This document shows, one piece after another, positions 1 through 64,000 of a DNA stretch of 64,000 nucleotides (the first letter of the stretch is position 1; each line of letters starts with the position of its first letter). The stretch covers positions 1,792,001-1,856,000 of the forward strand of contig OY970067.1 of the NCBI GenBank assembly GCA_963705305.1. Direction: 5' to 3'. The notes beneath the pieces are model-generated. The model did no database searches. It was not told the origin of the DNA and saw nothing but the letters and a program-made list of their open reading frames with translations. Source of the DNA: an uncultured Methylomirabilota bacterium. GTDB taxonomy: Bacteria; Methylomirabilota; Methylomirabilia; Methylomirabilales; 2-02-FULL-66-22. The position numbers and the translations under genes were made by a program.

Positions 1-391
1 CATCGGCTGCGGGAAGGAGCTGAAGGCGTGTCGGTCGGCTGGGCAGCCTGCCCGACCAGGCGGCGCACCGGCTGCGATCGGCCGGAGCTGCTGTACAGCG
101 TTTCCCTTCTCATGTCATGCGAGGCTCGTACAACTCACCCGCCGCGGCCTGTCACCCTGGTGGGGGACGACGCCTCCGGCCGGGGCGGGCTGAGGCCCAT
201 CCTTCCCTGCGCCGACCGCGTCGGCCGGAGCCGCGCGCGCATCGGCCGTGGATCCGGACAGGTGGTGGGATGGGAGGAGTCGGGGGGAGTATCCGGTGCT
301 ACGGTGAGGGCGTCAAGGGGAAACATGGCGAGCCGCCGGCGTGCTCCCGCCGGCCCTCCCTGCCAGGGCGCGACCGGCGCGCGCTTTACGG

Positions 392-844
392 CTACCCCGC
401 CAGAAGGGGGGCCGAGCGGCGGTGCGCCACCGCCTGGCAGGCGGCGATGACCTCGCCGGCCTCCGTCCGGACGGTGAGCGCGTAGAATCCGGCCCGGCGG
501 CCCTGGCGCACTTCCTGCGCCTCGGCCACCAGGCGAGCGCCCAGCGGGGCGGGCGCCAGGAACTGAATCGTCACGGAGAGGGCCAGGGCCGCCTGCCCGT
601 GGGCGTTCGACGCCGCGCCAAAGGCGGCATCCGCCAGGCTGAACACGACGCCGCCGTGGGGGACGCCGTGGAAGTTCAGCATGGCGGGCGTCACCCGCAG
701 GCAGGCGCGGGCATACCCCGGCCGGATCTCCTCGAACTCAATGCCCATCCACCGGGCGAAGGGATCCTGCCGGATTTTCGCCGCCGGACCGGCAGCCTCT
801 GCATCCATTGAATCCATGCAACACCTCGTGGGGAGCTCTTCCAC
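392..844 (-). CDS. PaaI/PaaD-like hotdog-fold thioesterase
   Basis: DPFARWMGI..LNFHGVPHGGVVFSLADAAF motif; start uncertain (808 is an alternative). Confidence 0.85.
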   Translation of the reverse strand: MEELPTRCCMDSMDAEAAGPAAKIRQDPFARWMGIEFEEIRPGYARACLRVTPAMLNFHGVPHGGVVFSLADAAFGAASNAHGQAALALSVTIQFLAPAPLGARLVAEAQEVRQGRRAGFYALTVRTEAGEVIAACQAVAHRRSAPLLAG

Positions 845-847
845 GAC

Positions 848-1864
848 TCAGAACTCCACCACGGCCTTGACCACTCCGCGCTCCGGATTCAGCCAGCCCG
901 AAAACTCCTCCACCATCCGGTCGGCCGGCGCGCGGTGGGTGATCCAGGGGGCCAGATCGATCCTCCCCTGCTCCACCGCCTGCAGCGCCCAGGCGAAATC
1001 CTGGGCGGTGGCGTTGCGGCTGCGCAGCAGGGTGAGCTCGCGCCGGTGCAGCTCGGGATCGCGGAAGGTCAGGTCCGCCTGGACGAGGGACACGTAGACG
1101 AGCTTCCCGCCGTTGGCCACGTACTGGACCGCCTGCACCATGGACGCGGGACTCCCGGTGGCGTCGAAGACGGTCGTGGGCAGGTCCCCTCCGAGCAGGG
1201 ACTCCAGCGCCGCCGCCGCCGCCGTCCCCCCGGGCAGGCAGGTCTCCACCCCCAGATGCTTCCGGCAGAATTCGCGCCGCCACTCGCTGATCTCCAGGAC
1301 CAGCACCCGGGCTCCCACCAGCTGGGCGAACCGGATGGTGGAGAGGCCGATCGGCCCCGCCCCGATCACCAGGACGTTCTCCGCCGGCTCCAGCTGGGCG
1401 CGGCGGACGGCATGGGCCCCGATGGTGAGCATCTCCACCAGGGCCAGCTGGTCCAGCGAGAGGCGCACCGAGCGATGCAGCTTGGCCGCGGGCACCCGCA
1501 GCAGCTCCTGCATCCCGCCGTCCTTGTGCACCCCCAGGACTTCCAGGCGCACGCAGCAGTTGGGCTTCCCGCGGCGGCAGGCGATGCAGCGGCCGCAGTT
1601 CAAATAGGGCTCCACCGCGCACCGGTCCCCGGCCGCCAGTCCGGCGTCGTTCGTCCCCATCTCCACGATCTCAACACCCAGCTCGTGGCCGACCACGCGC
1701 GGATACGTGAAGAAGGGCTGGTTGCCCTTGAAGGCGTGCATGTCGCTGCCGCACACGCCCACGCGGCGCACGCGCACCAGCGCCTCCCCCGCGGCCAGGC
1801 CCCGGGGAGGGGGGGCATCGGTCAGCCGGAAGCGTCCCGGCTCTTCCAGCACGATCGTTTTCAT
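848..1864 (-). CDS. Zn-dependent alcohol/sugar-acid dehydrogenase (L-galactonate dehydrogenase-like)
   Basis: GVCGSD, GHE, CGRCIAC..NCC zinc motifs; GAGPIG Rossmann motif. Confidence 0.9.
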   Translation of the reverse strand: MKTIVLEEPGRFRLTDAPPPRGLAAGEALVRVRRVGVCGSDMHAFKGNQPFFTYPRVVGHELGVEIVEMGTNDAGLAAGDRCAVEPYLNCGRCIACRRGKPNCCVRLEVLGVHKDGGMQELLRVPAAKLHRSVRLSLDQLALVEMLTIGAHAVRRAQLEPAENVLVIGAGPIGLSTIRFAQLVGARVLVLEISEWRREFCRKHLGVETCLPGGTAAAAALESLLGGDLPTTVFDATGSPASMVQAVQYVANGGKLVYVSLVQADLTFRDPELHRRELTLLRSRNATAQDFAWALQAVEQGRIDLAPWITHRAPADRMVEEFSGWLNPERGVVKAVVEF

Positions 1865-2005
1865 GGGCAGTCCTTCGAAAATATGGGCAGGCCCCTGCCT
1901 GCATCCTCCCGGATTCAGCGCCCCCACGATCCCACCGCCGGCCGGATCTCTACGCACGGGCGCGGGGCCGGGAGGCCCCGCCGCGGGGTGCGGATGCCGA
2001 TACGC

Positions 2006-2317
2006 CTAGCGCGACGACAACCGCTCGCGCTCGCGCTCCAAGGCTTCCTTCCCCGCCTGGACGGCGGCCGAGAGAATCGTCTTCTTCTCCTCGTAGACCT
2101 CCCGTCCCCGCTCCAAGGCATCCTCGGCCTTATCCCGAATCTCATCGGAGAAATCGATGGTCTTGTCGCGCACGTCGGCAGCCAAGTCCCGCAACCGCTC
2201 CCGCGTCCGTCGTCCGGACTCGGGGGCGTACAGAAATGCCAGACAGGCCCCCAGCGCTCCGCCCAGGATGAAGCCCAACGCGACCGCCGCACCGGAATAG
2301 CCGCGCTCCTCACTCAT
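2006..2317 (-). CDS. YtxH domain-containing protein
   Basis: GFILGGALGA..LYAPESGRRTR motif followed by a coiled coil. Confidence 0.85.
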   Translation of the reverse strand: MSEERGYSGAAVALGFILGGALGACLAFLYAPESGRRTRERLRDLAADVRDKTIDFSDEIRDKAEDALERGREVYEEKKTILSAAVQAGKEALERERERLSSR

Positions 2318-2723
2318 GGTCTTTCCCTCCTTTGTGCCGCCCCTTCTGCATATGCCACAGCGCCTTGGCGCCGGCCCGCAGGCCGGCGATGAGGCTGGCC
2401 ACCGGAATCATCCTGGAGCCGAAGACGCTGCGGAGGACACCGGTGGTCACCCGGATGTTCTCCCCGGCCTCTTCCAAGGCCGTCAAGGGCCGCTGCAGCC
2501 GCGCCGTGGCGTCGGAGACGCCGCGGGCGACCTGGCCCAGATTGCGGACGGCTTCTCGCGCCTCCAGGATAGCCGGCTTGAGCTCCATCTCCAGGGACCG
2601 GATGAACTCCTGCAGCCGCCACGAGACGTGCCGGAGCTCCAGCATGACCAGGATCAGCAACAGCGTCCAGAGCACGCTCACCGCGGCCAGAACCACCAGG
2701 GCAGCGGAGCCGAGGTTGCTCAT
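2310..2723 (-). CDS. DUF948-like membrane-anchored coiled-coil protein
   Basis: N-terminal TM helix and coiled coil; overlaps ytxH, the usual pairing. Confidence 0.65.
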   Translation of the reverse strand: MSNLGSAALVVLAAVSVLWTLLLILVMLELRHVSWRLQEFIRSLEMELKPAILEAREAVRNLGQVARGVSDATARLQRPLTALEEAGENIRVTTGVLRSVFGSRMIPVASLIAGLRAGAKALWHMQKGRHKGGKDHE

Positions 2724-2794
2724 CGTCGCACCACCCCTTCCTCTCGAAGCCCGGCCGCGCCCGCCTCCGGCGGCAGGCCCAGCCGGCCACAGCC

Positions 2795-3433
2795 TCACGC
2801 GCGCTTACGAAGTTCGCTCAGGCGATCGAACAGCTTCATCAGCTCCGCCAGCGGCTGGCCCCGCCGCAGCCGGCGCTCGACGGCCGCCTCGTTCCGGAGG
2901 ATCGTCAGGGCGCGGGCCGTCACCTCGCGGAGCCGCGCGCCGCTGAAGACGACCACGCCATCCTCGTCCCCGTGGACGATGTCCCCCGGCTGGACTGATG
3001 CGCCGCCGCAGATGATGGGAACTTGCGTCTCGACCAGCCGCTCCGCCGTGCCAATGCGCGGCGTGGCCGCTCGCGCGAAGACCGGCAGGCCGGTGGCGTC
3101 CAACTCTCGCAGGTCCCGCACGGCCCCATCCACGACGAAGCCGCGCACCCCCTTTCGCCGGGCCTCGATGGCCATGAGGTTGCCGACCAGCGCCGCCTCC
3201 AGCATTCCCCCGCCGTCCACCACTAGCACCTCGCCCTCGCGGGCCTCGGCCAGGGATTTCAGGAGGCTGAGGTTGTCGCCGGGGAAGCAGCGAACCGTAT
3301 GGGCCACGCCGATCAGGCGCGCTGCCGAGGTCATCGGCTTGATGGCGGACACCATGGTGCCCAATCGGCCCAGGGCATCCGACAGCACCGCGGTCGGGAT
3401 GCGGGCGACGCGACGGATCGGATCACGGGCCAT
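2795..3433 (-). CDS. RraA/HMG aldolase family protein
   Basis: LSDAL, GDNL, VLVVDGGG, VVDGAVRD, VQPGDIVHGDEDGVV. Confidence 0.9.
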   Translation of the reverse strand: MARDPIRRVARIPTAVLSDALGRLGTMVSAIKPMTSAARLIGVAHTVRCFPGDNLSLLKSLAEAREGEVLVVDGGGMLEAALVGNLMAIEARRKGVRGFVVDGAVRDLRELDATGLPVFARAATPRIGTAERLVETQVPIICGGASVQPGDIVHGDEDGVVVFSGARLREVTARALTILRNEAAVERRLRRGQPLAELMKLFDRLSELRKRA

Positions 3434-3535
3434 CGTCTGCCTCCGCCCCCTCGGAATTCCCGGCCAATGACAGCCCGCGGCCCGGGCGGCGCGCACCCGC
3501 CGTCCGAGATCGCCCCCCGGGCCGGCAGCGACCGC

Positions 3536-4327
3536 TCACGGCAGAATGGCAAACACGCGCGCCGGCGCGCACTCCGCCTCGACGCGAACCGGGGCCACCA
3601 CCAGCTTGGCCCCCTTGGCCGGCAGACGCTCCAAGTTGGTCAAGTTCTCCAGCACCCACACACCGGCCGGACCGGGGACGATCGTCCCGCCATCCGGGCC
3701 GGCGGGCTCCCGGGGAACGAACGCGTCCAGACCGAGTCCGCGGACCTCGCGCTGCGCTGCCAGGAACGCCGCGCTCTCGGGAGAGAAGCCCGGCACCTCG
3801 GGACTGCCCTGGGAGTCCCGGTTGAGGTAACGGGTCGGGTTGATCCAGACCCGGTCCCACCCGGTCCGCAGGAGGACCGCACTCTGCCCGGGGATGCGTC
3901 CGTTGCTGCGCTCCCACGCGTTCAGATCGCCGATGGTGAGGCGATAGCCGGCGGTTTCTGCCACTCGGGCCGAGATATCCACCACCACAGCCCGCACCAG
4001 CAGATCGCGAACGGGGATGCTCGCCACGCTCATGCGGACGCGCCGCGCATCCTCCAGCACCGTCATTCGGGTACCAAAATCGTCTAGGCAGGAGGCGGGC
4101 GGGGCCGCGCTGCCGGTCTCCGCCACGGCCTCGCCGTCCTCGGGCCGGTGTCGCGGCGCATTGGCGGCGGAAGGCGCGGCCGCTGTGCGGTGGCTCAGAT
4201 CGACGATCGTCGACTTGCCCAGCATGGCCCGCTCGAGGGCCCCTGCCCACACGATGGCCGGCAGCAAGAGGAGCCAGGCCGCCACCAGGGCTGCCGGCAC
4301 ACCCATCCATCCGCGCCAACGATGCAT
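3536..4327 (-). CDS. Cyclase/kynurenine formamidase-fold protein with signal peptide and degenerate metal motif
   Basis: IVDLSH, AVVVDIS, VLLRTGW, LENLTNLERLP; HxGTHxD absent. Confidence 0.7.
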   Translation of the reverse strand: MHRWRGWMGVPAALVAAWLLLLPAIVWAGALERAMLGKSTIVDLSHRTAAAPSAANAPRHRPEDGEAVAETGSAAPPASCLDDFGTRMTVLEDARRVRMSVASIPVRDLLVRAVVVDISARVAETAGYRLTIGDLNAWERSNGRIPGQSAVLLRTGWDRVWINPTRYLNRDSQGSPEVPGFSPESAAFLAAQREVRGLGLDAFVPREPAGPDGGTIVPGPAGVWVLENLTNLERLPAKGAKLVVAPVRVEAECAPARVFAILP

Positions 4328-4631
4328 GTATGCCGCCTTGAACAAAAAATCAGGGCTCAAGCCCTGACTCCCCCATTGTCCCCTGCTTCGACCCCCCGGT
4401 ATCGCCTCTGCGGGGTACCTTTTTTGGACCATATCACACGCTTAAGTGCCTGTCAATGCAGAGGCGATCGGCCTGGTCTCTGCCGGACCATCCGGACCGC
4501 CCCAAACGATCAGGAACAGGGAGGGCGGCGGAGGCCTGGGGTCGCCCGCGGACGGATTGACGACGCCGTTCCCGTCGGCTAAGCTCGGCTCAGCTTTGAT
4601 GGATTCGCTATCACCCAAGGAGGCACCCGCC

Positions 4632-4790
4632 ATGGAAGACAAGGAGGAAGAGACGCAGCCCGTCCACGATTACCGCTTCTGTCCCTACTGCTACCAGCAC
4701 CAGGTCGACCTGGTCGGGGTCCGCGGCGAGACCGCCTACTGTGAGATCTGTGGAATCGACATCGACGTGAAGGAGTGGGTGAAGTACTGA
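4632..4790 (+). CDS. Small zinc-ribbon protein (52 aa)
   Basis: AAGGAGG RBS; CPYC and CEIC pairs. Confidence 0.6.
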   Translation: MEDKEEETQPVHDYRFCPYCYQHQVDLVGVRGETAYCEICGIDIDVKEWVKY

Positions 4791-5137
4791 TCCCCCACGC
4801 CCCGGCGACCCCTTCCCGGTCTCGCTGGATTCTCGCGCCGGCTCCCGGCCGGTAACGTCGCCGGATGGTCGATCTCCCTGGGCGCCGACCGACCCGGCTC
4901 CGCTTCCCCCCTTTCGCCAACTCTGCAAGGACCCGAACCTGACCTTTTGGCGAGGCTGCGGACCGAGGACTGTCCCGCTCCTGTATCGGTGAAACCTATT
5001 TGATCCATCCGCGTTGCTGTGGTATCCATGACACGGCTCTCGTTCCCCGCACCCGCGGGGGAGCCGGCTATGCCGAGCGCGGCACTCGCAGGGAAGAGCG
5101 GGCACGGACGGCAACGGGAGCGAATGCGAGGAGACCC

Positions 5138-6220
5138 ATGCCTTCCACCGACGAGCGCCTGGCCCGATCGGGCAGAGACATCCGACTCACCGAGTACGCG
5201 TCCTGCGCGGGCTGAGCGTCCAAGATGGGTCCGGCGGACCTGCACGAGGTACTGGAGGGACTGACCGCGCCCGGCCACCCCGATCTCCTGGTGGGCCTGG
5301 AGCGGAGCGACGACGCCGCCGTGTACCGCCTGAACGCGGAACAGGCCGTCATCCAGACGGTGGATTTCTTCCCGCCCATCGTGGACGATCCGTACACCTA
5401 CGGAGCCGTGGCGGCCGCCAACTCTATGAGCAACGTCTATGCCATGGGCGGCAGGGTCCTGCTGGCGCTGAATGTGGCGGGGTTCCCGCGGGAGTTTCCC
5501 CGCTCCGCCATCAGCCGGATTTTCCAGGGGGGCGCCGACAAGGTGGCGGAGGCGGGGGCGGTCGTCGCCGGGGGCCACACGGTGGTGGACAAGGAGCCGA
5601 AGTACGGCCTCTGCGTCACCGGGCTGGTGCACCCCGCGCGGATCATGATCAAAGGCGGCCTCCGGCCGGGTCACCGCATCTTCCTCAGCAAGCCGTTGGG
5701 CACCGGCGTGATCACCACGGCCGCCAAGGGCGGCCGGGCGGAGACGGTCCACATCGACGGGGCCGTTCAAAGTATGAGCCGGCTGAACCGCGGCGCCGCC
5801 GACCTCCTCCAGACCCTGGAGGTCCTGGGATGCACCGATGTCACCGGCTTCGGCCTCCTCGGACACGGGCATGAGATGATCCAGGCCAGCCGCTGCGGCA
5901 TGCGCATCCGGGCGGAGGCGGTTCCGCTGCTGCCCGGGGCCCGGCGGTATGCCGCCAAAGGCTGCTTTGCCGGCGGACTGGGCCGCAACCGGTCGTTCCT
6001 GGAGGACTGCGCACGGGCAGGCCGTCTCACGCTCCACATCGAGCCCGCCGTCCCTCAGGAGCTGGCGGATCTTCTGTTCGATTCCGAAACCTCGGGCGGA
6101 CTCCTCTTCTCCATTCCTGACGAGCTGGCCGGGCACCTTGTGGAGCACTTCCGGACCGCGGGCGAGGCGGTCTGGGAGATCGGAGAGGTCATCCCGGAGA
6201 TGGCCATCCAGATCGTCTGA
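5138..6220 (+). CDS. selD: Selenide, water dikinase; selenoprotein with in-frame UGA at 5213-5215
   Basis: GAGGAG RBS, IRLTEYASCAG-TGA-ASKMGP continues in frame into DDAAVY, QTVDFFPPIVDDP, GGHT, TDVTGFGLLGH, ETSGGLL. Confidence 0.93.
5227..5241 (+). promoter_or_regulatory. Putative bacterial SECIS hairpin
   Basis: GGTCC-GGC-GGACC stem-loop starting about 12 nt after the UGA. Confidence 0.55.
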
Positions 6221-6323
6221 TCCCCGGCGGTCGGCCGGCCATTTCCCGCCGTCCCGCAGACCTTCCCGGTACACTCCCACTCCCCGAGGCCGGGCGCCTT
6301 GGCCTCGGGGAGCCCCGCGAACG

Positions 6324-7843
6324 CCCTAATCTCCGGCTAAGAAGTTGAGGGGGATCGCGAATCACGCAGCGGCCCGCAGTGCGCGCGGCCCGCGGGGTTG
6401 GCATCGGCCTTGCTTGGTTTCACCCAGTGGGTGCAAACACCACAAGGAGGAGAGCGATGCCCGACACCTCGCCCCGGTTGCCGTTCGAGATCGATGACGC
6501 GATCGACCCCACGCTGGTCACGGGCCGGGCCGGGGTCCCGCTCGTGATCGAGCTGTTCCGCCAGCTCGGGGTGGCCCAGGCCGTCGACACCCACGTTGCG
6601 GTCAAGCAGCGGCAGCGCGGATTACCCCCCTCGCAGCTCGTGGAGAGTCTCGTCGCGTTGTGGACGAGCGGCGGGGACCGCTGCCAGGACCTCACGACGC
6701 TCCGGGAGGATCAGGCCCTGGCCACGCTGCTCGGCTACCCCCTGCCGGCCGCGACCACGGTCCGGGACTTCCTCGAGGCCTTCCACGTGGAGGACGGGCC
6801 GCTCTGGGTGGCCGGGCCCGCGGCCACGGTCCCCCTGGAGTCCGCCCCCTTGGCGGGCCTCGGACAGGCGAACCGGACGCTGGTCGCGGGCGTCCAGCGC
6901 GGGGCCCGGGCGGCGACGGCCACCCTGGATGTGGACGCGACGCTCGTCGAGAGCCACAAGGACGCGGCGACCGTGGCCTACGACGGGACCCGGGGCTACC
7001 AGCCCGTCGTGGTCCTCTGGGCCGAGCACGATGTCATCGTGCACGACCAGTTCCGCGATGGCCAGGTGCCCGCCGGGTGCGGCAACGTGCGCGTCCTCGA
7101 ACAGGCGGTGGCCAACTTGCCCCAGGGCGTGGACCGCATCTCCCTGCGGGCCGACAGCGCCCTCTACGAGACGGAGGTCCTCCGCTGGTGCGAGGAGAAG
7201 AAAATCGCCTACGCGATTAGCGCCGATATGTCCGCGCAGCTCCAGGCCGAGATCCGGCGCCTCCCCGCGGCCGCCTGGCAGCTCGAGCGGGAGGAGCCCG
7301 AGGCGATCCGGGCCTGGGCCGAAGTCCCCTACGTCCCCGAGGATGGCGATCACCGGAAGGCGCGGCCGTGCGTTCGCCGCTACCTCGCGGTGCGTATCCA
7401 GCGACGCCAGGGGAGCCTCTTCGCCGACGGGAGTAGCGTGCAGTACTTCGCCGTGGTCACCAATCGGCCGGAGGATGGGCTCACGATCCTCCGGTGGCAC
7501 CGGGAGAAAGCAGGGACCATCGAGCACACCCATCACGTCCTCAAGACCGAGCTGGCGGCCGCCGCGCTGCCCAGTGGGAAGTTCGGGGCGAACGCCGCCT
7601 GGTTCCGGCTGAACGTGCTCACCTACAACCTGCTCACCGCGCTCAAGCGGTTGACCTTACCCGGAGATCTCCGGACCGCCCGGCCGAAGCGTCTCCGGTT
7701 CCTGCTGTTCAACACCGTCGGGAAGGTCGTCGCGCATGCCCGACGGACGCTCTTGCGGCTCTCGGGCGCCCTGCAGCACGCCTTGCTCGTCCGGGCGCGG
7801 CGCAAGATCGCCCGGCTGGCCACCGCTTAGCCGGAGATTAGGG
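6324..7843 (+). mobile_element. IS1380-family insertion sequence, complete
   Basis: Perfect 18-bp TIR CCCTAATCTCCGGCTAAG; 5-bp TSD GAACG at 6319-6323 and 7844-7848. Confidence 0.93.
6457..7830 (+). CDS. IS1380-family DDE transposase
   Basis: TLDVDAT, LRADSA, TIEHTHHVLK, KFGANAAW; AGGAGG RBS. Confidence 0.92.
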   Translation: MPDTSPRLPFEIDDAIDPTLVTGRAGVPLVIELFRQLGVAQAVDTHVAVKQRQRGLPPSQLVESLVALWTSGGDRCQDLTTLREDQALATLLGYPLPAATTVRDFLEAFHVEDGPLWVAGPAATVPLESAPLAGLGQANRTLVAGVQRGARAATATLDVDATLVESHKDAATVAYDGTRGYQPVVVLWAEHDVIVHDQFRDGQVPAGCGNVRVLEQAVANLPQGVDRISLRADSALYETEVLRWCEEKKIAYAISADMSAQLQAEIRRLPAAAWQLEREEPEAIRAWAEVPYVPEDGDHRKARPCVRRYLAVRIQRRQGSLFADGSSVQYFAVVTNRPEDGLTILRWHREKAGTIEHTHHVLKTELAAAALPSGKFGANAAWFRLNVLTYNLLTALKRLTLPGDLRTARPKRLRFLLFNTVGKVVAHARRTLLRLSGALQHALLVRARRKIARLATA

Positions 7844-7933
7844 GAACGCCTCCGGTCTTTCCATTGCTGCTCTTCTGGAGTACACTACGGCGGTTCGGCC
7901 CTACACACTCACACGCCGACCGGGTGACGAAGC

Positions 7934-8779
7934 ATGGACGACCCAAAGGTCATGTCGCTGATAGAGCACCTCACCGAGCTGCGGTCGCGTCTTTTTTACT
8001 GCCTCTTGGCCGTCCTCGTCGGCTCGGGCGTGGCCTGGCATTTCTCGGGCGACCTCCTCAACTTCGTGGAGCGGCCCCTCACCGGGCATACCTACCTCAC
8101 GGAGATCAAGCAGGACGTCTACCAGGTCGTGAAGCGGCGGTTCCCCGCCCTCTACGATCGCTTCAAGTTGGGCGAGGATGCCGCCCTCATCAATCCCGAG
8201 GACCGGAAACTGAACTACAGCGCTCCCCTGGAGCCCTTTTTCATTCAGGTCAAGATCTCCATGCTGGCGGGCATCATGCTGGCCCTTCCCGTCATCCTCT
8301 ACCAGATGTGGGCCTTCGTCGGCCCCGGGCTCACCAACAAGGAAAGGCGCATGGTCGGTCCGTTCATTGTGGCGGGCACCTTCAGCTTCTTCCTGGGAGC
8401 CGCGTTCTTCCTGGTGCTGATCTGGCCGGTGATTATCAACTTCTCCCTCTCCTACGAGTCGGTGTCCCTGCGGAGTTGGTTCAACCTCACGGCCTACATC
8501 AACTTCTGCCTCCGCCTGATCTTGATCTTCGGCCTGGTCTTCGAGCTGCCCATCGTCTCTGCCGTCCTGGCCCGCATGGGCCTGGTGACCGCCAGCTTCC
8601 TAGCCCGGCAGCGAAAGTTCGCCGTGCTGGCCAGCGCCATCATCGCCGCCTTCCACGCCGATCTCATCACCATGTTCGTGGTCTGGCTTCCGCTGTACCT
8701 GATGTACGAGGTGAGCATCTGGATGGCCCGCATCTTCGGACGCCGCCGCAAGGCCGCCGAGGCAGTCTCCTCGGCCTGA
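7934..8779 (+). CDS. tatC: Twin-arginine translocase subunit TatC
   Basis: MSLIEHLTELRSRL, YQMWAFVGPGL, FGLVFELP, LMYEVSI. Confidence 0.95.
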   Translation: MDDPKVMSLIEHLTELRSRLFYCLLAVLVGSGVAWHFSGDLLNFVERPLTGHTYLTEIKQDVYQVVKRRFPALYDRFKLGEDAALINPEDRKLNYSAPLEPFFIQVKISMLAGIMLALPVILYQMWAFVGPGLTNKERRMVGPFIVAGTFSFFLGAAFFLVLIWPVIINFSLSYESVSLRSWFNLTAYINFCLRLILIFGLVFELPIVSAVLARMGLVTASFLARQRKFAVLASAIIAAFHADLITMFVVWLPLYLMYEVSIWMARIFGRRRKAAEAVSSA

Positions 8780-8828
8780 CGCCCGCCGGTCGGGCCGAGC
8801 CTCGCCACGCCCGAGGGGCCGGTCCGCC

Positions 8829-10358
8829 CTATCTCTCCCGCCCCGCCAGCTCTTCCATCGCCGCACGGATTCCCGCCCCCAGGATGCGCGTCAGGTGGCG
8901 GGTCACCGCGTCCGCCAGCCCCGGCTGCGCCGTCAGGTCCTGGCCCCAGAGCGCCGGCTGCGCCAGCAGGCCTCGCACCAGGGCCTGGGAATCGCGCGAC
9001 CTGTCGAAGGCCGCCCAGGCTTCCGAGAAGGCGGCCAGGACGGGGGCGTCGTCCCGGATGGGATAGAGCGCGCCGTCCCGCGAGCCGAGCAGCGCTCCCT
9101 CGCGGATTTCCGTCCCCCGATAGAAGACCAGCAGGCCGGCCAGCGAGAACGCCAGGCGATCCGGCCAGGCACCGAATCGCCGCTGGTAGTCCAACAGGCT
9201 GGGCAGCACGCGAACTCGGAATTTGGAGACCGAGTTCAGACAGATGCTGAGCAACTCGTGCCGGATATACGGGTTGCCGAACCGCTCCAGGACGGCCTCG
9301 GCGAAGGGGCGGGTCTCCTCCTCCGGCAGGGGGACCACCGGCACGATCTCCTCGAACAGGCCGACCCGCAGAAATGCTCGGACGACCGGGTCCTCCACCA
9401 GGTCGCGCATGGTGTTCAGGCCGGCAAGGTAGGCGGCCAGCGACGTCATGGTATGCACGCCGTTGAGGATGCGGACCTTGCGGTCCCGGTACGGTTTCAG
9501 CGCGTCCGTCCAGACGACATCCAGCCCGGCCTTCTGGAACGGCAGCTCCTCGGCCAGGCGCCGGTCTCCCTCGATGACCCACAGGTGGAACAGCTCGCCG
9601 GCCACCAGCAGCCGGTCCTCGTACCCGAGGCTGGCGGTCAGCGCGGCGATCTCCTCCCGCGGGTAGCCGGGGACGATGCGGTCCACCAGCGTGTTCAGGA
9701 AGTGGTTGGCGCCGTGTACCCAGGCGGCGAACCCCGGCCCCGCGCCCCAGGCCTCGGCGTGCTGCAGCACGATCCGCTTCAGCGTGTCCCCGTTCCGGTC
9801 GATCAGCTCGCAGGGAAGGACGATCAGGCCGGCCTCCGGAGCGCCGGCGAATGCCCGAAAGCGCTCCCACAGAAGGGCGGCGACCTTAGCCGGGAACGTG
9901 GCGGGCGAGCCACCGTCCGGTCGCGGCTCCGGGGCGTAGGCGATGCCGGCCTCGGTGGTGTTGGAGACCAGGAAGCGCAGCGTGGGGTTGCGGGCGCAGG
10001 CCAGGAACCCCTGCCAGTCCGCGTAGGGGTTGAGTCCCCGCGAGATGGCGGTGATCAGCTGCCGGCGCTCCACGGGCCGTCCGTCCTGGATCCCGCGCAG
10101 GAGGAGCGTGTACAGGCCGTCCTGCTCGTTCAGCTCCGACACCCGGCCCTGCGGGATCGGCTGGACGACCACCACCCGGCCGGAAAACAGGTCGCGGCGG
10201 TGCAGCGCATCCACCATCCAATCCACGAAGCCCCGCAGGAAATTCCCCTCGCCGAACTGCAGGATTCGCTCGGGCATGGCGGCGAGGCTGCCGACTTCCA
10301 CCCTGGCAGATACGTCCCGATGATGTTCCAGAAGCCACCGGCGGGTGATCCGGTCCAT
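8829..10358 (-). CDS. uxaB: Tagaturonate reductase (altronate oxidoreductase)
   Basis: ILQFGEGNFLRGF, SNTTEAGI, PCELIDRNG, NTLVDRIVPGYP, KVRILNG. Confidence 0.92.
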   Translation of the reverse strand: MDRITRRWLLEHHRDVSARVEVGSLAAMPERILQFGEGNFLRGFVDWMVDALHRRDLFSGRVVVVQPIPQGRVSELNEQDGLYTLLLRGIQDGRPVERRQLITAISRGLNPYADWQGFLACARNPTLRFLVSNTTEAGIAYAPEPRPDGGSPATFPAKVAALLWERFRAFAGAPEAGLIVLPCELIDRNGDTLKRIVLQHAEAWGAGPGFAAWVHGANHFLNTLVDRIVPGYPREEIAALTASLGYEDRLLVAGELFHLWVIEGDRRLAEELPFQKAGLDVVWTDALKPYRDRKVRILNGVHTMTSLAAYLAGLNTMRDLVEDPVVRAFLRVGLFEEIVPVVPLPEEETRPFAEAVLERFGNPYIRHELLSICLNSVSKFRVRVLPSLLDYQRRFGAWPDRLAFSLAGLLVFYRGTEIREGALLGSRDGALYPIRDDAPVLAAFSEAWAAFDRSRDSQALVRGLLAQPALWGQDLTAQPGLADAVTRHLTRILGAGIRAAMEELAGRER

Positions 10359-10372
10359 GGGCAGGTCCCCAC

Positions 10373-10436
10373 GCCCCTTTCAATTTCGAAATTCGGACTT
10401 CGAAATTCGAATTTTTTCCTCGGCGTCTTGGCGGTG
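10373..10436 (+). repeat. Intergenic heptamer-rich (TTCGAAA-like) repeat unit, copy 1
   Basis: Near-identical to the reverse complement of 11391-11453. Confidence 0.85.
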
Positions 10437-10751
10437 GGATGTTCTCGGGATGGGCTTAGTACTCCTGGCCGTAATTGCGGCGACGTATCCCGGTCCCCCG
10501 GGCCGCCCCTCGGACGCTTGGCGCCTGCACCCACCCTGCGGGCGGGTACCCGATGCCGGCTCTCCCTGCACCCAGCCTACTCGGCCGGGTACCCGGGGTC
10601 GGCCACCAAAAAACGGTGGCCTCCGGGCCGGACCCGGGCTCGCCGGGTACCCATCCGGAGGATGGGTGTGGCGCGGCGTCTCGGGTCGGCCCAGGGGACC
10701 GGGAGGTTAAGCGGTCAATGGATACGTCGTGGAATTTAGGCCGCTAAGCAC

Positions 10752-11315
10752 TTAGTTTCCGGGAATCGAGTGCCCACTCTCCTCGGGAACGGGCGTCTTG
10801 ACCGACACCGCCCAGTCCCGCTCCGGATCCTCCATGTCCAGCTTGCGGATGCCGCCCGGGAACCGCTGCTGTAGCTTCTCGTATTCGTGCCACACGTCGG
10901 GGTCGGGATGGCGCCAGTCGTGGAGGTAATAGACGGCCTTGATCCGGGCCTGCAGCAGCTCCTTGGTGCAGCCGAAGCACGGGCGCATGGTGGTGTAGAG
11001 GATCGCCCCCTCGACGGGGATGCCGAATCGGGCGGCGGACAGCAGGGCGTTCTGCTCGGCGTGCACGCAGATGCACAGATCGTAGCCCTTGCCGGCCCCG
11101 TATTTCTCCCGGTTCGCGCAGCGATCGCACCCCCCGTCCTCGCAGTTGACCATGTCGGAGGGGGTCCCGTTGTAGCCCGTGGACACCACGTGCCCATTCA
11201 GGATCAGCACCGCGCCGACGTGGTTGCCCCGGCAGTTGGCGCGGGCCCGCACCGCCATGGCGATGCCCATGAAGTACCGATCCCGATCCAGACGCGGCTT
11301 GCCATCCGGTGTCAT
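10752..11315 (-). CDS. dCMP deaminase / ComEB family
   Basis: YFMGIA, TGYNGTP, VHAEQNAL, PCFGC. Confidence 0.92.
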   Translation of the reverse strand: MTPDGKPRLDRDRYFMGIAMAVRARANCRGNHVGAVLILNGHVVSTGYNGTPSDMVNCEDGGCDRCANREKYGAGKGYDLCICVHAEQNALLSAARFGIPVEGAILYTTMRPCFGCTKELLQARIKAVYYLHDWRHPDPDVWHEYEKLQQRFPGGIRKLDMEDPERDWAVSVKTPVPEESGHSIPGN

Positions 11316-11390
11316 GTCCGCCTCCCTGGCTGCATCTGGCGGCCGGCACGAATGCCCCCGCCCTCATCCCACCCCACTCCGAACATATGT

Positions 11391-11473
11391 CACCGCCAAG
11401 GCGCCAAGGAAAAATCCGAATTTCGAAGTCCGAATTTCGAAATTGAAAGGGGCTATCTTGGCGTCATGGCGGT
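11391..11473 (-). repeat. Intergenic repeat unit, copy 2, with palindromic arms (REP/MITE-like)
   Basis: Arms ACCGCCAAGGCGCCAAG (11392-11408) and CTTGGCGTCATGGCGGT (11457-11473) enclose heptamer repeats. Confidence 0.8.
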
Positions 11474-11763
11474 CGAGAAGTTTTCCGGTTCAAGGCCCGC
11501 TCGGCGCAGCCGGCCACAGCGACGGGGCTCCGCGCGGCCCTGGACACAAATCGGTCTGGAAAATGGGCAGCCTGCCTGCCCAAAGATGATATCGGCAAGA
11601 AGTCCGGAACGGGGCGGGATCGCCCGATCCGCCGGAACGGATCCGGATCGCGCGGTCCCGCCTGCCGGCCTCGAGATGGATATGGCGGCGGAGCATGCCC
11701 GCGGACATCCCCCGGTTCCGGGACCGGAGCGGGAGAACCGGTCGGCGGGCACGCCACCCCTCG

Positions 11764-12231
11764 CTAGCCGATCTGCTCGACGAGGTAATTCTGAACCCCG
11801 ATCTGCTTGATCTGGTCCAGCTGGGCCTCCAGCCAGTCGATGTGCGCCTCCTCGTCCTTGAGGATGGAGACGAGGAGCTCCCGGCTGCCGTTGTCTCCTG
11901 CCTCCATCGCTAGCCGGATCCCTTCGTTATACGACCGCACCGCATCATACTCCCCCTGCACGTCGTTCTTTATCTGGGCCTCGACATCGGGGCCGATGGC
12001 GATGGCGTTCAGCTTGCTGACGGTGGGCGACCCCTCCAGGAACAGGATGCGCCCGATCAGTTTCTCCGCGTGCTTCATCTCGTCGATGGCTCGCTTCTCG
12101 TTGGCCTTGTGGAGCCGCTCGTAGCCCCAGTTGTCGCACATTTCCGAGTGCACCATGTACTGATTGATGGCGGTCAGCTCTTCGGCCAGGAGCGCGTTGA
12201 GCTTCTCGATCACCTTCGCACTGCCTTTCAT
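11764..12231 (-). CDS. bfr: Bacterioferritin
   Basis: ELTAINQYMVH, DEMKHAEKLIGRILFLEG, DEEAHIDWLE. Confidence 0.96.
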   Translation of the reverse strand: MKGSAKVIEKLNALLAEELTAINQYMVHSEMCDNWGYERLHKANEKRAIDEMKHAEKLIGRILFLEGSPTVSKLNAIAIGPDVEAQIKNDVQGEYDAVRSYNEGIRLAMEAGDNGSRELLVSILKDEEAHIDWLEAQLDQIKQIGVQNYLVEQIG

Positions 12232-12292
12232 CGGGTCCTCCTCTCAGGGGAATAGGGTGAGGTGCGGTGGAAGGAACAAATCGCCTCGCCGC

Positions 12293-12661
12293 TTACGCGA
12301 TCGTGAATCCACCGGCACGGCAGAGGGCGACGCACTCCTGCACCAGGCGTTTGCGGCTTCCGCTGAAGTACTCCAGGGGAGCGTCCGTCTCGCCCCCCTG
12401 CGGCTCGTCGTCCGCGAGATCCTTGTGGGCCCGCTCCAGGGCCACGCCCAGATTCCGCGCATCCGCGCTCAGCACATGCTGGGACTCGCCGGTCCCGTAC
12501 CGGCCGTCCCAGAACTCCGACGAGATCGCTTTCGGCTGCCCGCGGATACGTACAGACGCTACCAAGAGAGCGGCAATGTCGTCAAGGAAAAGAGGCGGGC
12601 GCAGCCTGAATCCCGCGCGGCGCCCTCCGTATGCGGGATCGATATCCGGAGGCCCTTCCAA
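12293..12661 (-). CDS. Hypothetical protein
   Basis: ORF fills the gap between co-oriented genes; start uncertain. Confidence 0.35.
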   Translation of the reverse strand: MEGPPDIDPAYGGRRAGFRLRPPLFLDDIAALLVASVRIRGQPKAISSEFWDGRYGTGESQHVLSADARNLGVALERAHKDLADDEPQGGETDAPLEYFSGSRKRLVQECVALCRAGGFTIA

Positions 12662-12796
12662 TCGGGCGGAAGGCGCTCTACCGACGGCCGGGGATGACCG
12701 CCCGCCCCCGGGCGGCAGGGGGCCGCATCATAGGAGCGTCGCTGTGGGAGGGGGACGGGGCGGCGGGACCCGGCCCGAGCGCGCATCGTCCGGCGG

Positions 12797-13570
12797 CTAG
12801 GGGGCCAGCTTCCCCCCGCCCTGCTTGAGGAGACGGTCGATGTAGGCGGAGATGAGGTCGGCGGCTCCCTTTTCGACGCCGACAAACTCCATCCCGGTGC
12901 GGTAGATGACCTTGCGCTCTCCGCCGGCCACCGTGACGCGGTGGCTGGCGAACGCCCGGACCGCCCGGGCGAGCACCTGGACCCGCTGTCCATCCACGGC
13001 GAAGGACAGCCGATAGATCTCGCCGGGACGCACGGGATCGGTGTGCTCGACCAGGGCGCCGGAAAGGCTGATGTCGATGAGGCTGACTTCCATGAGCTGG
13101 AGCTGGGCAGGCGACTTGAGGCGCATCCGGACCCGAGCCGCCCGTCGCCGCTCGTTGGCCGAAGTGCGGGGATCGGGAGGGAGGCTGGCCACCCTGACCT
13201 TGGTCAGCACCCGGCTCATGCACAAGGCCAGCTCGTCCAGATCGACCGGTTTCCGGACGAAGTCATCTGCCCCCTCGCGCAGCGCCCCGATGGCGTGATC
13301 GATCACCGAGGTGGCCGTGACCATGATGATGGGAAGGCTGGGCCGGCGATCCTTCATCTTCCGCAGGACCTCGAGACCATCCATCCCGGGCATGATGATA
13401 TCGAGAAGGACGATGTCCACGGTCTCCGTCTCGAGAAGAGACAGGGCGGTCTCACCGTCCTGCACCAGCAGGGGGCGCATGTTCAGACGCTCGCTGACAA
13501 AGTCTCCCAGGACGGTGAGGAAGAATCGCTCGTCATCCACCACCATGGCCGTACTCATGGCCGTATCCAT
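12797..13570 (-). CDS. Response regulator receiver + PilZ domain protein
   Basis: VVDD, LLDIIMPGMDG, FVRKP; ERRRAARV and DISLSG PilZ motifs. Confidence 0.9.
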   Translation of the reverse strand: MDTAMSTAMVVDDERFFLTVLGDFVSERLNMRPLLVQDGETALSLLETETVDIVLLDIIMPGMDGLEVLRKMKDRRPSLPIIMVTATSVIDHAIGALREGADDFVRKPVDLDELALCMSRVLTKVRVASLPPDPRTSANERRRAARVRMRLKSPAQLQLMEVSLIDISLSGALVEHTDPVRPGEIYRLSFAVDGQRVQVLARAVRAFASHRVTVAGGERKVIYRTGMEFVGVEKGAADLISAYIDRLLKQGGGKLAP

Positions 13571-14367
13571 CGGGCGGTGACCTCCTGTCGGCTTGGGGGC
13601 TGATCTTCTGCCGCCGACGGCCCACTGTGGGATGCCTTCGCCCCGGTCCGCAGCGCCGGCAGACGCCGGTGGGCGCGGCAGAAACGCTAGCGTGCAGCTT
13701 GGCCAACTGTCAAGATGAAAACGCAGCCCCCGCGCGCCCGGCGAGGGGGCCGCCTCCGGCCTCCGCCGATCCGATTCGCCGCGCCGCCCTCGCCGGACTC
13801 GACCGGAAGGACGCTGTCCGCGTCGTGCGACCTGAGCGTGGAGGCCCGAGGGGGCGGCCAACCGCCGGGCCGACCGGATCCAGACACCTCCATGGGCGAT
13901 GCCGGCGTTGGACTCTGACGGGGGATACGGGCGGAAAGGGGGGGAATCGTCAGGCGAAAGCCACGCGGCTCACCCGGAGAAGCCGTGGGATGGCCCGACC
14001 GGGACAGGTGCTGAATTACAGCCAAAAAGCGCGCGGCGGCCGGGACCGCGTGGCGGGGAGGGGGAGGGTTTCCACACGATCCCGACCGTCGCGACACGGG
14101 CAAGGATTCGCATGAGGAACAGCCCGCCCGCTGGCTGCGAACTATACGTGCCGCCCACATGGCTGCCAAGGAAAGAATTGTGATATGTATCCCAACCTGA
14201 ACAATGCGTCCCGGGCCTCCGTACCCCACGGCCGATGAGAAGGGGCGACGCCTCCCCTTCCCGCCGTCCGGGCCGCGCCGGCTGGAGAAAGTGCTGGACG
14301 GCTCCCCCGGTTTATTGGTATGTGCAAGGGACACCAGCACATGGCTCAACCTTCTGGAGGGTGCGGC

Positions 14368-15165
14368 ATGGGAACACATCTCTTCGATCTCACCGGACGA
14401 GTGGCCGTCGTGACCGGCGGCGGGACGGGGTTGGGAAGGGGCATGGCGGAGGGGCTGGCACAGGCGGGCGCACTGACAGTCCTCGCCGGCCGCCGACAGG
14501 ACGTCGTGGACCGGGCTGCGGCGGAGATCCGGGCGGCCGGCGGGAAGGCGGAGGGGGTCGCGCTGGACGTGACGCGGTTCCGGGAGCTTCCGGCGTTCTT
14601 CGAGGCGGTCAGCAAGCGCCACGGTCGGCTGGATATTCTGGTCAACAATGCCGGTACGAACCGGCGGGCCCCCAGCTGGGAGTACACGGAGGCGGATTGG
14701 GACACCGTGATGGATTTGAACCTCAAGGCCGTCTTCTTCTGTTGCCAGGCGGCGGCCCGGATCATGAAGACGCGAGACGGCGGTAAGATCATCAATACCG
14801 CCTCGCTGGCCAGCACCGTCGCCTCCACCAACCAGGCGGCATATGCCCCCAGCAAGGCCGGGGTGAAGATGCTGACCCAGCACTTGGCCTTCGAGCTGGC
14901 CCCGTTCCGGATCAACGTCAACGCCATCGGCCCGGGATGGTTCCGCACACCCCTCAATGACGATCTCTTCCGGAATGAGGCCTGGGCCCGGGGCGTCCAG
15001 GCGCTGATTCCCTGGGGTCGGATCGGCACGCCACAGGACCTGATGGGCGCCGCGATCTTTCTGGCCTCGCCGGCCTCCGACTATCTCACCGGGCAGGTGC
15101 TCTACGTGGATGGCGGCATGCTGGCCGGCTACCGGGTCCCTCTCATGCCGGCGGCGGAGGCCTGA
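14368..15165 (+). CDS. SDR oxidoreductase (gluconate 5-dehydrogenase/KduD-like)
   Basis: TGGGTGLG, NNAG, YAPSK, NAIGPGWFRT. Confidence 0.88.
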   Translation: MGTHLFDLTGRVAVVTGGGTGLGRGMAEGLAQAGALTVLAGRRQDVVDRAAAEIRAAGGKAEGVALDVTRFRELPAFFEAVSKRHGRLDILVNNAGTNRRAPSWEYTEADWDTVMDLNLKAVFFCCQAAARIMKTRDGGKIINTASLASTVASTNQAAYAPSKAGVKMLTQHLAFELAPFRINVNAIGPGWFRTPLNDDLFRNEAWARGVQALIPWGRIGTPQDLMGAAIFLASPASDYLTGQVLYVDGGMLAGYRVPLMPAAEA

Positions 15166-15238
15166 TCCAGCCCCGCTCGGCCCGGCCGGCGCGATCACGT
15201 GCAGCCGGCCCGTCCGCATTGAGGCCTGCGGAGAGCAT

Positions 15239-15925
15239 ATGCGCATCTTCGACATCACGCGGCCGATCTATCATGGCATGCCGGTCTACGAGGGAGACCC
15301 CGAGGTGGCCGTCCGGCCTTACGCCGTCCTGGCCGACGGGGCGCCCGCCGCCGTCTCCCACCTTTCCATGGGGACCCACACGGGCACTCACGTGGACGCG
15401 CCGGCCCACTTCCTGTCCGGGGCGCCGGGCGTGGACCGCCTGCCCCTGGAAGTGCTGGTGGGGCCGGCCCGCCTCTACGATCTGCCCGGGCCGGGCCACA
15501 TCGGGGCCGCCAGCCTACGCGACCTGGACCTCCGATCCTCTGCACGTCTCCTGCTCAAGACGCCCAACTCCCGTCAAGCCTTCGAGGGGCGATTTCGCCC
15601 GGACTACACCGCCCTCATGGGTGACGCGGCGCATCTTTTGGTGGAGGCCGGCGTCAGGCTGGTCGGCCTGGACGGTCCGTCGGCCGATCCGTATGCCTCC
15701 GAAGAATTCCCCGCCCATCGCATCCTCTTGCGGGCGGGCGTGGTGATCCTGGAGAGCCTGGACCTCTCGGCGGTGCCGCCGGGGGAGTACGAGCTGCTCT
15801 GCCTCCCACTGAAGATCCGGGATGCCGACGGGGCACCGGCCCGCGTGCTCCTGCGCGATCCGGTCCCCGCGGACAATCCGGCGGGAGGCCCGTCCGAATC
15901 CCCCGGCCGGCATCCGAAGGCATGA
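15239..15925 (+). CDS. Cyclase family (kynurenine formamidase-like)
   Basis: Intact HTGTHVDAPAH; DGAPAR. Confidence 0.88.
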   Translation: MRIFDITRPIYHGMPVYEGDPEVAVRPYAVLADGAPAAVSHLSMGTHTGTHVDAPAHFLSGAPGVDRLPLEVLVGPARLYDLPGPGHIGAASLRDLDLRSSARLLLKTPNSRQAFEGRFRPDYTALMGDAAHLLVEAGVRLVGLDGPSADPYASEEFPAHRILLRAGVVILESLDLSAVPPGEYELLCLPLKIRDADGAPARVLLRDPVPADNPAGGPSESPGRHPKA

Positions 15926-17364
15926 GCATGCGGCGCACCAAGATCGTCTGTACCATCGGACCGGCCACCGCCTCTCCCGACCGGATTCGCGACCTCATCC
16001 AGGCCGGCATGAACGTGGCGCGCCTCAATTTCTCCCATGGCGCGCATGAGGAGCACGCGCAAATCATCGCCCGCATTCGCGAGGCTGCCGCCCAGGACGG
16101 GACGCCGGTGGCGATCCTGCAGGATTTGCAAGGGCCCAAGATCCGGCTGGGGACCTTCCGGCAGGGACGCGCCCAGCTGGTCGAGGGCACGGACTTCACC
16201 CTCTCCACCCGTCCGGTCGAAGGCACGGCCAGCCAGGCCAGCACCACCTACGATGGGCTTCCCCGGGACGTGAAGGTGGGCGATCGCATCCTGCTGGCCG
16301 ACGGCGTCATCGAGCTCCGCGTGTTGGAGGCGGGACGGGAGACGGTTCGTTGCCGGGTCGTGGCGGGCGGGGAGGTGGGCGACCACCAGGGGATCAATCT
16401 GCCCAACGTCTCCGTCAGCATCCCGTCCGTGACCGACAAGGACCGGGATGACCTCTCCTTCGGGCTGGCGCAGGGAGTGGACGCGGTGGCGGTCTCCTTC
16501 GTTCGGGGCCCCGGGGATGTCCGCGAGGTCAAGGAGTTGATCGCGCGGGCCGCGGGGGACCTGCCGGTGATCGCCAAGCTGGAAAAGCCCGAGGCCATCC
16601 AGCACTTGGACGGGATCCTGCAAGTAGCGGACGGCATCATGGTGGCCCGCGGCGACCTGGGGGTGGAGATGCCGCTGGAGGAGGTCCCCCTCATTCAGAA
16701 GTCGGTCATCCGGAAAGCCCGGGAGCACGCCTTGCCGGTCATCACCGCCACGCAGATGCTGGAATCCATGATCGCCCATCCCCGCCCGACCCGCGCCGAA
16801 GCGTCGGACGTGGCCAACGCCATCCTGGATGGAACCGATGCGGTTATGCTCTCGGCCGAGACGGCCACAGGAGAGTATCCGGTGGAGGCCGTCCGGGTCA
16901 TGGCCCGGATCGCCCTCGAAGCGGAGCGGGCGCTGCCGCAATTCGTGGAGGCCCGGGCCCTCGCGCGCGTCTCCGCCTTCCCCGATGTGATCAGCGAGGC
17001 GGCCTGCCGCGCCGCCAGCGAAGTCTCGGCCCGGGCCATCGTGGCCTTCACCCAGAGCGGCTTCACGGCACGCCTGCTCTCGAAATACCGGCCGCACGTT
17101 CCCATTCTCGCGTTCTCCCCGTCGGACGCGGTGCGGCGACGTCTGTGCCTGCACTGGGGGGTCGTCCCCATGATCATGGGGTACGTCGAAGATCTCGACG
17201 AATTGGTGGATCAGATCGAACGCACCCTCCTCGGCCAACGGGCTGTCGCGAAGGGCGATCCGCTCGTCATCGTGGCAGGCGCCCCTTTGCGGGTGCGAGG
17301 CATAACCAACTTCATCCGGCTCCACCAAGTCGGGGGGCACGGGGACCCGCTCCGCAGCCCGTGA
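15922..17364 (+). CDS. pyk: Pyruvate kinase
   Basis: TKIVCTIGPA, ARLNFSHG, DGIMVARGDLG, ATQMLESM. Confidence 0.97.
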   Translation: MSMRRTKIVCTIGPATASPDRIRDLIQAGMNVARLNFSHGAHEEHAQIIARIREAAAQDGTPVAILQDLQGPKIRLGTFRQGRAQLVEGTDFTLSTRPVEGTASQASTTYDGLPRDVKVGDRILLADGVIELRVLEAGRETVRCRVVAGGEVGDHQGINLPNVSVSIPSVTDKDRDDLSFGLAQGVDAVAVSFVRGPGDVREVKELIARAAGDLPVIAKLEKPEAIQHLDGILQVADGIMVARGDLGVEMPLEEVPLIQKSVIRKAREHALPVITATQMLESMIAHPRPTRAEASDVANAILDGTDAVMLSAETATGEYPVEAVRVMARIALEAERALPQFVEARALARVSAFPDVISEAACRAASEVSARAIVAFTQSGFTARLLSKYRPHVPILAFSPSDAVRRRLCLHWGVVPMIMGYVEDLDELVDQIERTLLGQRAVAKGDPLVIVAGAPLRVRGITNFIRLHQVGGHGDPLRSP

Positions 17365-17442
17365 CCCGCTTGGGGGTGACGCCCGACAAGCCACCGGATA
17401 TACTTCAGCGTCTGTGCAGTGTTCTCACAACCCGAGAGGGAC

Positions 17443-18228
17443 ATGGCGGCATCCTCCATCTCGCCGCGGGCCTCTGGCCCGTCGCGGACTCGCAAGCGTT
17501 GGTGGTGGGGAGTGGCGGGGATTTGCGGCCTGCTGGCTTTGGCAGCCCTGTTGTACTTCTCCTTTTCCAGCAACCCCGCCGTCGCCAAGTACCGGACCCT
17601 GGCCCGCTTTTACTCCAGCAAACGGAAAATCCAGGCGTTCCTCCAAACGTTCGGCCCATACGCTCCGCTGGTGTTCATCCTCCTCCAGGCGCTCCAGGTC
17701 ATGATCGCTCCCATCCCGGGAGAGCTTACCGGCTTCGTGGGCGGCTACCTGTTCGGAACCGGACTGGGCTTTTTCTATTCGACCCTCGGGCTCACCCTGG
17801 GCTCGGCTTTGGCTTTCGGGATGGGGCGCTGGCTGGGCCTTCCGGTGGTGCGACGCCTCATCTCCAAGCAGGTCTACCGGAAGTTCGACTTCCTGGCCCG
17901 GACCGGCGGCGAGCTGGCCACGTTCCTCTGCTTTCTCATTCCCGGATTTCCCAAGGATTTCCTCTGCTTCCTGCTGGGAGTGAGCCCCTTGCCGTTTGGG
18001 ACATTCCTGGCCATCACGATCTTTGGGCGGATGCCCGGCACCTGGCTGCTGTCGGTTCAGGGGGCCAACGTGCGAAGCGCCCGCTACCTCGAGTTTGTCG
18101 TCATCCTGACGGCCACCGCCGGCTTGGCTTTCCTGGCCTACATGGTTCGGGGGCGCATCTCCCGGTGGATTCGGGAGCACCACGGCGGAAAGGCCTCCCA
18201 AGACGACGCGGGTGATGAAGACTGGTGA
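17443..18228 (+). CDS. TVP38/TMEM64 (VTT/DedA) membrane protein
   Basis: QVMIAPIPGE, FLIPGFPKD, GRMPG. Confidence 0.88.
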   Translation: MAASSISPRASGPSRTRKRWWWGVAGICGLLALAALLYFSFSSNPAVAKYRTLARFYSSKRKIQAFLQTFGPYAPLVFILLQALQVMIAPIPGELTGFVGGYLFGTGLGFFYSTLGLTLGSALAFGMGRWLGLPVVRRLISKQVYRKFDFLARTGGELATFLCFLIPGFPKDFLCFLLGVSPLPFGTFLAITIFGRMPGTWLLSVQGANVRSARYLEFVVILTATAGLAFLAYMVRGRISRWIREHHGGKASQDDAGDEDW

Positions 18229-18363
18229 GCGCGCCCCGCCCTTGCCGGCGCCCGGAGAGCCGCCCTCCGCGCCGGCAGATCTTGCCAACTTCGTGTTCCT
18301 CACGTATAAGAACCCGTGGATCCGGTGCACGGACCGCGACATCGCGCCTCTTGAGGACAGCCG

Positions 18364-20181
18364 ATGACGACCCGACGTGTCACGTTCATTTCCCGGGGAA
18401 TCCCTCACAGCACCGAGGCCGATGCCACGCTGCTGGATCTGGCGCATCGCGTGGGCCTGGGGCTTCCCTCGCTGTGCGGAGGCCGCGGCAAGTGCGCGAA
18501 GTGCCGCTGCGAGCCCCGGGGGCCCGTGACCCCGCCGACACCCCTCGAGCGGGAATTGCTCACCGACGCGGACCTGGCCCGAGGAATCCGGTTGGGCTGC
18601 CAAGCCCGTCCGATGGGAGAGGTGGAAGTCCTCCTGGAAGAAGAAATCTTGGACAAAGGGGGATTCATCGAGGTCCCCGTCGAGCCGGAGCCGTCACTCC
18701 GCAAGGTCTATCTGGAGCTGCCCCCCCCGGCACTCCACGATGATCTGGCGGACGTGGAGCGCATCCGGAAAGCGCTGGGGGGTCCGGTCCAGGTTGGGCT
18801 GTCAGCCCTGCGCACCCTGCCCACCATCCTCCGGCGGGAGGCATTCAAGGTGACGGCCGCCCTCTGGGACCACGGGACGCACGGGGAGGAGCTGCTGGCG
18901 GTCGAGGGGGGCGACCGGCGGGAAGTCGCGTACGGCATCGCCTTCGACATCGGGACCACCACCGTGGTCGGATACCTCCTGGACCTCTTTTCCGGACGCG
19001 AGGTTGCCCGGTCCTCCCGGCTCAACGGGCAGCAGCGCTGGGGGGGCGACGTTCTGTCCCGAGCCAGCCATGCGCTGGAGGGCGACCGCGGCCTGACCGA
19101 GGTTCAGGCCGCGGTGATCGAGACCCTCAACCAGATCATCGCGGATTGCTGCGAGGCAGTGGATCCACGCCACGTCTATTGCGTGACCGTGGTCGGCAAT
19201 TCCGTGATGCACCACCTGGCCCTGGGCATTCCCCCGTCGGGCATCGTCCTCAGCCCGTACCTCCCCGTCACCCGCGACGGCGCCATGGTCCGGGCCTCCG
19301 ACCTGGATCTCGCCCTGCCCAATGCCCTGGTCGACTTCCTGCCGTTGATCGGGGCGTATGTGGGGGCGGACCTGCTGGCGGTCCTCCTGGCCACCGGACT
19401 GGATGAATCGAATGCAATCAACCTGGCCGTGGACATCGGGACCAACGGAGAAATGGCCGTCGGCTCCCGCGACCGGATCCTGGCCTGCTCCGCTCCGGCG
19501 GGTCCCGCCTTCGAAGGGGCAGAGATCCGGCAGGGTATGCGCGCCACCACCGGGGCCATCGACCGCGTTCGGATCCGGGACAACGTCCGGGTGTGGACCA
19601 TCGGCGATGTGCCGCCCAGGGGGATCTGCGGCTCGGGCCTGATCGACGCGTTGGCCGAGATGGTGCGCTGCGGCATCGTGGATCCCGGCGGGCGCCTGTT
19701 GCCCCGTCCCGCCCTGGAGGGCCGCCTGGCGCCGAAGGTGCTGGAGCGTGTGGTGGGGGAGAAGCATTCCTGGAAGTTCGTTCTGTCCTGGGATCCCCTG
19801 ACGGCGGTCAGCCAGGAGGATGTCCGGCAGATCCAGCTGGCCAAAGGGACGATTCTGTGCGGGATCCGCATCCTCCTGGAAGAGCTGGGAATCGAGCCCT
19901 CCCAGATTGCGGAGGTATTCCTCGCGGGAGCCTTCGGCAACTACGTGGACAAGCATAGCGCCCTGGGGATCGGCATGCTCCCTTCAGCCATCCCGGTGGA
20001 GCGCATCCAAGGGGTCGGGAACGCCGCGGGCCAGGGATCCCGCATGGCCCTGCTTTCGAGATCCATCCGCCAGCGCGCCGAAGGATTGGCGAGGCGCGTC
20101 TCCTACTTCGAGCTCTCCAAGCATCCACGCTTCGAGGACGTGTTCATGGACTCCCTTCGCTTCGAGAGCCGGGAGCGCTGA
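18364..20181 (+). CDS. 2Fe-2S / ASKHA (DUF4445, RACo-like) corrinoid reductive activator
   Basis: CGGRGKCAKC, RLGCQ, DIGTTT, DIGTNGE, GPAFEG, GICGSG, LAGAFG. Confidence 0.9.
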   Translation: MTTRRVTFISRGIPHSTEADATLLDLAHRVGLGLPSLCGGRGKCAKCRCEPRGPVTPPTPLERELLTDADLARGIRLGCQARPMGEVEVLLEEEILDKGGFIEVPVEPEPSLRKVYLELPPPALHDDLADVERIRKALGGPVQVGLSALRTLPTILRREAFKVTAALWDHGTHGEELLAVEGGDRREVAYGIAFDIGTTTVVGYLLDLFSGREVARSSRLNGQQRWGGDVLSRASHALEGDRGLTEVQAAVIETLNQIIADCCEAVDPRHVYCVTVVGNSVMHHLALGIPPSGIVLSPYLPVTRDGAMVRASDLDLALPNALVDFLPLIGAYVGADLLAVLLATGLDESNAINLAVDIGTNGEMAVGSRDRILACSAPAGPAFEGAEIRQGMRATTGAIDRVRIRDNVRVWTIGDVPPRGICGSGLIDALAEMVRCGIVDPGGRLLPRPALEGRLAPKVLERVVGEKHSWKFVLSWDPLTAVSQEDVRQIQLAKGTILCGIRILLEELGIEPSQIAEVFLAGAFGNYVDKHSALGIGMLPSAIPVERIQGVGNAAGQGSRMALLSRSIRQRAEGLARRVSYFELSKHPRFEDVFMDSLRFESRER

Positions 20182-20363
20182 TAAGGCGGGGCCGGGTTCG
20201 GGCGAGCGCTACGGAGTCGTGGGGCAATCCAGCCGGGAGTACACGGGCGGGCAGGGGCGGGTCCCTGGTGCGGCGACCCCAGGCATTGAGGGGGCCTGCC
20301 GCTCCCGGCCAGGTGGAGGACGCTTCGCCCTCCGCCCAGGGCGGAAGGCCCGGCGACAGTCCG

Positions 20364-20576
20364 TCAGATCGAAAAGAATAGGAAGAGGGCGAGGGCCACG
20401 ACCGTCACCCCCGAGCCGATCAGGATGAGCGGGGCCGGGTTGCCTCCCACGTTGAAGAGGATGGGGACCGCCACCACCACGCAGCCCAGCAAGGCGACGA
20501 TCAGCGACACCAGTCTGGGCATGTTCTTCTTTTTCGGCCCTGCCTGCGGCTGAACTGGTTGTTGTGCCTCTGCCAT
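20364..20576 (-). CDS. Small two-TM membrane protein
   Basis: GGAGAG RBS; two hydrophobic helices. Confidence 0.6.
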   Translation of the reverse strand: MAEAQQPVQPQAGPKKKNMPRLVSLIVALLGCVVVAVPILFNVGGNPAPLILIGSGVTVVALALFLFFSI

Positions 20577-20736
20577 AGCTCTCTCCTTGTCGCGTCACCC
20601 CATGGGAGTCCGGAGCAGAGACGGCCGGCTCGCCCCGGAAGAACTGTATATCACAGATCCGGAATCCCTCAAATGCCGATGTGTAAAATCCCCAATGCCG
20701 AGCGACCGCCCGGATCGGCGCGCGGCAGGTGCGCCG

Positions 20737-20949
20737 CTACGAGGCGCGATCCCGCGCCGCATTCGCCACGCCCTCCTCCAGCCGCTTGATTGCCACCATC
20801 AGTGCATCGAAGGGGCCCATGACCTGATCCCAGCTGCCGGAGACCGTCCCCGTCTGGATGGCCCGGACCAGATCGTCCCGTCGTTCCAGGAGCTCCAGGA
20901 GCAGATCCACTTCTATGGGTATGGCGGGTCGTTCCAGCTCCCCGGTCAT
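20737..20949 (-). CDS. Hypothetical protein
   Basis: Abuts the upstream gene's stop; helical acidic ORF. Confidence 0.55.
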   Translation of the reverse strand: MTGELERPAIPIEVDLLLELLERRDDLVRAIQTGTVSGSWDQVMGPFDALMVAIKRLEEGVANAARDRAS

Positions 20950-21651
20950 TCAGCGCACCCGAACGGGCGGTGGCAGGGCGTGGAGGTGCTGGCCGACGGC
21001 GTGCCAAAGCCGCAGCCGCCAGAAGTCTGCCAACCCCTCGTATTCCTGGAAGACTTGCCTGCGGCTCCTCGGATCCTGCCACCAGCGGGCGGGATCGAAG
21101 GGATCGCTGGGGACGGGGTGGACGATGAGTGAAACCGTTGGGTCCAACCCGGCGGCGAATATCTTCCGAATGCGAACGCTCCGACTTTTCGAGGTGACGA
21201 TGATCATTTTCCCCGCTGGATGCGCTTTCAAGAATCGCGCCACTGCCTGTATCTCGTCTTGAACAGTCTCACATCGATCTCGGATGAGGCGAATTGCCTC
21301 TGGTGGGACGCGCAGGGCTCCGAGGATCTGCAGGGAAATCTCCTGCTCATCGGGAAATCGGATCCCCGCCCGCAACAAGTCCTCCAATCCCGGGGCTCGA
21401 GGCGCGTTGCTGAGCAGGATGGTGGGAGCGATGCCCTCATGGTAGAGGCGCGCAGCCTCCGGAACTCGCAGGAACGGCTGGCCGCTGAGGACCAGAATCA
21501 CATCCGCCTTGGTCACGGGATCTTGACTGATCAGGTATCGGCCGGCCGCTCCCAGCAGGAGGGGGCCGCCGAGGTAGAGGGCGACCCCCAGGACAAGGAC
21601 CACCAGCAAAAGGCGGAAGAGCTTCCAGATCAATCCAAGCATCGCACCCAT
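20950..21651 (-). CDS. YdcF/DUF218 family protein
   Basis: N-terminal TM, KADVILVLSG, EAARLY, IIVTS. Confidence 0.8.
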   Translation of the reverse strand: MGAMLGLIWKLFRLLLVVLVLGVALYLGGPLLLGAAGRYLISQDPVTKADVILVLSGQPFLRVPEAARLYHEGIAPTILLSNAPRAPGLEDLLRAGIRFPDEQEISLQILGALRVPPEAIRLIRDRCETVQDEIQAVARFLKAHPAGKMIIVTSKSRSVRIRKIFAAGLDPTVSLIVHPVPSDPFDPARWWQDPRSRRQVFQEYEGLADFWRLRLWHAVGQHLHALPPPVRVR

Positions 21652-21691
21652 CGCCGCTGCGTCCCTCTCCGCGCCGGATCGCCCATGCCCC

Positions 21692-22231
21692 TCATCCTTC
21701 TGCGCTCAGCGGAAACGCCCGCACAATGTGGCTCAAATCCAGGGCCCAGGCGCTCGTAGCGGCCGTCTGCTGCAGCAGAATGTCCATCCGACCGATCGTC
21801 TCTCGCAAGAGCGCGAGGAGCACCTTCACGGCCAGAGGCGGCTGCTCGGCCATCAGCGCCTGGAATTCCCTCCGCCCGATTTCGAAGACGAGGCTCTGGC
21901 CCACGCTGCGGACGGAGACGGGAGACGGATCGTCGTTGAAGAAGGTCAGGAACCCCCCCACCTCGCCCGGCTGGAGTCTCAGGACCACACTGGCGCGCTC
22001 CCCGCGGATCCGCTTCACGTACTGGAGCTCGCCTCGAAGGATGACGTAGAGGATCCGACGCTGCTTGCGTGTACCCTCGGTCGCCAGAAATTCCCCGTCC
22101 GCCAGCCGGCAGATGCCCCCGGCACGGATCAATCGGCGCACCTCCGGCAGGGAGAACTCGCGGAAGAAGTCGAGGCACCGAAGTCGGTCGGGGCTGAGTT
22201 GTCTTGTCCGCGCTTCCTCTCTCGATCCCAT
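21692..22231 (-). CDS. Cyclic-nucleotide-binding domain protein
   Basis: LYVILRGEL..LQPGEVGG cNMP fold; no HTH. Confidence 0.75.
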   Translation of the reverse strand: MGSREEARTRQLSPDRLRCLDFFREFSLPEVRRLIRAGGICRLADGEFLATEGTRKQRRILYVILRGELQYVKRIRGERASVVLRLQPGEVGGFLTFFNDDPSPVSVRSVGQSLVFEIGRREFQALMAEQPPLAVKVLLALLRETIGRMDILLQQTAATSAWALDLSHIVRAFPLSAEG

Positions 22232-22575
22232 CCGATTCTGTCCTTGCCTGCCCGGCGTCAGGCCGCGCGTAGGATCTTCTCCTCGCATTCCGCGAAGCAC
22301 GCGATATCGGGCGGGCCTTGCCGGACGCCCTGAAGGGCGCGTCGGTAACTTTCGCTTGACGGCGGGCGCCGAAACGCGCCGGTGACCGGACCCACCATAC
22401 CAGAACCTTGCCGTGTGGGCCTCCCACCTCCTCTCTCTTCGGTGATCATCTTGCCGTGAATCAGCCGTTTTTTGCTTGTCCAGGAAAAGACGTAGTGGCA
22501 GATTTTACCTCTTCACTCTGCCTTTTCGACAGTCCATTTATTCGAATGAATCCTTCGTTTACAATAATTTATATT

Positions 22576-22591
22576 TGGCTCGGTTGATGCA
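22576..22591 (+). promoter_or_regulatory. Putative sigma54 promoter
   Basis: TGGCTCGGTTGATGCA gives GG-N10-GC, preceded by an AT-rich tract. Confidence 0.4.
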
Positions 22592-22669
22592 AAGAAGAAT
22601 TGTCAAGAAATCAATCCACCTGAACATTGACTGCCCGATGTGGACACCGCCCATTGCGGGAGATGGAAC

Positions 22670-22879
22670 ATGAAAACACGAGAATATCTGGCAATTAAGC
22701 GCCGAATAGACGACTTCGAGCTGGCCGAATCATTGGCCCGAACAAAATTGATCCAGGGGGCGAAGGCGGGGGATCCGGTGGCGCTCTCGATCCTACGCGA
22801 GCGCTATGGTCTTCGCCTCCCCCTGGTGGAGGAATCCCTCAAAGAGCGTGCCTCCTGGCAGCAGAACGCACGCGCTTGA
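22670..22879 (+). CDS. Small hypothetical protein
   Basis: GGAG RBS; lies downstream of the putative promoter. Confidence 0.6.
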   Translation: MKTREYLAIKRRIDDFELAESLARTKLIQGAKAGDPVALSILRERYGLRLPLVEESLKERASWQQNARA

Positions 22880-23095
22880 ATTCCGCAGCCGTTCCCCTGC
22901 GGTTGCCGGAAGGTTCGGATTTCTGCCACGTGCTCCTCCCGTCGGTCTGCCGTGTCCGTTGGGTAGCCTGGAGTTGATGGCGGCACGCTGCCGCGAGCGG
23001 CCGCTCGACGCGGCCGTTCGCGGCGCCATCACCGGCGTTTCCGGAAAATGTCTCCGCCGGCCGCCACGCTTCCAGCCGAAGGCGGCAATCGGAAT

Positions 23096-23908
23096 TCACC
23101 CCCTGCTCGCCACCACCAATCGCGTCGACGCCATTCGATAGAACCAGGGAACGCCGCCTACCGGAGCATCCAATCGCCGGAGGGCGCGGGAGATCCTCTG
23201 CCATACCGGTCCCGCGGCCCGGGGCGAACCCATGAGGATCCGCTCAGGAAGCAGGCAGTGAAAGATGTTCACCCCCTGAGTCCGCACGACGCGAAGGCCC
23301 GCCTCCCCCAGCAGGCTCCGCAGCTCTGGGTCGGTGAACGTCTTGCACGGAATATCGTTCCACACCCGCAGGTGCCCGACGCCTTTCGCCGCCCAGGCGC
23401 AGGCCCGCTCCGCAGGCTGGTGGAGGAACATGTCCAGCTCCCACTTGCCGTCGATCTCGAAGGCCATCACGCCACCCGGCGCCAGGACGCGGGCGCTCTC
23501 CTTGAACACCTCGCGATACGAATCGTAAAGATGCGAGATCACATCTCCATAGGAAAAGATGGCGTCCACGGTCCCGGATTCCGCTGGGAGGTTGGTGATG
23601 CTCTGCTGGTAGAAACGCACATTCTGGAGCCCGGCCAGGCGGCAGCGTGCCTCGGCCTGCCGCAGCGAGGTGCCGGAGATGTCGACGGCCCGCACCTCGT
23701 CCGCGTGGGGGGCCAGGAGCACCGTCTGCTTGCCGGTGCCGCAGCCAAGATCCAGGATGCACCGAAACCGCCGGCCCCTCGTCACCCTCTCGATTTCGAC
23801 CTGGTAGAGAGGGTCGCACGCCAGGAAATACAGCGAGCCATCGTACCCGTTTCCGACAGCGTCGTAAAACTCGACGATCCGCTGCTCATCCACCGAGTGA
23901 ACGTCCAC
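23096..23908 (-). CDS. Class I SAM-dependent methyltransferase
   Basis: ILDLGCGTG, AVDIS, RVLAPGG. Confidence 0.88.
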   Translation of the reverse strand: MDVHSVDEQRIVEFYDAVGNGYDGSLYFLACDPLYQVEIERVTRGRRFRCILDLGCGTGKQTVLLAPHADEVRAVDISGTSLRQAEARCRLAGLQNVRFYQQSITNLPAESGTVDAIFSYGDVISHLYDSYREVFKESARVLAPGGVMAFEIDGKWELDMFLHQPAERACAWAAKGVGHLRVWNDIPCKTFTDPELRSLLGEAGLRVVRTQGVNIFHCLLPERILMGSPRAAGPVWQRISRALRRLDAPVGGVPWFYRMASTRLVVASRG

Positions 23909-24111
23909 ACTCTTCCCCTTCCTCGTCCCTTCACGGCCGACCGCGGTGCCCGGCGCCTCTCGGATGTTGCTCAAACACCCCGGCATCGGCCCCGGCCTGC
24001 CGACGCCCGGATTCACCGGGCGGGCAGCCGGCCGCCCAGCGCCGACACGTGCGTCAGCAACCTCCCCAGGCCGCGTCCCGCCGGGAGGTGAGGTCGATCG
24101 CCCACTCCATC

Positions 24112-24471
24112 TCATCGCGGGGACGAGGGATCGCCACACGCCCGGCGAAAGGCGGCAGCCCTGGCGCCGAGATCCGCGAGAAGGCGCTGAAGGCTCGGGA
24201 TCAGTTCCGGCTCGTCCAGAAGCTCGGCATGGCGCGCCTTGTGGATGGCCAGCTGGATCTCGCGATGCATGGCCTCTAGAAGCTCCGGGTAAGGCACGTT
24301 CCGGCGGCGCCCGTCATCCTCGAAGTGATACAGGATGTCGCGTCCTCCCGCCAGAACGCCCACCCCTTCCGCCGACTCCGGGACGATCGCCCGGAGGTCT
24401 CCCCCCGGAGAGCGCTGCAAAAGCTCCTGCACGCGACCGTCCGGCGCCACCCTGGCCTCGTAGGATGTCAT
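24112..24471 (-). CDS. Hypothetical protein
   Basis: Part of a co-oriented run; start uncertain. Confidence 0.55.
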   Translation of the reverse strand: MTSYEARVAPDGRVQELLQRSPGGDLRAIVPESAEGVGVLAGGRDILYHFEDDGRRRNVPYPELLEAMHREIQLAIHKARHAELLDEPELIPSLQRLLADLGARAAAFRRACGDPSSPR

Positions 24472-24505
24472 TGCGTGCGCCACGCCGTCCCCGGATGCCT
24501 CCCGG

Positions 24506-24694
24506 TCAGCCGCGGTCAGAGAGCAGGACACCCGCATGGGCCAGGTTGTGAGCGGGCTCGTCGTGGACAATGACGTGCACCGCCTCCGGCTTGACGTTGA
24601 CGGTCCGGACGATGGCCTCGGTCACGGCCTTCACCATCTCCCGCTTCTGCTCCACGGTCCGTCCTTCGCGCACGGTGATCGTAACGAACGGCAT
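24506..24694 (-). CDS. 4-oxalocrotonate tautomerase family
   Basis: Catalytic Pro-1 (MPFVTI), GRTVEQKR. Confidence 0.92.
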   Translation of the reverse strand: MPFVTITVREGRTVEQKREMVKAVTEAIVRTVNVKPEAVHVIVHDEPAHNLAHAGVLLSDRG

Positions 24695-24776
24695 CTTGCC
24701 CTCCATTAAAAAAGTCCCCGGGCAGTGCCCCGGGACGGTGATGGGCCGGCGGCCCCGTTTTGCCCCCCGACCGCGC

Positions 24777-24923
24777 TTAGTCCGTGCAGTCCCCCAAGGG
24801 ATACAGAAAGCCGCAATTGGGGCAGGGCCACCTGCATCCCCGGGGACGCTCCGGAACCACGATTCCACAACATACGCAGCGCGCCTCGTCGCTGCCCCCC
24901 GCGACGCTGCGCGCAGCCTGCAT
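24777..24923 (-). CDS. Cys-rich microprotein (48 aa), zinc-ribbon-like
   Basis: GGAGG RBS; CVCCG..CRWPCPNCG..DCTD. Confidence 0.55.
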   Translation of the reverse strand: MQAARSVAGGSDEARCVCCGIVVPERPRGCRWPCPNCGFLYPLGDCTD

Positions 24924-25014
24924 CGCCCCCTCCGCCGGATGGTCGCCAGCCCGTTCCATGCGCCCCACTCACCGCCGATCCCGCGGCTGCCCCCCGAATT
25001 CGGCCGGCTCCCGC

Positions 25015-25155
25015 CTACGAGCCGGTCCTCGGGCTCTTCTCCAGGACGGCCGCGACCTTGACGGCCAGTTGCGGGTACTGCCGCAGGAAGTTCGCCGTCA
25101 CCTTGAGATCGGTCAGCAGCCGCCGCACCTTCTTCACATCCGTCACGGCCCGCAT
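25015..25155 (-). CDS. Microprotein (46 aa), not in the ORF track
   Basis: GGAGG immediately before ATG; MRAVTDVKKVRRLLTDLKVTANFLRQYPQLAVKVAAVLEKSPRTGS; high GC3. Confidence 0.55.
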   Translation of the reverse strand: MRAVTDVKKVRRLLTDLKVTANFLRQYPQLAVKVAAVLEKSPRTGS

Positions 25156-25218
25156 CCTCCGGCAGCCGATCGGCGCTTCCCCCCGGCGACCCTCGGCGGT
25201 GGACGGCCGGCCTGCAGG

Positions 25219-25359
25219 TCACGCCGGCTCGGCATCGGCCGTGATCATGCCGCTGCCGTCACAGCGTGCGCAAAGAAGGACGCCGTCTCCGCCGCAACGG
25301 TCGCATGGGGCGTTTCTGTCTCCCCCGCAGCCGGGGCACGCGACCTCCGCCATTCGCAT
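25219..25359 (-). CDS. DnaJ-type zinc-finger-like microprotein
   Basis: Three CxxCxG repeats (CPGCGG, CDRCGGDG, CARCDGSG). Confidence 0.55.
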   Translation of the reverse strand: MRMAEVACPGCGGDRNAPCDRCGGDGVLLCARCDGSGMITADAEPA

Positions 25360-25381
25360 ACCTCGGCCCGCGCTCCGCGGA

Positions 25382-25942
25382 TCAGCGGGCCTGCGTAATG
25401 ACGATGTCCACGCCGTGCGCGCCGACGGCGACCCGACCCGGATGCTCTCCCTCCAGGTCGCCCGGCTGCGCCGGACCGGCATTCCCCGCGGCGCTCAGCC
25501 GGGCGCCCACGCTGACTTCACCCTCGAACGGCGCCCCGGTCATCATGACGTCCTCGGGACCGATCCGATAGGCCAGAGGAAACGCGGGGTCGACGATGCG
25601 CTTGACCGCGAAGGGCGGGCCCGCTCCCTTCCGTGCAATGATGAACAGAACATGCGTCCGGCTGGCTCGGCCCGCCAACTCCGGAGCCACGGTCACCGCG
25701 CCGGTGATCGCCGGACCGCCGGTTCCTGCCACCGCGGTCGACGGCATGGACTCGGGCGGTTGGCTCGACGCCCCGGAGACCGCCATCTCCCCCGCCGGCG
25801 GGCGCAGGCTGCCGATCAGCACGACCACAACGACCACGGCCAGTCCGAGCAGCGTTCCGATGGAGAGGGCCCACGTCGGGATGCCCCGCCGGCCGCGCTG
25901 CTGCGGGGCCGGTGCGGGGGGCCTTGAAGGGCTATTCGGCAC
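25382..25942 (-). CDS. Membrane-anchored protein with CcmI/CycH C-terminal-like domain
   Basis: TM helix; LFIIAR..GPPFAVKRI..FPLAY..ARLSAAGNA..PGDLEG. Confidence 0.7.
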   Translation of the reverse strand: MPNSPSRPPAPAPQQRGRRGIPTWALSIGTLLGLAVVVVVVLIGSLRPPAGEMAVSGASSQPPESMPSTAVAGTGGPAITGAVTVAPELAGRASRTHVLFIIARKGAGPPFAVKRIVDPAFPLAYRIGPEDVMMTGAPFEGEVSVGARLSAAGNAGPAQPGDLEGEHPGRVAVGAHGVDIVITQAR

Positions 25943-26165
25943 GGGATCGTCCTTTGATGCAAGTCGCGCGGAGAATTTTCCCCCGCTCCGGTGGTCCGGA
26001 CCGTTGTTCGCGAGGCACGTCCGTCCCGCTGGGCCGGGGATGGCGCGGGCCCTGGTGGGAGATTCTAGGTCCTGCGGGGCGACCCGTCAACCTATGAGGC
26101 GCCGTCCGGCAGCCATGCCGTCCGTGTGGAAACCTTGTTTCCGTCTTGAAGCGAGGACCTGAGCC

Positions 26166-26477
26166 TCATTTGGCTTCCAGGAAGGACTCCAGGGCGCTTG
26201 CCACCAGTTCGGAAATGGTCCGTCCATCTCGCCGCGCCCGCTGCCGAGCGCGGCGGAGGAGATCGCCGGGGAGCCGCACCGAGGTCCGGCCGAGCGAGTC
26301 GACATCCGATCCGGGCGGGTGGATCGCCTCGGTCTTGCGGAGGTGGGCTTGCAGCCGGGCCAGGGCGATATCCTCGGCGTCCAAGGTGATGTCGGGCCCC
26401 GTGAGCCGTCCCCTCCCGTCGGATTGCTTTGCCGATGGGCCGCGGCCTTTCGCCCGTGTGGATCGTTTGGTAGCCAC
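26166..26477 (-). CDS. Ribbon-helix-helix (CopG-like) protein
   Basis: RTSVRLPGDLLRRARQRARRDGRTISELVASALESFL. Confidence 0.65.
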   Translation of the reverse strand: MATKRSTRAKGRGPSAKQSDGRGRLTGPDITLDAEDIALARLQAHLRKTEAIHPPGSDVDSLGRTSVRLPGDLLRRARQRARRDGRTISELVASALESFLEAK

Positions 26478-26639
26478 GCGCCTCGCCCCCCTCTCGCTCC
26501 GCCCGCGAGCCTGCGTCCGCCATCCTGGCACGAGGCCGAGATCCGCGCGAGACGGCGCATGCCCGCGCCGATCCGAACGCCCGTGCCCATGAGGCTGTCC
26601 GAGGTCCCGCCCCCCGAGCCGGCTGCCGCTGCAACCGGC

Positions 26640-26969
26640 CTACTGCTTGGACGGGAGTTGCTTGGCCACGAACTGCTTCCAGGCCTCCTCTCGCTCCTGA
26701 AGGTACTGGCGTTCCTCCAGGCTCAGCCCGGCAAAATCGGGTACCTTGTTCATCATGAAATAGAACGGCTCCACGAACCCGTACTGCAGGATGTTCCCCG
26801 CGGCACTTGCTCCCACGGCAGCCAGCCGAAACGGGTGAAACAGGAACTCGGGGTTTTCGGCGTTCGGAAGGCTGCCCGTGTCCTGCCGGACCACGGTCGC
26901 GGCACAGCCCGCCAGCAGACCCACGATCAGGCAGCCGATCGCCAGGGTACAGACGACTCGTGTGCGCAT
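26640..26969 (-). CDS. Hypothetical lipoprotein
   Basis: LLAGC lipobox; GGAG RBS. Confidence 0.7.
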   Translation of the reverse strand: MRTRVVCTLAIGCLIVGLLAGCAATVVRQDTGSLPNAENPEFLFHPFRLAAVGASAAGNILQYGFVEPFYFMMNKVPDFAGLSLEERQYLQEREEAWKQFVAKQLPSKQ

Positions 26970-27167
26970 TGCCCGTCTCCTTTCTCCTGCTCCCCCGCCT
27001 GCAGCTCGGACTGTCGCGTCCGACCGCCCTGCCGCCATCCGGCCGTGGCCGAATGCCCGAAAGGGCCTCCGATCCGCAAGGGGAACGTTGTGCGGCTCGT
27101 ATGAACACTCGCCGGAACTCGTCTGCCTCCCGGCCGGCTCGTCCCTCGAACCTTCCCTGTGCCGGCA

Positions 27168-27647
27168 TCACCTCCGGGCCCACAGCCTGAGCGTGGCCAG
27201 CACGTGAGTCGCGATGGAGACCGCCGCTGCCGCCGCCATCACCCCCCATGGGATGCCCGGCCCCCCCGGCCCGCGCAGGCCGGCGAAGGCGAACACCGCG
27301 GCGCACAGCAGCAGGACCGAGAGGACGCCCAGCGCGATGATCAGGACCCGCATTCCATCCGGCGCCGTGGGGGAACGCACGGGCCACACCGTCTCGACAT
27401 CCACCGGCACGTCTGCGGAGGACGCCGCGTCTGCCGGGAGCGTTTGAGACGGCGCACGCCTGGCACCGGGCCCCTCGTAGAGCGGGCACTGCTCTTGATG
27501 CCTCCAGTAGGCGCAGGCGATGCTGCGGGGGTCGTGCGCCCGCTCGCCCTCCTTGACCAGCAAGCGGCATCCCGCCATGATGGCCGAACCGTTCTCCGTC
27601 GATTCCACGTACCGGTGCCAGTCAGGCACCGTATGCCGGCAGCGCAT
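27168..27647 (-). CDS. Hypothetical membrane protein with Cys-containing N-terminus
   Basis: Two C-terminal TM helices. Confidence 0.55.
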   Translation of the reverse strand: MRCRHTVPDWHRYVESTENGSAIMAGCRLLVKEGERAHDPRSIACAYWRHQEQCPLYEGPGARRAPSQTLPADAASSADVPVDVETVWPVRSPTAPDGMRVLIIALGVLSVLLLCAAVFAFAGLRGPGGPGIPWGVMAAAAAVSIATHVLATLRLWARR

Positions 27648-27996
27648 CCCGGCTCCATTCCCCCGCTATCGGCCAGCCAGACTCCTCAAACGGTGGGGCC
27701 TGCCCCCATTCCTCGTCCCCCCCGGATGGAACCACCCGGCAGGATGGCCTTTCCGGCATGTGGGGTGCGAGGAGTTGTAACCTTAGTATCCCACTTGGGC
27801 CTCGTCAATGGAAATGTCGTTCTTTTCGGCGCTTCCCGGCCGTTCCCGGAAGTACCGGATTTTGCCAGGCCCTGACCGCGGGTAAATGTCGGGGACGGAG
27901 AGCTCCGCAATTGACTTTTTCACACAACTCGGGTACACAGCGGGCGGCCGCATTTGCACGAATGAACCATCTGGGCTAGAGGAGCATTCCACGCCA

Positions 27997-28302
27997 ATGG
28001 CAGCGCTGGTCAGGGCGGCGGCGGATGAAATCCCGAGCGGTCAATCAAAGATCGTCCGCATCCAGGGGCGGGAGATTGCCGTGTTCAACGCGGGAGGGAC
28101 TTTCTTCGCCGTGAAGAACTCCTGCCCCCATGAGGCGGCGAGCCTGGAGCGGGGTCGCCTGGAGGGCTCCGTCCTGACCTGTCCAGGCCACGGCTGGCGT
28201 TTCGACCTCCGTACAGGGGACTGCCTGGATCGGCCGCTGGCCGGCCTCCGCTGCTACCGGGTCGAGGTCCGGAGCGGCTCGATCTGGATCGGACTGCCCT
28301 GA
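27997..28302 (+). CDS. Rieske 2Fe-2S ferredoxin
   Basis: CPHE and CPGHGWRFD. Confidence 0.92.
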   Translation: MAALVRAAADEIPSGQSKIVRIQGREIAVFNAGGTFFAVKNSCPHEAASLERGRLEGSVLTCPGHGWRFDLRTGDCLDRPLAGLRCYRVEVRSGSIWIGLP

Positions 28303-28498
28303 GCTGCCCGCGAAAGAACGGCGCTGGGGCCCCCGGCCCGCTTCTTGAGGCGGGCGCGCGGACGCCGCCGGGTAGCCAGGCCGCCGAATCCTCTTCGTCC
28401 GACTGGACGCACTTGGCACGCGGGCGAGTCATGTGCTATAAAGGCGGCGGTGCTCCTTCCCGCTGGACATCCCGAAGACATCCGTGCGGCTGTCCCGT

Positions 28499-28576
28499 GT
28501 CCCCATCGTCTAGCCCGGCCTAGGACATCGGCCCTTCAAGCCGACAACGCGGGTTCGAATCCCGCTGGGGACACCA
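28499..28576 (+). tRNA. tRNA-Glu (anticodon TTC; loop CCTTCAA), attL of island 1
   Basis: Acceptor GTCCCCA/TGGGGAC, anticodon stem TCGGC/GCCGA, T arm GCGGG-TTCGAAT-CCCGC, encoded CCA. Confidence 0.93.
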
Positions 28577-28643
28577 CGTAAAGATACACGGAAGATCCTG
28601 AGTGCCCTAGGGCTTCGCGTCCCGTTCCGCGGGCGGGTGGCCC

Positions 28644-28844
28644 TTGCCGCCTAACCTGCCGGGCCTGCCGTCTGTAATCGCGATCCGCTGTGCACGCTGT
28701 CGGCGTTTGCTCGTCCATCAACAGGACGCCGACATCGCCTTCCACCTACGTTTTCTCCGCGTGACCCCGCCCGACTTGCATGCATGGGGGATGTGCCCGC
28801 GCTGCAAACTGCTGCAGCCTCTCCCCCTGATCCTCCGGCCGTAG
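28644..28844 (+). CDS. Possible Com-like zinc-ribbon microprotein
   Basis: IRCARCRRLL and CPRCK; start uncertain. Confidence 0.35.
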   Translation: MPPNLPGLPSVIAIRCARCRRLLVHQQDADIAFHLRFLRVTPPDLHAWGMCPRCKLLQPLPLILRP

Positions 28845-29318
28845 TCCCCCCATCGCTGGTTCTGCCAATTCAACAAGCCCTCCCTGTTACGATCATGCGC
28901 ACAACATGGGTGCCGGCCCCCCGGCACCCTGCAATGGTTATTCAAACCCCCAAGAAGCCCTCGGCTTGACATTCGGTGCCAGCGAGCCGGGCGAGCCTCC
29001 GATGGCCTTCCAGAGAACGGCTCGGCATGGCGGCTTATCCGACCTGCACCCGGGTGGTGATAGACACAGGAGCACCAGTCGAATGGTCCACGAATGAGCA
29101 CGGGCCGGAGAGGCTCGCGATCCCGGCGTCCGCAGCCTTCGTTGCGGCACCAATCATCTGCCGTGAAGGGAGGCACGCGCTTGGCAGGGGAGGCTGGGGG
29201 TGCTGTTGAGGAAACTCCTCAGGGGCCGCCCCCTCGCCTGCCGGGGCTCAGAGTCGCCCGAACCCGGGCGGCTGCGAGACTTCTCGGAACGAACCTCAGG
29301 GCGGACCAATTAGTGGGG

Positions 29319-29840
29319 TTAGGCCAAAACATCTGGCGGCCTTGCCGTAGTCCGCTGCTTGGTTTGGCAACCCGCGCAAAGCCCGCGCACTTCGATAATC
29401 TGTTCTCTAACCTGAAAACCTTGGCTCTCTACATGGCGGCGTAGGGCCTGCGTGGCCTTTGCGTCGCGTATCTCCATAACGTTGTCGCAGTTGGTGCAGA
29501 TGATGAACTGCCCGTCGTGGGGGTGGTCAACGTCAAGGCAAACAACAAATGCATTAAGGGACTCGATCTTGTGCACGTATTTGTGGGCCATTAGGAAATC
29601 GAGAACGCGGTAGATCGTGGCCGGTGTCTTGGCGCCTACGGTGGCGTCCAGTTTGGCGAGCAGGTCGTACGCACGGACGGGCTGTTCGCTGCCGAGCATC
29701 AGCTCGAGGACTGCACGTCGGAGCCTAGTGAGTCGAACGCCGCGCCGGCGACACTGCCCCTCGACCCGGTCAAGGGCGCGGTTGATGGCGGCCCGGTGCG
29801 TCTTACCCGCGGGTGTATGTGAAGCAGCCATGTACCACAC
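29319..29840 (-). CDS. zur: Fur-family regulator, probably Zur
   Basis: AYDLL, TIYRVLDFL, HKIESLNAF, CTNC, GLCAGC; near znu genes. Confidence 0.8.
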   Translation of the reverse strand: MWYMAASHTPAGKTHRAAINRALDRVEGQCRRRGVRLTRLRRAVLELMLGSEQPVRAYDLLAKLDATVGAKTPATIYRVLDFLMAHKYVHKIESLNAFVVCLDVDHPHDGQFIICTNCDNVMEIRDAKATQALRRHVESQGFQVREQIIEVRGLCAGCQTKQRTTARPPDVLA

Positions 29841-30140
29841 CTTACCTCCGTTCGATGTCTCTTGTCAAAGCGGCTCCTGGAGGGGGAGGGAGGAGCTCAA
29901 GGAATCGCACTAAGGCTCCGACGGTCCGCAGGGGAAGCCGCCGGCGCGCGTGCCCACGTCGCCGGGGAAAGCCTGGATTTCGACAGTATTTCCATCAGCC
30001 TCCAATTGATCCGCGCGTGCGAATCGCCCTCATTAATTCGCCCCATACGATGGCCGCACACCGCGTCGCACCGGACAGTGCCCCCTCGCGGCCGATGGTC
30101 TCTCGAACACGCGGACCTCCCACCCTCTTTGCATGCCATT

Positions 30141-31622
30141 CTAGAAGGTGATGACCGTCCGGAGCCCGAGGACCGCCTCATTGGCAATCCGCCCGCTCGG
30201 GTTGGCCGGATTTTGGATGCCGCCGCCCGGGTGGAACACGTATTGAAAGTCGGGCTGCAGGACCCACCACGGCGCCAGGTGGGCCTGATAGGTCAGCTCG
30301 AGGAAGCTTTCGCTTGACCGAACCGGGTAGGGCGTTCCGGAGAAGAAGCCGGTGTCGCGATCCAGTTGGGCCGCGCCGTGGCTGACCTGGGCGAAGCCGT
30401 AGCCGATCCCGACCGCATCGTTGTCGCGCCCGGCGACCGGCGCCTGCAGCGTTACCCCGGCATTGAGGCTAAAGGAGACCAGGTTGCGGTCGCTCGGGGC
30501 GCCCATCGGCCGGAGGAACACGCTGACCGAGCGCGGACTGTCCGACCCGGCGCGCCAGACCGTCTGATCCACGATCGCGTAGATGCTGAAGTTGTGTCGA
30601 TCCGTGCGGGGCACGCCGTTGCTGAGCGGATTGGCCAGCGACAGGCCGTCGGTGCCGAAACGCTGGTCCGGGAAGCCGGCGGTATCGAACCAGGCGCCCA
30701 GCTTGTAGGTGCCGGGCAGACCGCACGTCACACTGGTGCAGTCCTTGGTCGGGGACTGGCCAGCCGCATATTGCAGCTCGCCGATAAAGAGGGCGCCGGT
30801 GCTCAGGCTAAACCGCGTACCGGACGCCTCGCCGTCGCGGAGTGCGCTATCGTCACTGAACGGACCGCCCGGCGGGTTGTCGTCGAAAACGCCGCCCAGC
30901 ACGGTCAGCGCCGGACTCGGATGCGCGCGCAGCCGGACGCCAAGCGAGGAAAGGGGATAGACCGGCCCGCCGGCATAGAGGTCGGCCGCCGGCACCGCCG
31001 GCCACCCCAGGGCCGCATTGAGGAACAGACCGGCGTACTGGCTGACGACGAACTCCTGGTCGAGGCTCTGCTGGCCGAGTTTCACATCGGCCCGGCCGGC
31101 GAGAAACTCCTGCTGGACCCACAGCTCCCAGAGGCGGGTCGCGCGGTCCGCCGCGATGCCGCTGACGGTCTGCAGGGTGCCGAGATTGTCCTGGCTCAGG
31201 TTGCGGCCGTGGATCTGCAGGGCGCTGATGTTGAACGTGCCGCCAGCCCAGCCGAGCGCCTTTTCAGTGTTCAGCGTGAGGCTCATCTGGGTCACGCCGT
31301 CGTAGTCGGCGCCGCGATGCGTGCCGCCGGTGACGTTGCCCAGCACCTCGCTGGTTTCGGACAGCCCGAACGAGAGCCCGTATGTGGCCAGTGCCGGACG
31401 CACCCCGCCCACGTCGCCGAGCAGGGTGTCCCGTGTCCACAATCCGCCGGTATCCACCTGACCCGACGCTGGTGCGTCGCTTCCTGGGGCCGACGCAGCC
31501 GTCTGCGCCCATGCGGGTCCGGCCGCAAGGAGGGCGGCGACGCTGAGGAGCAGCGCCCCCAGGCGTGGTCCGGCGCTGCATCGACCCGCTCTGTAGCTGC
31601 CCCTCACGATCCGATGTGCCAT
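30141..31622 (-). CDS. OprB-family porin
   Basis: Signal peptide, TRLWELW, LQPDFQYVFHPGG, C-terminal F. Confidence 0.9.
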   Translation of the reverse strand: MAHRIVRGSYRAGRCSAGPRLGALLLSVAALLAAGPAWAQTAASAPGSDAPASGQVDTGGLWTRDTLLGDVGGVRPALATYGLSFGLSETSEVLGNVTGGTHRGADYDGVTQMSLTLNTEKALGWAGGTFNISALQIHGRNLSQDNLGTLQTVSGIAADRATRLWELWVQQEFLAGRADVKLGQQSLDQEFVVSQYAGLFLNAALGWPAVPAADLYAGGPVYPLSSLGVRLRAHPSPALTVLGGVFDDNPPGGPFSDDSALRDGEASGTRFSLSTGALFIGELQYAAGQSPTKDCTSVTCGLPGTYKLGAWFDTAGFPDQRFGTDGLSLANPLSNGVPRTDRHNFSIYAIVDQTVWRAGSDSPRSVSVFLRPMGAPSDRNLVSFSLNAGVTLQAPVAGRDNDAVGIGYGFAQVSHGAAQLDRDTGFFSGTPYPVRSSESFLELTYQAHLAPWWVLQPDFQYVFHPGGGIQNPANPSGRIANEAVLGLRTVITF

Positions 31623-31657
31623 GTCTCACCTCCATCCTCAGATTGTGTGGCTCTAAG

Positions 31658-31679
31658 ATGCAACAATATATCATTACAT
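31658..31679. promoter_or_regulatory. Putative Zur box
   Basis: AT-rich imperfect palindrome ATGCAACAATATATCATTACAT (16/22 symmetric) between the divergent porin and znuA. Confidence 0.55.
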
Positions 31680-31834
31680 TATGCTTGCTTCAAGACTCTT
31701 GTCATGCGATAAGGTGGGCGAGTCAACTGGGTCGTTTGTATGCGCTCCCTCGTCTGCTGTGGGCACGGCGGGGCAGCGCCCCCCGGGGCTGTTACCAGGA
31801 ACGTCCGACGGGGCGTTCTCAGAGGAGAAAAGGC

Positions 31835-32713
31835 ATGCGTATCCTGATCGTCATCTGCGGGCTAGTCGGCTCGGTCCTCGCCTTTTCGGCGGCGCCGGCG
31901 CTCGGCCAACCGATCAATATCGTCGCCGCCGAGAACTTCTACGGTGACATCGCCAAACAGATCGGGGGTCCCGCCGTGACAGTGACCAGCATTCTCTCCA
32001 ATCCCGACCAGGACCCACACCTGTTCGAGGTGAGCCCGTCGGTCGGCCGGGCGGTCTCGGCCGCCCGCATCGTCATTTACAACGGCGTCGATTATGATCC
32101 GTGGATGACCACACTGCTCGGGGCCGCGCGCGCTGCCGATCGCCAGACGATCGTCGTCGCGGATCTGGTCGGCAGAAAGCCCGGCGACAATCCGCATCTC
32201 TGGTACGACCCAGCGACGATGCTGGCGCTGGCCCGAACGCTCACAGGGATCCTGCAGGCGGACGACCCCGGCCACGCGGGGGACTACCGGCAGCGCCTGG
32301 CCCGCTTCGAGGACTCCCTGAAGCCCATCCAGGCGAAGATCGCCACGCTCCGCCAGCGGCTGGCGGGCACGCCCGTGACAGCCACGGAGCCGATCTTCGG
32401 CTACATGTTCGACGCGCTCGGCATGCAGGTCAGGAATCAGTCCTTCCAGCTTGCGGTGATGAACAACACCGAGCCGAGCGCCTCGGATGTGGCGGCCTTC
32501 GAACGGGACCTCAAGACGCACCGAGTCAAGCTGCTGATCTATAACAGCCAGGCCACCGACCCGATCGCCGAGCGGATGCAGACGCTTGCCCACGCGGCGC
32601 ACGTCCCCGTCGTCGGGGCCACCGAGACGGAGCCGGCCGGCCAGGACTACCAGCACTGGATGATGAGCGAGTTGACGGCCGTGGACCGGGCACTCCCCCC
32701 GCAGGCCCCGTGA
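31835..32713 (+). CDS. znuA: Zn/Mn ABC transporter substrate-binding protein
   Basis: AAENFYG, DPHLFE, NPHLWYDP. Confidence 0.85.
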   Translation: MRILIVICGLVGSVLAFSAAPALGQPINIVAAENFYGDIAKQIGGPAVTVTSILSNPDQDPHLFEVSPSVGRAVSAARIVIYNGVDYDPWMTTLLGAARAADRQTIVVADLVGRKPGDNPHLWYDPATMLALARTLTGILQADDPGHAGDYRQRLARFEDSLKPIQAKIATLRQRLAGTPVTATEPIFGYMFDALGMQVRNQSFQLAVMNNTEPSASDVAAFERDLKTHRVKLLIYNSQATDPIAERMQTLAHAAHVPVVGATETEPAGQDYQHWMMSELTAVDRALPPQAP

Positions 32714-33528
32714 ACGCGATCGAGTTCCGCGATGTCACGCTGGGGCTGGGCGACCACGTCGTGCTCGCCAGCGTCAACCTGGACATCGCGCCCCGCGAGT
32801 TCGTGGGCGTGCTCGGGCCGAACGGGGCCGGCAAGACGACCTTGATGCGCGCCGTCCTGGGCCTCCTGCCGGTCCGCAGTGGCACCATCAGCGTGCTGGG
32901 CCGGCCGGCGGCCCGGGGCAATCCCGCCATCGGCTACCTGCCGCAGATCCGCAGCAGCGTCGGGACCCTGCGCCTGAGCGGGTGGGAGTTCGTCGCCGGG
33001 GTTGTGGACGGTCACCGGCTGGGCCTGCCGATCCTGAGCAAGGCGGCCCGCGCGGAGGTCGATCGGACCCTCTCCCTCGTGGGCGCCCGCGAGCTGGCGC
33101 GCCGCCCCTTGGCCGAGACCTCGGGGGGTGAGCGGCAGCGCCTGCTCCTGGCCCAGGCCCTGATCGGCCGGCCGCGGCTCCTCCTGCTGGACGAGCCGCT
33201 GATCAACCTCGACCCCACCCACCAGCACGCGGTGGTGGCGCTGGTGAAATCCCTCCAGGGCGCGCTGGGGATCACCGTCCTGTTCAGCGCCCACGAACTG
33301 AGCCCCCTGCTCGGGGCCCTCGACCGCGTGCTCTACCTCGGGGGGGGCCAGGCGGCGCTGGGCACGGTCGACGAAGTGATCACCGGGCCCGTCTTGTCGC
33401 GCCTCTATGGATCTGAGATTGACGTCGTCCGGCTGAGGGGGGGGATCTTCGTGCTATCCGGCGGCCAGGAGGTGGAACGGGAAGTCCATCGCCACGAGAA
33501 CGGATCGGCGGGGACCCACGGCGGGTAG
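32710..33528 (+). CDS. znuC: Zn/Mn ABC transporter ATPase
   Basis: GPNGAGKT, SGGERQR, LLLDEP. Confidence 0.85.
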   Translation: MNAIEFRDVTLGLGDHVVLASVNLDIAPREFVGVLGPNGAGKTTLMRAVLGLLPVRSGTISVLGRPAARGNPAIGYLPQIRSSVGTLRLSGWEFVAGVVDGHRLGLPILSKAARAEVDRTLSLVGARELARRPLAETSGGERQRLLLAQALIGRPRLLLLDEPLINLDPTHQHAVVALVKSLQGALGITVLFSAHELSPLLGALDRVLYLGGGQAALGTVDEVITGPVLSRLYGSEIDVVRLRGGIFVLSGGQEVEREVHRHENGSAGTHGG

Positions 33529-33544
33529 GGAGGTCGACAGGACC

Positions 33545-34372
33545 GTGCTGAGCTATGACTTCATGCAGAATGCCTTCGCGGCGGCGACCATCGTCGCGGT
33601 CGTCTCCGGCCTGGTCGGGTACTTCCTCGTCCTGCGTGGCCAGACCTTCGCCGGGCACGCGCTGGGCCATGTCGGCTTTACGGGCGCCACCGGTGCGGTG
33701 CTCCTCGGCGTCACGCCCCTCTGGGGGCTGGTCCTCATGACGGTGGCGGCCGGCCTCGGCATGGGGATGCTGGGCGAGCGGCTCGCCCAGCGCGACGTCG
33801 CGATCGGCATCGTCCTCGCGTTCTCCCTGGGTCTCGGCCTGCTGTTCCTGCACTTCTACACCGCCTTCGCCACGCAGGCGACCGCCCTGTTGTTCGGCAA
33901 CGTGCTCGCGGTGGATGTCCGCACCGTGTGGCTCCTCCTGGTGCTCGGCGTGCTCAGCGTGGGCGCGCTCGCGGTCATCGCGCGCCCGCTCCTGTTCGCC
34001 AGCCTGCAGCCGGAACTGGCCGAGGCCAAGGGGGTCTCCCTCCGGCTCTACTCCGTCCTGTTCCTGGCCATCGTGGCGGTGGCGACCGCCGAGTGCGCGC
34101 AGATCGTCGGCGTGCTCCTGGTCTTCGCCCTGATGGTAGGCCCGGCCGCGGCCGCCCAGCGCCTGACGACCGGCGTCGGCTGGGGGCTCCTGCTCGCCGC
34201 CGGCCTCGCCCTGTCGGAAGCGTGGGCAGGGATCACCTTGGCGTTTTACACCGACTGGCCCAGCAGTTTCTGGATCACCGCCCTGAGCGCAGGCGTGTAC
34301 CTCGTTGCGACTTTGCCGCGGGTTGGACGGCCCCGCAGCCGCCGCGGCCTGGCTGCGGGCCAGCCTGAGTGA
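33545..34372 (+). CDS. znuB: Zn/Mn ABC transporter permease
   Basis: FAGHALGH, LLFGNVL, VGVLLV. Confidence 0.85.
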   Translation: MLSYDFMQNAFAAATIVAVVSGLVGYFLVLRGQTFAGHALGHVGFTGATGAVLLGVTPLWGLVLMTVAAGLGMGMLGERLAQRDVAIGIVLAFSLGLGLLFLHFYTAFATQATALLFGNVLAVDVRTVWLLLVLGVLSVGALAVIARPLLFASLQPELAEAKGVSLRLYSVLFLAIVAVATAECAQIVGVLLVFALMVGPAAAAQRLTTGVGWGLLLAAGLALSEAWAGITLAFYTDWPSSFWITALSAGVYLVATLPRVGRPRSRRGLAAGQPE

Positions 34373-34771
34373 AGTTGTCTCTCGCCCGGTGGCTGGGTCT
34401 GCCGGGTGCGGGAGCGGTGGGCGCAGGCGCCCGGGTGGCCGGCGTGAGGCTCACCCGTGCAAGGGCGCTGTCGGGGCCGCGGCACGGAGCAGGGCTCCCC
34501 TTCGGCCAGGCATTCGCGACGCTCCTCCGGCACCCCAAACGCATGACCTACTCTGGTCCGCTTAACCCCCCTCCATCGTTCTCCGAACGTGAGCGCGATC
34601 CATGTCTCCATTTGGGGTCTGTCCCCCCGGCCCTCCGGCCGTAGCTCCTCCATCGCTGGCTCTGCGGGTATTTCGCGCCAAATACCCCCCACAAGAAACC
34701 TCCGACCTCCTTCATTTCCCCGACGTTGACGGGGACCCAGCCCCGGATGTTGACGCTTAGCGGTGACATTG

Positions 34772-34801
34772 TTGACATGGGGCGTTTCTCTGGAGTATAA
34801 G
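34772..34801 (+). promoter_or_regulatory. Putative sigma70 promoter
   Basis: TTGACA-N18-TATAAG. Confidence 0.55.
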
Positions 34802-34832
34802 GGGGCAGGCTGAGAAGGCACGTCAACCATGC

Positions 34833-34871
34833 AAACGCCGGAGGCCACAGGTCTCCGGCGTTTCTTTTTTT
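34833..34871 (+). terminator. Intrinsic terminator/attenuator in the leader
   Basis: AAACGCCGGAG..CTCCGGCGTTT hairpin plus T-run. Confidence 0.65.
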
Positions 34872-34883
34872 GGAGGGTCCCCC

Positions 34884-35297
34884 ATGTCAACATCCCGCGC
34901 CCGCTGCCTCTCCTGCCGTATACCGGAGGACGTATACACGCGCCTCGCGGAGCGCGCCCAGGCTGCCGGCGTTACGCTCTCCGCCTCCGTCGCCGCGGCC
35001 CTTTCCAGCCTTGCTGCTCCCCCCGCGCCAGCGATGACGGGCGGGGCCGCCCTGGAGCCCCCGCGACGGCCGCCGGCCGGGCCCCCTCCAGGACCGGACC
35101 TTGCAGCGGTCGTCAGGGTCCTCGTCAAGGCCGCCTTCGGCGAGGAGACCAGGGTCTTCCTGGACGACGACATCCCCTGCCCGGCGTGTGGCCGGACCGG
35201 GGAGCTCTTCTACGCGCAAAGCGAGCCCGGACCCCGGGGCGAGCCGCCATCCCAAGACCTCTGCTGCCTCACGTGCCACTGGCAAGTGGAGCTCTGA
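34884..35297 (+). CDS. Hypothetical protein, RHH-like N-terminus and C-terminal Cys motifs
   Basis: GGAGG RBS; LSCRIPEDVYTRLAERA; CPACG..CLTC. Confidence 0.6.
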   Translation: MSTSRARCLSCRIPEDVYTRLAERAQAAGVTLSASVAAALSSLAAPPAPAMTGGAALEPPRRPPAGPPPGPDLAAVVRVLVKAAFGEETRVFLDDDIPCPACGRTGELFYAQSEPGPRGEPPSQDLCCLTCHWQVEL

Positions 35298-35333
35298 GGC
35301 CGCCCCGTGTCGGCCCTCTGAGGGAAGGAGCCC

Positions 35334-35951
35334 ATGCGCGTCATCCTGTACGGCCGGGTCTCCACCAAGAAGGAGCAGGATCCCGAGACGCAGCTCCAGG
35401 ACCTCCGGCGGTTCGCCGCGGCCCGGGGGTTCGAAGTGGTCGGCGAGTACGTGGACGTGGGGGTCTCCGGGGCCAAGGAGCGCCGGCCCGGCCTCGACCA
35501 GGTCATGGCCCTGGCGCGGGCGCGGCGAGTGGACGCCGTCCTGGTGGCGGCCTTCGACCGCTTCGGCCGGTCCCTCCCCCACCTGGTCCGGGCCCTAGAG
35601 GAGTTCCAGCACCTCGGCGTCGGGTTCGTCTCCCTCCGGGAGCAGCTCGACCTGACCAGCCCGAGCGGGCGCGTGATGTTCGCCGTCATCGCCGCCATGG
35701 CGGAGTTCGAGCGCGAGTTGATCCGGGAGCGGATCCAGGCAGGCCTCCGCCGGGCCCGGCTCCAGGGGACCCGGTCGGGCAAGCCGATTGGCCGACCCCG
35801 CCGGGTGTTCCACCGGGACCAAGTCGCCAGCCTCCGGGAGGCCGGCCAGACCCTCCAGGCCATCGCCCGGACGCTGCAGGTCTCCCGCCGCACGGTGGCC
35901 CGGGTCCTCCACGCGGATCGCGCCCAGGCCGTGGCAAAACCCGCATCCTGA
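35334..35951 (+). CDS. Small serine recombinase (resolvase/invertase) with C-terminal HTH
   Basis: YGRVST, SGAKERRPGL, FDRFGRS, AEFERELIRER, GRPRR. Confidence 0.93.
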   Translation: MRVILYGRVSTKKEQDPETQLQDLRRFAAARGFEVVGEYVDVGVSGAKERRPGLDQVMALARARRVDAVLVAAFDRFGRSLPHLVRALEEFQHLGVGFVSLREQLDLTSPSGRVMFAVIAAMAEFERELIRERIQAGLRRARLQGTRSGKPIGRPRRVFHRDQVASLREAGQTLQAIARTLQVSRRTVARVLHADRAQAVAKPAS

Positions 35952-36260
35952 CTTTTGCCCAGGCGAGCAAGGAGCAGTTTGTTGGCCGGCTAGGTCGCCC
36001 TCGTCCCAACGTCCTAGGCCTGCAAGATCGTATGGTGGGTCGGGTTCGCTCGCCTCCGCAGTTCGCCCGCTCCCCCCGCTCCCTGTTCCTCGTTGCAGGA
36101 GGGTTCTCCTCTTCGCACACCCGAGACCGGCCCGCCAGGTTCGCCCAGGCTCTCCCATCTCGCCACGGCCCTGCCTGGACTACCCACTTCAAACTCTAGG
36201 CCAAGACCCTCTATGTCCTGTATTCGTAGCTCCCCGTGTCACCGCCCCCCGTGTTACTGC

Positions 36261-36477
36261 CCAACTAGCCGTTCACCAAAGGTGTTGACGCGCCAGGATA
36301 GTAAACGTGCTACTCCGGGAAAGTATGCAATCATTACCGTGAGCTCCGGCAACCTCCCCCTCGGCTGGAACGCTGCATAAGAATTCTTCCGAAGGTACCG
36401 ATTCCCCTTCTGGCAAGTAAATCGGTCAGTTGTCGACCGATGATGGGCCGGTATCAACACCCTTGGTGAACGGCTAG
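36261..36477. mobile_element. MITE with 24-bp inverted repeats
   Basis: CTAGCCGTTCACCAAAGGTGTTGA (36265-36288) versus 36454-36477, 23/24 match; flanking direct repeat GTTACTGC at 36253-36260 and 36478-36485. Confidence 0.75.
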
Positions 36478-36583
36478 GTTACTGCAACGGGGCGCGATTC
36501 TGATTGACACCGCGTAAGCCCTTCGCTACGCTCCCGTCAACGATTTTCTCGCCTTTCTTCCCCTAAACTAGGCGCTGACACCC

Positions 36584-37231
36584 ATGAACAAATTCCTAAA
36601 AGACGAACATTGCGAAGCATCGGAGATTCCCGCACTCAAGCCGGTCTTGCAAGGCTGGCTCGAAGCTCAACGGGATTACGCGAAGATGCTCAGGGGTGTT
36701 GATTACTCTTGCCACTACGGTGAGCGACCTTGTATAGGTTTTCTCGCACAAGGCGCTTGGCGCTCAGGCGGGGTAGCGTTAGAAGAGTGGCGCACCGAAA
36801 AGGGTCCCAAGGCCAAACGCCGTCAGGGACGATGCGACCTTTGGATTTTCCGCCATGATAGGTATGAGTTTCATATCGAGGCGAAACACATGTGGCAACC
36901 TGCCACAGTCAAACCCAAGAAGCAACTTAGTTCCATTGAGGCCGCCCTCTCGGATGCAACCAGGGACGCAGCCTCGCTCACCTGCGCCCGCAAAATACAA
37001 CTCGGCATTCTTTTCCTTGCGCCATATTACACACCCACCAAGCAAGCTGGCATGGCAGCACACATTGCAAGCTGGCTCGAAGGTATCTATTCCATACCAC
37101 ATTCCGCCATTGCTTGGGCTTTCCGCAATAGGAAGGGATTAAGCATCAGCAGGGACGAGGAGGAGATCGTCCCCGGACTTGTTCTCATCGCGCGCACAAC
37201 AAAACGACCGAAACGCTTAACCCCCCGATGA
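36584..37231 (+). CDS. Hypothetical PD-(D/E)XK-like nuclease
   Basis: ALEEW..GRCDLWI..HIEAK motif; visibly lower GC. Confidence 0.55.
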   Translation: MNKFLKDEHCEASEIPALKPVLQGWLEAQRDYAKMLRGVDYSCHYGERPCIGFLAQGAWRSGGVALEEWRTEKGPKAKRRQGRCDLWIFRHDRYEFHIEAKHMWQPATVKPKKQLSSIEAALSDATRDAASLTCARKIQLGILFLAPYYTPTKQAGMAAHIASWLEGIYSIPHSAIAWAFRNRKGLSISRDEEEIVPGLVLIARTTKRPKRLTPR

Positions 37232-37274
37232 AGCCGACTCGCTCCACCTGCGGCTTATCGGCAAGGCGTTGACC
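37215..37274 (+). other. attC-like integron cassette recombination site
   Basis: R'' GCTTAAC, arms CCGATGAAGCCG/CGGCTTATCGG with one extrahelical G, R' GTTGACC. Confidence 0.6.
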
Positions 37275-37314
37275 TTCAATCTCTGGGGTGGTTGCGAACA
37301 GTTGGAGGTGCCTT

Positions 37315-38724
37315 ATGGCCGACGACTGGCGGGAGACACTGCTTGGCGCGACGCTTGAAATCGTTTTGCCTACATTGTCTTTCATAAGAGGGGGCTCTGC
37401 TGGCTTTCGCGGGAGCGGACACATAACGTGGGGGATGGATTCAGGAATCCGCGTTATTGCGCACACCGACGGGGCAAACGTCTTGAAGAAAGATATTCTT
37501 CGGGCCGGTGCGGCTCTCGGGCATCTTCTTCCCCATGGGAAATACATATCTGCTTCTGGTCGTACGGAAGATGGATGGGATGTCTCAACTCATCCTGAGT
37601 GGCCGGTTGGTTACTCCATCGGAATAAGCTCACCTCTGGTTCTCTGGGATTTCAAGACTGACGGCCTGGCCCTGACTCGCGAAACCATCCCCCGGGAGCA
37701 CCCTCGGCTGGTTCGAGCGCTTCTTGGCCCCTCGCCAAAAGAGTGGCCCAGGATGACCCACACCGAAATCCATAATGATGGTGAGACATCCTCGGCGTCC
37801 CACCGTGATTGCCTACTGGTGGACTTTAGTTTTGGCAGCCTTTACGCTCGTCAGCGCACGGATAGGTGGTATGAGGTGCAAGTCGAGATCACCGGGACCT
37901 CGCCGCGCTCCGAGGCGCTTGAAATAATTGTGGCTGTCGCCCACGCCTTTGGTTTCGTGCTTGGCCGCCGACAATTCCTGCTGGGGTTTGAAGATTTCGT
38001 GCCAGGTCGAGAGACGCGTCGCTTGTTCGTTGCCGATCGGGAGCCGACCAATGGCTCGATTGCCACGCCTCTTGGGACGAGTTCTGCGTATTTGGCTGAG
38101 GTCGAGAATCTTCTTGGGCGAGCCATAGACTTCTTCCTCACCAAGCAAGGTGAGCGAGTGGCAAAGCACCTTTGGCTCTGTTGGGATGCAGCAGACAATG
38201 CGTTCCCTACTCGACTTGCGGTGGCCAGCATTTGCTTGGAAGGCCTCATCTCGCTCGTTCAACATCAGTCCGAAACAAACAAAGGGAATGAGGTCGGGGG
38301 TGATAGTAGTGACAGCATGGAGGCAGATCTCAAGGCATTGAAGGAATTGTTGAAAACCGCTGAAGACGCAAAGACTCTTACCCCAGAGTTCATTAAACGG
38401 CTTCGAGGTGCGGTTGCGGCATTCAGGAGGGGACGACCATCAGATGTGCTTTGGGACTGGCAACGCAAGGGGCTCTTGGGGGTGACCACAGAAGATATTG
38501 ATGCGTGGAAGAAGACTCGGCACCCAGCGGCACACGGGGCTTTGGTGGCGCCACCGGAAGACAAACAACAACTACAGGACCTGATATCTCGATTCTACCG
38601 GGAAGTCAACTTGATTAACCGGGTAGTCCTTCAGTTGATGGGCTATCGGGGATTGTACGTCGACTATGGCTCCCCAGGCTGGCAAGAGAAAGAGTTCCCG
38701 GCGGCTTTGCCAGTATCCTTATGA
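37315..38724 (+). CDS. ApeA-like HEPN-domain protein (candidate defence RNase)
   Basis: GGAGG RBS; beta-rich N-terminus; ASICLEGL and C-terminal R-HPAA-H-G. Confidence 0.55.
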   Translation: MADDWRETLLGATLEIVLPTLSFIRGGSAGFRGSGHITWGMDSGIRVIAHTDGANVLKKDILRAGAALGHLLPHGKYISASGRTEDGWDVSTHPEWPVGYSIGISSPLVLWDFKTDGLALTRETIPREHPRLVRALLGPSPKEWPRMTHTEIHNDGETSSASHRDCLLVDFSFGSLYARQRTDRWYEVQVEITGTSPRSEALEIIVAVAHAFGFVLGRRQFLLGFEDFVPGRETRRLFVADREPTNGSIATPLGTSSAYLAEVENLLGRAIDFFLTKQGERVAKHLWLCWDAADNAFPTRLAVASICLEGLISLVQHQSETNKGNEVGGDSSDSMEADLKALKELLKTAEDAKTLTPEFIKRLRGAVAAFRRGRPSDVLWDWQRKGLLGVTTEDIDAWKKTRHPAAHGALVAPPEDKQQLQDLISRFYREVNLINRVVLQLMGYRGLYVDYGSPGWQEKEFPAALPVSL

Positions 38725-38751
38725 AGGTATGCGTTGAGAGGTTGCGGAAGC

Positions 38752-40409
38752 TGTCAACAAGAATGAGACACTCCGAGTCTCAGTTTAGTGTACAACGGCC
38801 AACCCCAGCTCCGTCGCATTCGCGGGTGCGGAGGGTGAGACCTCCCCATCCAGGGTCCGCCCGGCCAGCGCGCTGCACCACCCCGTCGGGCGCGCCACGC
38901 GCTCGCCGGGCTCCACGGCGCCCAGGGCTTCGTCATGCTCGTCCAGCGTCCGCGGCTTGTTGATCCACACCGCCTGGGGGAGGGCCGGTGGGGTGGGCAG
39001 CCCTCGGACGAACCGCTCCGGGGTGGCTGCGAAGGCCTGCCGCAGGGCTGCCTCCCGCTCGGCGAGGCGCGTCGCGGCCAGGCCGTAATGGACATCGTGC
39101 GGGGTCAGCCAGCCCAAGGCACTGTGATGGTGCATGGTGTTGTACCAGAGGAAGAAGTCGAGCAGGAAGCTCCGCGCGTCCTGGAGCGACCCGAATCGGT
39201 CCGGGAACTCCGGGTGGTACTTCAGGGTTTTGAACTGGCTCTCCGAGAACGGGTTGTCGTTGGAGACGTGCGGCCGATTGTGCGTCTTGCTCACCCCGAG
39301 GTCGGCGAGCAAGAGGGCCACGGACCTGCTGATCATCGCGGAGCCGCGATCCGCGTGGATCGTCAGCTCGCCTTGCGCGATGCCTTGCCGGGCGCAGGTC
39401 TGTTCGATCAGGCGCTGGGCCAAGGTCGCCGACTCCCGGAGCGCCGCCAGCCAGCCCACCACGTACCGGGAGAAGACGTCCAGAATGACGTACAGGTAGA
39501 AGGCGGTCCACTTCGCCGGCCCCTTCAGCGTGGTGATGTCCCAGCTCCAGAGCTGGTTGGGCCCCGTGGCCAACAGTTCCGGCGCCGCGGCCCGGGGATG
39601 CCGCAACTGCCGCCGGCGCTCGTGGACTTGGGCGTTCGCCTTCAGCACCCGGTACATCGTGCGGATCGAGCAGAGATACTTCCCCTCGTCGAGGAGGGTG
39701 GCGTACACCTCGGCTGGCGCCAAGTCGGCAAACCGGTCGTCATTCAGCACAGCCAGGATCTGCTGGCGTTCCTCCGGCGGCAAGGCGCGGGGCGCCCGCC
39801 GGGGTCTTGCCGGACCACGGGGCTTGGGCTGGTGCCAGCGGTAGTACGTGGCCCGCGGGACGGCCAGCGCCTGGCAGACCGGGGCCACGCCCAGGATGAC
39901 GCTGTGTTCCGTGATGAGCGGCATCAGGGCTTCTCGCCGGTTCGTGGGAGCGGGGTCCCCAGGAGCTCCGCCACTTTTTTTTTGGAGTTCCACCAACGCC
40001 TCGGCCCGCTCGGCTCGGGCGGTCTGGCGGCTCACCTCCCGCTCCAGCGTGGCCACCTTGGCGGCCAGGGGGTTCTTGGCCTTCGGGGCCGGTCCCCGCT
40101 GCTTCGGGGTGAGGCCCGCCAGTTCCCCCCGCGCCCGCTGCGCCCGCCAGGTCGTCAAGTGCGAGGAGTACAACCCCTCCCGGCGCAGCAAGGCCCCGAT
40201 CGCCCCGGGCGCCGTGCACGTGTCCGCCTCCCGGAGGATCCTGCGCTTGTACTCAGCCGGGAACCGCCGCCGGCTGGCCTTGGCCACCACCTCGACCTCG
40301 TGCACGCCTGCTCTCGGAACCGCCACATCATTGAAGGCACCCATCGCCCATTTCCTCCCCGCCCTCTACTCTAAACTCCGAAGGGGGGAGTGTCTCATTC
40401 ATATTGGCA
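38752..40409 (-). mobile_element. IS3-family insertion sequence
   Basis: Imperfect TIRs TGTCAACAAGAATGAGACACTCC / TGCCAATATGAATGAGACACTCC; no clear TSD. Confidence 0.88.
38785..40344 (-). CDS. IS3 transposase, OrfA and OrfB fused in frame
   Basis: RRRFPAEYK, LLRREGLYSS, WSWDIT, HADRGS, DNPFSESQFKTLKY; A9 at the frameshift site. Confidence 0.9.
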   Translation of the reverse strand: MGAFNDVAVPRAGVHEVEVVAKASRRRFPAEYKRRILREADTCTAPGAIGALLRREGLYSSHLTTWRAQRARGELAGLTPKQRGPAPKAKNPLAAKVATLEREVSRQTARAERAEALVELQKKSGGAPGDPAPTNRREALMPLITEHSVILGVAPVCQALAVPRATYYRWHQPKPRGPARPRRAPRALPPEERQQILAVLNDDRFADLAPAEVYATLLDEGKYLCSIRTMYRVLKANAQVHERRRQLRHPRAAAPELLATGPNQLWSWDITTLKGPAKWTAFYLYVILDVFSRYVVGWLAALRESATLAQRLIEQTCARQGIAQGELTIHADRGSAMISRSVALLLADLGVSKTHNRPHVSNDNPFSESQFKTLKYHPEFPDRFGSLQDARSFLLDFFLWYNTMHHHSALGWLTPHDVHYGLAATRLAEREAALRQAFAATPERFVRGLPTPPALPQAVWINKPRTLDEHDEALGAVEPGERVARPTGWCSALAGRTLDGEVSPSAPANATELGLAVVH

Positions 40410-40554
40410 CAGAGGGTGCGCCTTGATCGGCCCTTAGGGCTGTGCGGATATGGCCGTAGTGTTGTCTCTCCTCACCTCTCAAGAAGTGACGCTCTTTCCT
40501 TCCAGTGCCCAGATCCGCCCTTTGCGGGGAGCCGTGCGGGACCCGAACTCTGCA

Positions 40555-40686
40555 CCCCCGCCAGCTAATCGTATCGTGCCCGCCAGGACGGGCCCTGCAC
40601 CTCCCGCTTGCTGCCAGCCCCGCAGCCATGAATGCGGGCGCGACTCGGGTGGGCTATTGGCCTGCGAGGTTAGTCGGAGATTAAGG
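40555..40686 (-). mobile_element. Diverged copy of the IS1380-related MITE
   Basis: Reverse complement begins CCTTAATCTCCGACTAACCTCGCAGG and aligns with 46744 onward for about 80 bp; far end degenerate and approximate. Confidence 0.65.
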
Positions 40687-40933
40687 CTCAGTCTTTCCCC
40701 TTGACACGCCCGACCCGTGAGGCGTAGTTTGATTTATGAGCCTCCCGGCTTCACCCTCGCTTTGCGGGAGCGCTCGCCCACACCGTTGCTTAACCGCGTA
40801 GAATGGGCCACACGGCTGGCCCTGAGTGGTTTTCACCAATTCCAGTCACCCGTCAGAGCTACCAGGGCATCCGTCTAGTTTCCCGCCGAGCCGAGAGAAC
40901 TAGTCTCCGCTTGAGACATGAGGGTGTCGCACC

Positions 40934-42598
40934 ATGGCCTACTATATCGAATTGAGACATGTCGGGTTGGGCAGGTATCGCCGTATCACTGGACCTGATC
41001 GGCTTACGGCTGAGTCGAGGGCTCAAATCATACAGGCTGCGTGGGACCGTCAATGGCAACGAGTCCTTGACGCAGACGAGAAGCACGAGGCTCGGGAGCG
41101 GGCGGTACAGGACCGTCAGGACAAGAAAGAGCTTGCGGCAGAGAGGACGGAAGAGGCGCGGGAGGTTCTGAGGGAGGTGGAGGAAATCCTCACCCACGCC
41201 TTGACGGTGGATGATCGCATCAACTGGGAGGCCATAAAGGACCGGGCGAAGTTCTCGAAAGCCAAGCCCAATCCCCCCGCCTCTCTCCCAGTTCCAACGG
41301 AACCCCAGCGGGAAGACGCACAGTTTCAACCTGACCTCTCCATTCTTGATAAGCTTCTGCCGTCCCATCGCGCCCGCAAGGAGCAAGAGGCCAGGAAGGC
41401 CTTCTTTGAGACCCAACATGCATGGAAGAAAGAGCTGGCAAGGGTCACACAAGAGAACGCAAAGGCAAAGGAAGCTTTTGAGCGGGCAAGCATAGAATGG
41501 GAGAAAGAGCGAGACGCCTTCACGGCAGCGCAAGCGAAACAGCATGAGCAGACCGACGCGCACCGCAAGGCCTACGAGAGTGGCGACCCGAGGGCCATTC
41601 AGGACTATTGCGAGTTGGTCCTCTCACGCTCACAATATCCAGACTGGATCACCCCCGCCGTCGAGGCAGAGTACAATTCAAACACCAAGACCTTGATCGT
41701 TGATTACGAGCTTCCAAGCATTGAGTCCCTGCCTCGGTTGAAGGAGGTGCGCTACATACAGAGTCGGGATGAGATCGAAGAAGTGCAGATTCCCGAGAGT
41801 ACAGCGACGAAGCTTTACGATAGCCTCATCTACCAGATAACTCTCCGCTCTGTCCATGAACTCTTTGAGGCAGACACGATAGGGGCGCTTGATTCGATTG
41901 CGTTCAATGGCTTTGTGGACTCCATTGACAAGGGGACAGGCCAGAACATCCGCCCGTGCATCCTCTCCCTCCATGTGCAGAAGTCGGAGTTCCTCAACGT
42001 CACCCTAAGCCAGGTTGAGCCCAAGGCGTGCTTCAAGAATATGAAAGGGGTGGGCAGCTCGAAGCTTCACAGCTTGACGCCTATCGCCCCCATTCTCCAG
42101 ATGGACCGCACAGACAAGCGTTTCGTTGAGGCGCGCTCCGTTGAGGGCACCCTGGACGAGGCCACAAATCTAGCCGCGATAGATTGGGAGGACTTTGAGC
42201 ATCTCATCCGGGAACTGTTCGAGGAGGAGTTCACCAGCTCCGGCGGAGAAGTGAAGATCACACAAGCCAGCAGAGACGGAGGAGTTGACGCGGTGGCGTT
42301 CGATCCCGACCCGATCCGTGGGGGCAAGATCGTCATTCAGGCCAAGCGCTACACCAACACCGTTGGCGTCTCAGCCGTGCGGGACCTGTACGGAACCGTG
42401 ATGAATGAGGGGGCCACAAAAGGCATTCTCGTTACCACGTCCGATTATGGCCCGGATGCGTATTCTTTCGCCAAAGGGAAACCCCTCACACTTCTCAACG
42501 GAGCCAATCTTCTCCACCTTCTGGAGAAGCACGGACACCGTGCGCGTATTGACCTTCAGGAGGCCAAGAAGTCCGGCCATCCCACATCACCAGATTGA
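40934..42598 (+). CDS. Mrr-family restriction endonuclease with long coiled-coil N-terminus
   Basis: WEDFEHLIRELF, SRDGGVDA, IQAKRY, VGVSAVRDLYG, KGILVTTS. Confidence 0.9.
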   Translation: MAYYIELRHVGLGRYRRITGPDRLTAESRAQIIQAAWDRQWQRVLDADEKHEARERAVQDRQDKKELAAERTEEAREVLREVEEILTHALTVDDRINWEAIKDRAKFSKAKPNPPASLPVPTEPQREDAQFQPDLSILDKLLPSHRARKEQEARKAFFETQHAWKKELARVTQENAKAKEAFERASIEWEKERDAFTAAQAKQHEQTDAHRKAYESGDPRAIQDYCELVLSRSQYPDWITPAVEAEYNSNTKTLIVDYELPSIESLPRLKEVRYIQSRDEIEEVQIPESTATKLYDSLIYQITLRSVHELFEADTIGALDSIAFNGFVDSIDKGTGQNIRPCILSLHVQKSEFLNVTLSQVEPKACFKNMKGVGSSKLHSLTPIAPILQMDRTDKRFVEARSVEGTLDEATNLAAIDWEDFEHLIRELFEEEFTSSGGEVKITQASRDGGVDAVAFDPDPIRGGKIVIQAKRYTNTVGVSAVRDLYGTVMNEGATKGILVTTSDYGPDAYSFAKGKPLTLLNGANLLHLLEKHGHRARIDLQEAKKSGHPTSPD

Positions 42599-43088
42599 GA
42601 TCTACTCCATCCAACGCCCGGATTCGTCCTTGATGGGGAGCCGGGCAGGACTCGAACTCGGGTCTTGGGCAATACCCCCTTGCTGACCTCTGCCAAAAGG
42701 TCTCGAACTTCAGATCTTCCCAGCTTCTTGGCCGGAGTGTCAAAATCACCTGATTGTGCCCTTGGCTTTCTCCCCCCTGTGCCGGTCGTTCTTGACATCA
42801 CCGACGGGCAAGCGGTAGCGTTCCCCCAATCTCCCCTACGGTCAGCATGAACTTCCCGCGTAGGCGCACGCTGCAACTCTTGGATCGACTGCGGCGGACC
42901 AGATTCACAAGGGGGAGGATAGGGAGACTTGATGGGGTGTGGATACAATTGGAGGGTCCTCGGGCCCTACCGTTCAACAGCTGCGGGGCGAAGGCTCCAC
43001 TGCTTGCCCCCTCAGATCGGCAAAGAGGATCCTGCTGAGGTCAGCGCCAGGCTCAACCGTATCATCAAGACGGTGGAGGAGTGGGCTG

Positions 43089-44243
43089 ATGCCTGACAGT
43101 TACGGTTCCACGCTCTATCCAAAGGAGTTCGTGGAGAGGTTGCCGAGGCTGAGGCAGCACGAGACGCGGCCATTACTGATGCTCCTCCGCGGCCAACACG
43201 AGAACGCGGCCGGGGAGATCGAGCGCATTGAGCGGTGGTTCCGAGAACTCGACGGTCCGGCAGATCGGAAGGCCGTGCTTGCCGGGAACCTGCGGGGTCT
43301 GAGGGCGATCCAGTTCTGGAGCGGGCTCTACGAGTTGTTGACCTCTCGGATCTTCGTCGAACGGGGATGGAGGGCGCGCTACGAGGTGCCGATCGCGGGT
43401 CTCACGCCGGACTTCACCGTCCCCTACACTGGCGGCGACCACTTCGTTGCCGAAGTGCTGACCGCATTCGAGGAGCGGGAGTATAGCCGTGAGGACGACG
43501 ATCTGCACTATGTGGCCAATGCCCTCGACACGATTCGCCGCCGAACCGGCGTCTTTATCGAAGAAGTCCACTTGCCCAAGACTCGGCCCAGTCTGAAGCG
43601 CTTGCGACAGAGTGTAGCCGCTTGGTTGGACACGTGCCCCGCCGATGGAGCCAGGCTCTCCTTGTCTGACGACCAGGTCGGGCTCTCGATAGTGCTGTCG
43701 TCAGTCAGCACGCGATCGGAGGACTCGCCGATCGTCGAGGGAATCGTCGGGCCAGGTGGCAAGATTTCGACTTACGCCACGATCCGAGACGCACTGCGCG
43801 GCAAGTCGGCGAAGTACGGTTCGGTCAAGGCAACCGGAGTACCCCTGGTGATTTTCGTCTGGGAGGGCGCCTGGACGCACGTTACCCACACCTCGCTAGA
43901 GTGGGCGCTGTGGGGCCGAGATCGCCTCAGATTCTCTCGGACGCCAAAGGGGATTGGTGACGCCGTGTGGGATCGGGAACCCGGCGGACTCTTCGGCTTC
44001 GGCCCGAATGGCAAGAGTGATCCTCAGCACACGAGAATCAGTGCCGTAATGTATTGCGTGAGGGTGTGCAATAAGGGGAATATCTCTGCTGGACTTCGGC
44101 TGTACCATCACCCACACGCGGCCAATCCTTTGCCCCTCAAGGTCTTCGAAGGGATAGCGCAATGCGTTCCCGTCGAGGTCACGCCGAACCGTGTGTCGGC
44201 TCAGTGGGATCGGCAGCCCGGAACCAGCATGTTGCTGCGGTAG
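43089..44243 (+). CDS. Hypothetical PD-(D/E)XK-like protein
   Basis: GGAGGAG RBS; YELL..RYE..TPDF..AEV; later K..KY and HHPHA. Confidence 0.55.
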   Translation: MPDSYGSTLYPKEFVERLPRLRQHETRPLLMLLRGQHENAAGEIERIERWFRELDGPADRKAVLAGNLRGLRAIQFWSGLYELLTSRIFVERGWRARYEVPIAGLTPDFTVPYTGGDHFVAEVLTAFEEREYSREDDDLHYVANALDTIRRRTGVFIEEVHLPKTRPSLKRLRQSVAAWLDTCPADGARLSLSDDQVGLSIVLSSVSTRSEDSPIVEGIVGPGGKISTYATIRDALRGKSAKYGSVKATGVPLVIFVWEGAWTHVTHTSLEWALWGRDRLRFSRTPKGIGDAVWDREPGGLFGFGPNGKSDPQHTRISAVMYCVRVCNKGNISAGLRLYHHPHAANPLPLKVFEGIAQCVPVEVTPNRVSAQWDRQPGTSMLLR

Positions 44244-44405
44244 TGGGCATCGGTGGTATCGACTCGTCGGAGGTGGGCTAGCTCCTCGCTGAACCGCTGG
44301 TGAGGGCGTCAGGTAACAAGCAAACGCCAACGCGAGCACAGACGCCAAGTCCTGCCCCGAGTTTGAAAGTGGCTAACTGCGAAGCAGCTGGGAGGAGCGC
44401 GTGCG

Positions 44406-45095
44406 ATGAGTGAGGAACACACGGCAGATCAAGTGAAGGCAGAGCACTTGAGCCAACTTGGATTGAGGCTCGGCCCAGTCTTCTCTGAGCTGCAGAGCGA
44501 TGTCGCGTGGCTACAGGTGAAGTGGACCGAGTATCGGGAACTGTACGGAACCTCTCCTGAACGTGTGGGCCTTCTTAACGAGGCCGCCGGTCTCTTCTTC
44601 AAAATCCTCCAGAACACTCTATGGGAGGACGCACTCTTGCATCTGTGCCGCCTCACCGATCCATCAGTGATGAGGGGCAGGCAAAACCTGTCCATCCAGG
44701 CACTACCGGAACTGTGTGAGGATCCCAATCTGCGAGGTGAGGTCGCGGAACTCGTGTCCCGGGCGCTGACAGCGTGTTCCTTTGCGCGGGACTGGCGAAA
44801 TCGACACATCGGCCACAGGGATCGCACCCTAGCTCTCCAGCCCACCAGCAAGCCGTTGACCCCTGGAAGCAGAGCCGATGTATCGGCTGCCATTGCCTCT
44901 GTTCATGAAGTGCTGAACCACATCAGCGAGCGGCTATTGGGTTCGAAATTGGCCGACACGGTCATTGTCCCACCGACTGGTGCTCTCGCTCTGCTTTACC
45001 TGCTCCGTGACGGGCGCGAAGCACAAGCCGCAAAGAAAGAGCGAATCCGTTCCGGGCGGTACTCCGCAGAGGACCTTCAAGATCGCCCGATCTGA
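44406..45095 (+). CDS. AbiU2-like HEPN protein
   Basis: LLHLCRLTDP, NLSI, WRNRHIGHRD. Confidence 0.65.
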   Translation: MSEEHTADQVKAEHLSQLGLRLGPVFSELQSDVAWLQVKWTEYRELYGTSPERVGLLNEAAGLFFKILQNTLWEDALLHLCRLTDPSVMRGRQNLSIQALPELCEDPNLRGEVAELVSRALTACSFARDWRNRHIGHRDRTLALQPTSKPLTPGSRADVSAAIASVHEVLNHISERLLGSKLADTVIVPPTGALALLYLLRDGREAQAAKKERIRSGRYSAEDLQDRPI

Positions 45096-45113
45096 GGTGC
45101 TGCCCGATTCTTC

Positions 45114-45142
45114 TTGACGGTGGGAATAAGCGCGACTATATT
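45114..45142 (+). promoter_or_regulatory. Putative sigma70 promoter
   Basis: TTGACG-N17-TATATT. Confidence 0.6.
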
Positions 45143-45164
45143 ATTTGCGATCGCCCATGGAATC

Positions 45165-45836
45165 ATGGATGTTCATATGCTCACGCGAACAGAAGTGCTG
45201 ACCCTGACTGGGCTGACCGGAAAGGCGCTGTCCTGGTACCGGGAGCTGGGGCTGATCCCCAAACCTGTCATCATCCGCCGAGGACGCGGAACGCAAGTCC
45301 TATTCCCCCCAGAGGTGGTTCGCGTGATCAGTGGCGTCCAGGGACTCCAGAAGCTCGGCTATTCTCTGCGCGCGATCCGCGACCGGTTCCAGGACCCCGA
45401 TGTCTATGCCCGGGTACTGGAGCCTACCCCCGAGGAAAAGGCGAGGGCGATCAGCCCGGTATTGGTCCCGGAGAATGAAAGCGCCGGGGAGGGCAGGGTA
45501 GTGCCGGTCAGTGGGATCGAGGTGGAGGTCAAGCGCGGCGAACGGGCATGGGGCCTGGACCGCCTGTACGAGGCTGTCGAGCGCGAGATCGGCAAAGCCA
45601 GCCAGGTCCACGTCGTTCTCCGCCGAGAAGGTGCGCGGGTATTTGCGAAGGTGACGGCCGTCCGCGGGGTAGCGCGCCAGCCACTCACCCGTCCCGCGCC
45701 CCGGCGAGTCGGTACCCCACGAACCATTCGCCGAACCAAAGCCGCCCACCGAGCGCGCGAGGATACGTCTTCGGAGGGTGAGGACCTGCCTGCGGTGATC
45801 CCTCCGAATTCCAGCCGCGCCCCGACCTCCACGTGA
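45165..45836 (+). CDS. MerR-like HTH protein (excisionase/RDF or regulator candidate)
   Basis: LTRTEVLTLTGLTGKALSWYRELGLIPKP..LGYSLRAIR. Confidence 0.65.
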   Translation: MDVHMLTRTEVLTLTGLTGKALSWYRELGLIPKPVIIRRGRGTQVLFPPEVVRVISGVQGLQKLGYSLRAIRDRFQDPDVYARVLEPTPEEKARAISPVLVPENESAGEGRVVPVSGIEVEVKRGERAWGLDRLYEAVEREIGKASQVHVVLRREGARVFAKVTAVRGVARQPLTRPAPRRVGTPRTIRRTKAAHRAREDTSSEGEDLPAVIPPNSSRAPTST

Positions 45837-45856
45837 GTGTCGGGGCGTTCTTTTTT
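45818..45856 (+). terminator. Intrinsic terminator-like hairpin
   Basis: CGCCCCGAC..GTCGGGGCG followed by TTCTTTTTT. Confidence 0.6.
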
Positions 45857-45892
45857 CACAGGAGCGCAGAGGCTCCAGCGCCCTAACGCGGG

Positions 45893-46135
45893 ATGCAGAT
45901 GAACTCCCGAGGAGACTTCGCCACCAGCGACATTCACCTCGCCAGCTACCTGCTCGCCACCGATCACCCGCTGCGCCAGCTCGACGGTGGCCCCGGCCAT
46001 CGTGTCTTCATCTTCGGCGACGTTGCGGCCGATGAGGTGACCGCCTTCTACGCGGGGGTCAAGGTGGACGCGCGGAAGCTGCTCGGGGCGATGCGGGACC
46101 TGAAAGGCCTCCTCGCCCAAGGGCTACGGCGATGA
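45893..46135 (+). CDS. DUF5659-like small phage/ICE protein
   Basis: FATSDIHLASYLLA motif; stop overlaps the next start. Confidence 0.55.
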   Translation: MQMNSRGDFATSDIHLASYLLATDHPLRQLDGGPGHRVFIFGDVAADEVTAFYAGVKVDARKLLGAMRDLKGLLAQGLRR

Positions 46136-47918
46136 CGAGCCGGCCGTCGCAGGCCTCGAAGCCCGTCTGGCACAACCTTGAGGCGGAAGTCGGGGTCCTA
46201 GGGGCCTGCCTGCAGGATGACGAGGCGGCGCGGCAAGCGACTGCCATGCTCTCCCCATCGGACTTATACCGAGATATCCACGGGGAGATCTTTGGGGTGA
46301 TCCAATCCCTCGTCGCGCGAGAGTCCATCGTAAACCTCGTCACCGTCGGCGAGGATCTGGAACGGCGCGGCCGCCTCCAGGCCGTCGGTGGCTCCGCCTA
46401 CCTGGCCGGATTGGTGGACGCGGTCCCGACCTCAGCCCCCCTGGTTCATTACGTTCGCATCGTGCGACGGTACGCGCTCCTGCGGAAATTCTACCAGGTC
46501 TGCCGGGAGGCCGCGAGTGAGGCCCGAACGGGTGCGGATCCTGCTGAAGTGCTCGTGAAACATCTGAGGGTCTTGGAGGAGCTTCGGGCCTCCGTCACCC
46601 CCGAGCCCGAGAGAGATTTGACAATAGGCGCAGATGCGTTCCTCACACCGCCTCCGGAGCTGCCGTGGGACATCGAAAAGGTTCGAGTCCATGACGACCA
46701 CGGCTGGACTGGCGGGGCCCCGAAGTCAATGAAAGGCCTGCTCCCTTAATCTCCGGATAACGTCGCAGGGCAGTAGCGCACCCGTGTGGCGCCCGCAATC
46801 ATGGCCGCGGGGCTGGCTGCCCGCATCGGACCTGGCTGCACCCGATGGGTGGCGCCCCGCAGAGGCGATGGGCACGTTAGCCGGAGATTTGGGTGCTCAG
46901 CCTGGAGGAGGCGCGGGCGTGTGCGACCGGGACGCTTTTCCTCGGGCACTTTCCCACGCAGAAACAGCGGGTCCTGTATGTCAGCGAGGAGGACCGCCAG
47001 GACCGCCTTCACCGTCGGTACCACGCAGCCGTGAAAGGCCGCCCGCCAGACGAGGTGCCCGGGCCAGAGGCCCTGCGCTTCCTCATCAAGGCGGGGGTGA
47101 GACTGGACCTGGAGTCCGGCCGGCAGCTCCTGCGCCGCCACATCGAACTCCACCGGCCGGACGTGGTCTTTCTGGAGCATTTCGATCGCTTGCACGCGGT
47201 GAACCCGAACAAACCCGAGGAGATCAAGCCGCTGCTGAACTTTCTCGACGATCTGCACCGTGAGTTCGGCTGCGTGTTCCGGGTGCAAAAGCACAACCGC
47301 AAGGAGGCGGCCGGACAGAGCCGGCGGAAGGGCGAAATGCTCGCCGGGACCATCGCACAGCACGGGTGGGGGGAGTCGTCGATTTACCTGACCCTGGTGC
47401 GGCGTGGGATCGCCCTTGTCGAGGTGGAGGCCAAAGACGGAGACACCGCTGCGCGGTTTCGCGTGCAGTATCAGGATGGTCGCATGGTCTATGGCGGAGA
47501 AGCGAACAGCGGGGATCGCATGGGGAGGTCCGGGGCGAATCAGGGACGGGTGCTGCGGGCTGTGGCTGACCAGCCTGGAGCCTCTGTTGAGGAACTCGCA
47601 AAGGCGGTGGACATGAGCGACAAGACGATCCGTCGGCACCTAAAGCGGCTCGAAGAGGCGGGCGAAGTGGTTGGACACCAGGAGAGTTCCAAGCAGCCGC
47701 GCCGTTACTGGCCGAACTCCGCAGAGGCACAGGAGAATATGCTTGGACAGCAGCCGGATTGTCCAAGCGACCGAACAGATGCCCAGCTTGAGGGCAGGTG
47801 GGTGGACACGCATGGAAGCACCCCTGAAGGGTGTTCCATGCGTCTGTCCAACCTCCCAGGACGAGGTCATGGGGGCCAGAGCGGCGGCGAGGTCGCGTCT
47901 CGCCAGCATGAGAGCTGA
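46132..47918 (+). pseudogene. DnaB-N + AAA_25/RepA-like helicase + HTH, broken by a MITE
   Basis: HNLEAEVGVLGA..GGSAYLAGL; Walker A region GAPKSMK; removing 46744-46898 restores KGLL-SLEE in frame. Confidence 0.85.
46744..46893 (+). mobile_element. 150-bp MITE with IS1380-type ends
   Basis: Ends CCTTAATCTCCGGATAAC / GTTAGCCGGAGATTTGGG; 5-bp TSD TGCTC at 46739-46743 and 46894-46898. Confidence 0.9.
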
Positions 47919-48298
47919 GGTTCTAGCGTGGCCCGCTGTACCCAGCCGTTCCGAATGGTACGAGGCCCAGGATGCTAGGGGGACGGAACAGACAAGAAAG
48001 TGGGGCCGCGCGGCAGGTGCGGCGGAGGCAGATCCCTCCCGCCGATGCCTCCATCCCTCCCGTCCTCGATGACTTCCTGCGTGTAGTCGGCCGGCTCGCG
48101 GGGGAGGCCGTCCTCCGCAAGTACCGAACGGCGGGCGGGCGGTCCGAGCAGGATAGGCAGAGGAGCCCGAAGGGGGACTGCATCCGGGCATCGACTCAGG
48201 AAGGGAACCAGCTCGACCCTCCCATGCCCTCCAGGTCGGCAAATGATTGATTGCCTAGATCCAGATTTTTCGAAATCATTACCAGGGGGCTTGATGGA

Positions 48299-48316
48299 TT
48301 ATTACTTAAGTAATAA
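48299..48316. promoter_or_regulatory. Perfect 18-bp palindromic operator candidate
   Basis: TTATTACTTAAGTAATAA upstream of the RHH-LSR pair. Confidence 0.6.
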
Positions 48317-48340
48317 CTTGTTGATGGAGGTAATATCACC

Positions 48341-48502
48341 ATGGCCATGAAACGGACGTCGCTCCATCTGGATGACCGGGACTTGCGGGCCCTGGACCGG
48401 ATCGCCGAGGCGGAGACCAAGGCGACGGGGATCCGGGTGTCCGCGTCCGGGATCGTCCGGCGGCTCATCAAACAATTCCTCCGCGCGCAGGGCCCGCGGT
48501 AG
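48341..48502 (+). CDS. RHH/CopG microprotein (53 aa), not in the ORF track
   Basis: GGAGG RBS; MAMKRTSLHLDDRDLRALDRIAEAETKATGIRVSASGIVRRLIKQFLRAQGPR. Confidence 0.75.
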   Translation: MAMKRTSLHLDDRDLRALDRIAEAETKATGIRVSASGIVRRLIKQFLRAQGPR

Positions 48503-48542
48503 CGCGGGGCGCGAAGGAGATCTGGTCTCTCGGGAGGTAGGC

Positions 48543-50312
48543 ATGAGATACACCCGAACACCCGCCCAGCCGGACCCCGGCCCCCCCGGGCGCCCCTTCG
48601 CGGGGCTCTGCTTCGCCATCTACGGCCGGAAGTCCACCCTCGACGCCCGGCACGAGGACCACAAGTCCGTGACCCGCCAGGTCGAGCAGGCGACGCGCTA
48701 TGTCGAGGCCCGGGGCGGGGAGGCCCTCCCGGGCCACGTGTACCTCGACGACGAGGTCAGCGGGGCGGAGTTCCGGGCGCGGGCGGGCCTCCTGCGGTTC
48801 CTTGACACCCTGAAAAATGGGAGGGCCTTCAACGCGGTCGTCACGTCCGAGGAGTCCCGCTTCGGCCGGGAGCAGCTCGAAACGGGCTACCTCCTGAAGC
48901 AGATCACTGACGCCGGCGTCCGGGTGTTCTACTACCTCGAAGACCGGGAGGCCCGCCTCGACTCGGCCCTCGACAAGATCATGGCCTCGCTCACGCTCTT
49001 CGGCGCCGAGCTGGAGCGGGAGAAGGCCCGGCAGCGGGCCCGGGATGCCGCCGAGCGGAAGGCCCGCCAGGGCCTCGTCACGGGCGGGGAGCCCTACGGC
49101 TACCAGAATGTCCCCTACCGCGCCGGGCAGGAGGTCCCCCCCGGGGAGCCCCACGACTGCGTGAAGCGTCGGATCCAGCCGGCCGAGGCGGCCATCGTCC
49201 GGGGGATCTTCCGGATGTACGCCGCCGGCTGGGGCATCACCAAGATCGCCAAGACCCTGAACGGCGTCCCGACCTATGCCGCGCAGAGCGCGGAATTCTT
49301 CACCGGCCAGCGGGTGGCCGCCCCCCGGACCGGCTCGTGGGCGCCGACGGCCATCCGGGCTATGCTCCACAGCCCCCTCTACCGCGGGGAGCTCGTCTGG
49401 GGACGGACGACGCACACGGACCGCGACGGCCGGGCCCGGCTCACGGCGCGCCGGCCGGCCCGGGAGTGGCTCCGGCAGCCCGCCCCCGACCTGCAGATCA
49501 TCCCGGACGAGTTGTGGGCCGCCGTCCAGGCCCAGCTCACCCGGCAGGCCGAGAAGTTCGCCCAGCCCGGCGCTGGCCGGGTGGCCGCCCCGGACCTCCG
49601 GCGGGAGGGTCGGTACCTCCTCTCCGGCCTGGCCCAGTGCGGCGTCTGCGGGGGGACCTTCGCCGTGGCGGGGGGCAAGTACCGGCGGTACGGCTGCGCC
49701 CACGCCCTGAAGCGGGGCGTCTGCGACAACCGCCTCTCCCAGCGGGTGGAACTGGTCGAGGAATCCTTCCTCGCCACCCTGGAGCGGGAGGCCCTCCTCA
49801 CCCCCGCGCGGTTCCTGCGGGCGGTCGAGTACGGGGTGGCGCGGGTGCAAGAGGAGCTCGCCGCGCAGCCGGACCGGCGGCCCGCCCTGGAAGAGGAGCG
49901 GGCCACTCTCACCCGGCAAATCGCGCACCTCGTGGCGGCCATCGGCAACGGCCATGGCCCGGCGGCCCTGGTGGCGGAGATCGAGAAGGCCGAAACCCGG
50001 CTCCGGGACATCGAGGGGGAACTCGCCCGCCTGACGGTGCCGCCAGCCCTCGGCGTCCTTGACCTGAAGCGGATCGAGCGGGATGTAGCGCGGGAGCTCG
50101 GCCGCTTTGCCGCCCTCCTCCGTGGCGACGTGCCGCAAGCCCGGCAAGCCCTGAAGCGGCTCCTGGCGGACCGCGTGACGTTCGATCCGGTCGAGCTGGG
50201 AGACGGCACGTGGACGTATGAGTTTCGGGGAGAGTTGACCTACGGGGCGGTCTTACAGGAGGTTGTATCTATGGAAAAAATCCCCCTGGGGACACCATTT
50301 ATATATACGTAA
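48543..50312 (+). CDS. Large serine recombinase (integrase); 3' end spans attR
   Basis: YGRKST, ESRFGR, PYGY, LSGLAQCGVCG..YGC..C zinc ribbon, coiled coil; GGAGG RBS. Confidence 0.94.
   Translation: MRYTRTPAQPDPGPPGRPFAGLCFAIYGRKSTLDARHEDHKSVTRQVEQATRYVEARGGEALPGHVYLDDEVSGAEFRARAGLLRFLDTLKNGRAFNAVVTSEESRFGREQLETGYLLKQITDAGVRVFYYLEDREARLDSALDKIMASLTLFGAELEREKARQRARDAAERKARQGLVTGGEPYGYQNVPYRAGQEVPPGEPHDCVKRRIQPAEAAIVRGIFRMYAAGWGITKIAKTLNGVPTYAAQSAEFFTGQRVAAPRTGSWAPTAIRAMLHSPLYRGELVWGRTTHTDRDGRARLTARRPAREWLRQPAPDLQIIPDELWAAVQAQLTRQAEKFAQPGAGRVAAPDLRREGRYLLSGLAQCGVCGGTFAVAGGKYRRYGCAHALKRGVCDNRLSQRVELVEESFLATLEREALLTPARFLRAVEYGVARVQEELAAQPDRRPALEEERATLTRQIAHLVAAIGNGHGPAALVAEIEKAETRLRDIEGELARLTVPPALGVLDLKRIERDVARELGRFAALLRGDVPQARQALKRLLADRVTFDPVELGDGTWTYEFRGELTYGAVLQEVVSMEKIPLGTPFIYT
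50279..50310 (+). repeat. attR of island 1 / left junction of island 2
   Basis: tRNA 3'-end copy followed by TTTATATATACGT, which recurs at 62063-62075. Confidence 0.9.
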
Positions 50313-50475
50313 GTGTGATTCGGTTTGGATCTGTTCCTTGACGATTTTCCCGCGTTGAACTGACCCCCCATCGAAATCAACTATCCCATTCCTCCGCCTG
50401 CAAGGCTGATCCGGACTCTTGTTCGAGGCGGGCGGGCGCATCCTTGAGTTACGGGGGTGGGGCCCGTATCGTCCG

Positions 50476-53193
50476 TCAGCTTCCCGGGCCCGCAAAGGGC
50501 ATCCGCACGGTGAAGGTACTCCCGCGACCCTCGCCAGGAGACTCCGCCCAGATCCGTCCGCCATGCAGCTCCACCAGCCGCTTGCTCAGGGCGAGACCGA
50601 GGCCGGTGCCCTCCTGGGCCTGGGCGCGGGTGGTCTCGAGCTGGGTGAAGTTCTGGAAGAGCTTCGGGAGGTCCTCCGCCCGGATCCCCACGCCGGTGTC
50701 GGTGACGGCGAGCTCGAGGAACCGCGGGGGGGCAGGGGCGCCGGAGAGCGGGGGTGAGGTGTCTCGCGTGGCTCCCGCCGCCTCGGCGCACGCGCGGGCG
50801 GTGAGGGTGATGGTGCCCCGTTCGGGGGTGAACTTCACCGCGTTGGAGAGAAGGTTGAACAGGATCTGCTTGAAGCGGACGGGGTCGGCCGTGAGTGGGG
50901 GGAGGTCCGGGGCGATGGCGGCCGTGAGGACCTGCCCCTTCTCGCTGGCCAGGCCCCGGGCGATGACGAGGAGGTCCTCCAGAGTCTGGGCCACCGGGAG
51001 GGGCTCGGGCTGGAGGGCGATCTTCCCCGCCTCCACCTTCGCGAGGTCGAGGATGTCGTTGATGAGGGTGAGGAGGTGCTGGCCGCTCCCGTAGATGTGG
51101 CCCAGGTAGCGGCGCTGCTTCTCCGACAGGGCGGCCCCGACCTGCTCCTGGAGGATCTGGGCGAACCCGAGGATCCCGTTCAGGGGGGTCCGGAGCTCGT
51201 GGGACATGTTCGCGAGGAACTCGGACTTGTGCCGGGAGGCCGCCGCCAGCTCGGCCGTGCGGGCAGCGACCCGCTCTTCCAGTTCGGCGGCGTGGCGCTG
51301 GACCTCCGAATACAGCCCCGCGTTCTCGATGGCGATGGCGGCCTGGGTGGCAAACACCCGCAGGAGATTACGCTCGTCGGGGGTGAATTGCTCGCGGGGG
51401 TGCTCGTAGTCGAGCGCCAGGACGCCGATGAGCCGCTCGCGATAGAGAAGCGGTTCCCCCATCACGGCACTGATCTGCTTCCGCGCGAGCACTCGCTGGT
51501 CGGCGTACGGCTCGCCGGGATAGTTGGTCGTGACCACCCCTTCCCGGCGCCGGGCCACCTGCCCGGCGAGGCCGCCCTCCAGCGACTGCGGGGTGTCGGC
51601 CCGCCAAGCTTCGTAGCCGATCCAGGCCTGCGGCACGAGCTGGCCGGTCGCCGCCTCCCACAGGAAGCACGTCCCCGAGGTCGCGCACATGAGGCGGGTC
51701 GCCTGCTCCACAATGAGTTGGAGCAGGCGGGTGAGGTCCAGCTCGTGGGTGAGCTCGGTGCTCACCTCTCGGACGGCTTCGAGCTGCGCCGTACGGGCCC
51801 GGAGCGCCGCCTCGGCTTCCTGGCGTTCGGCGATCTCCTGCCGAGCCGTCTGGTAGAGGCGCACGTTCTCGCTGTAGAGCTGGCTGGCGGCCACGGCCCC
51901 GGCGATCTGGCCAGCGATGCGCTCGGCGAGCCGCACATCCCGGTCGGTATAGGCGTTGGCCTGGCGCGACCGCAGGAGCAGTCCCCCGATGACCCGGCCC
52001 TTCGAGAACAGGGGGACATTGAGAATCGACCGGAAACCTGCCTGGAAGGTCGAGACGAGGCCCGGGAATCTGTCTGCATATGCTCGAAAGTCATCCGTCT
52101 GGATCAGCAGGCTGGCCCCGGTCCGGACCACCTCGGCGTGGCCCGATCCTTCCAGGGGATACTCCTCCGAGGTATTCCGATCCTGGAGGCCCTCGCCTGC
52201 GATGAACGGATTCCGAACAACATTCTTCTCCGTATCGATGTGGCTGATGAGAATGCGGTCGAACGGCAGGACCTTCCGGGCTTCCGCAGCAAAGTTCTCG
52301 TAGACCTCCTCGATATTCAGGGTGGAGCTGATGAGCCGCCCCAGCTCCGCCATGATCGCTTTTTCCTGGGCTAGGCGTCGCGCCTCCTCCTCGCTGTGCC
52401 GGAGTTCCGCCTCGGCCTGCTTGCGGACGGTGATGTCTTCGATGAAACCCTCTAGGCGGAGGAGGTGGTCCACTTCATCGCGCACGGCCCAGACGTGGAG
52501 GAGACCCGGGAACGTGCTGCCGTCCTTGCGTCGATACAGGGTCTCCACGACGATCGGCACACGGCTCTCCGTAATCCTCTTGACGATCTCGGCGCGCTGT
52601 GGCGGGTCCGCGTACAGGTCGGTTGCCACATCATTGATTGCCCGCACGAGTTCTTCCGGAGACTCGTAGCCGAACATGAGGGCGCACGCGGGATTAACGT
52701 CGAGGAGCTTCCCTTCCAGCGTCGATTGGAAGATGCCCAGTACGGCGCGCTGAAAGAACCGGCGATGGCGCTCCTCACCTCCCCGGAACGCCAACTCGGC
52801 CGCCGCCCGCGCTCGGCGGAGGGTGCCGTAAGCGAGCGCCCCCCGGACGGCGTCCCCGAGCCGGGCGAGCCGGTCCTTGAGGAGGTAGTCAGCCGCCCCG
52901 AGCCGCAGGCATTCCAGGGTGACCTCCTCGCTGACGGTCCCGGTGACGATGAGCGTCGGGATGTCCCGGCCCTGCGCGCGCAGGAGCCCCAGCGCGTCCC
53001 GGGCGGTGAAGCCCGGCAGGGTGTAGTCGGCCAGGATGAGGTCCAGGGCGGGGGTGAGGTGCGCGAGGAAATCCGCCTCGGTCTCCACCCACTGCCAGTC
53101 GGGGGCGTACCCGGCTTCCTCGAGATGCCGGACCATCACCGCGGCGTCCGTGGGGCTGTCCTCGAGAATGAGCACCCGGAGCGGAGTGGCCAT
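50476..53193 (-). CDS. Hybrid sensor histidine kinase (REC-PAS-GAF-GAF-HisKA-HATPase)
   Basis: ILEDS, FLANMSHELRTPL, NLLSNAVKFT, DTGVGI, GTGLGL. Confidence 0.93.
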   Translation of the reverse strand: MATPLRVLILEDSPTDAAVMVRHLEEAGYAPDWQWVETEADFLAHLTPALDLILADYTLPGFTARDALGLLRAQGRDIPTLIVTGTVSEEVTLECLRLGAADYLLKDRLARLGDAVRGALAYGTLRRARAAAELAFRGGEERHRRFFQRAVLGIFQSTLEGKLLDVNPACALMFGYESPEELVRAINDVATDLYADPPQRAEIVKRITESRVPIVVETLYRRKDGSTFPGLLHVWAVRDEVDHLLRLEGFIEDITVRKQAEAELRHSEEEARRLAQEKAIMAELGRLISSTLNIEEVYENFAAEARKVLPFDRILISHIDTEKNVVRNPFIAGEGLQDRNTSEEYPLEGSGHAEVVRTGASLLIQTDDFRAYADRFPGLVSTFQAGFRSILNVPLFSKGRVIGGLLLRSRQANAYTDRDVRLAERIAGQIAGAVAASQLYSENVRLYQTARQEIAERQEAEAALRARTAQLEAVREVSTELTHELDLTRLLQLIVEQATRLMCATSGTCFLWEAATGQLVPQAWIGYEAWRADTPQSLEGGLAGQVARRREGVVTTNYPGEPYADQRVLARKQISAVMGEPLLYRERLIGVLALDYEHPREQFTPDERNLLRVFATQAAIAIENAGLYSEVQRHAAELEERVAARTAELAAASRHKSEFLANMSHELRTPLNGILGFAQILQEQVGAALSEKQRRYLGHIYGSGQHLLTLINDILDLAKVEAGKIALQPEPLPVAQTLEDLLVIARGLASEKGQVLTAAIAPDLPPLTADPVRFKQILFNLLSNAVKFTPERGTITLTARACAEAAGATRDTSPPLSGAPAPPRFLELAVTDTGVGIRAEDLPKLFQNFTQLETTRAQAQEGTGLGLALSKRLVELHGGRIWAESPGEGRGSTFTVRMPFAGPGS

Positions 53194-53258
53194 GGGGGGA
53201 GCCTAGCGGGCCAGCCTCAGGCTGTCAAACAGGCAGCACGTATCGACGGCTCTTTCTG

Positions 53259-54192
53259 TAATCCGGGACGTTGCCAAGCAATTCACGGAGCGGCCGTGAG
53301 CAGTCGCTCCCACCGCGCGCGCTCCACGCGGCCGCGCGCTACCGCCTGGGACACCGCCTGGGGGGAGACCCCGAGGACGGGAGCCCGGGGCCCCGCGGGG
53401 TGCCCGCCCACCGCCACCCAGCGGGAGGCGATGCCGGCCCGGGCGCGCGCCACCGCGCCGGGGCCCCCCCGCCAGGGTGGCCCGCCCCAGACCGCCCTAG
53501 CGGCAGCCCCGGGCCGTGCGGGGCGCCCCCCGGAGGGCGGGTCTGCGGACCGGGGCGGCCGACGCCCCCGCCGGCTGCCGCTGCGCCGCAAACGCCGCCC
53601 GGCCGCGGATCCGCGCATCCCCGCGATCCGCCGCGCGCGGGCGGGGGCCGCACTGCCCAAGGCTGGTCCGCGTGTCTCGCCAGGCCCGGGGGCCCGTTCC
53701 CCCGAGCGCGCTGTGGCCGGTCCAGGGGCAGCGGGCGAGCGTCCGGAGCGCGGGCACGCCGTTCGCGCGGCGCGGGTGGAGGTGCAGGTAGCGGACGCGG
53801 TCCCGGAGGGAGGGCGCCGCCGCCACCACGAGGGCCGTGTCGCGGCTCTGGAAGAGGTGCCCGACCCGCTTCTGGCGGCGGTTGACGGCCCCGGCGGAGC
53901 CGGTCCGGAGGGACCGCATGCTCCGGGGCAGGGGGCGCGTCCCGGTCCGGACCAGGCGGTGGGCGTGGTTCGGGAGGGCCCAGGCGTAGACGGTGAGGGC
54001 CCCCTGCTCCGCCAGGGCGGCGAGGCGGACGAGGAAGTCCGTCCGATCGGTGTCGGCGCGGAAGAGCCTGGTGCGCTCGATCCCGCGCACCCTCACCTGG
54101 TGCAGCGTGTCCGGCGCCTCCAGCCGCGGCTGGCGTGGCCTGATGGAGTTGCGGCTCGCACACCTTGGTTTACTTGGCAACGTCCCGGATTA
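53259..54192 (-). pseudogene. Degenerate RAYT/IS200-like (HUH Y1) transposase flanked by 20-bp inverted repeats
   Basis: PRQPRL..RGIER..PNHAH..GHLFQSR; frameshifts and lost start; IR TAATCCGGGACGTTGCCAAG at 53259-53278 and 54173-54192. Confidence 0.8.
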
Positions 54193-54380
54193 TTCCGCCC
54201 TTCGGTTCCCGGCTCCGGATCAGATGCTGCGCCTGCAAGTGACTGGTGACTCACATTCGCGGAGTCACAGGCGGAGGTAATGCGGGTCGTTTCGTATTCA
54301 AGAAATACACCCGAATGCGCGGATTCCTGAACTACCCCCATGTTTTCCAACAGACGACAAACATGGTCCACCCGCCCTAA

Positions 54381-55319
54381 TTACGGACAGTACTCGTTGC
54401 CATTTCCACTGAGTCTTCTTCCGCCAGCACACTTTATATCGCAGTGAATGTCATTGAGTTTGTAGGTCCATATTTGATTACAAGCCCCACCACCGCCCCA
54501 AAGATCTAGAGAGCTGCCATCATCGCTAATCTTGACCTTGTATGTGTAATCTCTTTCGAGGCCCGGCGCATATAAGCACTGGCCGGGCCAACTGGCTTCC
54601 AAACCATCCAGGGTCAATTCCCCTGGCCCCATGTGCACCCATCCGTTGGCAGAGTGAACCCCGTAATTGAGCTTATTTCCCTGTACATCTATCTCCCAAG
54701 CTCCACAAAGAAACCGCGCGCCGTTAAGTCGGGCGAGCAGCTCTTGCTGCTTCTTTTGTCTCTTTGCCGCAATTCCTGCCGGGCTTGACTCCCAGGCTCG
54801 CTGTTGCTCCTCTTGCTGTCTCTTCACCTGTTCTTCCGCCGCGGCCTGCTTATACGCCTTCAACTTGTAGATTTCGTCCTGGGCGTCGCGGGCGTCGGCG
54901 GGGTGGGTCAGCAGGTAAAGGTTCAGGCTGGCGATGGCGTCGTCATACTGATGCGCTGCCTTCTGGACGATGGCCAGCTTCTCATAGGCCTCCGCCCACC
55001 AGGGAGCGGCCAGCAGCGCCGCTTTGTATTCATCAATGGCTCTGGCGAAGCCGCTGCTTTCGGTCGCTTTCTCCGTGAATGCCTGCGCCATGACGTAGTG
55101 CGCGCGGGCCTCTTCGGGAATCGCCGGCGCCGGACTCATGGTCTGCACAAGCGCGATGATCTTCTCCCGCAGCGCCGTGTCGCCGGGGTTGCTCTGCAGA
55201 TCGGCGACGTATTGGTTGAGCGTCTGCTGCGGGTCAGCCGTCTGCGCCCGCGCCGGAATGGCGACCGCGCATAACAGCGGGAAAAGCATAATTCCCAGAA
55301 GAATCGTTCTTGTCTTCAT
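54381..55319 (-). CDS. Secreted TPR-repeat protein
   Basis: Signal peptide; AIDEYKAALLAAPWWAEAY TPR; divergent Cys-containing C-terminus. Confidence 0.75.
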   Translation of the reverse strand: MKTRTILLGIMLFPLLCAVAIPARAQTADPQQTLNQYVADLQSNPGDTALREKIIALVQTMSPAPAIPEEARAHYVMAQAFTEKATESSGFARAIDEYKAALLAAPWWAEAYEKLAIVQKAAHQYDDAIASLNLYLLTHPADARDAQDEIYKLKAYKQAAAEEQVKRQQEEQQRAWESSPAGIAAKRQKKQQELLARLNGARFLCGAWEIDVQGNKLNYGVHSANGWVHMGPGELTLDGLEASWPGQCLYAPGLERDYTYKVKISDDGSSLDLWGGGGACNQIWTYKLNDIHCDIKCAGGRRLSGNGNEYCP

Positions 55320-55583
55320 GGTTTGTCACTCCTTGGTACAGCATTTTTCGATTGGGCACGGGGGGAGGGCCGCGCAGGCGTTGCGGGCTATGGCTGCGCC
55401 GGGCGCATGGCGTTATGGACCGGGAACACGGAGGCCAGATGGCGGGCGTGGTCCAGGATCTCGTCGACGTATGTGCTGTCAGGGGCCAGGCTCTTGGCCA
55501 TTTCCATCTCCCTGACCTCGGTGGCGTAGTTTCCCCACGCTTCAGAGAGCAGAGCGTTGCCGACCAGCATCTCCACGGTCTTA

Positions 55584-56669
55584 TTAACCAGTGCATAATA
55601 GTGTAGACATTAGGCGGCCGCCGCATACTTGGTCGTGGGGGCCTGGAAGAAGGACCGGACGATCAGAGGGGAGTGCTGGAGGTGCCGGAGGTGCGAGCGC
55701 ACCGCCCGCTGCAGGTCGGCGGGGCCGGTGAGGGCCATCCGGCCGATCCCGTTGTTCTTGAGATCGTTCCAGACCCACTCGTCGGGGTTTAGTTCGGGCG
55801 CGTAGGGCGGGAGGCGAAAGAGCTGAATCCGGGGCGCCACGGAGGCGACGAACTTCTCGACGCGCTTCGCCCTGTGGGCCGGGTGCCCGTCCACGATGAC
55901 GAAGAGGACGCCGGGGACATCGTGGAGGAGGCGCTTGAGGAACGCGATGAACACCTTCGCGCCCACCCGGCCCTTGGTCGCCATGAACCGGAGTTCCCCC
56001 CGCGGGGAGACGGCCGAGAGCCGGGTCAGGCCGAAGCGGGCCCCGGTGGTCGAGACGATGGGGGTCTGGCCGCGGGGCGCCCAGGGGGTCCCCGCGTGGG
56101 CATCCGAGCGGATCCCGGCCTCGTTGCCAAAGAAGAGGCGCGCGTGCTGGCGCTGGGCGGCCGCCGCGATCTGGGGGTACTCCTCCTGGAGCCACCGCTC
56201 GACCTGGGCCGGGTCCTGCTGGTAGGTCCGCCACAGGGGGCGCTGGGCGCTCAGCCCGAGCTGGCCGAGGAGCCGACTCACGGAGCTGCGGCTGAGGGGA
56301 ATGCCGAACCGGTCCCGGATGAGCGTCGCCACCAGCGAGGCCGTCCAGAGGGCGAAGAGGAAGTGGAGTTGCTGCGGGCTCTTCCCGGTCACCGTGTCGT
56401 AGAGCCAGCGGAGGGCCTTCCCGTCCAGCTTCGGCGGCCGGCCCCCCCGCTTGCGGGCATCCAGGGCGTGCCAGCCGTACACGGCTTGGCGGGACACCCC
56501 GAAGACCCGCGCCACCACTTCGGGGCTCTCCCCGCCCTGGATTTGGGTCACGGCGCGGGTGCGCAGTTCGGTGAGCATCCGGTGATCGAGGCGGCGGGCA
56601 TCATTAAGTCGCATACCGGTTTCACAGCATCCCTAGCGATGTATGTCAATACTATTATGCACAGATTAG
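55584..56669 (-). mobile_element. IS630-family insertion sequence
   Basis: TA TSD at 55582-55583 and 56670-56671; imperfect IR sharing GTGCATAATAGT..GACAT. Confidence 0.9.
55610..56614 (-). CDS. IS630 transposase, probably inactive
   Basis: IVDGHPAH, LPPYAPELNPDEWVW; first catalytic Asp appears as Asn (FFGNEAG). Confidence 0.85.
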   Translation of the reverse strand: MRLNDARRLDHRMLTELRTRAVTQIQGGESPEVVARVFGVSRQAVYGWHALDARKRGGRPPKLDGKALRWLYDTVTGKSPQQLHFLFALWTASLVATLIRDRFGIPLSRSSVSRLLGQLGLSAQRPLWRTYQQDPAQVERWLQEEYPQIAAAAQRQHARLFFGNEAGIRSDAHAGTPWAPRGQTPIVSTTGARFGLTRLSAVSPRGELRFMATKGRVGAKVFIAFLKRLLHDVPGVLFVIVDGHPAHRAKRVEKFVASVAPRIQLFRLPPYAPELNPDEWVWNDLKNNGIGRMALTGPADLQRAVRSHLRHLQHSPLIVRSFFQAPTTKYAAAA

Positions 56670-57894
56670 TAACATCGTGCCCAGGGGCTTTGAAGTTCGC
56701 CGACATCACGGCCAGGGCCAGGTCCCAATTGGCGATGACCTTGTTGCCGGGGTCGAGTTGGCCGGCGCGTTTGGCGGAATCGCTGGCCGTGGCTGCGTCA
56801 CCCATCATCAGGGCCGCCAGGCCGTGGTAGAGCCACTGCATGGCCCGGTCCTTGTCTTCCTGCTCCTTTTGCTGGCGACCCTTCAGAATGTCCTGCGCCA
56901 GCAGCAGGCCGTTGCGCACCAGAGGGTCGTCGGGGCGCTGCAACTGCGCCTGCTTGAAGTACGCGACCGCATCCTGGGCGTCCTGGACGCTGAACGTCGG
57001 CCGCATCAGCGCCTGGAAGCCTTTGTTGTAGTTGGCGTTCTGGAAGGTGGCCGGGTCAATCTGGGCCGGGAAGACGCGCTCCTCGCCCCGCACGACGTGC
57101 GGATCCAGCGTGATCGGTTTGTCCGGGTCCAGGCCCAGGCAGCGGAGATCGACCACGGCGGATCCCAAGTTGCCCCACTGGCATCCCGGATCCTTCGCCG
57201 TTTGCACGCCGCTCGAACTGGGAGCGTCCTTCAGGCCGAGGGCGCCCGTGCCCGTATCGCCGAGGCCCTTGAGCCCGAGGGTGTTCCCGGTCTCGGCCCC
57301 CTCCAGGCCAAGCTCGCCCGCGATGCCCTTCATGTCGCGCAGCGCCTCCTGCTTGCTTTGCTCGAACTCCGCCTGCCGGCGCTGAGCCTCCTCGGCCTCC
57401 TGCCGCTGGCGCTCGGCCTCCTGCCGCCGCAGCTCCTCTTCCTGGCGCTGGCGTTGGGCCTCCTGCCGCTGGCGCTCGGCTTCGTCGTCAATGGAGGGCG
57501 ACGCGGGAGGCCCTGTACTTCGGCCGCCCCAGTTCGGGCCGGGCGCGCAGCTCATGCTCCCTGAATTCGGGACGCCGCCGCACGCGGAGCACCAGGCCGC
57601 ATACGCCCGCCACCACGCCCCCCCAAAGCCGGCCGGCGGGCTGCTACAGTTCTGCGCCGCGGCCAGCGAAGGCAGCAGCACCGCCACCCCGAGCAAAGCG
57701 GCCACACCGAGGAGCCGTTTCATGGTCGCCTCCCAGCGCGAAGGCACCTATGATTACCTGGGTCCACATATAGCAAACGGCAGGCCGCTCCGCAAGCTTA
57801 TGGAGACAGACAGTACGCCCCGAGGAACAGGTCTGGACGCCTGTTTGCAAGCGGAGACTGCTCCGGACTGACCATAAACGACTGTCAACGGATC

Positions 57895-58551
57895 GTGGGG
57901 GAACTACGGAAGCTGGGCATCGCGGTGGCCAAATCCACGGTCGAGAACTATCGCATCCGCCCGCGCCGGCCGCCCTCCCCGTCGTGGCGAGCCTTCCTGA
58001 AGGCTCACCTCTCGGAGATCGTCGCGCTGGACTTTTTCACGGCCCCGACGGTCAACTTCCGGGTGCTCTTTGTGCCCATCGTGCTGGCGCATGACCGCCG
58101 GCGGATTCTCCATTTCACTGTGACCGCGCATCCAACCGCCCACTGGACCGCCCAGCAGCTGGTCGAGGCCTTCCCCTGGCGTACGGCCCCCCGGTACCTG
58201 CTCCGGGATCGCGATGGGGTGTATGGCCAGACCTTTCAGCAGCGCGTGGCGGGCTTGGGCCTGGCGCAAGTGCTCACCCCGCCGCGGAGTCCCTGGCAGA
58301 ATCCGTTTGCGGAGCGCCTCATCGGGAGCATTCGATGGGAGTGTCTGGACCACGTGATCGTCTGCAGCGAAGAGCATCTCCGCCGCATCCTCGCGCGATA
58401 CGTCGATTATTATCACCGCTGGCGGACGCCCTTGTCATTGGCCATGGATGCTCCCGACCGGCGCCCGGTGCAGCGGCCGGATCAGGGTGCCATCATCGCG
58501 GTGCCGGAAGTGGGTGGGTTGCATTACCACTACGAACGGAGGGCTGCGTGA
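57895..58551 (+). pseudogene. Integrase-core (rve) transposase fragment, 5'-truncated
   Basis: ALDFFT, LLRDRDGVYG, SPWQNPFAERLIGSIR, GGLHYHYERRAA. Confidence 0.8.
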
Positions 58552-58771
58552 GGGCCGACGTGCGATGAGTTTTCGGGAGGGACACTCAGCGGAGGAAACG
58601 AGCTTGCCGGCGGGTTTGGTCGGGGTTCATTACAACGGCCAGGAGTTCCTGCGTGGGGGCGACGTTCTAGTGAGGCTTCCAGGCAGGGAGGCCAGATAGT
58701 ATCTTGTGTACTATCTTTATGTTCGGTATTTTGGGTGTCCGCTGAGCTACCCCGCGGCCAGACCCATGACA

Positions 58772-60076
58772 TTAAGTTTCAAGATTAACACCCTTGGTCT
58801 CCGGTGTCCGGAGAATCGCGATGATCGCCATTACCGCGTAGACCATCACCAGAAGCCCGATATAGATATAGGCCTCGCGGACGCCGTAGGCGCGCAGGAG
58901 CAACCCGGCAACAATCGGGATCAGTCCCCCGCCGTACACCTGCGAGATTTGATAAGCCAGGCTCGCGCCTGAGGCGCGATAGCGCGTCGGGAAATTCTCC
59001 GTATAAAAGGTCGGAATCGCGCCGTAGCCAAAGCCGAACACGAAGCCGAAGCCGATGATCTCCGCAACCATGGCGAGGATGAAACTGCCGGTATTGACGA
59101 GAGAGAAATACGGAATCGCGAAGACCAGGAATACGACGGCGGCGATCAACAGGATCGTCCGGCGATTGATGAGATCCGCGAGCAGCGAGCCGATGATCAT
59201 GAACACCAACATGAAAGCTGCGGCGATCAGTCCGATCTTCTCGGGCGCGTCGCCGGTGAAGCCGACCGCCTTCATGTAACTGGTGCCGAACACGAAGTAG
59301 AGGAAGAAGCAGCCACCGAACATTGCATTCACCAGGGAGGTGCGCAGAATGGTCAGCGGCATCTCGCGCCATACCTGCCGCGCTGGGTGTTCGAGAATCG
59401 CGTTCTGTGCCTTGTGCTGATCGAACACAAAGCTGTCCATGGTGCGCGTGCGGATGACAATGCCGACGATCGCCACCAAGAAGCCGGCGTAGAAGAAGAT
59501 GCGCCAGCCCCAGGCAATAAAGTTCTGCGGCGTCATCAGCGACTTGACGAAGATCACCGAGCCGAAGCCGAGCAGCAGCCCGATCGGGATTGCGAAACCG
59601 ACCCAAGCACCCCAGAAAGCGCGGTGCTTTGAACGCGCTGCCTGTTCGACCACCCAGGTTGACGCGGTGCCAAACTCGGCGCCGAAACTGATACCCTGCA
59701 TCAACCGAAAGAGGATCAGCAGCGCCGCCGCGCTGGCGCCGATGCTCTCATAGGTCGGCGTAAGTCCGATCAGCAGCGTACTGACGCCCATCAGCACCAG
59801 CGCATAGACCATCGCGTCCCTGCGCCCTCGCCGGTCGGCGAGATGGCCAAAGATATAAGCGCCAACCGGGCGAATGATGATGCCAAGACCATAGACGCCT
59901 ATCGCCGCTGCGAGCGCCGCAAGAGCCGGCAGCTTGAAGAAGATGCCGCCCCAGACGGTCGCCGCAATCACACCGGTGACCAGATAATCGTATTGTTCGA
60001 TCACCGAGCCGATAATGCTCGCCAGTGCGATTTTATATATCTGTTTACTGGTCGGAGTTGCGACTGCCTCGTTCAT
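58772..60076 (-). CDS. MFS transporter, metabolite:H+ symporter family
   Basis: IEQYDY, RPVGAYIFGHLADRRGRR, RLMQGISFGAE, PETKG. Confidence 0.92.
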   Translation of the reverse strand: MNEAVATPTSKQIYKIALASIIGSVIEQYDYLVTGVIAATVWGGIFFKLPALAALAAAIGVYGLGIIIRPVGAYIFGHLADRRGRRDAMVYALVLMGVSTLLIGLTPTYESIGASAAALLILFRLMQGISFGAEFGTASTWVVEQAARSKHRAFWGAWVGFAIPIGLLLGFGSVIFVKSLMTPQNFIAWGWRIFFYAGFLVAIVGIVIRTRTMDSFVFDQHKAQNAILEHPARQVWREMPLTILRTSLVNAMFGGCFFLYFVFGTSYMKAVGFTGDAPEKIGLIAAAFMLVFMIIGSLLADLINRRTILLIAAVVFLVFAIPYFSLVNTGSFILAMVAEIIGFGFVFGFGYGAIPTFYTENFPTRYRASGASLAYQISQVYGGGLIPIVAGLLLRAYGVREAYIYIGLLVMVYAVMAIIAILRTPETKGVNLET

Positions 60077-60539
60077 TTTCTTTCCTCCGTTTCAAACCTT
60101 TTCACGAAATTGTGATGGGAAAGATCGTAGGAGAATCCGTCCCACCACCGACCATCCCCGCACGGCCTGTGCGTGCGGCGCAGCGCGGGGGCCTTAACCG
60201 GATAGGAAGTTGGAAACCGACCTCGGCGGGACGCCGGGCCGGACGAGGCGGAGCGGCCACGGGGCGGCCGAACCGAGGGGAGAACCCGCGAAGACCTCAA
60301 TACGGCAGGGACGGTACCACCGGCGGGCTGGGGGTGTCAAGGAGGGAAATCACGGGGAACAGGAATACGTTCGGTAGCACGCGGCGCGCCTGTCCCTCCT
60401 GAAAACCCCATCCTGCCGGACCTCACGCCGCTCGCCGTTCATAATGGCGATCTAAGCCGCCGGAACCTCGTGTTTCTAAAGGCGTATGATGCCTGCGATG
60501 TCAAGTGTACAAAAGCCTTCGGGTCCCCCTTATATTCTC

Positions 60540-60740
60540 TTCGAGGGAAATGAGAGTACGTCGAGTATTCTGGCTCCCCCGACGAGACAGGATCCGGAGT
60601 TCGCTGGTTGAGGACCGGAGTCCCCCCATCCCGGGCGAGGATCATCCCCAGACCGTCCCCTCCAGCGACTATACGGCGTCAGGTTCAATGGGAAGTCGTC
60701 CCTCTCGAGGACCGATATAAGGCCAACCCGCCGTTCCGGA
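60540..60740 (+). ncRNA. IS110 bridge RNA (target-binding and donor-binding loops); ends approximate
   Basis: Guides GAGTCCCCC, TCCCCAG, ATGGGAAGTC and ATATAAG match the target and donor flanks; closing stems TCGCTGG/CCAGCGA and ACGGCG/CGCCGT. Confidence 0.85.
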
Positions 60741-60777
60741 CTCCGGGATCCGCTGACGGGAGAAGTGAGGACAGGCG

Positions 60778-61995
60778 ATGCGGTGCTACATCGGGGTGGA
60801 CTGGGCCGATACGGCGCATGCGATCAGGGTGGAGGACACACAGGGGGCCCGGGTGCTCGAGCGGGTCGTCCCTCACACGGCCGAGGGGCTCGCCGAGTGG
60901 GGGCGCTGGCTGGATGAGCGGCGGGCGAGCGGGGCGGAACTCTGGGCGGCCATCGAGCGGCCGGACGGGCGGGTGGTGGACTTCCCCCTGGATCACGGGG
61001 GGCGCGTGTTCCCGATCAACCCCAAGGCCCTGGACCGGGCGCGGGACCGCTACCGGATGAACGCCTCCAAGAGCGACCCCTTCGACGCCCACGTGCTGGC
61101 GGCCTTCCTCCGCACGGATCACCCTCATCTGCATGCCCTGCAGCCGAGCTCGGAGGCCGCCCAGGAGCTCAAGCTCCTCACACGGGACTCTGCGCGCCTC
61201 GTGCGCGACCAGACCCGCCTCGTGAATCAGCTCACGGCTACGCTGAAAGAGTACTACCCCCGGGCCCTGGAGGTCTGTGGCGACGTCCCCACCAAGCGGG
61301 CGGCGGCTTTCCTTCGCGCCTACCCGACCCCCGCGGCCTTGGCGGCGCTCGCCCGGGCCAAGTGGCTCCGATTCGCCACCCTGCATCGCTGGAACGCCGA
61401 GCCGGCGGCCGCCCTCTGGGAACTGTTCCGTCACCCGCAGCTGCCCGTGCCGGAGCACGTGGTGCGCGCCAAGCGCCGCCTCGTCCTCGTGCTGCTCCGG
61501 CCGCTCGAGACCGTCGTCCAGGCCGTGGACGACTCCCGCAAGGCGGTGATGGAGTTCTTCGCGCCGCTGCCGGCGGCGGCGTGGGCCACCACCCTGCCGG
61601 CCAGCCAGGGGACGCTGGTCCCCACGATCTGGGCCGAGCTCGGTGATGCGGCCAGCCGCTGGGTGTCCTGGCAGCACCTCCAGGGGCACAGCGGGGTGGT
61701 CCCGGTGACCCGATCCAGCGGCAAGTCCCACGCGGTCTGCTTTCGCTTCGCGTGCAACCTCCACCTCCGTCGGGCCCTCCAGCAATTCGCCTTCTGCTCG
61801 CTCAAGTCCAGCGAGTGGGCGCGGGCCTACTACGATCAGCAGCGGGCGCGCGGCCATCGGCACCAGGCCGCGCTCCGCGCCCTCGCAGCAAAGTGGGTGA
61901 AGATCCTCTTCGTGCTCTGGACCCGGCAGATCGCCTATGACGAGAACTACCATCTCGCCATGAGGACGCGCCAACAGTTGCGGCAGGCAGCATGA
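60778..61995 (+). CDS. IS110 DEDD recombinase
   Basis: IGVDW, AIE, KSDPFDA (DEDD) and RSSGKS Tnp-domain serine. Confidence 0.93.
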   Translation: MRCYIGVDWADTAHAIRVEDTQGARVLERVVPHTAEGLAEWGRWLDERRASGAELWAAIERPDGRVVDFPLDHGGRVFPINPKALDRARDRYRMNASKSDPFDAHVLAAFLRTDHPHLHALQPSSEAAQELKLLTRDSARLVRDQTRLVNQLTATLKEYYPRALEVCGDVPTKRAAAFLRAYPTPAALAALARAKWLRFATLHRWNAEPAAALWELFRHPQLPVPEHVVRAKRRLVLVLLRPLETVVQAVDDSRKAVMEFFAPLPAAAWATTLPASQGTLVPTIWAELGDAASRWVSWQHLQGHSGVVPVTRSSGKSHAVCFRFACNLHLRRALQQFAFCSLKSSEWARAYYDQQRARGHRHQAALRALAAKWVKILFVLWTRQIAYDENYHLAMRTRQQLRQAA

Positions 61996-62847
61996 GCATC
62001 TTTCTAAAGGCAATACTACTCCGTGCTCTTGACAAGGGGTCATAGGAAGTCTGGGGACACCATTTATATATACGTTCCACGCCGGGAAGTCCGCCCTCGA
62101 TACCGTAAGACATCCGTTCCGGAAAAGTACCCTACTCCTGAGCGATGGTGCCTCGCAGGTGCACGACGACCTCACCCTGATACGGGTAGCTGCGGGAGGA
62201 GAAGTCGTTTCGGGTGCAGCCCGCTGTGTACCCTGGCCGAGTACCTGTGGCTCCTGAAAATACGTAATCAGCTTCCCGGGTGCTCTTTCTCTCACTCTGG
62301 ACCCAGCGGCCTGCCGCGACGAATTCCGTGTGTGACCACAGGACCTGTTGCATGATGCCCATCGGGCCTGCCCGGCGCGCCGTTGCGGGTGGGATGGTCC
62401 GCGCGCGGAATGGTCTCCACCGCGACACCGGGCCGCGGCGGCACCCCGTGTCGGTAACGATGGAGTCGTCGAAAGGTCGGCGGACCAGCCTCCCCTTCGG
62501 GAAGCACACGGCCGGCTTTCCCATTTTCCTGGGAACCCCTTTCGGCGTGGTATGGGGCCCTGTCCCAGCCGCGCTTTTGGGGTAGCCCCTGCACTTGGAG
62601 CGGCCGGAGGAAAGAGACCGACGAGGAGGATATACACCTCCGACGCAGCAGGTTGAGCGCGGGGCGAGCCCAAAGCGGCAGGCACAAAAAAGCCTTCGGC
62701 TCGCGAGAGCCGGAGGTCTCGTCCTCGACAGCCGCCTCATCGCCGTGGTCAGCTGTATGGATGCCCATGCCGCACTCTGTGGCGGGAATCACGGTGAGGT
62801 TGGCGATGGGCCCGTCAATGGTCGTCTTGAGTCCGCGAGTCCCCGCG

Positions 62848-63024
62848 CTACGACGGCATGTGCAGGATGCGCACCGGCATCGCCCGCTCGGCGCAGTCGC
62901 AGTGCCCCACGCACACGATCTGCCCCACGTGGCAGGGGCACTCCACTTTCGGATCCGACGTCTTTCCACACGCGCAGTCCCGGTTCTTCACGGACGCCCG
63001 GTCGGACTTGTTTCCGTACTGCAT
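62848..63024 (-). CDS. Cys/His-rich microprotein (58 aa)
   Basis: GGAGGAG RBS; CAC, CPC and CDC motifs. Confidence 0.5.
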   Translation of the reverse strand: MQYGNKSDRASVKNRDCACGKTSDPKVECPCHVGQIVCVGHCDCAERAMPVRILHMPS

Positions 63025-63085
63025 CACTCCTCCTTGGCACGTGCTTCCAAGCTCGCTTCGGCCTTTCACTGCGGTCGGCAAATGG

Positions 63086-63102
63086 TTCAAGACCGGTGCC
63101 AG
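63086..63102 (-). promoter_or_regulatory. Putative sigma54 promoter
   Basis: CTGGCAC-N5-TTGA, about 60 nt upstream of the Cys-rich ORF. Confidence 0.4.
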
Positions 63103-63427
63103 GAGACGCGCAGAACGATTGCAGGTGGCCGAGACGAGGAAAGTCCAGTTAATGTGGCGGTTTGAGAGTCCGTGCTTCCCGACGTGTGTAGCCGCAATCC
63201 CCCACCAGGGCCATGGGCGTGAGATGCTTTGTCTCAGCGAAAGGCGCAGCATAGGTCGCTGCTGCCGGAGTATCGCTCCACTGCGCGCAAAAATTGCCGT
63301 CCGCAAAAATTCTCTTCGGCGTGCGCTCCGTTTTCGGGAAGCACATGTGTCTACACCCGCGAGCCGAATGCGTGATACCATGCCGCCATTGTATCGCAGC
63401 ACCTCACCCGTACAGGGAAGGACGGAG

Positions 63428-64000
63428 ATGACTCTCGACGAAGTGAAGCGTTCCGTCTATGCGGCCATTGACCAGCGTGCCGACGAGATCATTGCCATGG
63501 GCGAGCGGATCCGGCAGCATCCCGAGCTCGGCTTCAAGGAGGTCCAGACCGCGCGCCTGGTCGAGGAGACCTTCACAAACCTCGGCCTCCCACCGCGGAC
63601 CGGGCTCGCCATCACCGGGGTTCGGGCGGAGCTCCCCGGGGGAGCGGGGCCGGGGCCGAGCGTCGCCCTGCTCGGCGAGCTCGACGCCTTGGTCGTGGAC
63701 GGCCATCCCGACCGGGACCCGGCCACCGGGGCGGCGCACGCCTGCGGGCACAACGCCCAGATCGCCGCGCTCCTCGGGGCGGCCATGGGCCTCGTCGCCA
63801 GCGGCGCGGCGGCCCACCTGGCCGGGCGCGTCGTCCTCTTCGCCGTGCCGGCCGAGGAGTACGGCGACATCGCCTGGCGCCTCGCGGAACGCCAGGCGGG
63901 GCGCCTCGAGTTCCTCGGCGGCAAGCCCGAGCTCCTGCGCCTCGGCCAGTTCGACGATGTGGACCTGGCCGTGATGATCCACACGACCTCCCGCCCGGAA
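63428..64000 (+). CDS. M20 family amidohydrolase (partial, runs off the window)
   Basis: HPELGFKE, GELDAL, AHACGHNAQ, PAEE. Confidence 0.9.
   Translation, partial: MTLDEVKRSVYAAIDQRADEIIAMGERIRQHPELGFKEVQTARLVEETFTNLGLPPRTGLAITGVRAELPGGAGPGPSVALLGELDALVVDGHPDRDPATGAAHACGHNAQIAALLGAAMGLVASGAAAHLAGRVVLFAVPAEEYGDIAWRLAERQAGRLEFLGGKPELLRLGQFDDVDLAVMIHTTSRPE

Follow-up and report, generated by a model that had tools for sequence, protein, structure and literature searches.

The window, i.e., the whole stretch of 64,000 nucleotides that was analyzed, contains one tRNA gene according to an ARAGORN scan of its full length, and this gene encodes tRNA-Glu(UUC) (Table 1). Further along the same strand is an ORF with the sequence GGGAGG 6 nt upstream of its ATG. 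Its product matches the Resolvase domain (PF00239, E 2e-17, residues 25-177), the Recombinase domain (PF07508, E 5e-20, residues 213-334) and the Zn_ribbon_recom domain (PF13408, E 3e-9, residues 359-413), and has an R-K-S motif at residues 29-31, which falls in nearly invariant alignment columns. With a Resolvase followed by a Recombinase domain, it is a large serine recombinase (LSR). As translated from the integrated state, its C-terminus reads ...MEKIPLGTPFIYT.

The 3' ends of the two genes share a direct repeat of 19 nt with one mismatch, AATCCC[G/C]CTGGGGACACCA, the second copy of which lies at 50279-50297, 21,721 bp from the first, and encodes ..KIPLGTP in the LSR frame. Scans with Pfam and PHROGs showed that the DNA delimited by the repeat encodes a Fur-family regulator, an OprB porin and a ZnuA/ABC/ABC-3 metal-uptake set, as well as an IS transposase, an Mrr-type nuclease, HEPN AbiU2 and a MerR-type HTH protein. 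DnaB_N and AAA_25+wHTH genes, a small ribbon-helix-helix (RHH) gene and the integrase complete the set, and the GC content falls to 0.56-0.63 at 36-45 kb. Because no phage structural genes were seen in it, this DNA looks like an integrative, perhaps mobilizable, island rather than a prophage.

The RHH ORF directly before the integrase scored 19.8 bits against RHH_1, below the cut-off of 20.5, and may be a regulator or directionality factor; the MerR-type protein (45114-45836) is another candidate for the latter role. A homologue of it is found upstream of the integrase in a related locus, L067. The only island genes that recur beside homologous integrases are RHH (L067) and DnaB_N (L080, L055 and L125). 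No close copy of the LSR was found in 250 other genomes of the phylum at E <= 1e-120, the best identity in phage and plasmid collections was about 30%, and viral contigs scanned with the LSR protein gave 25 pattern matches, none of which was a relative.

Table 1. Positions of features at the locus, counted from the first nucleotide of the window
Feature	Position	Strand	Basis or remark
tRNA-Glu(UUC)	28499..28576	+	ARAGORN; target gene, intact at attL
Left copy of att repeat, last 19 nt of tRNA-Glu	28558-28576	+	Repeat family D6
Probable crossover dinucleotide CT at attL	28565..28566	+	Dyad center; partner 50286-50287 at attR
P' arm and detached integrase 3' end, 25 codons plus TAA	28577..28654	+	Reads RKDTRKILSALGLRVPFRGRVALAA, then stop
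Outer half-site AGATACA in P' arm	28582-28588	+	
Integrated island, 21,721 bp	28577..50297	.	Repeat spacing; Pfam and PHROGs scans
RHH ORF, 53 aa, directly before integrase	48341..48502	+	Pfam RHH_1, E 7e-4
LSR, prophage isoform, 589 aa	48543..50312	+	ORF and domain scan
P arm and att core within integrase gene	50264..50297	+	Sequence, repeat, symmetry
Parts of P arm: TGTATCT; TCCCC; CT	50264-50270; 50281-50285; 50286-50287	+	
Flank-encoded end of integrated isoform, FIYT and stop	50298..50312	+	Translation; L162; symmetry

Attachment sites and the two ends of the integrase

The LSR frame crosses the right copy of the repeat as ..MEKIPLGTP and, once in the flank, stops after four codons (FIYT). 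In the DNA directly 3' of the tRNA, the same frame is open for 25 codons and ends VALAA. Rejoining the two confirmed that the integrase gene spans attP, so that integration would swap its C-terminus; at the level of sequence, the -AA tag is lost on integration (..VALAA in the circle form versus ..FIYT in the integrated form). Joining the right-end arm with the left-end arm also gave a dyad about the CT at 50286-50287/28565-28566, with TCCCC and GGGGA adjoining the CT, and TGTATCT and AGATACA each following after a 10-nt spacer. Of 25 mirrored positions about the CT, 13 were symmetric; at random positions in the window the mean was 6.95 (SD 2.32), with only 0.35% of 100,000 positions reaching 14 or more. 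A first-pass annotation of this DNA had proposed the frame through attR, the in-frame tail beside the tRNA and the symmetric attP with these inner and outer arms. Its coordinates and strings for the frame and tail were all correct, and the symmetry was reproduced.

The one mismatch in the repeat (28564/50285) adjoins the CT on its 5' side. At attL the G of the tRNA is kept, and at attR the C of the element, which places the exchange within the 12 identical bases CTGGGGACACCA. Within these bases we infer CT to be the exact crossover dinucleotide, from symmetry only. The protein outcome is the same wherever in CTGGGGACACCA the exchange falls, i.e., the isoforms would diverge after ..GTP. In another locus (L063), the product of which is 65% identical to the window LSR in its C-terminal part, the core reads ..GTCCCC-AG-CGGG.. 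versus ..ATCCCC-CT-GGGG.. in the window, consistent with one central dinucleotide being used in either polarity. L014 uses the 19-nt tRNA-Glu segment of the window in the opposite orientation.

Among sequencing runs, only three, all of metagenomes, contained contigs of small parts of the window; none of these contigs spans 50240-50333, and they argue neither for nor against excision. In a search of relatives for an empty site, the right flank was uninformative because its gene belongs to a multi-copy family. With the tRNA flank, 15 of the 21 family genomes were matched, the window genome (G000) included, and no empty site was identified; the DNA 3' of tRNA-Glu differs in all 14 other matching genomes.

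Tails of related integrases

The stop codon of the LSR gene fell on a tRNA gene at 12 of 23 relative loci in one set and at 17 of 21 in another. The target was mostly tRNA-Glu read antisense, which accounts for the recurrent ends ..SPTGFEPVFWP (followed by a stop) and ..GIRTRV.., and in more distant branches it was tRNA-Phe or tRNA-Met. The last residues of integrated forms are simply those that the tRNA or flank specifies; the close relatives L058, L059, L061, L064 and L067 all end ..PLGTP plus flank. Judging from these loci, serine integrases of this family target tRNA genes routinely. A more distant set of 46 LSR genes, drawn from loci in genomes and metagenomes, contained 26 with a tRNA gene no more than 150 nt from the stop and none with an -AA end.

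The closest long-ended homologues, P0038 (..PLGTPRKYIGSFQHLELTIPFSGKVAA, ending IPFSGKVAA) and P0037 (..LVLPFGGIVAA), align with the tail of the window (..RVPFRGRVALAA). An -AA end was present in 12 of the 119 homologues listed and in 16 of 147 further representatives of 50%-identity clusters. In the combined set (28/266), AA was the commonest terminal dipeptide, with PG next (17). In this genome, 1.5% of random frames (LAA 0.08%, ALAA 0.011%) and 1.9% of ORFs of at least 300 aa end in AA, so that the excess is roughly 5- to 7-fold. The binomial probability of 28/266 at 1.9% is 5e-13, a figure that is overstated because members of one family cannot be counted as independent. Otherwise the AA tails differ widely from one another. 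They extend 14-27 residues past an invariant Pro and vary at the -3 residue (V, R, K, A, I and others). The tail stays open, and its length is conserved, across lineages that are only 35-40% identical.

Two further exact copies of the 3' end of tRNA-Glu, both without the body of the tRNA, occur in the window genome. A second tail remnant follows in frame after one of these fragments, at G000:C1:930797 (L154); it reads SIYTPMLSLNRIAKFRGVVAA and ends ..IAKFRGVVAA before its stop. This remnant keeps F-R-G-x-V-A-A, and five of the six residues that it has in common with the window tail are specified by different codons (TTC/TTT, CGC/CGA, GGG/GGA, GCC/GCG and GCC/GCA). These synonymous changes argue for selection on the peptide rather than on the DNA. 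In a natural pair of homologues, P0051 and P0054, 557 of the 559 residues as far as ..MVSPTG are the same, and beyond this point the two proteins diverge. P0051, from a 2.7-Mb contig, ends in a translated tRNA T-arm (FEPVS), and P0054, from a 30-kb contig, ends LGLLWTPEIKGKARVAA, an -AA tail. By their sequences, the two are the same element in two states.

As far as such alignments and counts go, they show that the anatomy occurs family-wide and that the tail peptide and its -AA end are under selection rather than the result of chance. The first-pass annotation had suggested testing whether an in-frame tail with an (L/V)AA terminus is conserved in homologues. The result was mostly favorable, given the -AA ends of 28/266 proteins and the L154 remnant, but the conservation is limited to -AA, since the preceding residue varies. 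Tails rebuilt from integrated copies had this end in only half of the cases. Of the six elements with both repeat copies within reach, the window, L014 (..AWLRAA) and L002 (..GGPFVAA) gave tails ending -AA, but L004 (..FLVRG), L012 (..LAIVA) and L007 (..VAGAG, rebuilt with a weak repeat of 15 nt at a distance of 37.6 kb) did not. For a further element, L001, no partner repeat of at least 13 nt was found within 50 kb upstream. Decay of tails in old islands would be expected, because the detached tail is untranslated while the island is integrated.

These exceptions would also fit an explanation in which compaction produced the overlap as a side effect, attP having come to lie at the gene end, where extra residues are tolerated, so that neither tail has a function. 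The dependence of integrated ends on whatever the tRNA or flank happens to encode agrees with this, as does the view of McMurdie et al., in the part of their paper available, that the variable and divergent C-termini of DsiB may be trivial (PMC3146451). Against it stand the excess of -AA over background, the synonymous substitutions that separate the window and L154 tails, and the open frame and kept length of the tail in such distant lineages, and we consider this explanation quite improbable.

The integrated end raises a different question, i.e., whether the right flank of the window is ordinary chromosomal DNA. The flank TTTATATATACGT looks like a P'-type half-site. It carries ATATAC at the spacing of a P' half-site, attR is as symmetric as attP (13/25), and a further tRNA-Glu fragment, at G000:C1:1618019 (L162), is followed by these 13 nt as well; in addition, the L154 tail starts ..ATATATAC... 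The flank might thus be what remains, after decay, of the P' arm of a related element that integrated earlier (sequential integration), with FIYT as its degenerate old tail. Tandem arrays could then restore the -AA end, and the switch would depend on the neighbor, not simply on integration state. However, relatives yielded no empty site for comparison, some likeness between the attB and attP half-sites of a serine integrase is to be expected, and we regard sequential integration at this site as rather unlikely. Forms with an -AA tail do occur in chromosomal settings. P0061 lies on a 372-kb contig, and L101 has an -AA tail with its intact target tRNA 850 nt downstream, an arrangement that tandem arrays would give; such tandem islands are described for Dehalococcoides in the part of PMC3146451 available. 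In view of these two cases, an -AA tail is no sure sign of a free circle.

A possible degradation tag on the circle-encoded integrase

The host genome encodes clpP-clpX, and the tag encoded by its tmRNA is ANSELALAA, the last four residues of which (ALAA) are common to the window tail. LAA is the textbook determinant for ClpX. By sequence, a degron of this type calls for an exposed C-terminal Ala-Ala, preferably after a hydrophobic residue; the window tail ends LAA and, in the model of a homologue, the tail is disordered. This model was made with AlphaFold2 from an alignment of 150 sequences for the tail-bearing homologue P0178, taken as a proxy for the long form of the window LSR (mean pLDDT 88.9, pTM 0.78). 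The catalytic, recombinase and zinc-ribbon/coiled-coil domains were folded, with long helices at residues 375-513, then a beta-hairpin, and the fold ended near residue 550. Residues 551-574, i.e., the att-encoded linker and the whole tail, were below pLDDT 50. The tail is thus predicted to be disordered and not to dock on the fold.

We propose that the LSR places the island into the 3' end of tRNA-Glu through an attP that lies within the last codons of its own gene. The att core, which corresponds to the T-stem and the 3' strand of the acceptor stem of the tRNA, would encode a linker (..IPLGTP..) after the last folded element of the zinc ribbon and coiled coil. On the excised circle, another 25 codons would follow in frame and add a disordered tail that ends ALAA; in the chromosome, this tail would be detached and untranslated beside the tRNA, and the protein would end FIYT. 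If the tail acts as a C-terminal degron of the ssrA/ClpXP type, integrase encoded by the circle would be short-lived, which would limit recombinase activity after excision or transfer and make integration a brief opportunity, and the prophage-encoded form would escape turnover. We put the chances about even that the tail is a ClpXP-class degron with this effect on the two forms. Counting against it are the three rebuilt tails that lack -AA, the variable -3 residue, where the textbook determinant has Leu, and the -AA forms found in chromosomal settings. Extended to the family, the proposal is more tentative, and we would place it somewhat short of an even chance. Here, a large group of LSRs from a wide phylogenetic range would target genes for tRNAs (Glu, Phe, Met, Arg and Leu) at the T-arm/acceptor end, with attP in their own last codons, and recombination would toggle a proteolysis tag, making the circle form self-limiting and leaving the prophage form stable and ready for excision.

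A few residues upstream of the terminus, the tail has a conserved hydrophobic-P/K-F-x-G motif, which may bind an adaptor or serve a second function in addition to the degron. Defined post hoc as [PKR][FIL]xG or PF, the motif occurred in 14/28 AA tails versus 9/238 other ends. In these 14 tails the hydrophobic-P/K-F-x-G motif is 5-10 residues away from the end, and it is present in the tails of the window, L154, L072, L101 and L002. There are therefore hints of a function for the upstream part of the tail beyond a minimal tag. On a contrary reading, the tail would be a working part of the recombinase and not a degradation signal, for example a short linear motif for binding a directionality factor, a factor of the host or the coiled coil of the LSR itself. 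Its loss on integration would then alter activity or directionality, and the -AA end would be a coincidence or of secondary importance. The fairly constant length of the tail past the invariant Pro (14-27 residues) fits this reading, as does the change in specificity that accompanies the new integrase 3' end when Mx8 integrates, as described in the part of PMC6070905 available. However, the only position conserved across tails that are otherwise unalignable is the terminal AA, and the tail of P0178 is predicted to be undocked as well as disordered. We think it unlikely that the tail serves as a working part in place of a degron, although the two readings are not exclusive.

Relation to known recombination systems

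The nearest precedent for the overlap of an LSR gene with its own att site was described by McMurdie et al. in 2011. In the part of their paper available (PMC3146451), the 3' end of dsiB in Dehalococcoides always overlaps attL/attP in islands at the tmRNA gene (ssrA), and it is suggested that DsiB may be fully functional only when encoded by the circle. In both systems the LSR gene lies at the edge of the island, with its 3' end over the tDNA att repeat and its stop codon outside the island. Insertion is in the T-loop region, and the Dehalococcoides islands are described there as tandem and probably mobilizable. Unlike DsiB, the integrase studied here has tRNA-Glu and not the tmRNA gene as its target. 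The small serine recombinase DsiA accompanies DsiB, whereas none of the 27 island ORFs scanned here for a small companion serine recombinase matched PF00239 at E <= 0.01. A conserved tail or -AA terminus is not reported for DsiB in the available part of the description, from which the likeness is drawn.

The original account of integration-dependent immunity in mycobacteriophages is said to be that of Broussard et al. in 2013. In this system integration strips an ssrA-like -AA tag from the repressor, and many integrases of the same phages also end -AA, according to the available parts of two papers (PMC8092301, PMC9934374). As at the present locus, attP lies within a gene, whose product has one C-terminus in the viral state and another in the prophage, and the viral form carries the -AA tag. 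However, the gene that is split in the mycobacteriophages is that of the repressor, whereas here it is that of a serine integrase, with no repressor involved and with the arrangement known from sequence. The mycobacteriophage integrases described in those papers are also tyrosine recombinases, whose tag is retained in either state.

Among other integrases, attP lies in the coding sequence of Mx8 IntP/IntX and of SSV-type integrases, and integration creates a new 3' end (PMC6070905 and PMC4383910, each available in part). The position of attP within the integrase gene is thus shared with the window LSR, and in Mx8 the activity or specificity is altered. Those enzymes differ in being tyrosine recombinases with a larger truncation or a split gene and, as far as the available descriptions go, no degradation tag.

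In the full-text literature, no report was found of an -AA tail on a serine integrase that is toggled by integration; att-site catalogues (TIGER/Islander and others) and supplements lay beyond this scope and may list such pairs. The first-pass annotation had known of no description of this kind for LSRs. In its favor, the toggled -AA tail was not found in print, but overlap of dsiB with att has been on record since 2011, in the available part of PMC3146451. An LSR that overlaps its own att site at a tmRNA gene was therefore already known, as was an -AA tag removed from a repressor by integration. Their combination on a tRNA-targeting serine integrase, which was not found in print, is for that reason not wholly new.

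If the tail is a degron, the stability of the integrase would be set by the state of the DNA that it recombines. This would be a minimal feedback made of one gene and no repressor, with the lifetime of the recombinase written by the product of its own reaction, and it would carry the principle behind integration-dependent immunity over to serine integrases, beyond repressors and tyrosine systems. Genome annotations and catalogues of integrases that use the prophage copy record the wrong C-terminus for these enzymes, which matters when integrases are mined as tools for genome engineering; serine integrases that are naturally self-limiting could be useful parts. The family would also document serine integrases that commonly target tRNA genes, which were called not known in 2014 in the available part of the Islander paper (PMC4383910).

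The window LSR shares with the integrases of phiC31, Bxb1 and A118/LI the domain order of Resolvase, Recombinase and then the zinc ribbon with coiled coil, and its att sites are probably also short, with dyad symmetry about a central dinucleotide. In these classical phage serine integrases, attP lies outside the gene, and the targets are protein-coding or intergenic. The LSR of the window differs in having attP within its gene and a tRNA gene as target, and its best matches among phage LSRs have 30% identity or less.

Flank of attR and a related remnant elsewhere in the genome

The flank that follows attR in the window (50298-50312, TTTATATATACGT) carries ATATAC at the spacing of the P' arm, i.e., the half-site after the att core. 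Because of this hexamer, attR is as symmetric as the reconstructed circle site attP (13/25 in both cases). The same 13 nt recur after a tRNA-Glu fragment at position 1618019 of C1, a contig in the window's own genome (G000). An earlier integration may have left this flank behind as an old P' arm.

Outside the window, G000:C1:1601990-1602377 (-) holds what is left of the C-terminus of a related large serine recombinase (LSR). This remnant is decayed and frameshifted, reads ..EVVSMEKIPLE.. and consists of pieces with 60-71% identity. An inverted copy of the 16 nt that flank attR in the window (CCATTTATATATACGT) comes after it. The fragment 16 kb away (C1:1618019-1618044, minus strand) reproduces the 3' end of tRNA-Glu exactly but lacks the tRNA body. 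Together, remnant and fragment are probably a second, dead island.

Tails at other loci

Locus L154 (G000:C1:930797-930822, plus strand) has the 3' end of tRNA-Glu in a third exact copy, again with the tRNA body absent; an in-frame remnant of an LSR tail with the end ..KFRGVVAA* comes after it. The DNA upstream is similar to the ends of another type of element, which was seen in two further genomes from this genus (loci L164 and L167). At locus L101, an LSR (10250-11260) has an intact -AA tail, ending ..RFSGEFDVNRAA*, and its att core is repeated (14 nt) in a tRNA-like sequence 850 nt downstream of the gene. This arrangement looks like one in which tails would be tandem or supplied by a neighbour.

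Genes in and beside the island

The ribbon-helix-helix ORF that precedes the LSR could encode a regulator or a directionality factor; a 44%-identical counterpart, also upstream of an LSR, is present at locus L067. The Fur/OprB/Znu cargo block of the island sits between two copies of a 47-nt direct repeat (28819-28865 and 34619-34665; 83% identical, spacing 5.8 kb). A separate stretch of the island holds defence-type cargo. To the right of the island, the 3' part of a 905-aa ORF matches at least 10 further places in the same genome, at 70-86% DNA identity.

Features within and beside the island (window coordinates)
Feature	Position	Strand	Remark
IS-type transposase	38785-40344	-	HTH_Tnp_1 + rve; inside island, in low-GC stretch
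Defence-type cargo stretch	40934-45095	+	
Mrr_cat nuclease, 554 aa	within 40934-45095	+	defence-type cargo
434-aa ORF, unassigned	within 40934-45095	+	in defence-type cargo stretch
HEPN AbiU2 protein	within 40934-45095	+	defence-type cargo
Ribbon-helix-helix ORF, 53 aa	48341-48502	+	stop 40 nt upstream of LSR start
905-aa ORF	50476-53193	-	right of island; member of multi-copy family

Follow-up and report, generated by a model that had tools for sequence, protein, structure and literature searches.

An IS110-group insertion sequence with a bridge RNA that encodes a tRNA-Glu-like junction, and its probable residence in a tRNA-Glu-derived repeat

The element and its boundaries

The window analysed here is a stretch of 64,000 nucleotides from the complete 5.65-Mb genome of an uncultured Methylomirabilota bacterium (assembly GCA_963705305.1, contig OY970067.1, positions 1,792,001 to 1,856,000), and coordinates are those of the window unless the genome is named. 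At 60531-62050 lies an intact IS110-group element of 1,520 bp, with a CT core on each side and only one copy in the whole genome. Its parts are the following.

60520..60528, + strand: left target (LT), CGGGTCCCC, from the sequence and guide comparison
60521..60536, + strand: left junction, composed of GGGTCCCC (60521-60528), CT (60529-60530) and TATATT (60531-60536)
60529..60530, + strand: left copy of the CT core, the sole dinucleotide common to both junctions, here and in sister copies
60531..60777, + strand: non-coding left end, 247 nt, encoding the bridge RNA
60778..61995, + strand: intact recombinase gene, 405 aa
61996..62050, + strand: non-coding right end, 55 nt, with TTGACA (62029-62034) and the terminus ATAGGAAGT (62042-62050), the left donor
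62042..62062, + strand: right junction, composed of ATAGGAAGT, CT (62051-62052) and GGGGACACCA (62053-62062)
62051..62062, + strand: right CT core and right target GGGGA, followed by CACCA, together reading CTGGGGACACCA

A check of the sequence located every string of the initial annotation at the position assigned to it, and the proposal that CT cores bound the element is borne out by the junction strings and by copies elsewhere. The copy in the congener G019, 95.6% identical, has different outside DNA beyond the same CT...CT limits (related flank is confined to ~20 nt on the left), which confirms the boundaries, and metagenome copies keep the same limits. CT stands at both junctions in copies G019, G016 and L058 as well. 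Terminal inverted repeats are absent and the two junctions share their core dinucleotide, both characteristic of the IS110 group, and there is a short subterminal repeat in which TAT, the first three bases of TATATT, is matched by ATA at 62042-62044. The greater length of the left end and its possession of the RNA likewise follow the arrangement of the IS110 group in Durrant 2024 (PMC11208160).

The recombinase combines the DEDD RuvC-like N-terminal domain with the C-terminal Tnp domain (DEDD/Tnp_20), both above the Pfam cut-offs (PF01548, E 2e-30, 105.9 bits against 29; PF02371, E 4e-10, 40.3 bits against 21.3). The NF033542 model, 'IS110 family RNA-guided transposase', aligns over nearly its full length (1-341 of 343; E 4e-38) at 131.4 bits, 8.6 bits short of its cut-off of 140, which points to a divergent member. 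Distant matches in the PDB are ISCro4 (9t56) and IS621 (8wt6), the latter weak and limited to ~100 C-terminal residues (E 6e-7).

Circularisation had been predicted to create TTGACA-N18-TATATT, and both halves of this putative split sigma-70-like promoter are in place: TTGACA (-35) in the right end and TATATT (-10) in the left would be separated by 16 nt plus the CT core, giving a spacer of 18 nt, and TTGACA keeps a constant distance from the element end in four copies. No sigma-70-like site was found within 60400-62200 in the integrated form. The motifs thus arranged suggest that the joined ends would function as a promoter. Four sequencing runs, all in the form of contigs, showed no joints and hence no circle junction or RNA end; stretches lacking coverage carry no meaning. 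Contigs from the metatranscriptome run X20 cover the left end and the start of the gene, for which DNA carry-over is a possible source. The element occupies different sites in different genomes and has therefore been mobile recently.

The bridge RNA and its guides

The bridge-RNA architecture of the element is already known (Durrant 2024). Two internal loops carry guides that can pair with the target and with the joined ends, as in other members of the IS110 group, and an RNA of the IS621 type that reads its own target and donor, as initially annotated, is upheld by the placement of the strings below and by a paired, covarying scaffold.

60590..60751, + strand: bridge RNA core; a basal stem of 60590-60599 with 60741-60751, present in the MFE fold, closes the target-binding and donor-binding loops
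60618..60651, + strand: target loop strings, GAGTCCCCC (60618-60626), an ATCC/GGAT hairpin (60628-60631/60639-60642) and TCCCCAG (60645-60651)
60617..60627, + strand: left target guide GGAGTCCCC, then core-facing CC, in the same sense as LT
60644..60651, + strand: right target guide ATCCCCAG, reverse complement CT-GGGGA-T
60688..60721, + strand: donor loop strings, ATGGGAAGTC (60688-60697), GTCC/GGAC (60698-60701/60709-60712) and ATATAAG (60715-60721)
60688..60698, + strand: left donor guide ATGGGAAGT plus CG, matching the right-end terminus at 8 of 9 positions
60714..60722, + strand: right donor guide GATATAAGG; ATATAAG, when reverse-complemented, gives CT-TATAT, the core and the start of the left end

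The left target guide agrees with LT at 7 of 9 positions, the mismatches falling at -9 and -7 from the core. The reverse complement of the right target guide indicates pairing with the core and 5 nt, an extent also set by the sixth position, which is mismatched in 22 of 24 loci. The single difference between the left donor guide and the right-end terminus would be a G.T wobble. In a comparison of 30 sequences, pairing across the 26 pairs of the two-loop scaffold amounts to 98.2%; 9 of these pairs are compensatory with both sides changed, and pairing falls to 24-50% when the 3' partners are slid. The scaffold is judged by this covariation because the folding of the single sequence, a check proposed at the outset, does not outdo that of shuffled sequences (z 0.47). 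An E-value scan of 60300-62300 against Rfam gave no match, and a scan of the window and three further loci at the gathering thresholds returned tRNAs only, with no curated family for the bridge RNA or the flank repeats.

Guides and flanks agree in the relatives beyond chance. Left guides (9 nt) match their own flank at 6.46/9 positions against 3.08/9 for the flanks of other copies (26 loci), right guides at 5.00/6 against 1.85/6 (24 loci), and none of 10000 permutations reached either sum. Target guides hence covary with insertion sites across orthologues and donor guides are conserved, the behaviour of the IS110 group, and the initial expectation of guide-target covariation among homologous copies is borne out. 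In the left guides, C or G stands at the second core-facing position. Three metagenome contigs carry the exact target loop, and the G019 copy, at a different locus, has guides and scaffold identical to those of the present element. Relatives at 57-71% protein identity have unrelated, REP-like targets (CCCTCACCC..CT-CTCCC).

If the element works like IS621, its excision in circular form would link TTGACA of the right end with TATATT of the left, and the promoter so formed would drive a bridge RNA of ~200 nt along with the DEDD/serine recombinase. The donor loop would pair with the joined ends of the element itself (ATAGGAAGT-CT-TATAT), the target loop with ~9 nt to the left and 5 nt to the right of the CT core (encoded target GGAGTCCCC-CT-GGGGA), and the recombinase would exchange strands at CT; homology to IS621 likewise argues for RNA-guided chemistry in this element. 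The encoded target would represent the T-loop/T-stem/acceptor junction of the tRNA-Glu(UUC) of the genus, and for that reason the element would land in sequences derived from tRNA-Glu.

The tRNA-Glu repeat array and the choice of target

Two further features of the window bear on the insertion site.

28499..28576, + strand: intact tRNA-Glu(UUC) gene (ARAGORN; Rfam RF00005, 58.7 bits), its 3' part reading TTCGAATCCCG-CT-GGGGACACCA
48372..50312, + strand: large serine recombinase gene (Pfam Resolvase, Recombinase, Zn_ribbon_recom)

The 3' end of the tRNA-Glu gene, GGGGACACCA, occurs six times within 38.5 kb, always on the + strand, the first occurrence being the tRNA itself and the others lying downstream, a clustering that none of 20000 random placements reached. 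Same-strand direct repeats of a tRNA 3' end that lie downstream of the gene are what att remnants of islands look like, and integrating islands would have left them here. The last codons of the serine recombinase gene pass through the second repeat (CTGGGGACACCA at 50286-50297), and the IS110 element sits in the third, where CTGGGGACACCA at 62051..62062 is the same as the final 12 nt of the tRNA-Glu gene. The anatomy of the element, the complementarity of guides and flanks, their covariation and the repeat array are all observed directly. Taken together, they make it quite probable that an intact IS110-group insertion sequence, with a bridge RNA encoding a tRNA-Glu junction, has landed in a tRNA-Glu-derived repeat left by an island.

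The resemblance of the encoded target to the T-stem/acceptor junction of tRNA-Glu, first noticed in the window, holds up in congeners: in G016 and G008 the tRNA-Glu gene reads GAATCCCC-CT-GGGGA, one base off the present guide 15-mer, and the same string forms the left guide and core of the G016 copy. Homing to tRNA ends or att remnants, which was also proposed, fares less evenly. In its favour, besides the six-repeat array, same-guide copies from a congener, metagenome contigs and a decayed relative likewise occupy TCCC(C/G)-CT-GGGGA junctions, and of the four empty sites rebuilt for this guide lineage, three have tRNA-Glu(UUC) as their best match in a set of 53 tRNAs and one (G019) has a tRNA-Ala T-arm. 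Against it, the tRNA-likeness scores are individually weak (18-20 for the four sites, where the null is 14.2 +/- 2.4 and 9-35 of 400 random pieces score as high), and the flanks at the left junctions L057 and X5 are not clearly tRNA-like. A serine recombinase ORF abutting the insertion at L057, as at repeat 2, was looked for and not found. The expectation that homologous copies would be flanked by tRNA ends has partial support in the same-guide lineage but none in the relatives with REP-like targets, so that the tRNA preference belongs to the guide of one sub-lineage and not to the family. The suggestion that a mismatch next to the core spares the intact tRNA finds no support, as the G019 copy has identical target guides and occupies TCGAATCCCG-CT-GGGGA, the same 17-mer as in the intact tRNA-Glu; it is presumably selection, and not guide mismatch, that keeps the gene free.

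With the IS removed in silico, the genome has no site within one mismatch of the 16-mer; two mismatches are found at 19 sites, the occupied one among them, and the 18 others match the guide equally by simple count. A search with 59000-63600 found no empty site in 20 congeners, the matches being IS or short repeats. A shared TTTCTAAAGG had raised the possibility that the left flank is a right end belonging to a different IS110 element, a reading rejected because no PF01548 match lies near either copy. The 'A module' of the left flank also occurs between ordinary transporter genes.

It is conceivable, though on balance unlikely, that the likeness to tRNA is incidental and that the real target is a short GC-rich palindrome, TCCCC-CT-GGGGA, as in relatives; the self-complementarity of the acceptor and T stems would put such a palindrome into tRNA-Glu ends and att cores. 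The REP-like targets of the more distant relatives fit this explanation, as does the constancy of TCCC(C/G)-CT alone in seven left junctions of the same-guide lineage, where distal LT positions vary, and half of the eight genomic TCCCCCTGGGGA sites lie outside tRNA-like repeats; a preprint on ISPpu10 reports, moreover, that a target stem-loop adds specificity. Yet at two sites identity to the tRNA-Glu T-arm continues in register entirely beyond the guide footprint, for 14 nt at G016 and 12 nt at L058 (in the 14-nt run at G019 five bases fall inside the footprint), the guide 15-mer comes within one base of a congener tRNA-Glu, and three of the eight genomic 12-mers fall inside the tRNA-Glu repeat array. 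Somewhat less probable again is that the site was never chosen, a circular integrative element having received the IS in its att core and brought it to the tRNA-Glu locus on integrating. A palindrome immediately upstream of a tyrosine integrase start codon (genome 4791690-4791725) shares homology with the entire empty site as a single unit, and the DNA around the element is specific to the strain and contains many mobile-element genes, but repeat 3 has no integrase next to it; since the guides match the site in either case, such an origin would alter the history of the insertion and not its mechanism. Least credible is a dead relic, intact by chance after mobility was lost. Its single-copy state, the 18-nt spacer where three sister copies have 17 nt, and a right end that, from the stop codon up to the final ~32 nt, departs from that of the sisters would suit a relic, against which stand the open 405-aa frame and the identity of guides and scaffold with the G019 copy at its other site, while the truly decayed G016 copy has suffered frameshifts and has 1 nt inserted in its right guide. 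Insertion of an intact, guide-directed element into a tRNA-Glu-derived repeat remains the preferred reading.

Relation to known systems and significance

IS621 of E. coli (PMC11208160; 8wt6) has the same CT core at both junctions, a left-end RNA with target and donor loops, 5' guides in the same sense as the left arm and 3' guides antisense to the right arm with the core paired, a short ATA...TAT subterminal repeat and a promoter split between right and left ends. The present element differs in a protein that is only remotely similar (the C-terminal match given above), in a left guide of ~9 nt rather than 7 and a right guide of core plus 5, in a C or G instead of U at the second core-facing base, and in a natural target that is a tRNA-Glu-like junction, not REP. 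ISPpu9, ISPpu10 and ISPa11 also aim at short palindromic repeats whose hairpin may add specificity; their REP families run to hundreds of copies, whereas the present family has a handful per genome and goes back to a tRNA 3' end and the junctions of islands. Members of the IS1111-attC group (ISKpn4, ISPst6) target integron attC recombination sites, and IS4321/IS5075 target Tn21 terminal repeats; unlike the present IS110-group element, whose apparent prey is att remnants of tRNA-integrating islands, these belong to the IS1111 group, with long subterminal repeats and a guide RNA located in the right end. A full-text literature search found no member of the IS110 family with tRNA genes or att sites of islands as its target, and none is named in the main text and searchable supplements of Durrant 2024 (one scanned supplement is not searchable) or in the available part of Siddiquee 2024.

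The element offers a clean natural case of reprogramming of a bridge-RNA target loop, with REP-like and tRNA-Glu-derived targets in the same clade, and, for genome engineering, a divergent pair of recombinase and RNA with recognition of ~9+2+5 nt. If the preference for att scars is real, these would be a third class of mobile-element recombination site to be parasitised, after integron attC and Tn21 ends, which would raise the question of how a guide nearly matching an essential tRNA gene avoids killing the host. A tentative answer is that the sub-lineage lives on tRNA-Glu island scars as a small, multi-copy safe harbour, its target loop copying the T-stem/acceptor junction of the single tRNA-Glu(UUC) of the host genus; selection would be all that leaves the tRNA unoccupied, assisted in some hosts by a single mismatch beside the core. 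Splitting of att cores or recombination between copies could then freeze or reshuffle islands, which would explain the mixed left and right modules around CCCC-CT-GGGG junctions. As a separate observation, G016 is the one host whose tRNA matches the guide perfectly, and its resident copy is decayed.

A single-copy element with a two-loop left end

The IS110-group element occurs once in its genome (5.65 Mb, one contig), which holds ten further matches to PF01548, all of them distant. Its recombinase matches PF01548 (DEDD_Tnp_IS110, E 2e-30) and PF02371 (E 4e-10), aligns over its full length with the NCBIfam model NF033542 'IS110 family RNA-guided transposase' at 131.4 bits, slightly below the cut-off of 140, and has ISCro4 (9t56) and IS621 (8wt6) as its closest solved structures, both remote (E ~1e-7). 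A check of the window recovered, each in its place, all the strings that the initial annotation had read in the element and its flanks.

Parts of the element (window coordinates)
60529-60530: left CT core; junction GGGTCCCC-CT, then TATATT
Left end: 247 nt, non-coding
60590-60599 with 60741-60751: basal stem, closing both loops
60617-60625: target loop, 5' guide GGAGTCCCC, same sense as the left flank
Target loop, inner hairpin: ATCC/GGAT
60644-60651: target loop, 3' guide ATCCCCAG, antisense to CT-GGGGA
60688-60696: donor loop, 5' guide ATGGGAAGT, matching the terminus of the right end
Donor loop, inner hairpin: GTCC/GGAC
60715-60721: donor loop, 3' guide ATATAAG, antisense to CT-TATAT
60778-61995: recombinase, open frame of 405 aa
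Right end: 55 nt
62051-62052: right CT core; junction ATAGGAAGT, then CT-GGGGACACCA

The layout of the left end is the two-loop layout of IS621 (Durrant 2024, PMC11208160). The basal stem is present in the MFE fold; the fold energy by itself is not better than that of shuffles (z 0.47). No family in Rfam 15 matches the RNA. The two halves of the promoter expected to arise at the circle junction are present as read, and TTGACA (62029-62034) and TATATT (60531-60536) would be 18 nt apart after joining via one CT; the spacer is 17 nt in the copies of the congener G019, of the genome G016 and of the metagenome contig L058, and in the integrated form no sigma-70-like site was found within 60400-62200. 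Joints were absent among the public-run contigs (contigs only). Contigs from a soil metatranscriptome (X20) cover 60524-61145, the left end plus the first part of the recombinase gene, in a copy about 95% identical with a different left flank, which is not proof of transcription.

Covariation of guides and flanks among relatives

Related loci came from a protein scan of species genomes (15 loci) and a phylum-wide genome search at E <= 1e-60, which gave matches in 38 of 251 genomes; removal of seven duplicates left 36 aligned upstream regions, one of them (L024) from an unpublished genome, G075, on which no conclusion rests. Structure was counted over 30 of the 36 rows, leaving out L002, L005, L007, L014, L016 and L046, which are truncated, rearranged in their 5' part or poorly aligned. 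The six proposed helices are 98.2% paired in this alignment (A1) versus 91.5% in shuffles, compensatory change has altered 9 of 26 scaffold pairs on both sides, and scaffold pairing falls to 24-50% when the 3' partners are displaced by 1-3 columns.

The donor guides are almost constant across relatives. The proposal that the target loop reads the insertion site is borne out in homologous copies, whose target guides vary and track the flank of the copy they belong to: agreement of the left guide is 6.46 of 9 positions with that flank and 3.08 with the flanks of other copies (26 loci), and of the right guide 5.00 and 1.85 of 6 (24 loci). None of 10000 permutations reaches the left or the right sum, a figure that overstates independence since the relatives are kin. 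The register was fixed, and a few left guides are off by one base, which lowers the match counts rather than raising them. Because just 2 of 24 loci have a match at the sixth position of the right guide, that guide is taken as the core plus 5 nt. A relative in genome G238, with 65% protein identity and of the same class, has seven copies in one 9.1-Mb genome, and these are suited to testing one guide against many sites.

The tRNA-Glu end and the choice of site

The window carries a tRNA-Glu(UUC) gene (28499-28576) whose 3' end reads TTCGAATCCCG-CT-GGGGACACCA, and its last 12 nt recur exactly in the right flank of the element. Of the 28 genomic copies of the 10-mer GGGGACACCA, six fall in a stretch of 38.5 kb, each of the six on the + strand, with the tRNA itself as the first; 0 of 20000 random placements gave six copies in 40 kb.

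Copies of GGGGACACCA in the array (window positions)
28567, +: tRNA-Glu(UUC)
50288, +: second repeat
62053, +: right flank of the element
64851, 65873 and 67020, +: past the window end (~3 kb), genome 1856851, 1857873 and 1859020

Mobile-element and defence genes lie between the repeats, with IS3-, IS630- and rve-type transposases, an Mrr nuclease, AbiU2 and a DnaB-N/AAA_25 pair. The second repeat holds the end of a large serine recombinase gene (48372-50312), whose reading frame passes through the tRNA-like repeat and then a conserved TTTATATATACG. The array looks like serial accretion of islands at tRNA-Glu, a history sketched here in outline only; in G019, too, an intact tRNA-Glu(UUC) is accompanied by six 3'-end fragments, 26-45 nt long. 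A coding stretch resembling the C-terminal part of the serine recombinase gene is found again near position 1601900 of the window's own genome, adjoining an inverted copy of TTTATATATACG.

The guides of the G019 copy (93% identity in protein, 95.6% in DNA) are identical to those in the window, and an exact-pattern scan gave three metagenome contigs (L057, L058, L059). The G016 copy is 80% identical and frameshifted; its right target guide is interrupted by a 1-nt insertion, and its left guide is AGAATCCCC. A further contig, from the public run X1, is identical to the window across the right junction.

Sites of sister copies
G019: CATCGAATCCCG-CT, IS, CT-GGGGATTCGAACCCACGCC
L058 and L059, one locus: GGTTGGGTCCC(C/G)-CT, IS, CT-GGGGAATCGAACCCGCGT
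L057: left flank GAGAATATCCCCC-CT; right flank beyond the contig
G016: GGGCGTATCCCC-CT, IS, CT-GGGGAATCGAACCCGCGT
X5, public-run contig: left junction ...ACGTGTCCCC-CT
X20, RNA-run contig: left junction ...GGAAATATCCCC-CT

The constant part of all sister sites is TCCC(C/G)-CT-GGGGA. Read on the opposite strand, the right flanks in G016 and L058 are a T-arm of tRNA-Glu that keeps register with the core, with identity outside the guide footprint over 14 and 12 contiguous nt, respectively; the G019 site has its best match in the T-arm of tRNA-Ala. In G008 and G016 the tRNA-Glu gene reads GAATCCCC-CT-GGGGA, one base off the target encoded by this element, and the G016 copy has a left guide plus core identical to GAATCCCC-CT in the intact tRNA-Glu(UUC) of its host. 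Homing to tRNA-Glu ends or att remnants, as the initial annotation had it, thus finds partial support: the exact 12-nt repeat, the array and the rebuilt sites, for three of four of which tRNA-Glu(UUC) is the best among 53 tRNAs, speak for it, but the sites are a handful and the alignment scores of 18-20 are modestly above those of random pieces (14.2 +/- 2.4; 9-35 of 400 reach them).

With the element removed in silico, the 16-mer GGAGTCCCC-CT-GGGGA has no genomic site at one mismatch or fewer and 19 at two, the occupied site among them with both its mismatches distal (-9 and -7). The 12-mer TCCCCCTGGGGA occurs eight times where base composition predicts 2.6, and three of these copies are in the tRNA-Glu array. 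Since the element seems to make loose use of the distal positions of the left guide, a plain palindrome preference stays a live rival to the reading, drawn from a handful of sites, that the target would derive from the tRNA. That a mismatch next to the core spares the intact tRNA is not supported, since the G019 copy with the same guides occupies a 17-mer, TCGAATCCCGCTGGGGA, identical to the intact tRNA-Glu of both G000 (the window's own genome) and G019. As we read it, the guide is mismatched to the G000 tRNA at -9 and -1, with a possible G.T wobble at -6, and to the CCCC-type tRNA of G008 and G016 at -9 only, plus the -6 wobble. G000, G019 and G016 all keep an intact tRNA-Glu(UUC) gene. Since insertion would sever the CCA and the 3' strand of the acceptor from the only tRNA-Glu(UUC), selection would be the simpler account of why the tRNA is free. 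A softer form of mismatch protection may hold, in that G016, the only perfectly matching host, carries a decayed copy, a single case.

The mechanism is not new, its class having been established for IS621 (PMC11208160) and in seekRNA work on IS1111/IS110 types (PMC11187229). The natural targets that these reports name are REPs, integron attC sites, Tn21 ends and a short linear site. Their main texts do not mention 'tRNA' as a target, and in the Durrant supplements the string occurs solely within protein-alignment strings and software help text. Full-text literature searches turned up no IS110-family element that targets tRNA ends or the att scars of islands, and the natural target class is therefore judged to be unreported so far.

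Paralogous sites and flanking modules

An unoccupied paralogue of the whole empty site lies at genome 4791690-4791725 (L060 17690-17725), directly upstream of the start codon of a tyrosine integrase and beside tRNA-Leu(UAA). In sequence it is the tRNA-Glu acceptor end as a palindrome, with TTTATATATACG after it; it could serve as an att core or as an operator of the integrase. Forty nucleotides of the left flank recur at genome 4780300 and in G020 and G018, between ordinary genes and followed by inverted T-arm-like sequence. From these recurrences and the integrase-side paralogue it follows that left and right modules combine in several ways around CCCC-CT-GGGG, and either integrases or the IS may have produced the combinations.

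The AT-rich 10-mer TTTCTAAAGG occurs only four times in the genome (window 60473-60482 and 62001-62010; genome 4780423 and 1701883), including the left flank, the inside of the right end and the region upstream of the paralogous left-flank module, and is absent from the right ends of sister copies, a distribution that suggests exchange between the flank repeat and the right end of the window copy. A non-coding repeat of about 150 nt without an Rfam match (60184-60342), upstream of an MFS transporter gene, has at least five more copies in the genome and also occurs in several congeners. On the right flank, a repeat of about 200 nt (62244-62446) has copies at genome 1724777, 1208963 and 501348 (74-82% identity).
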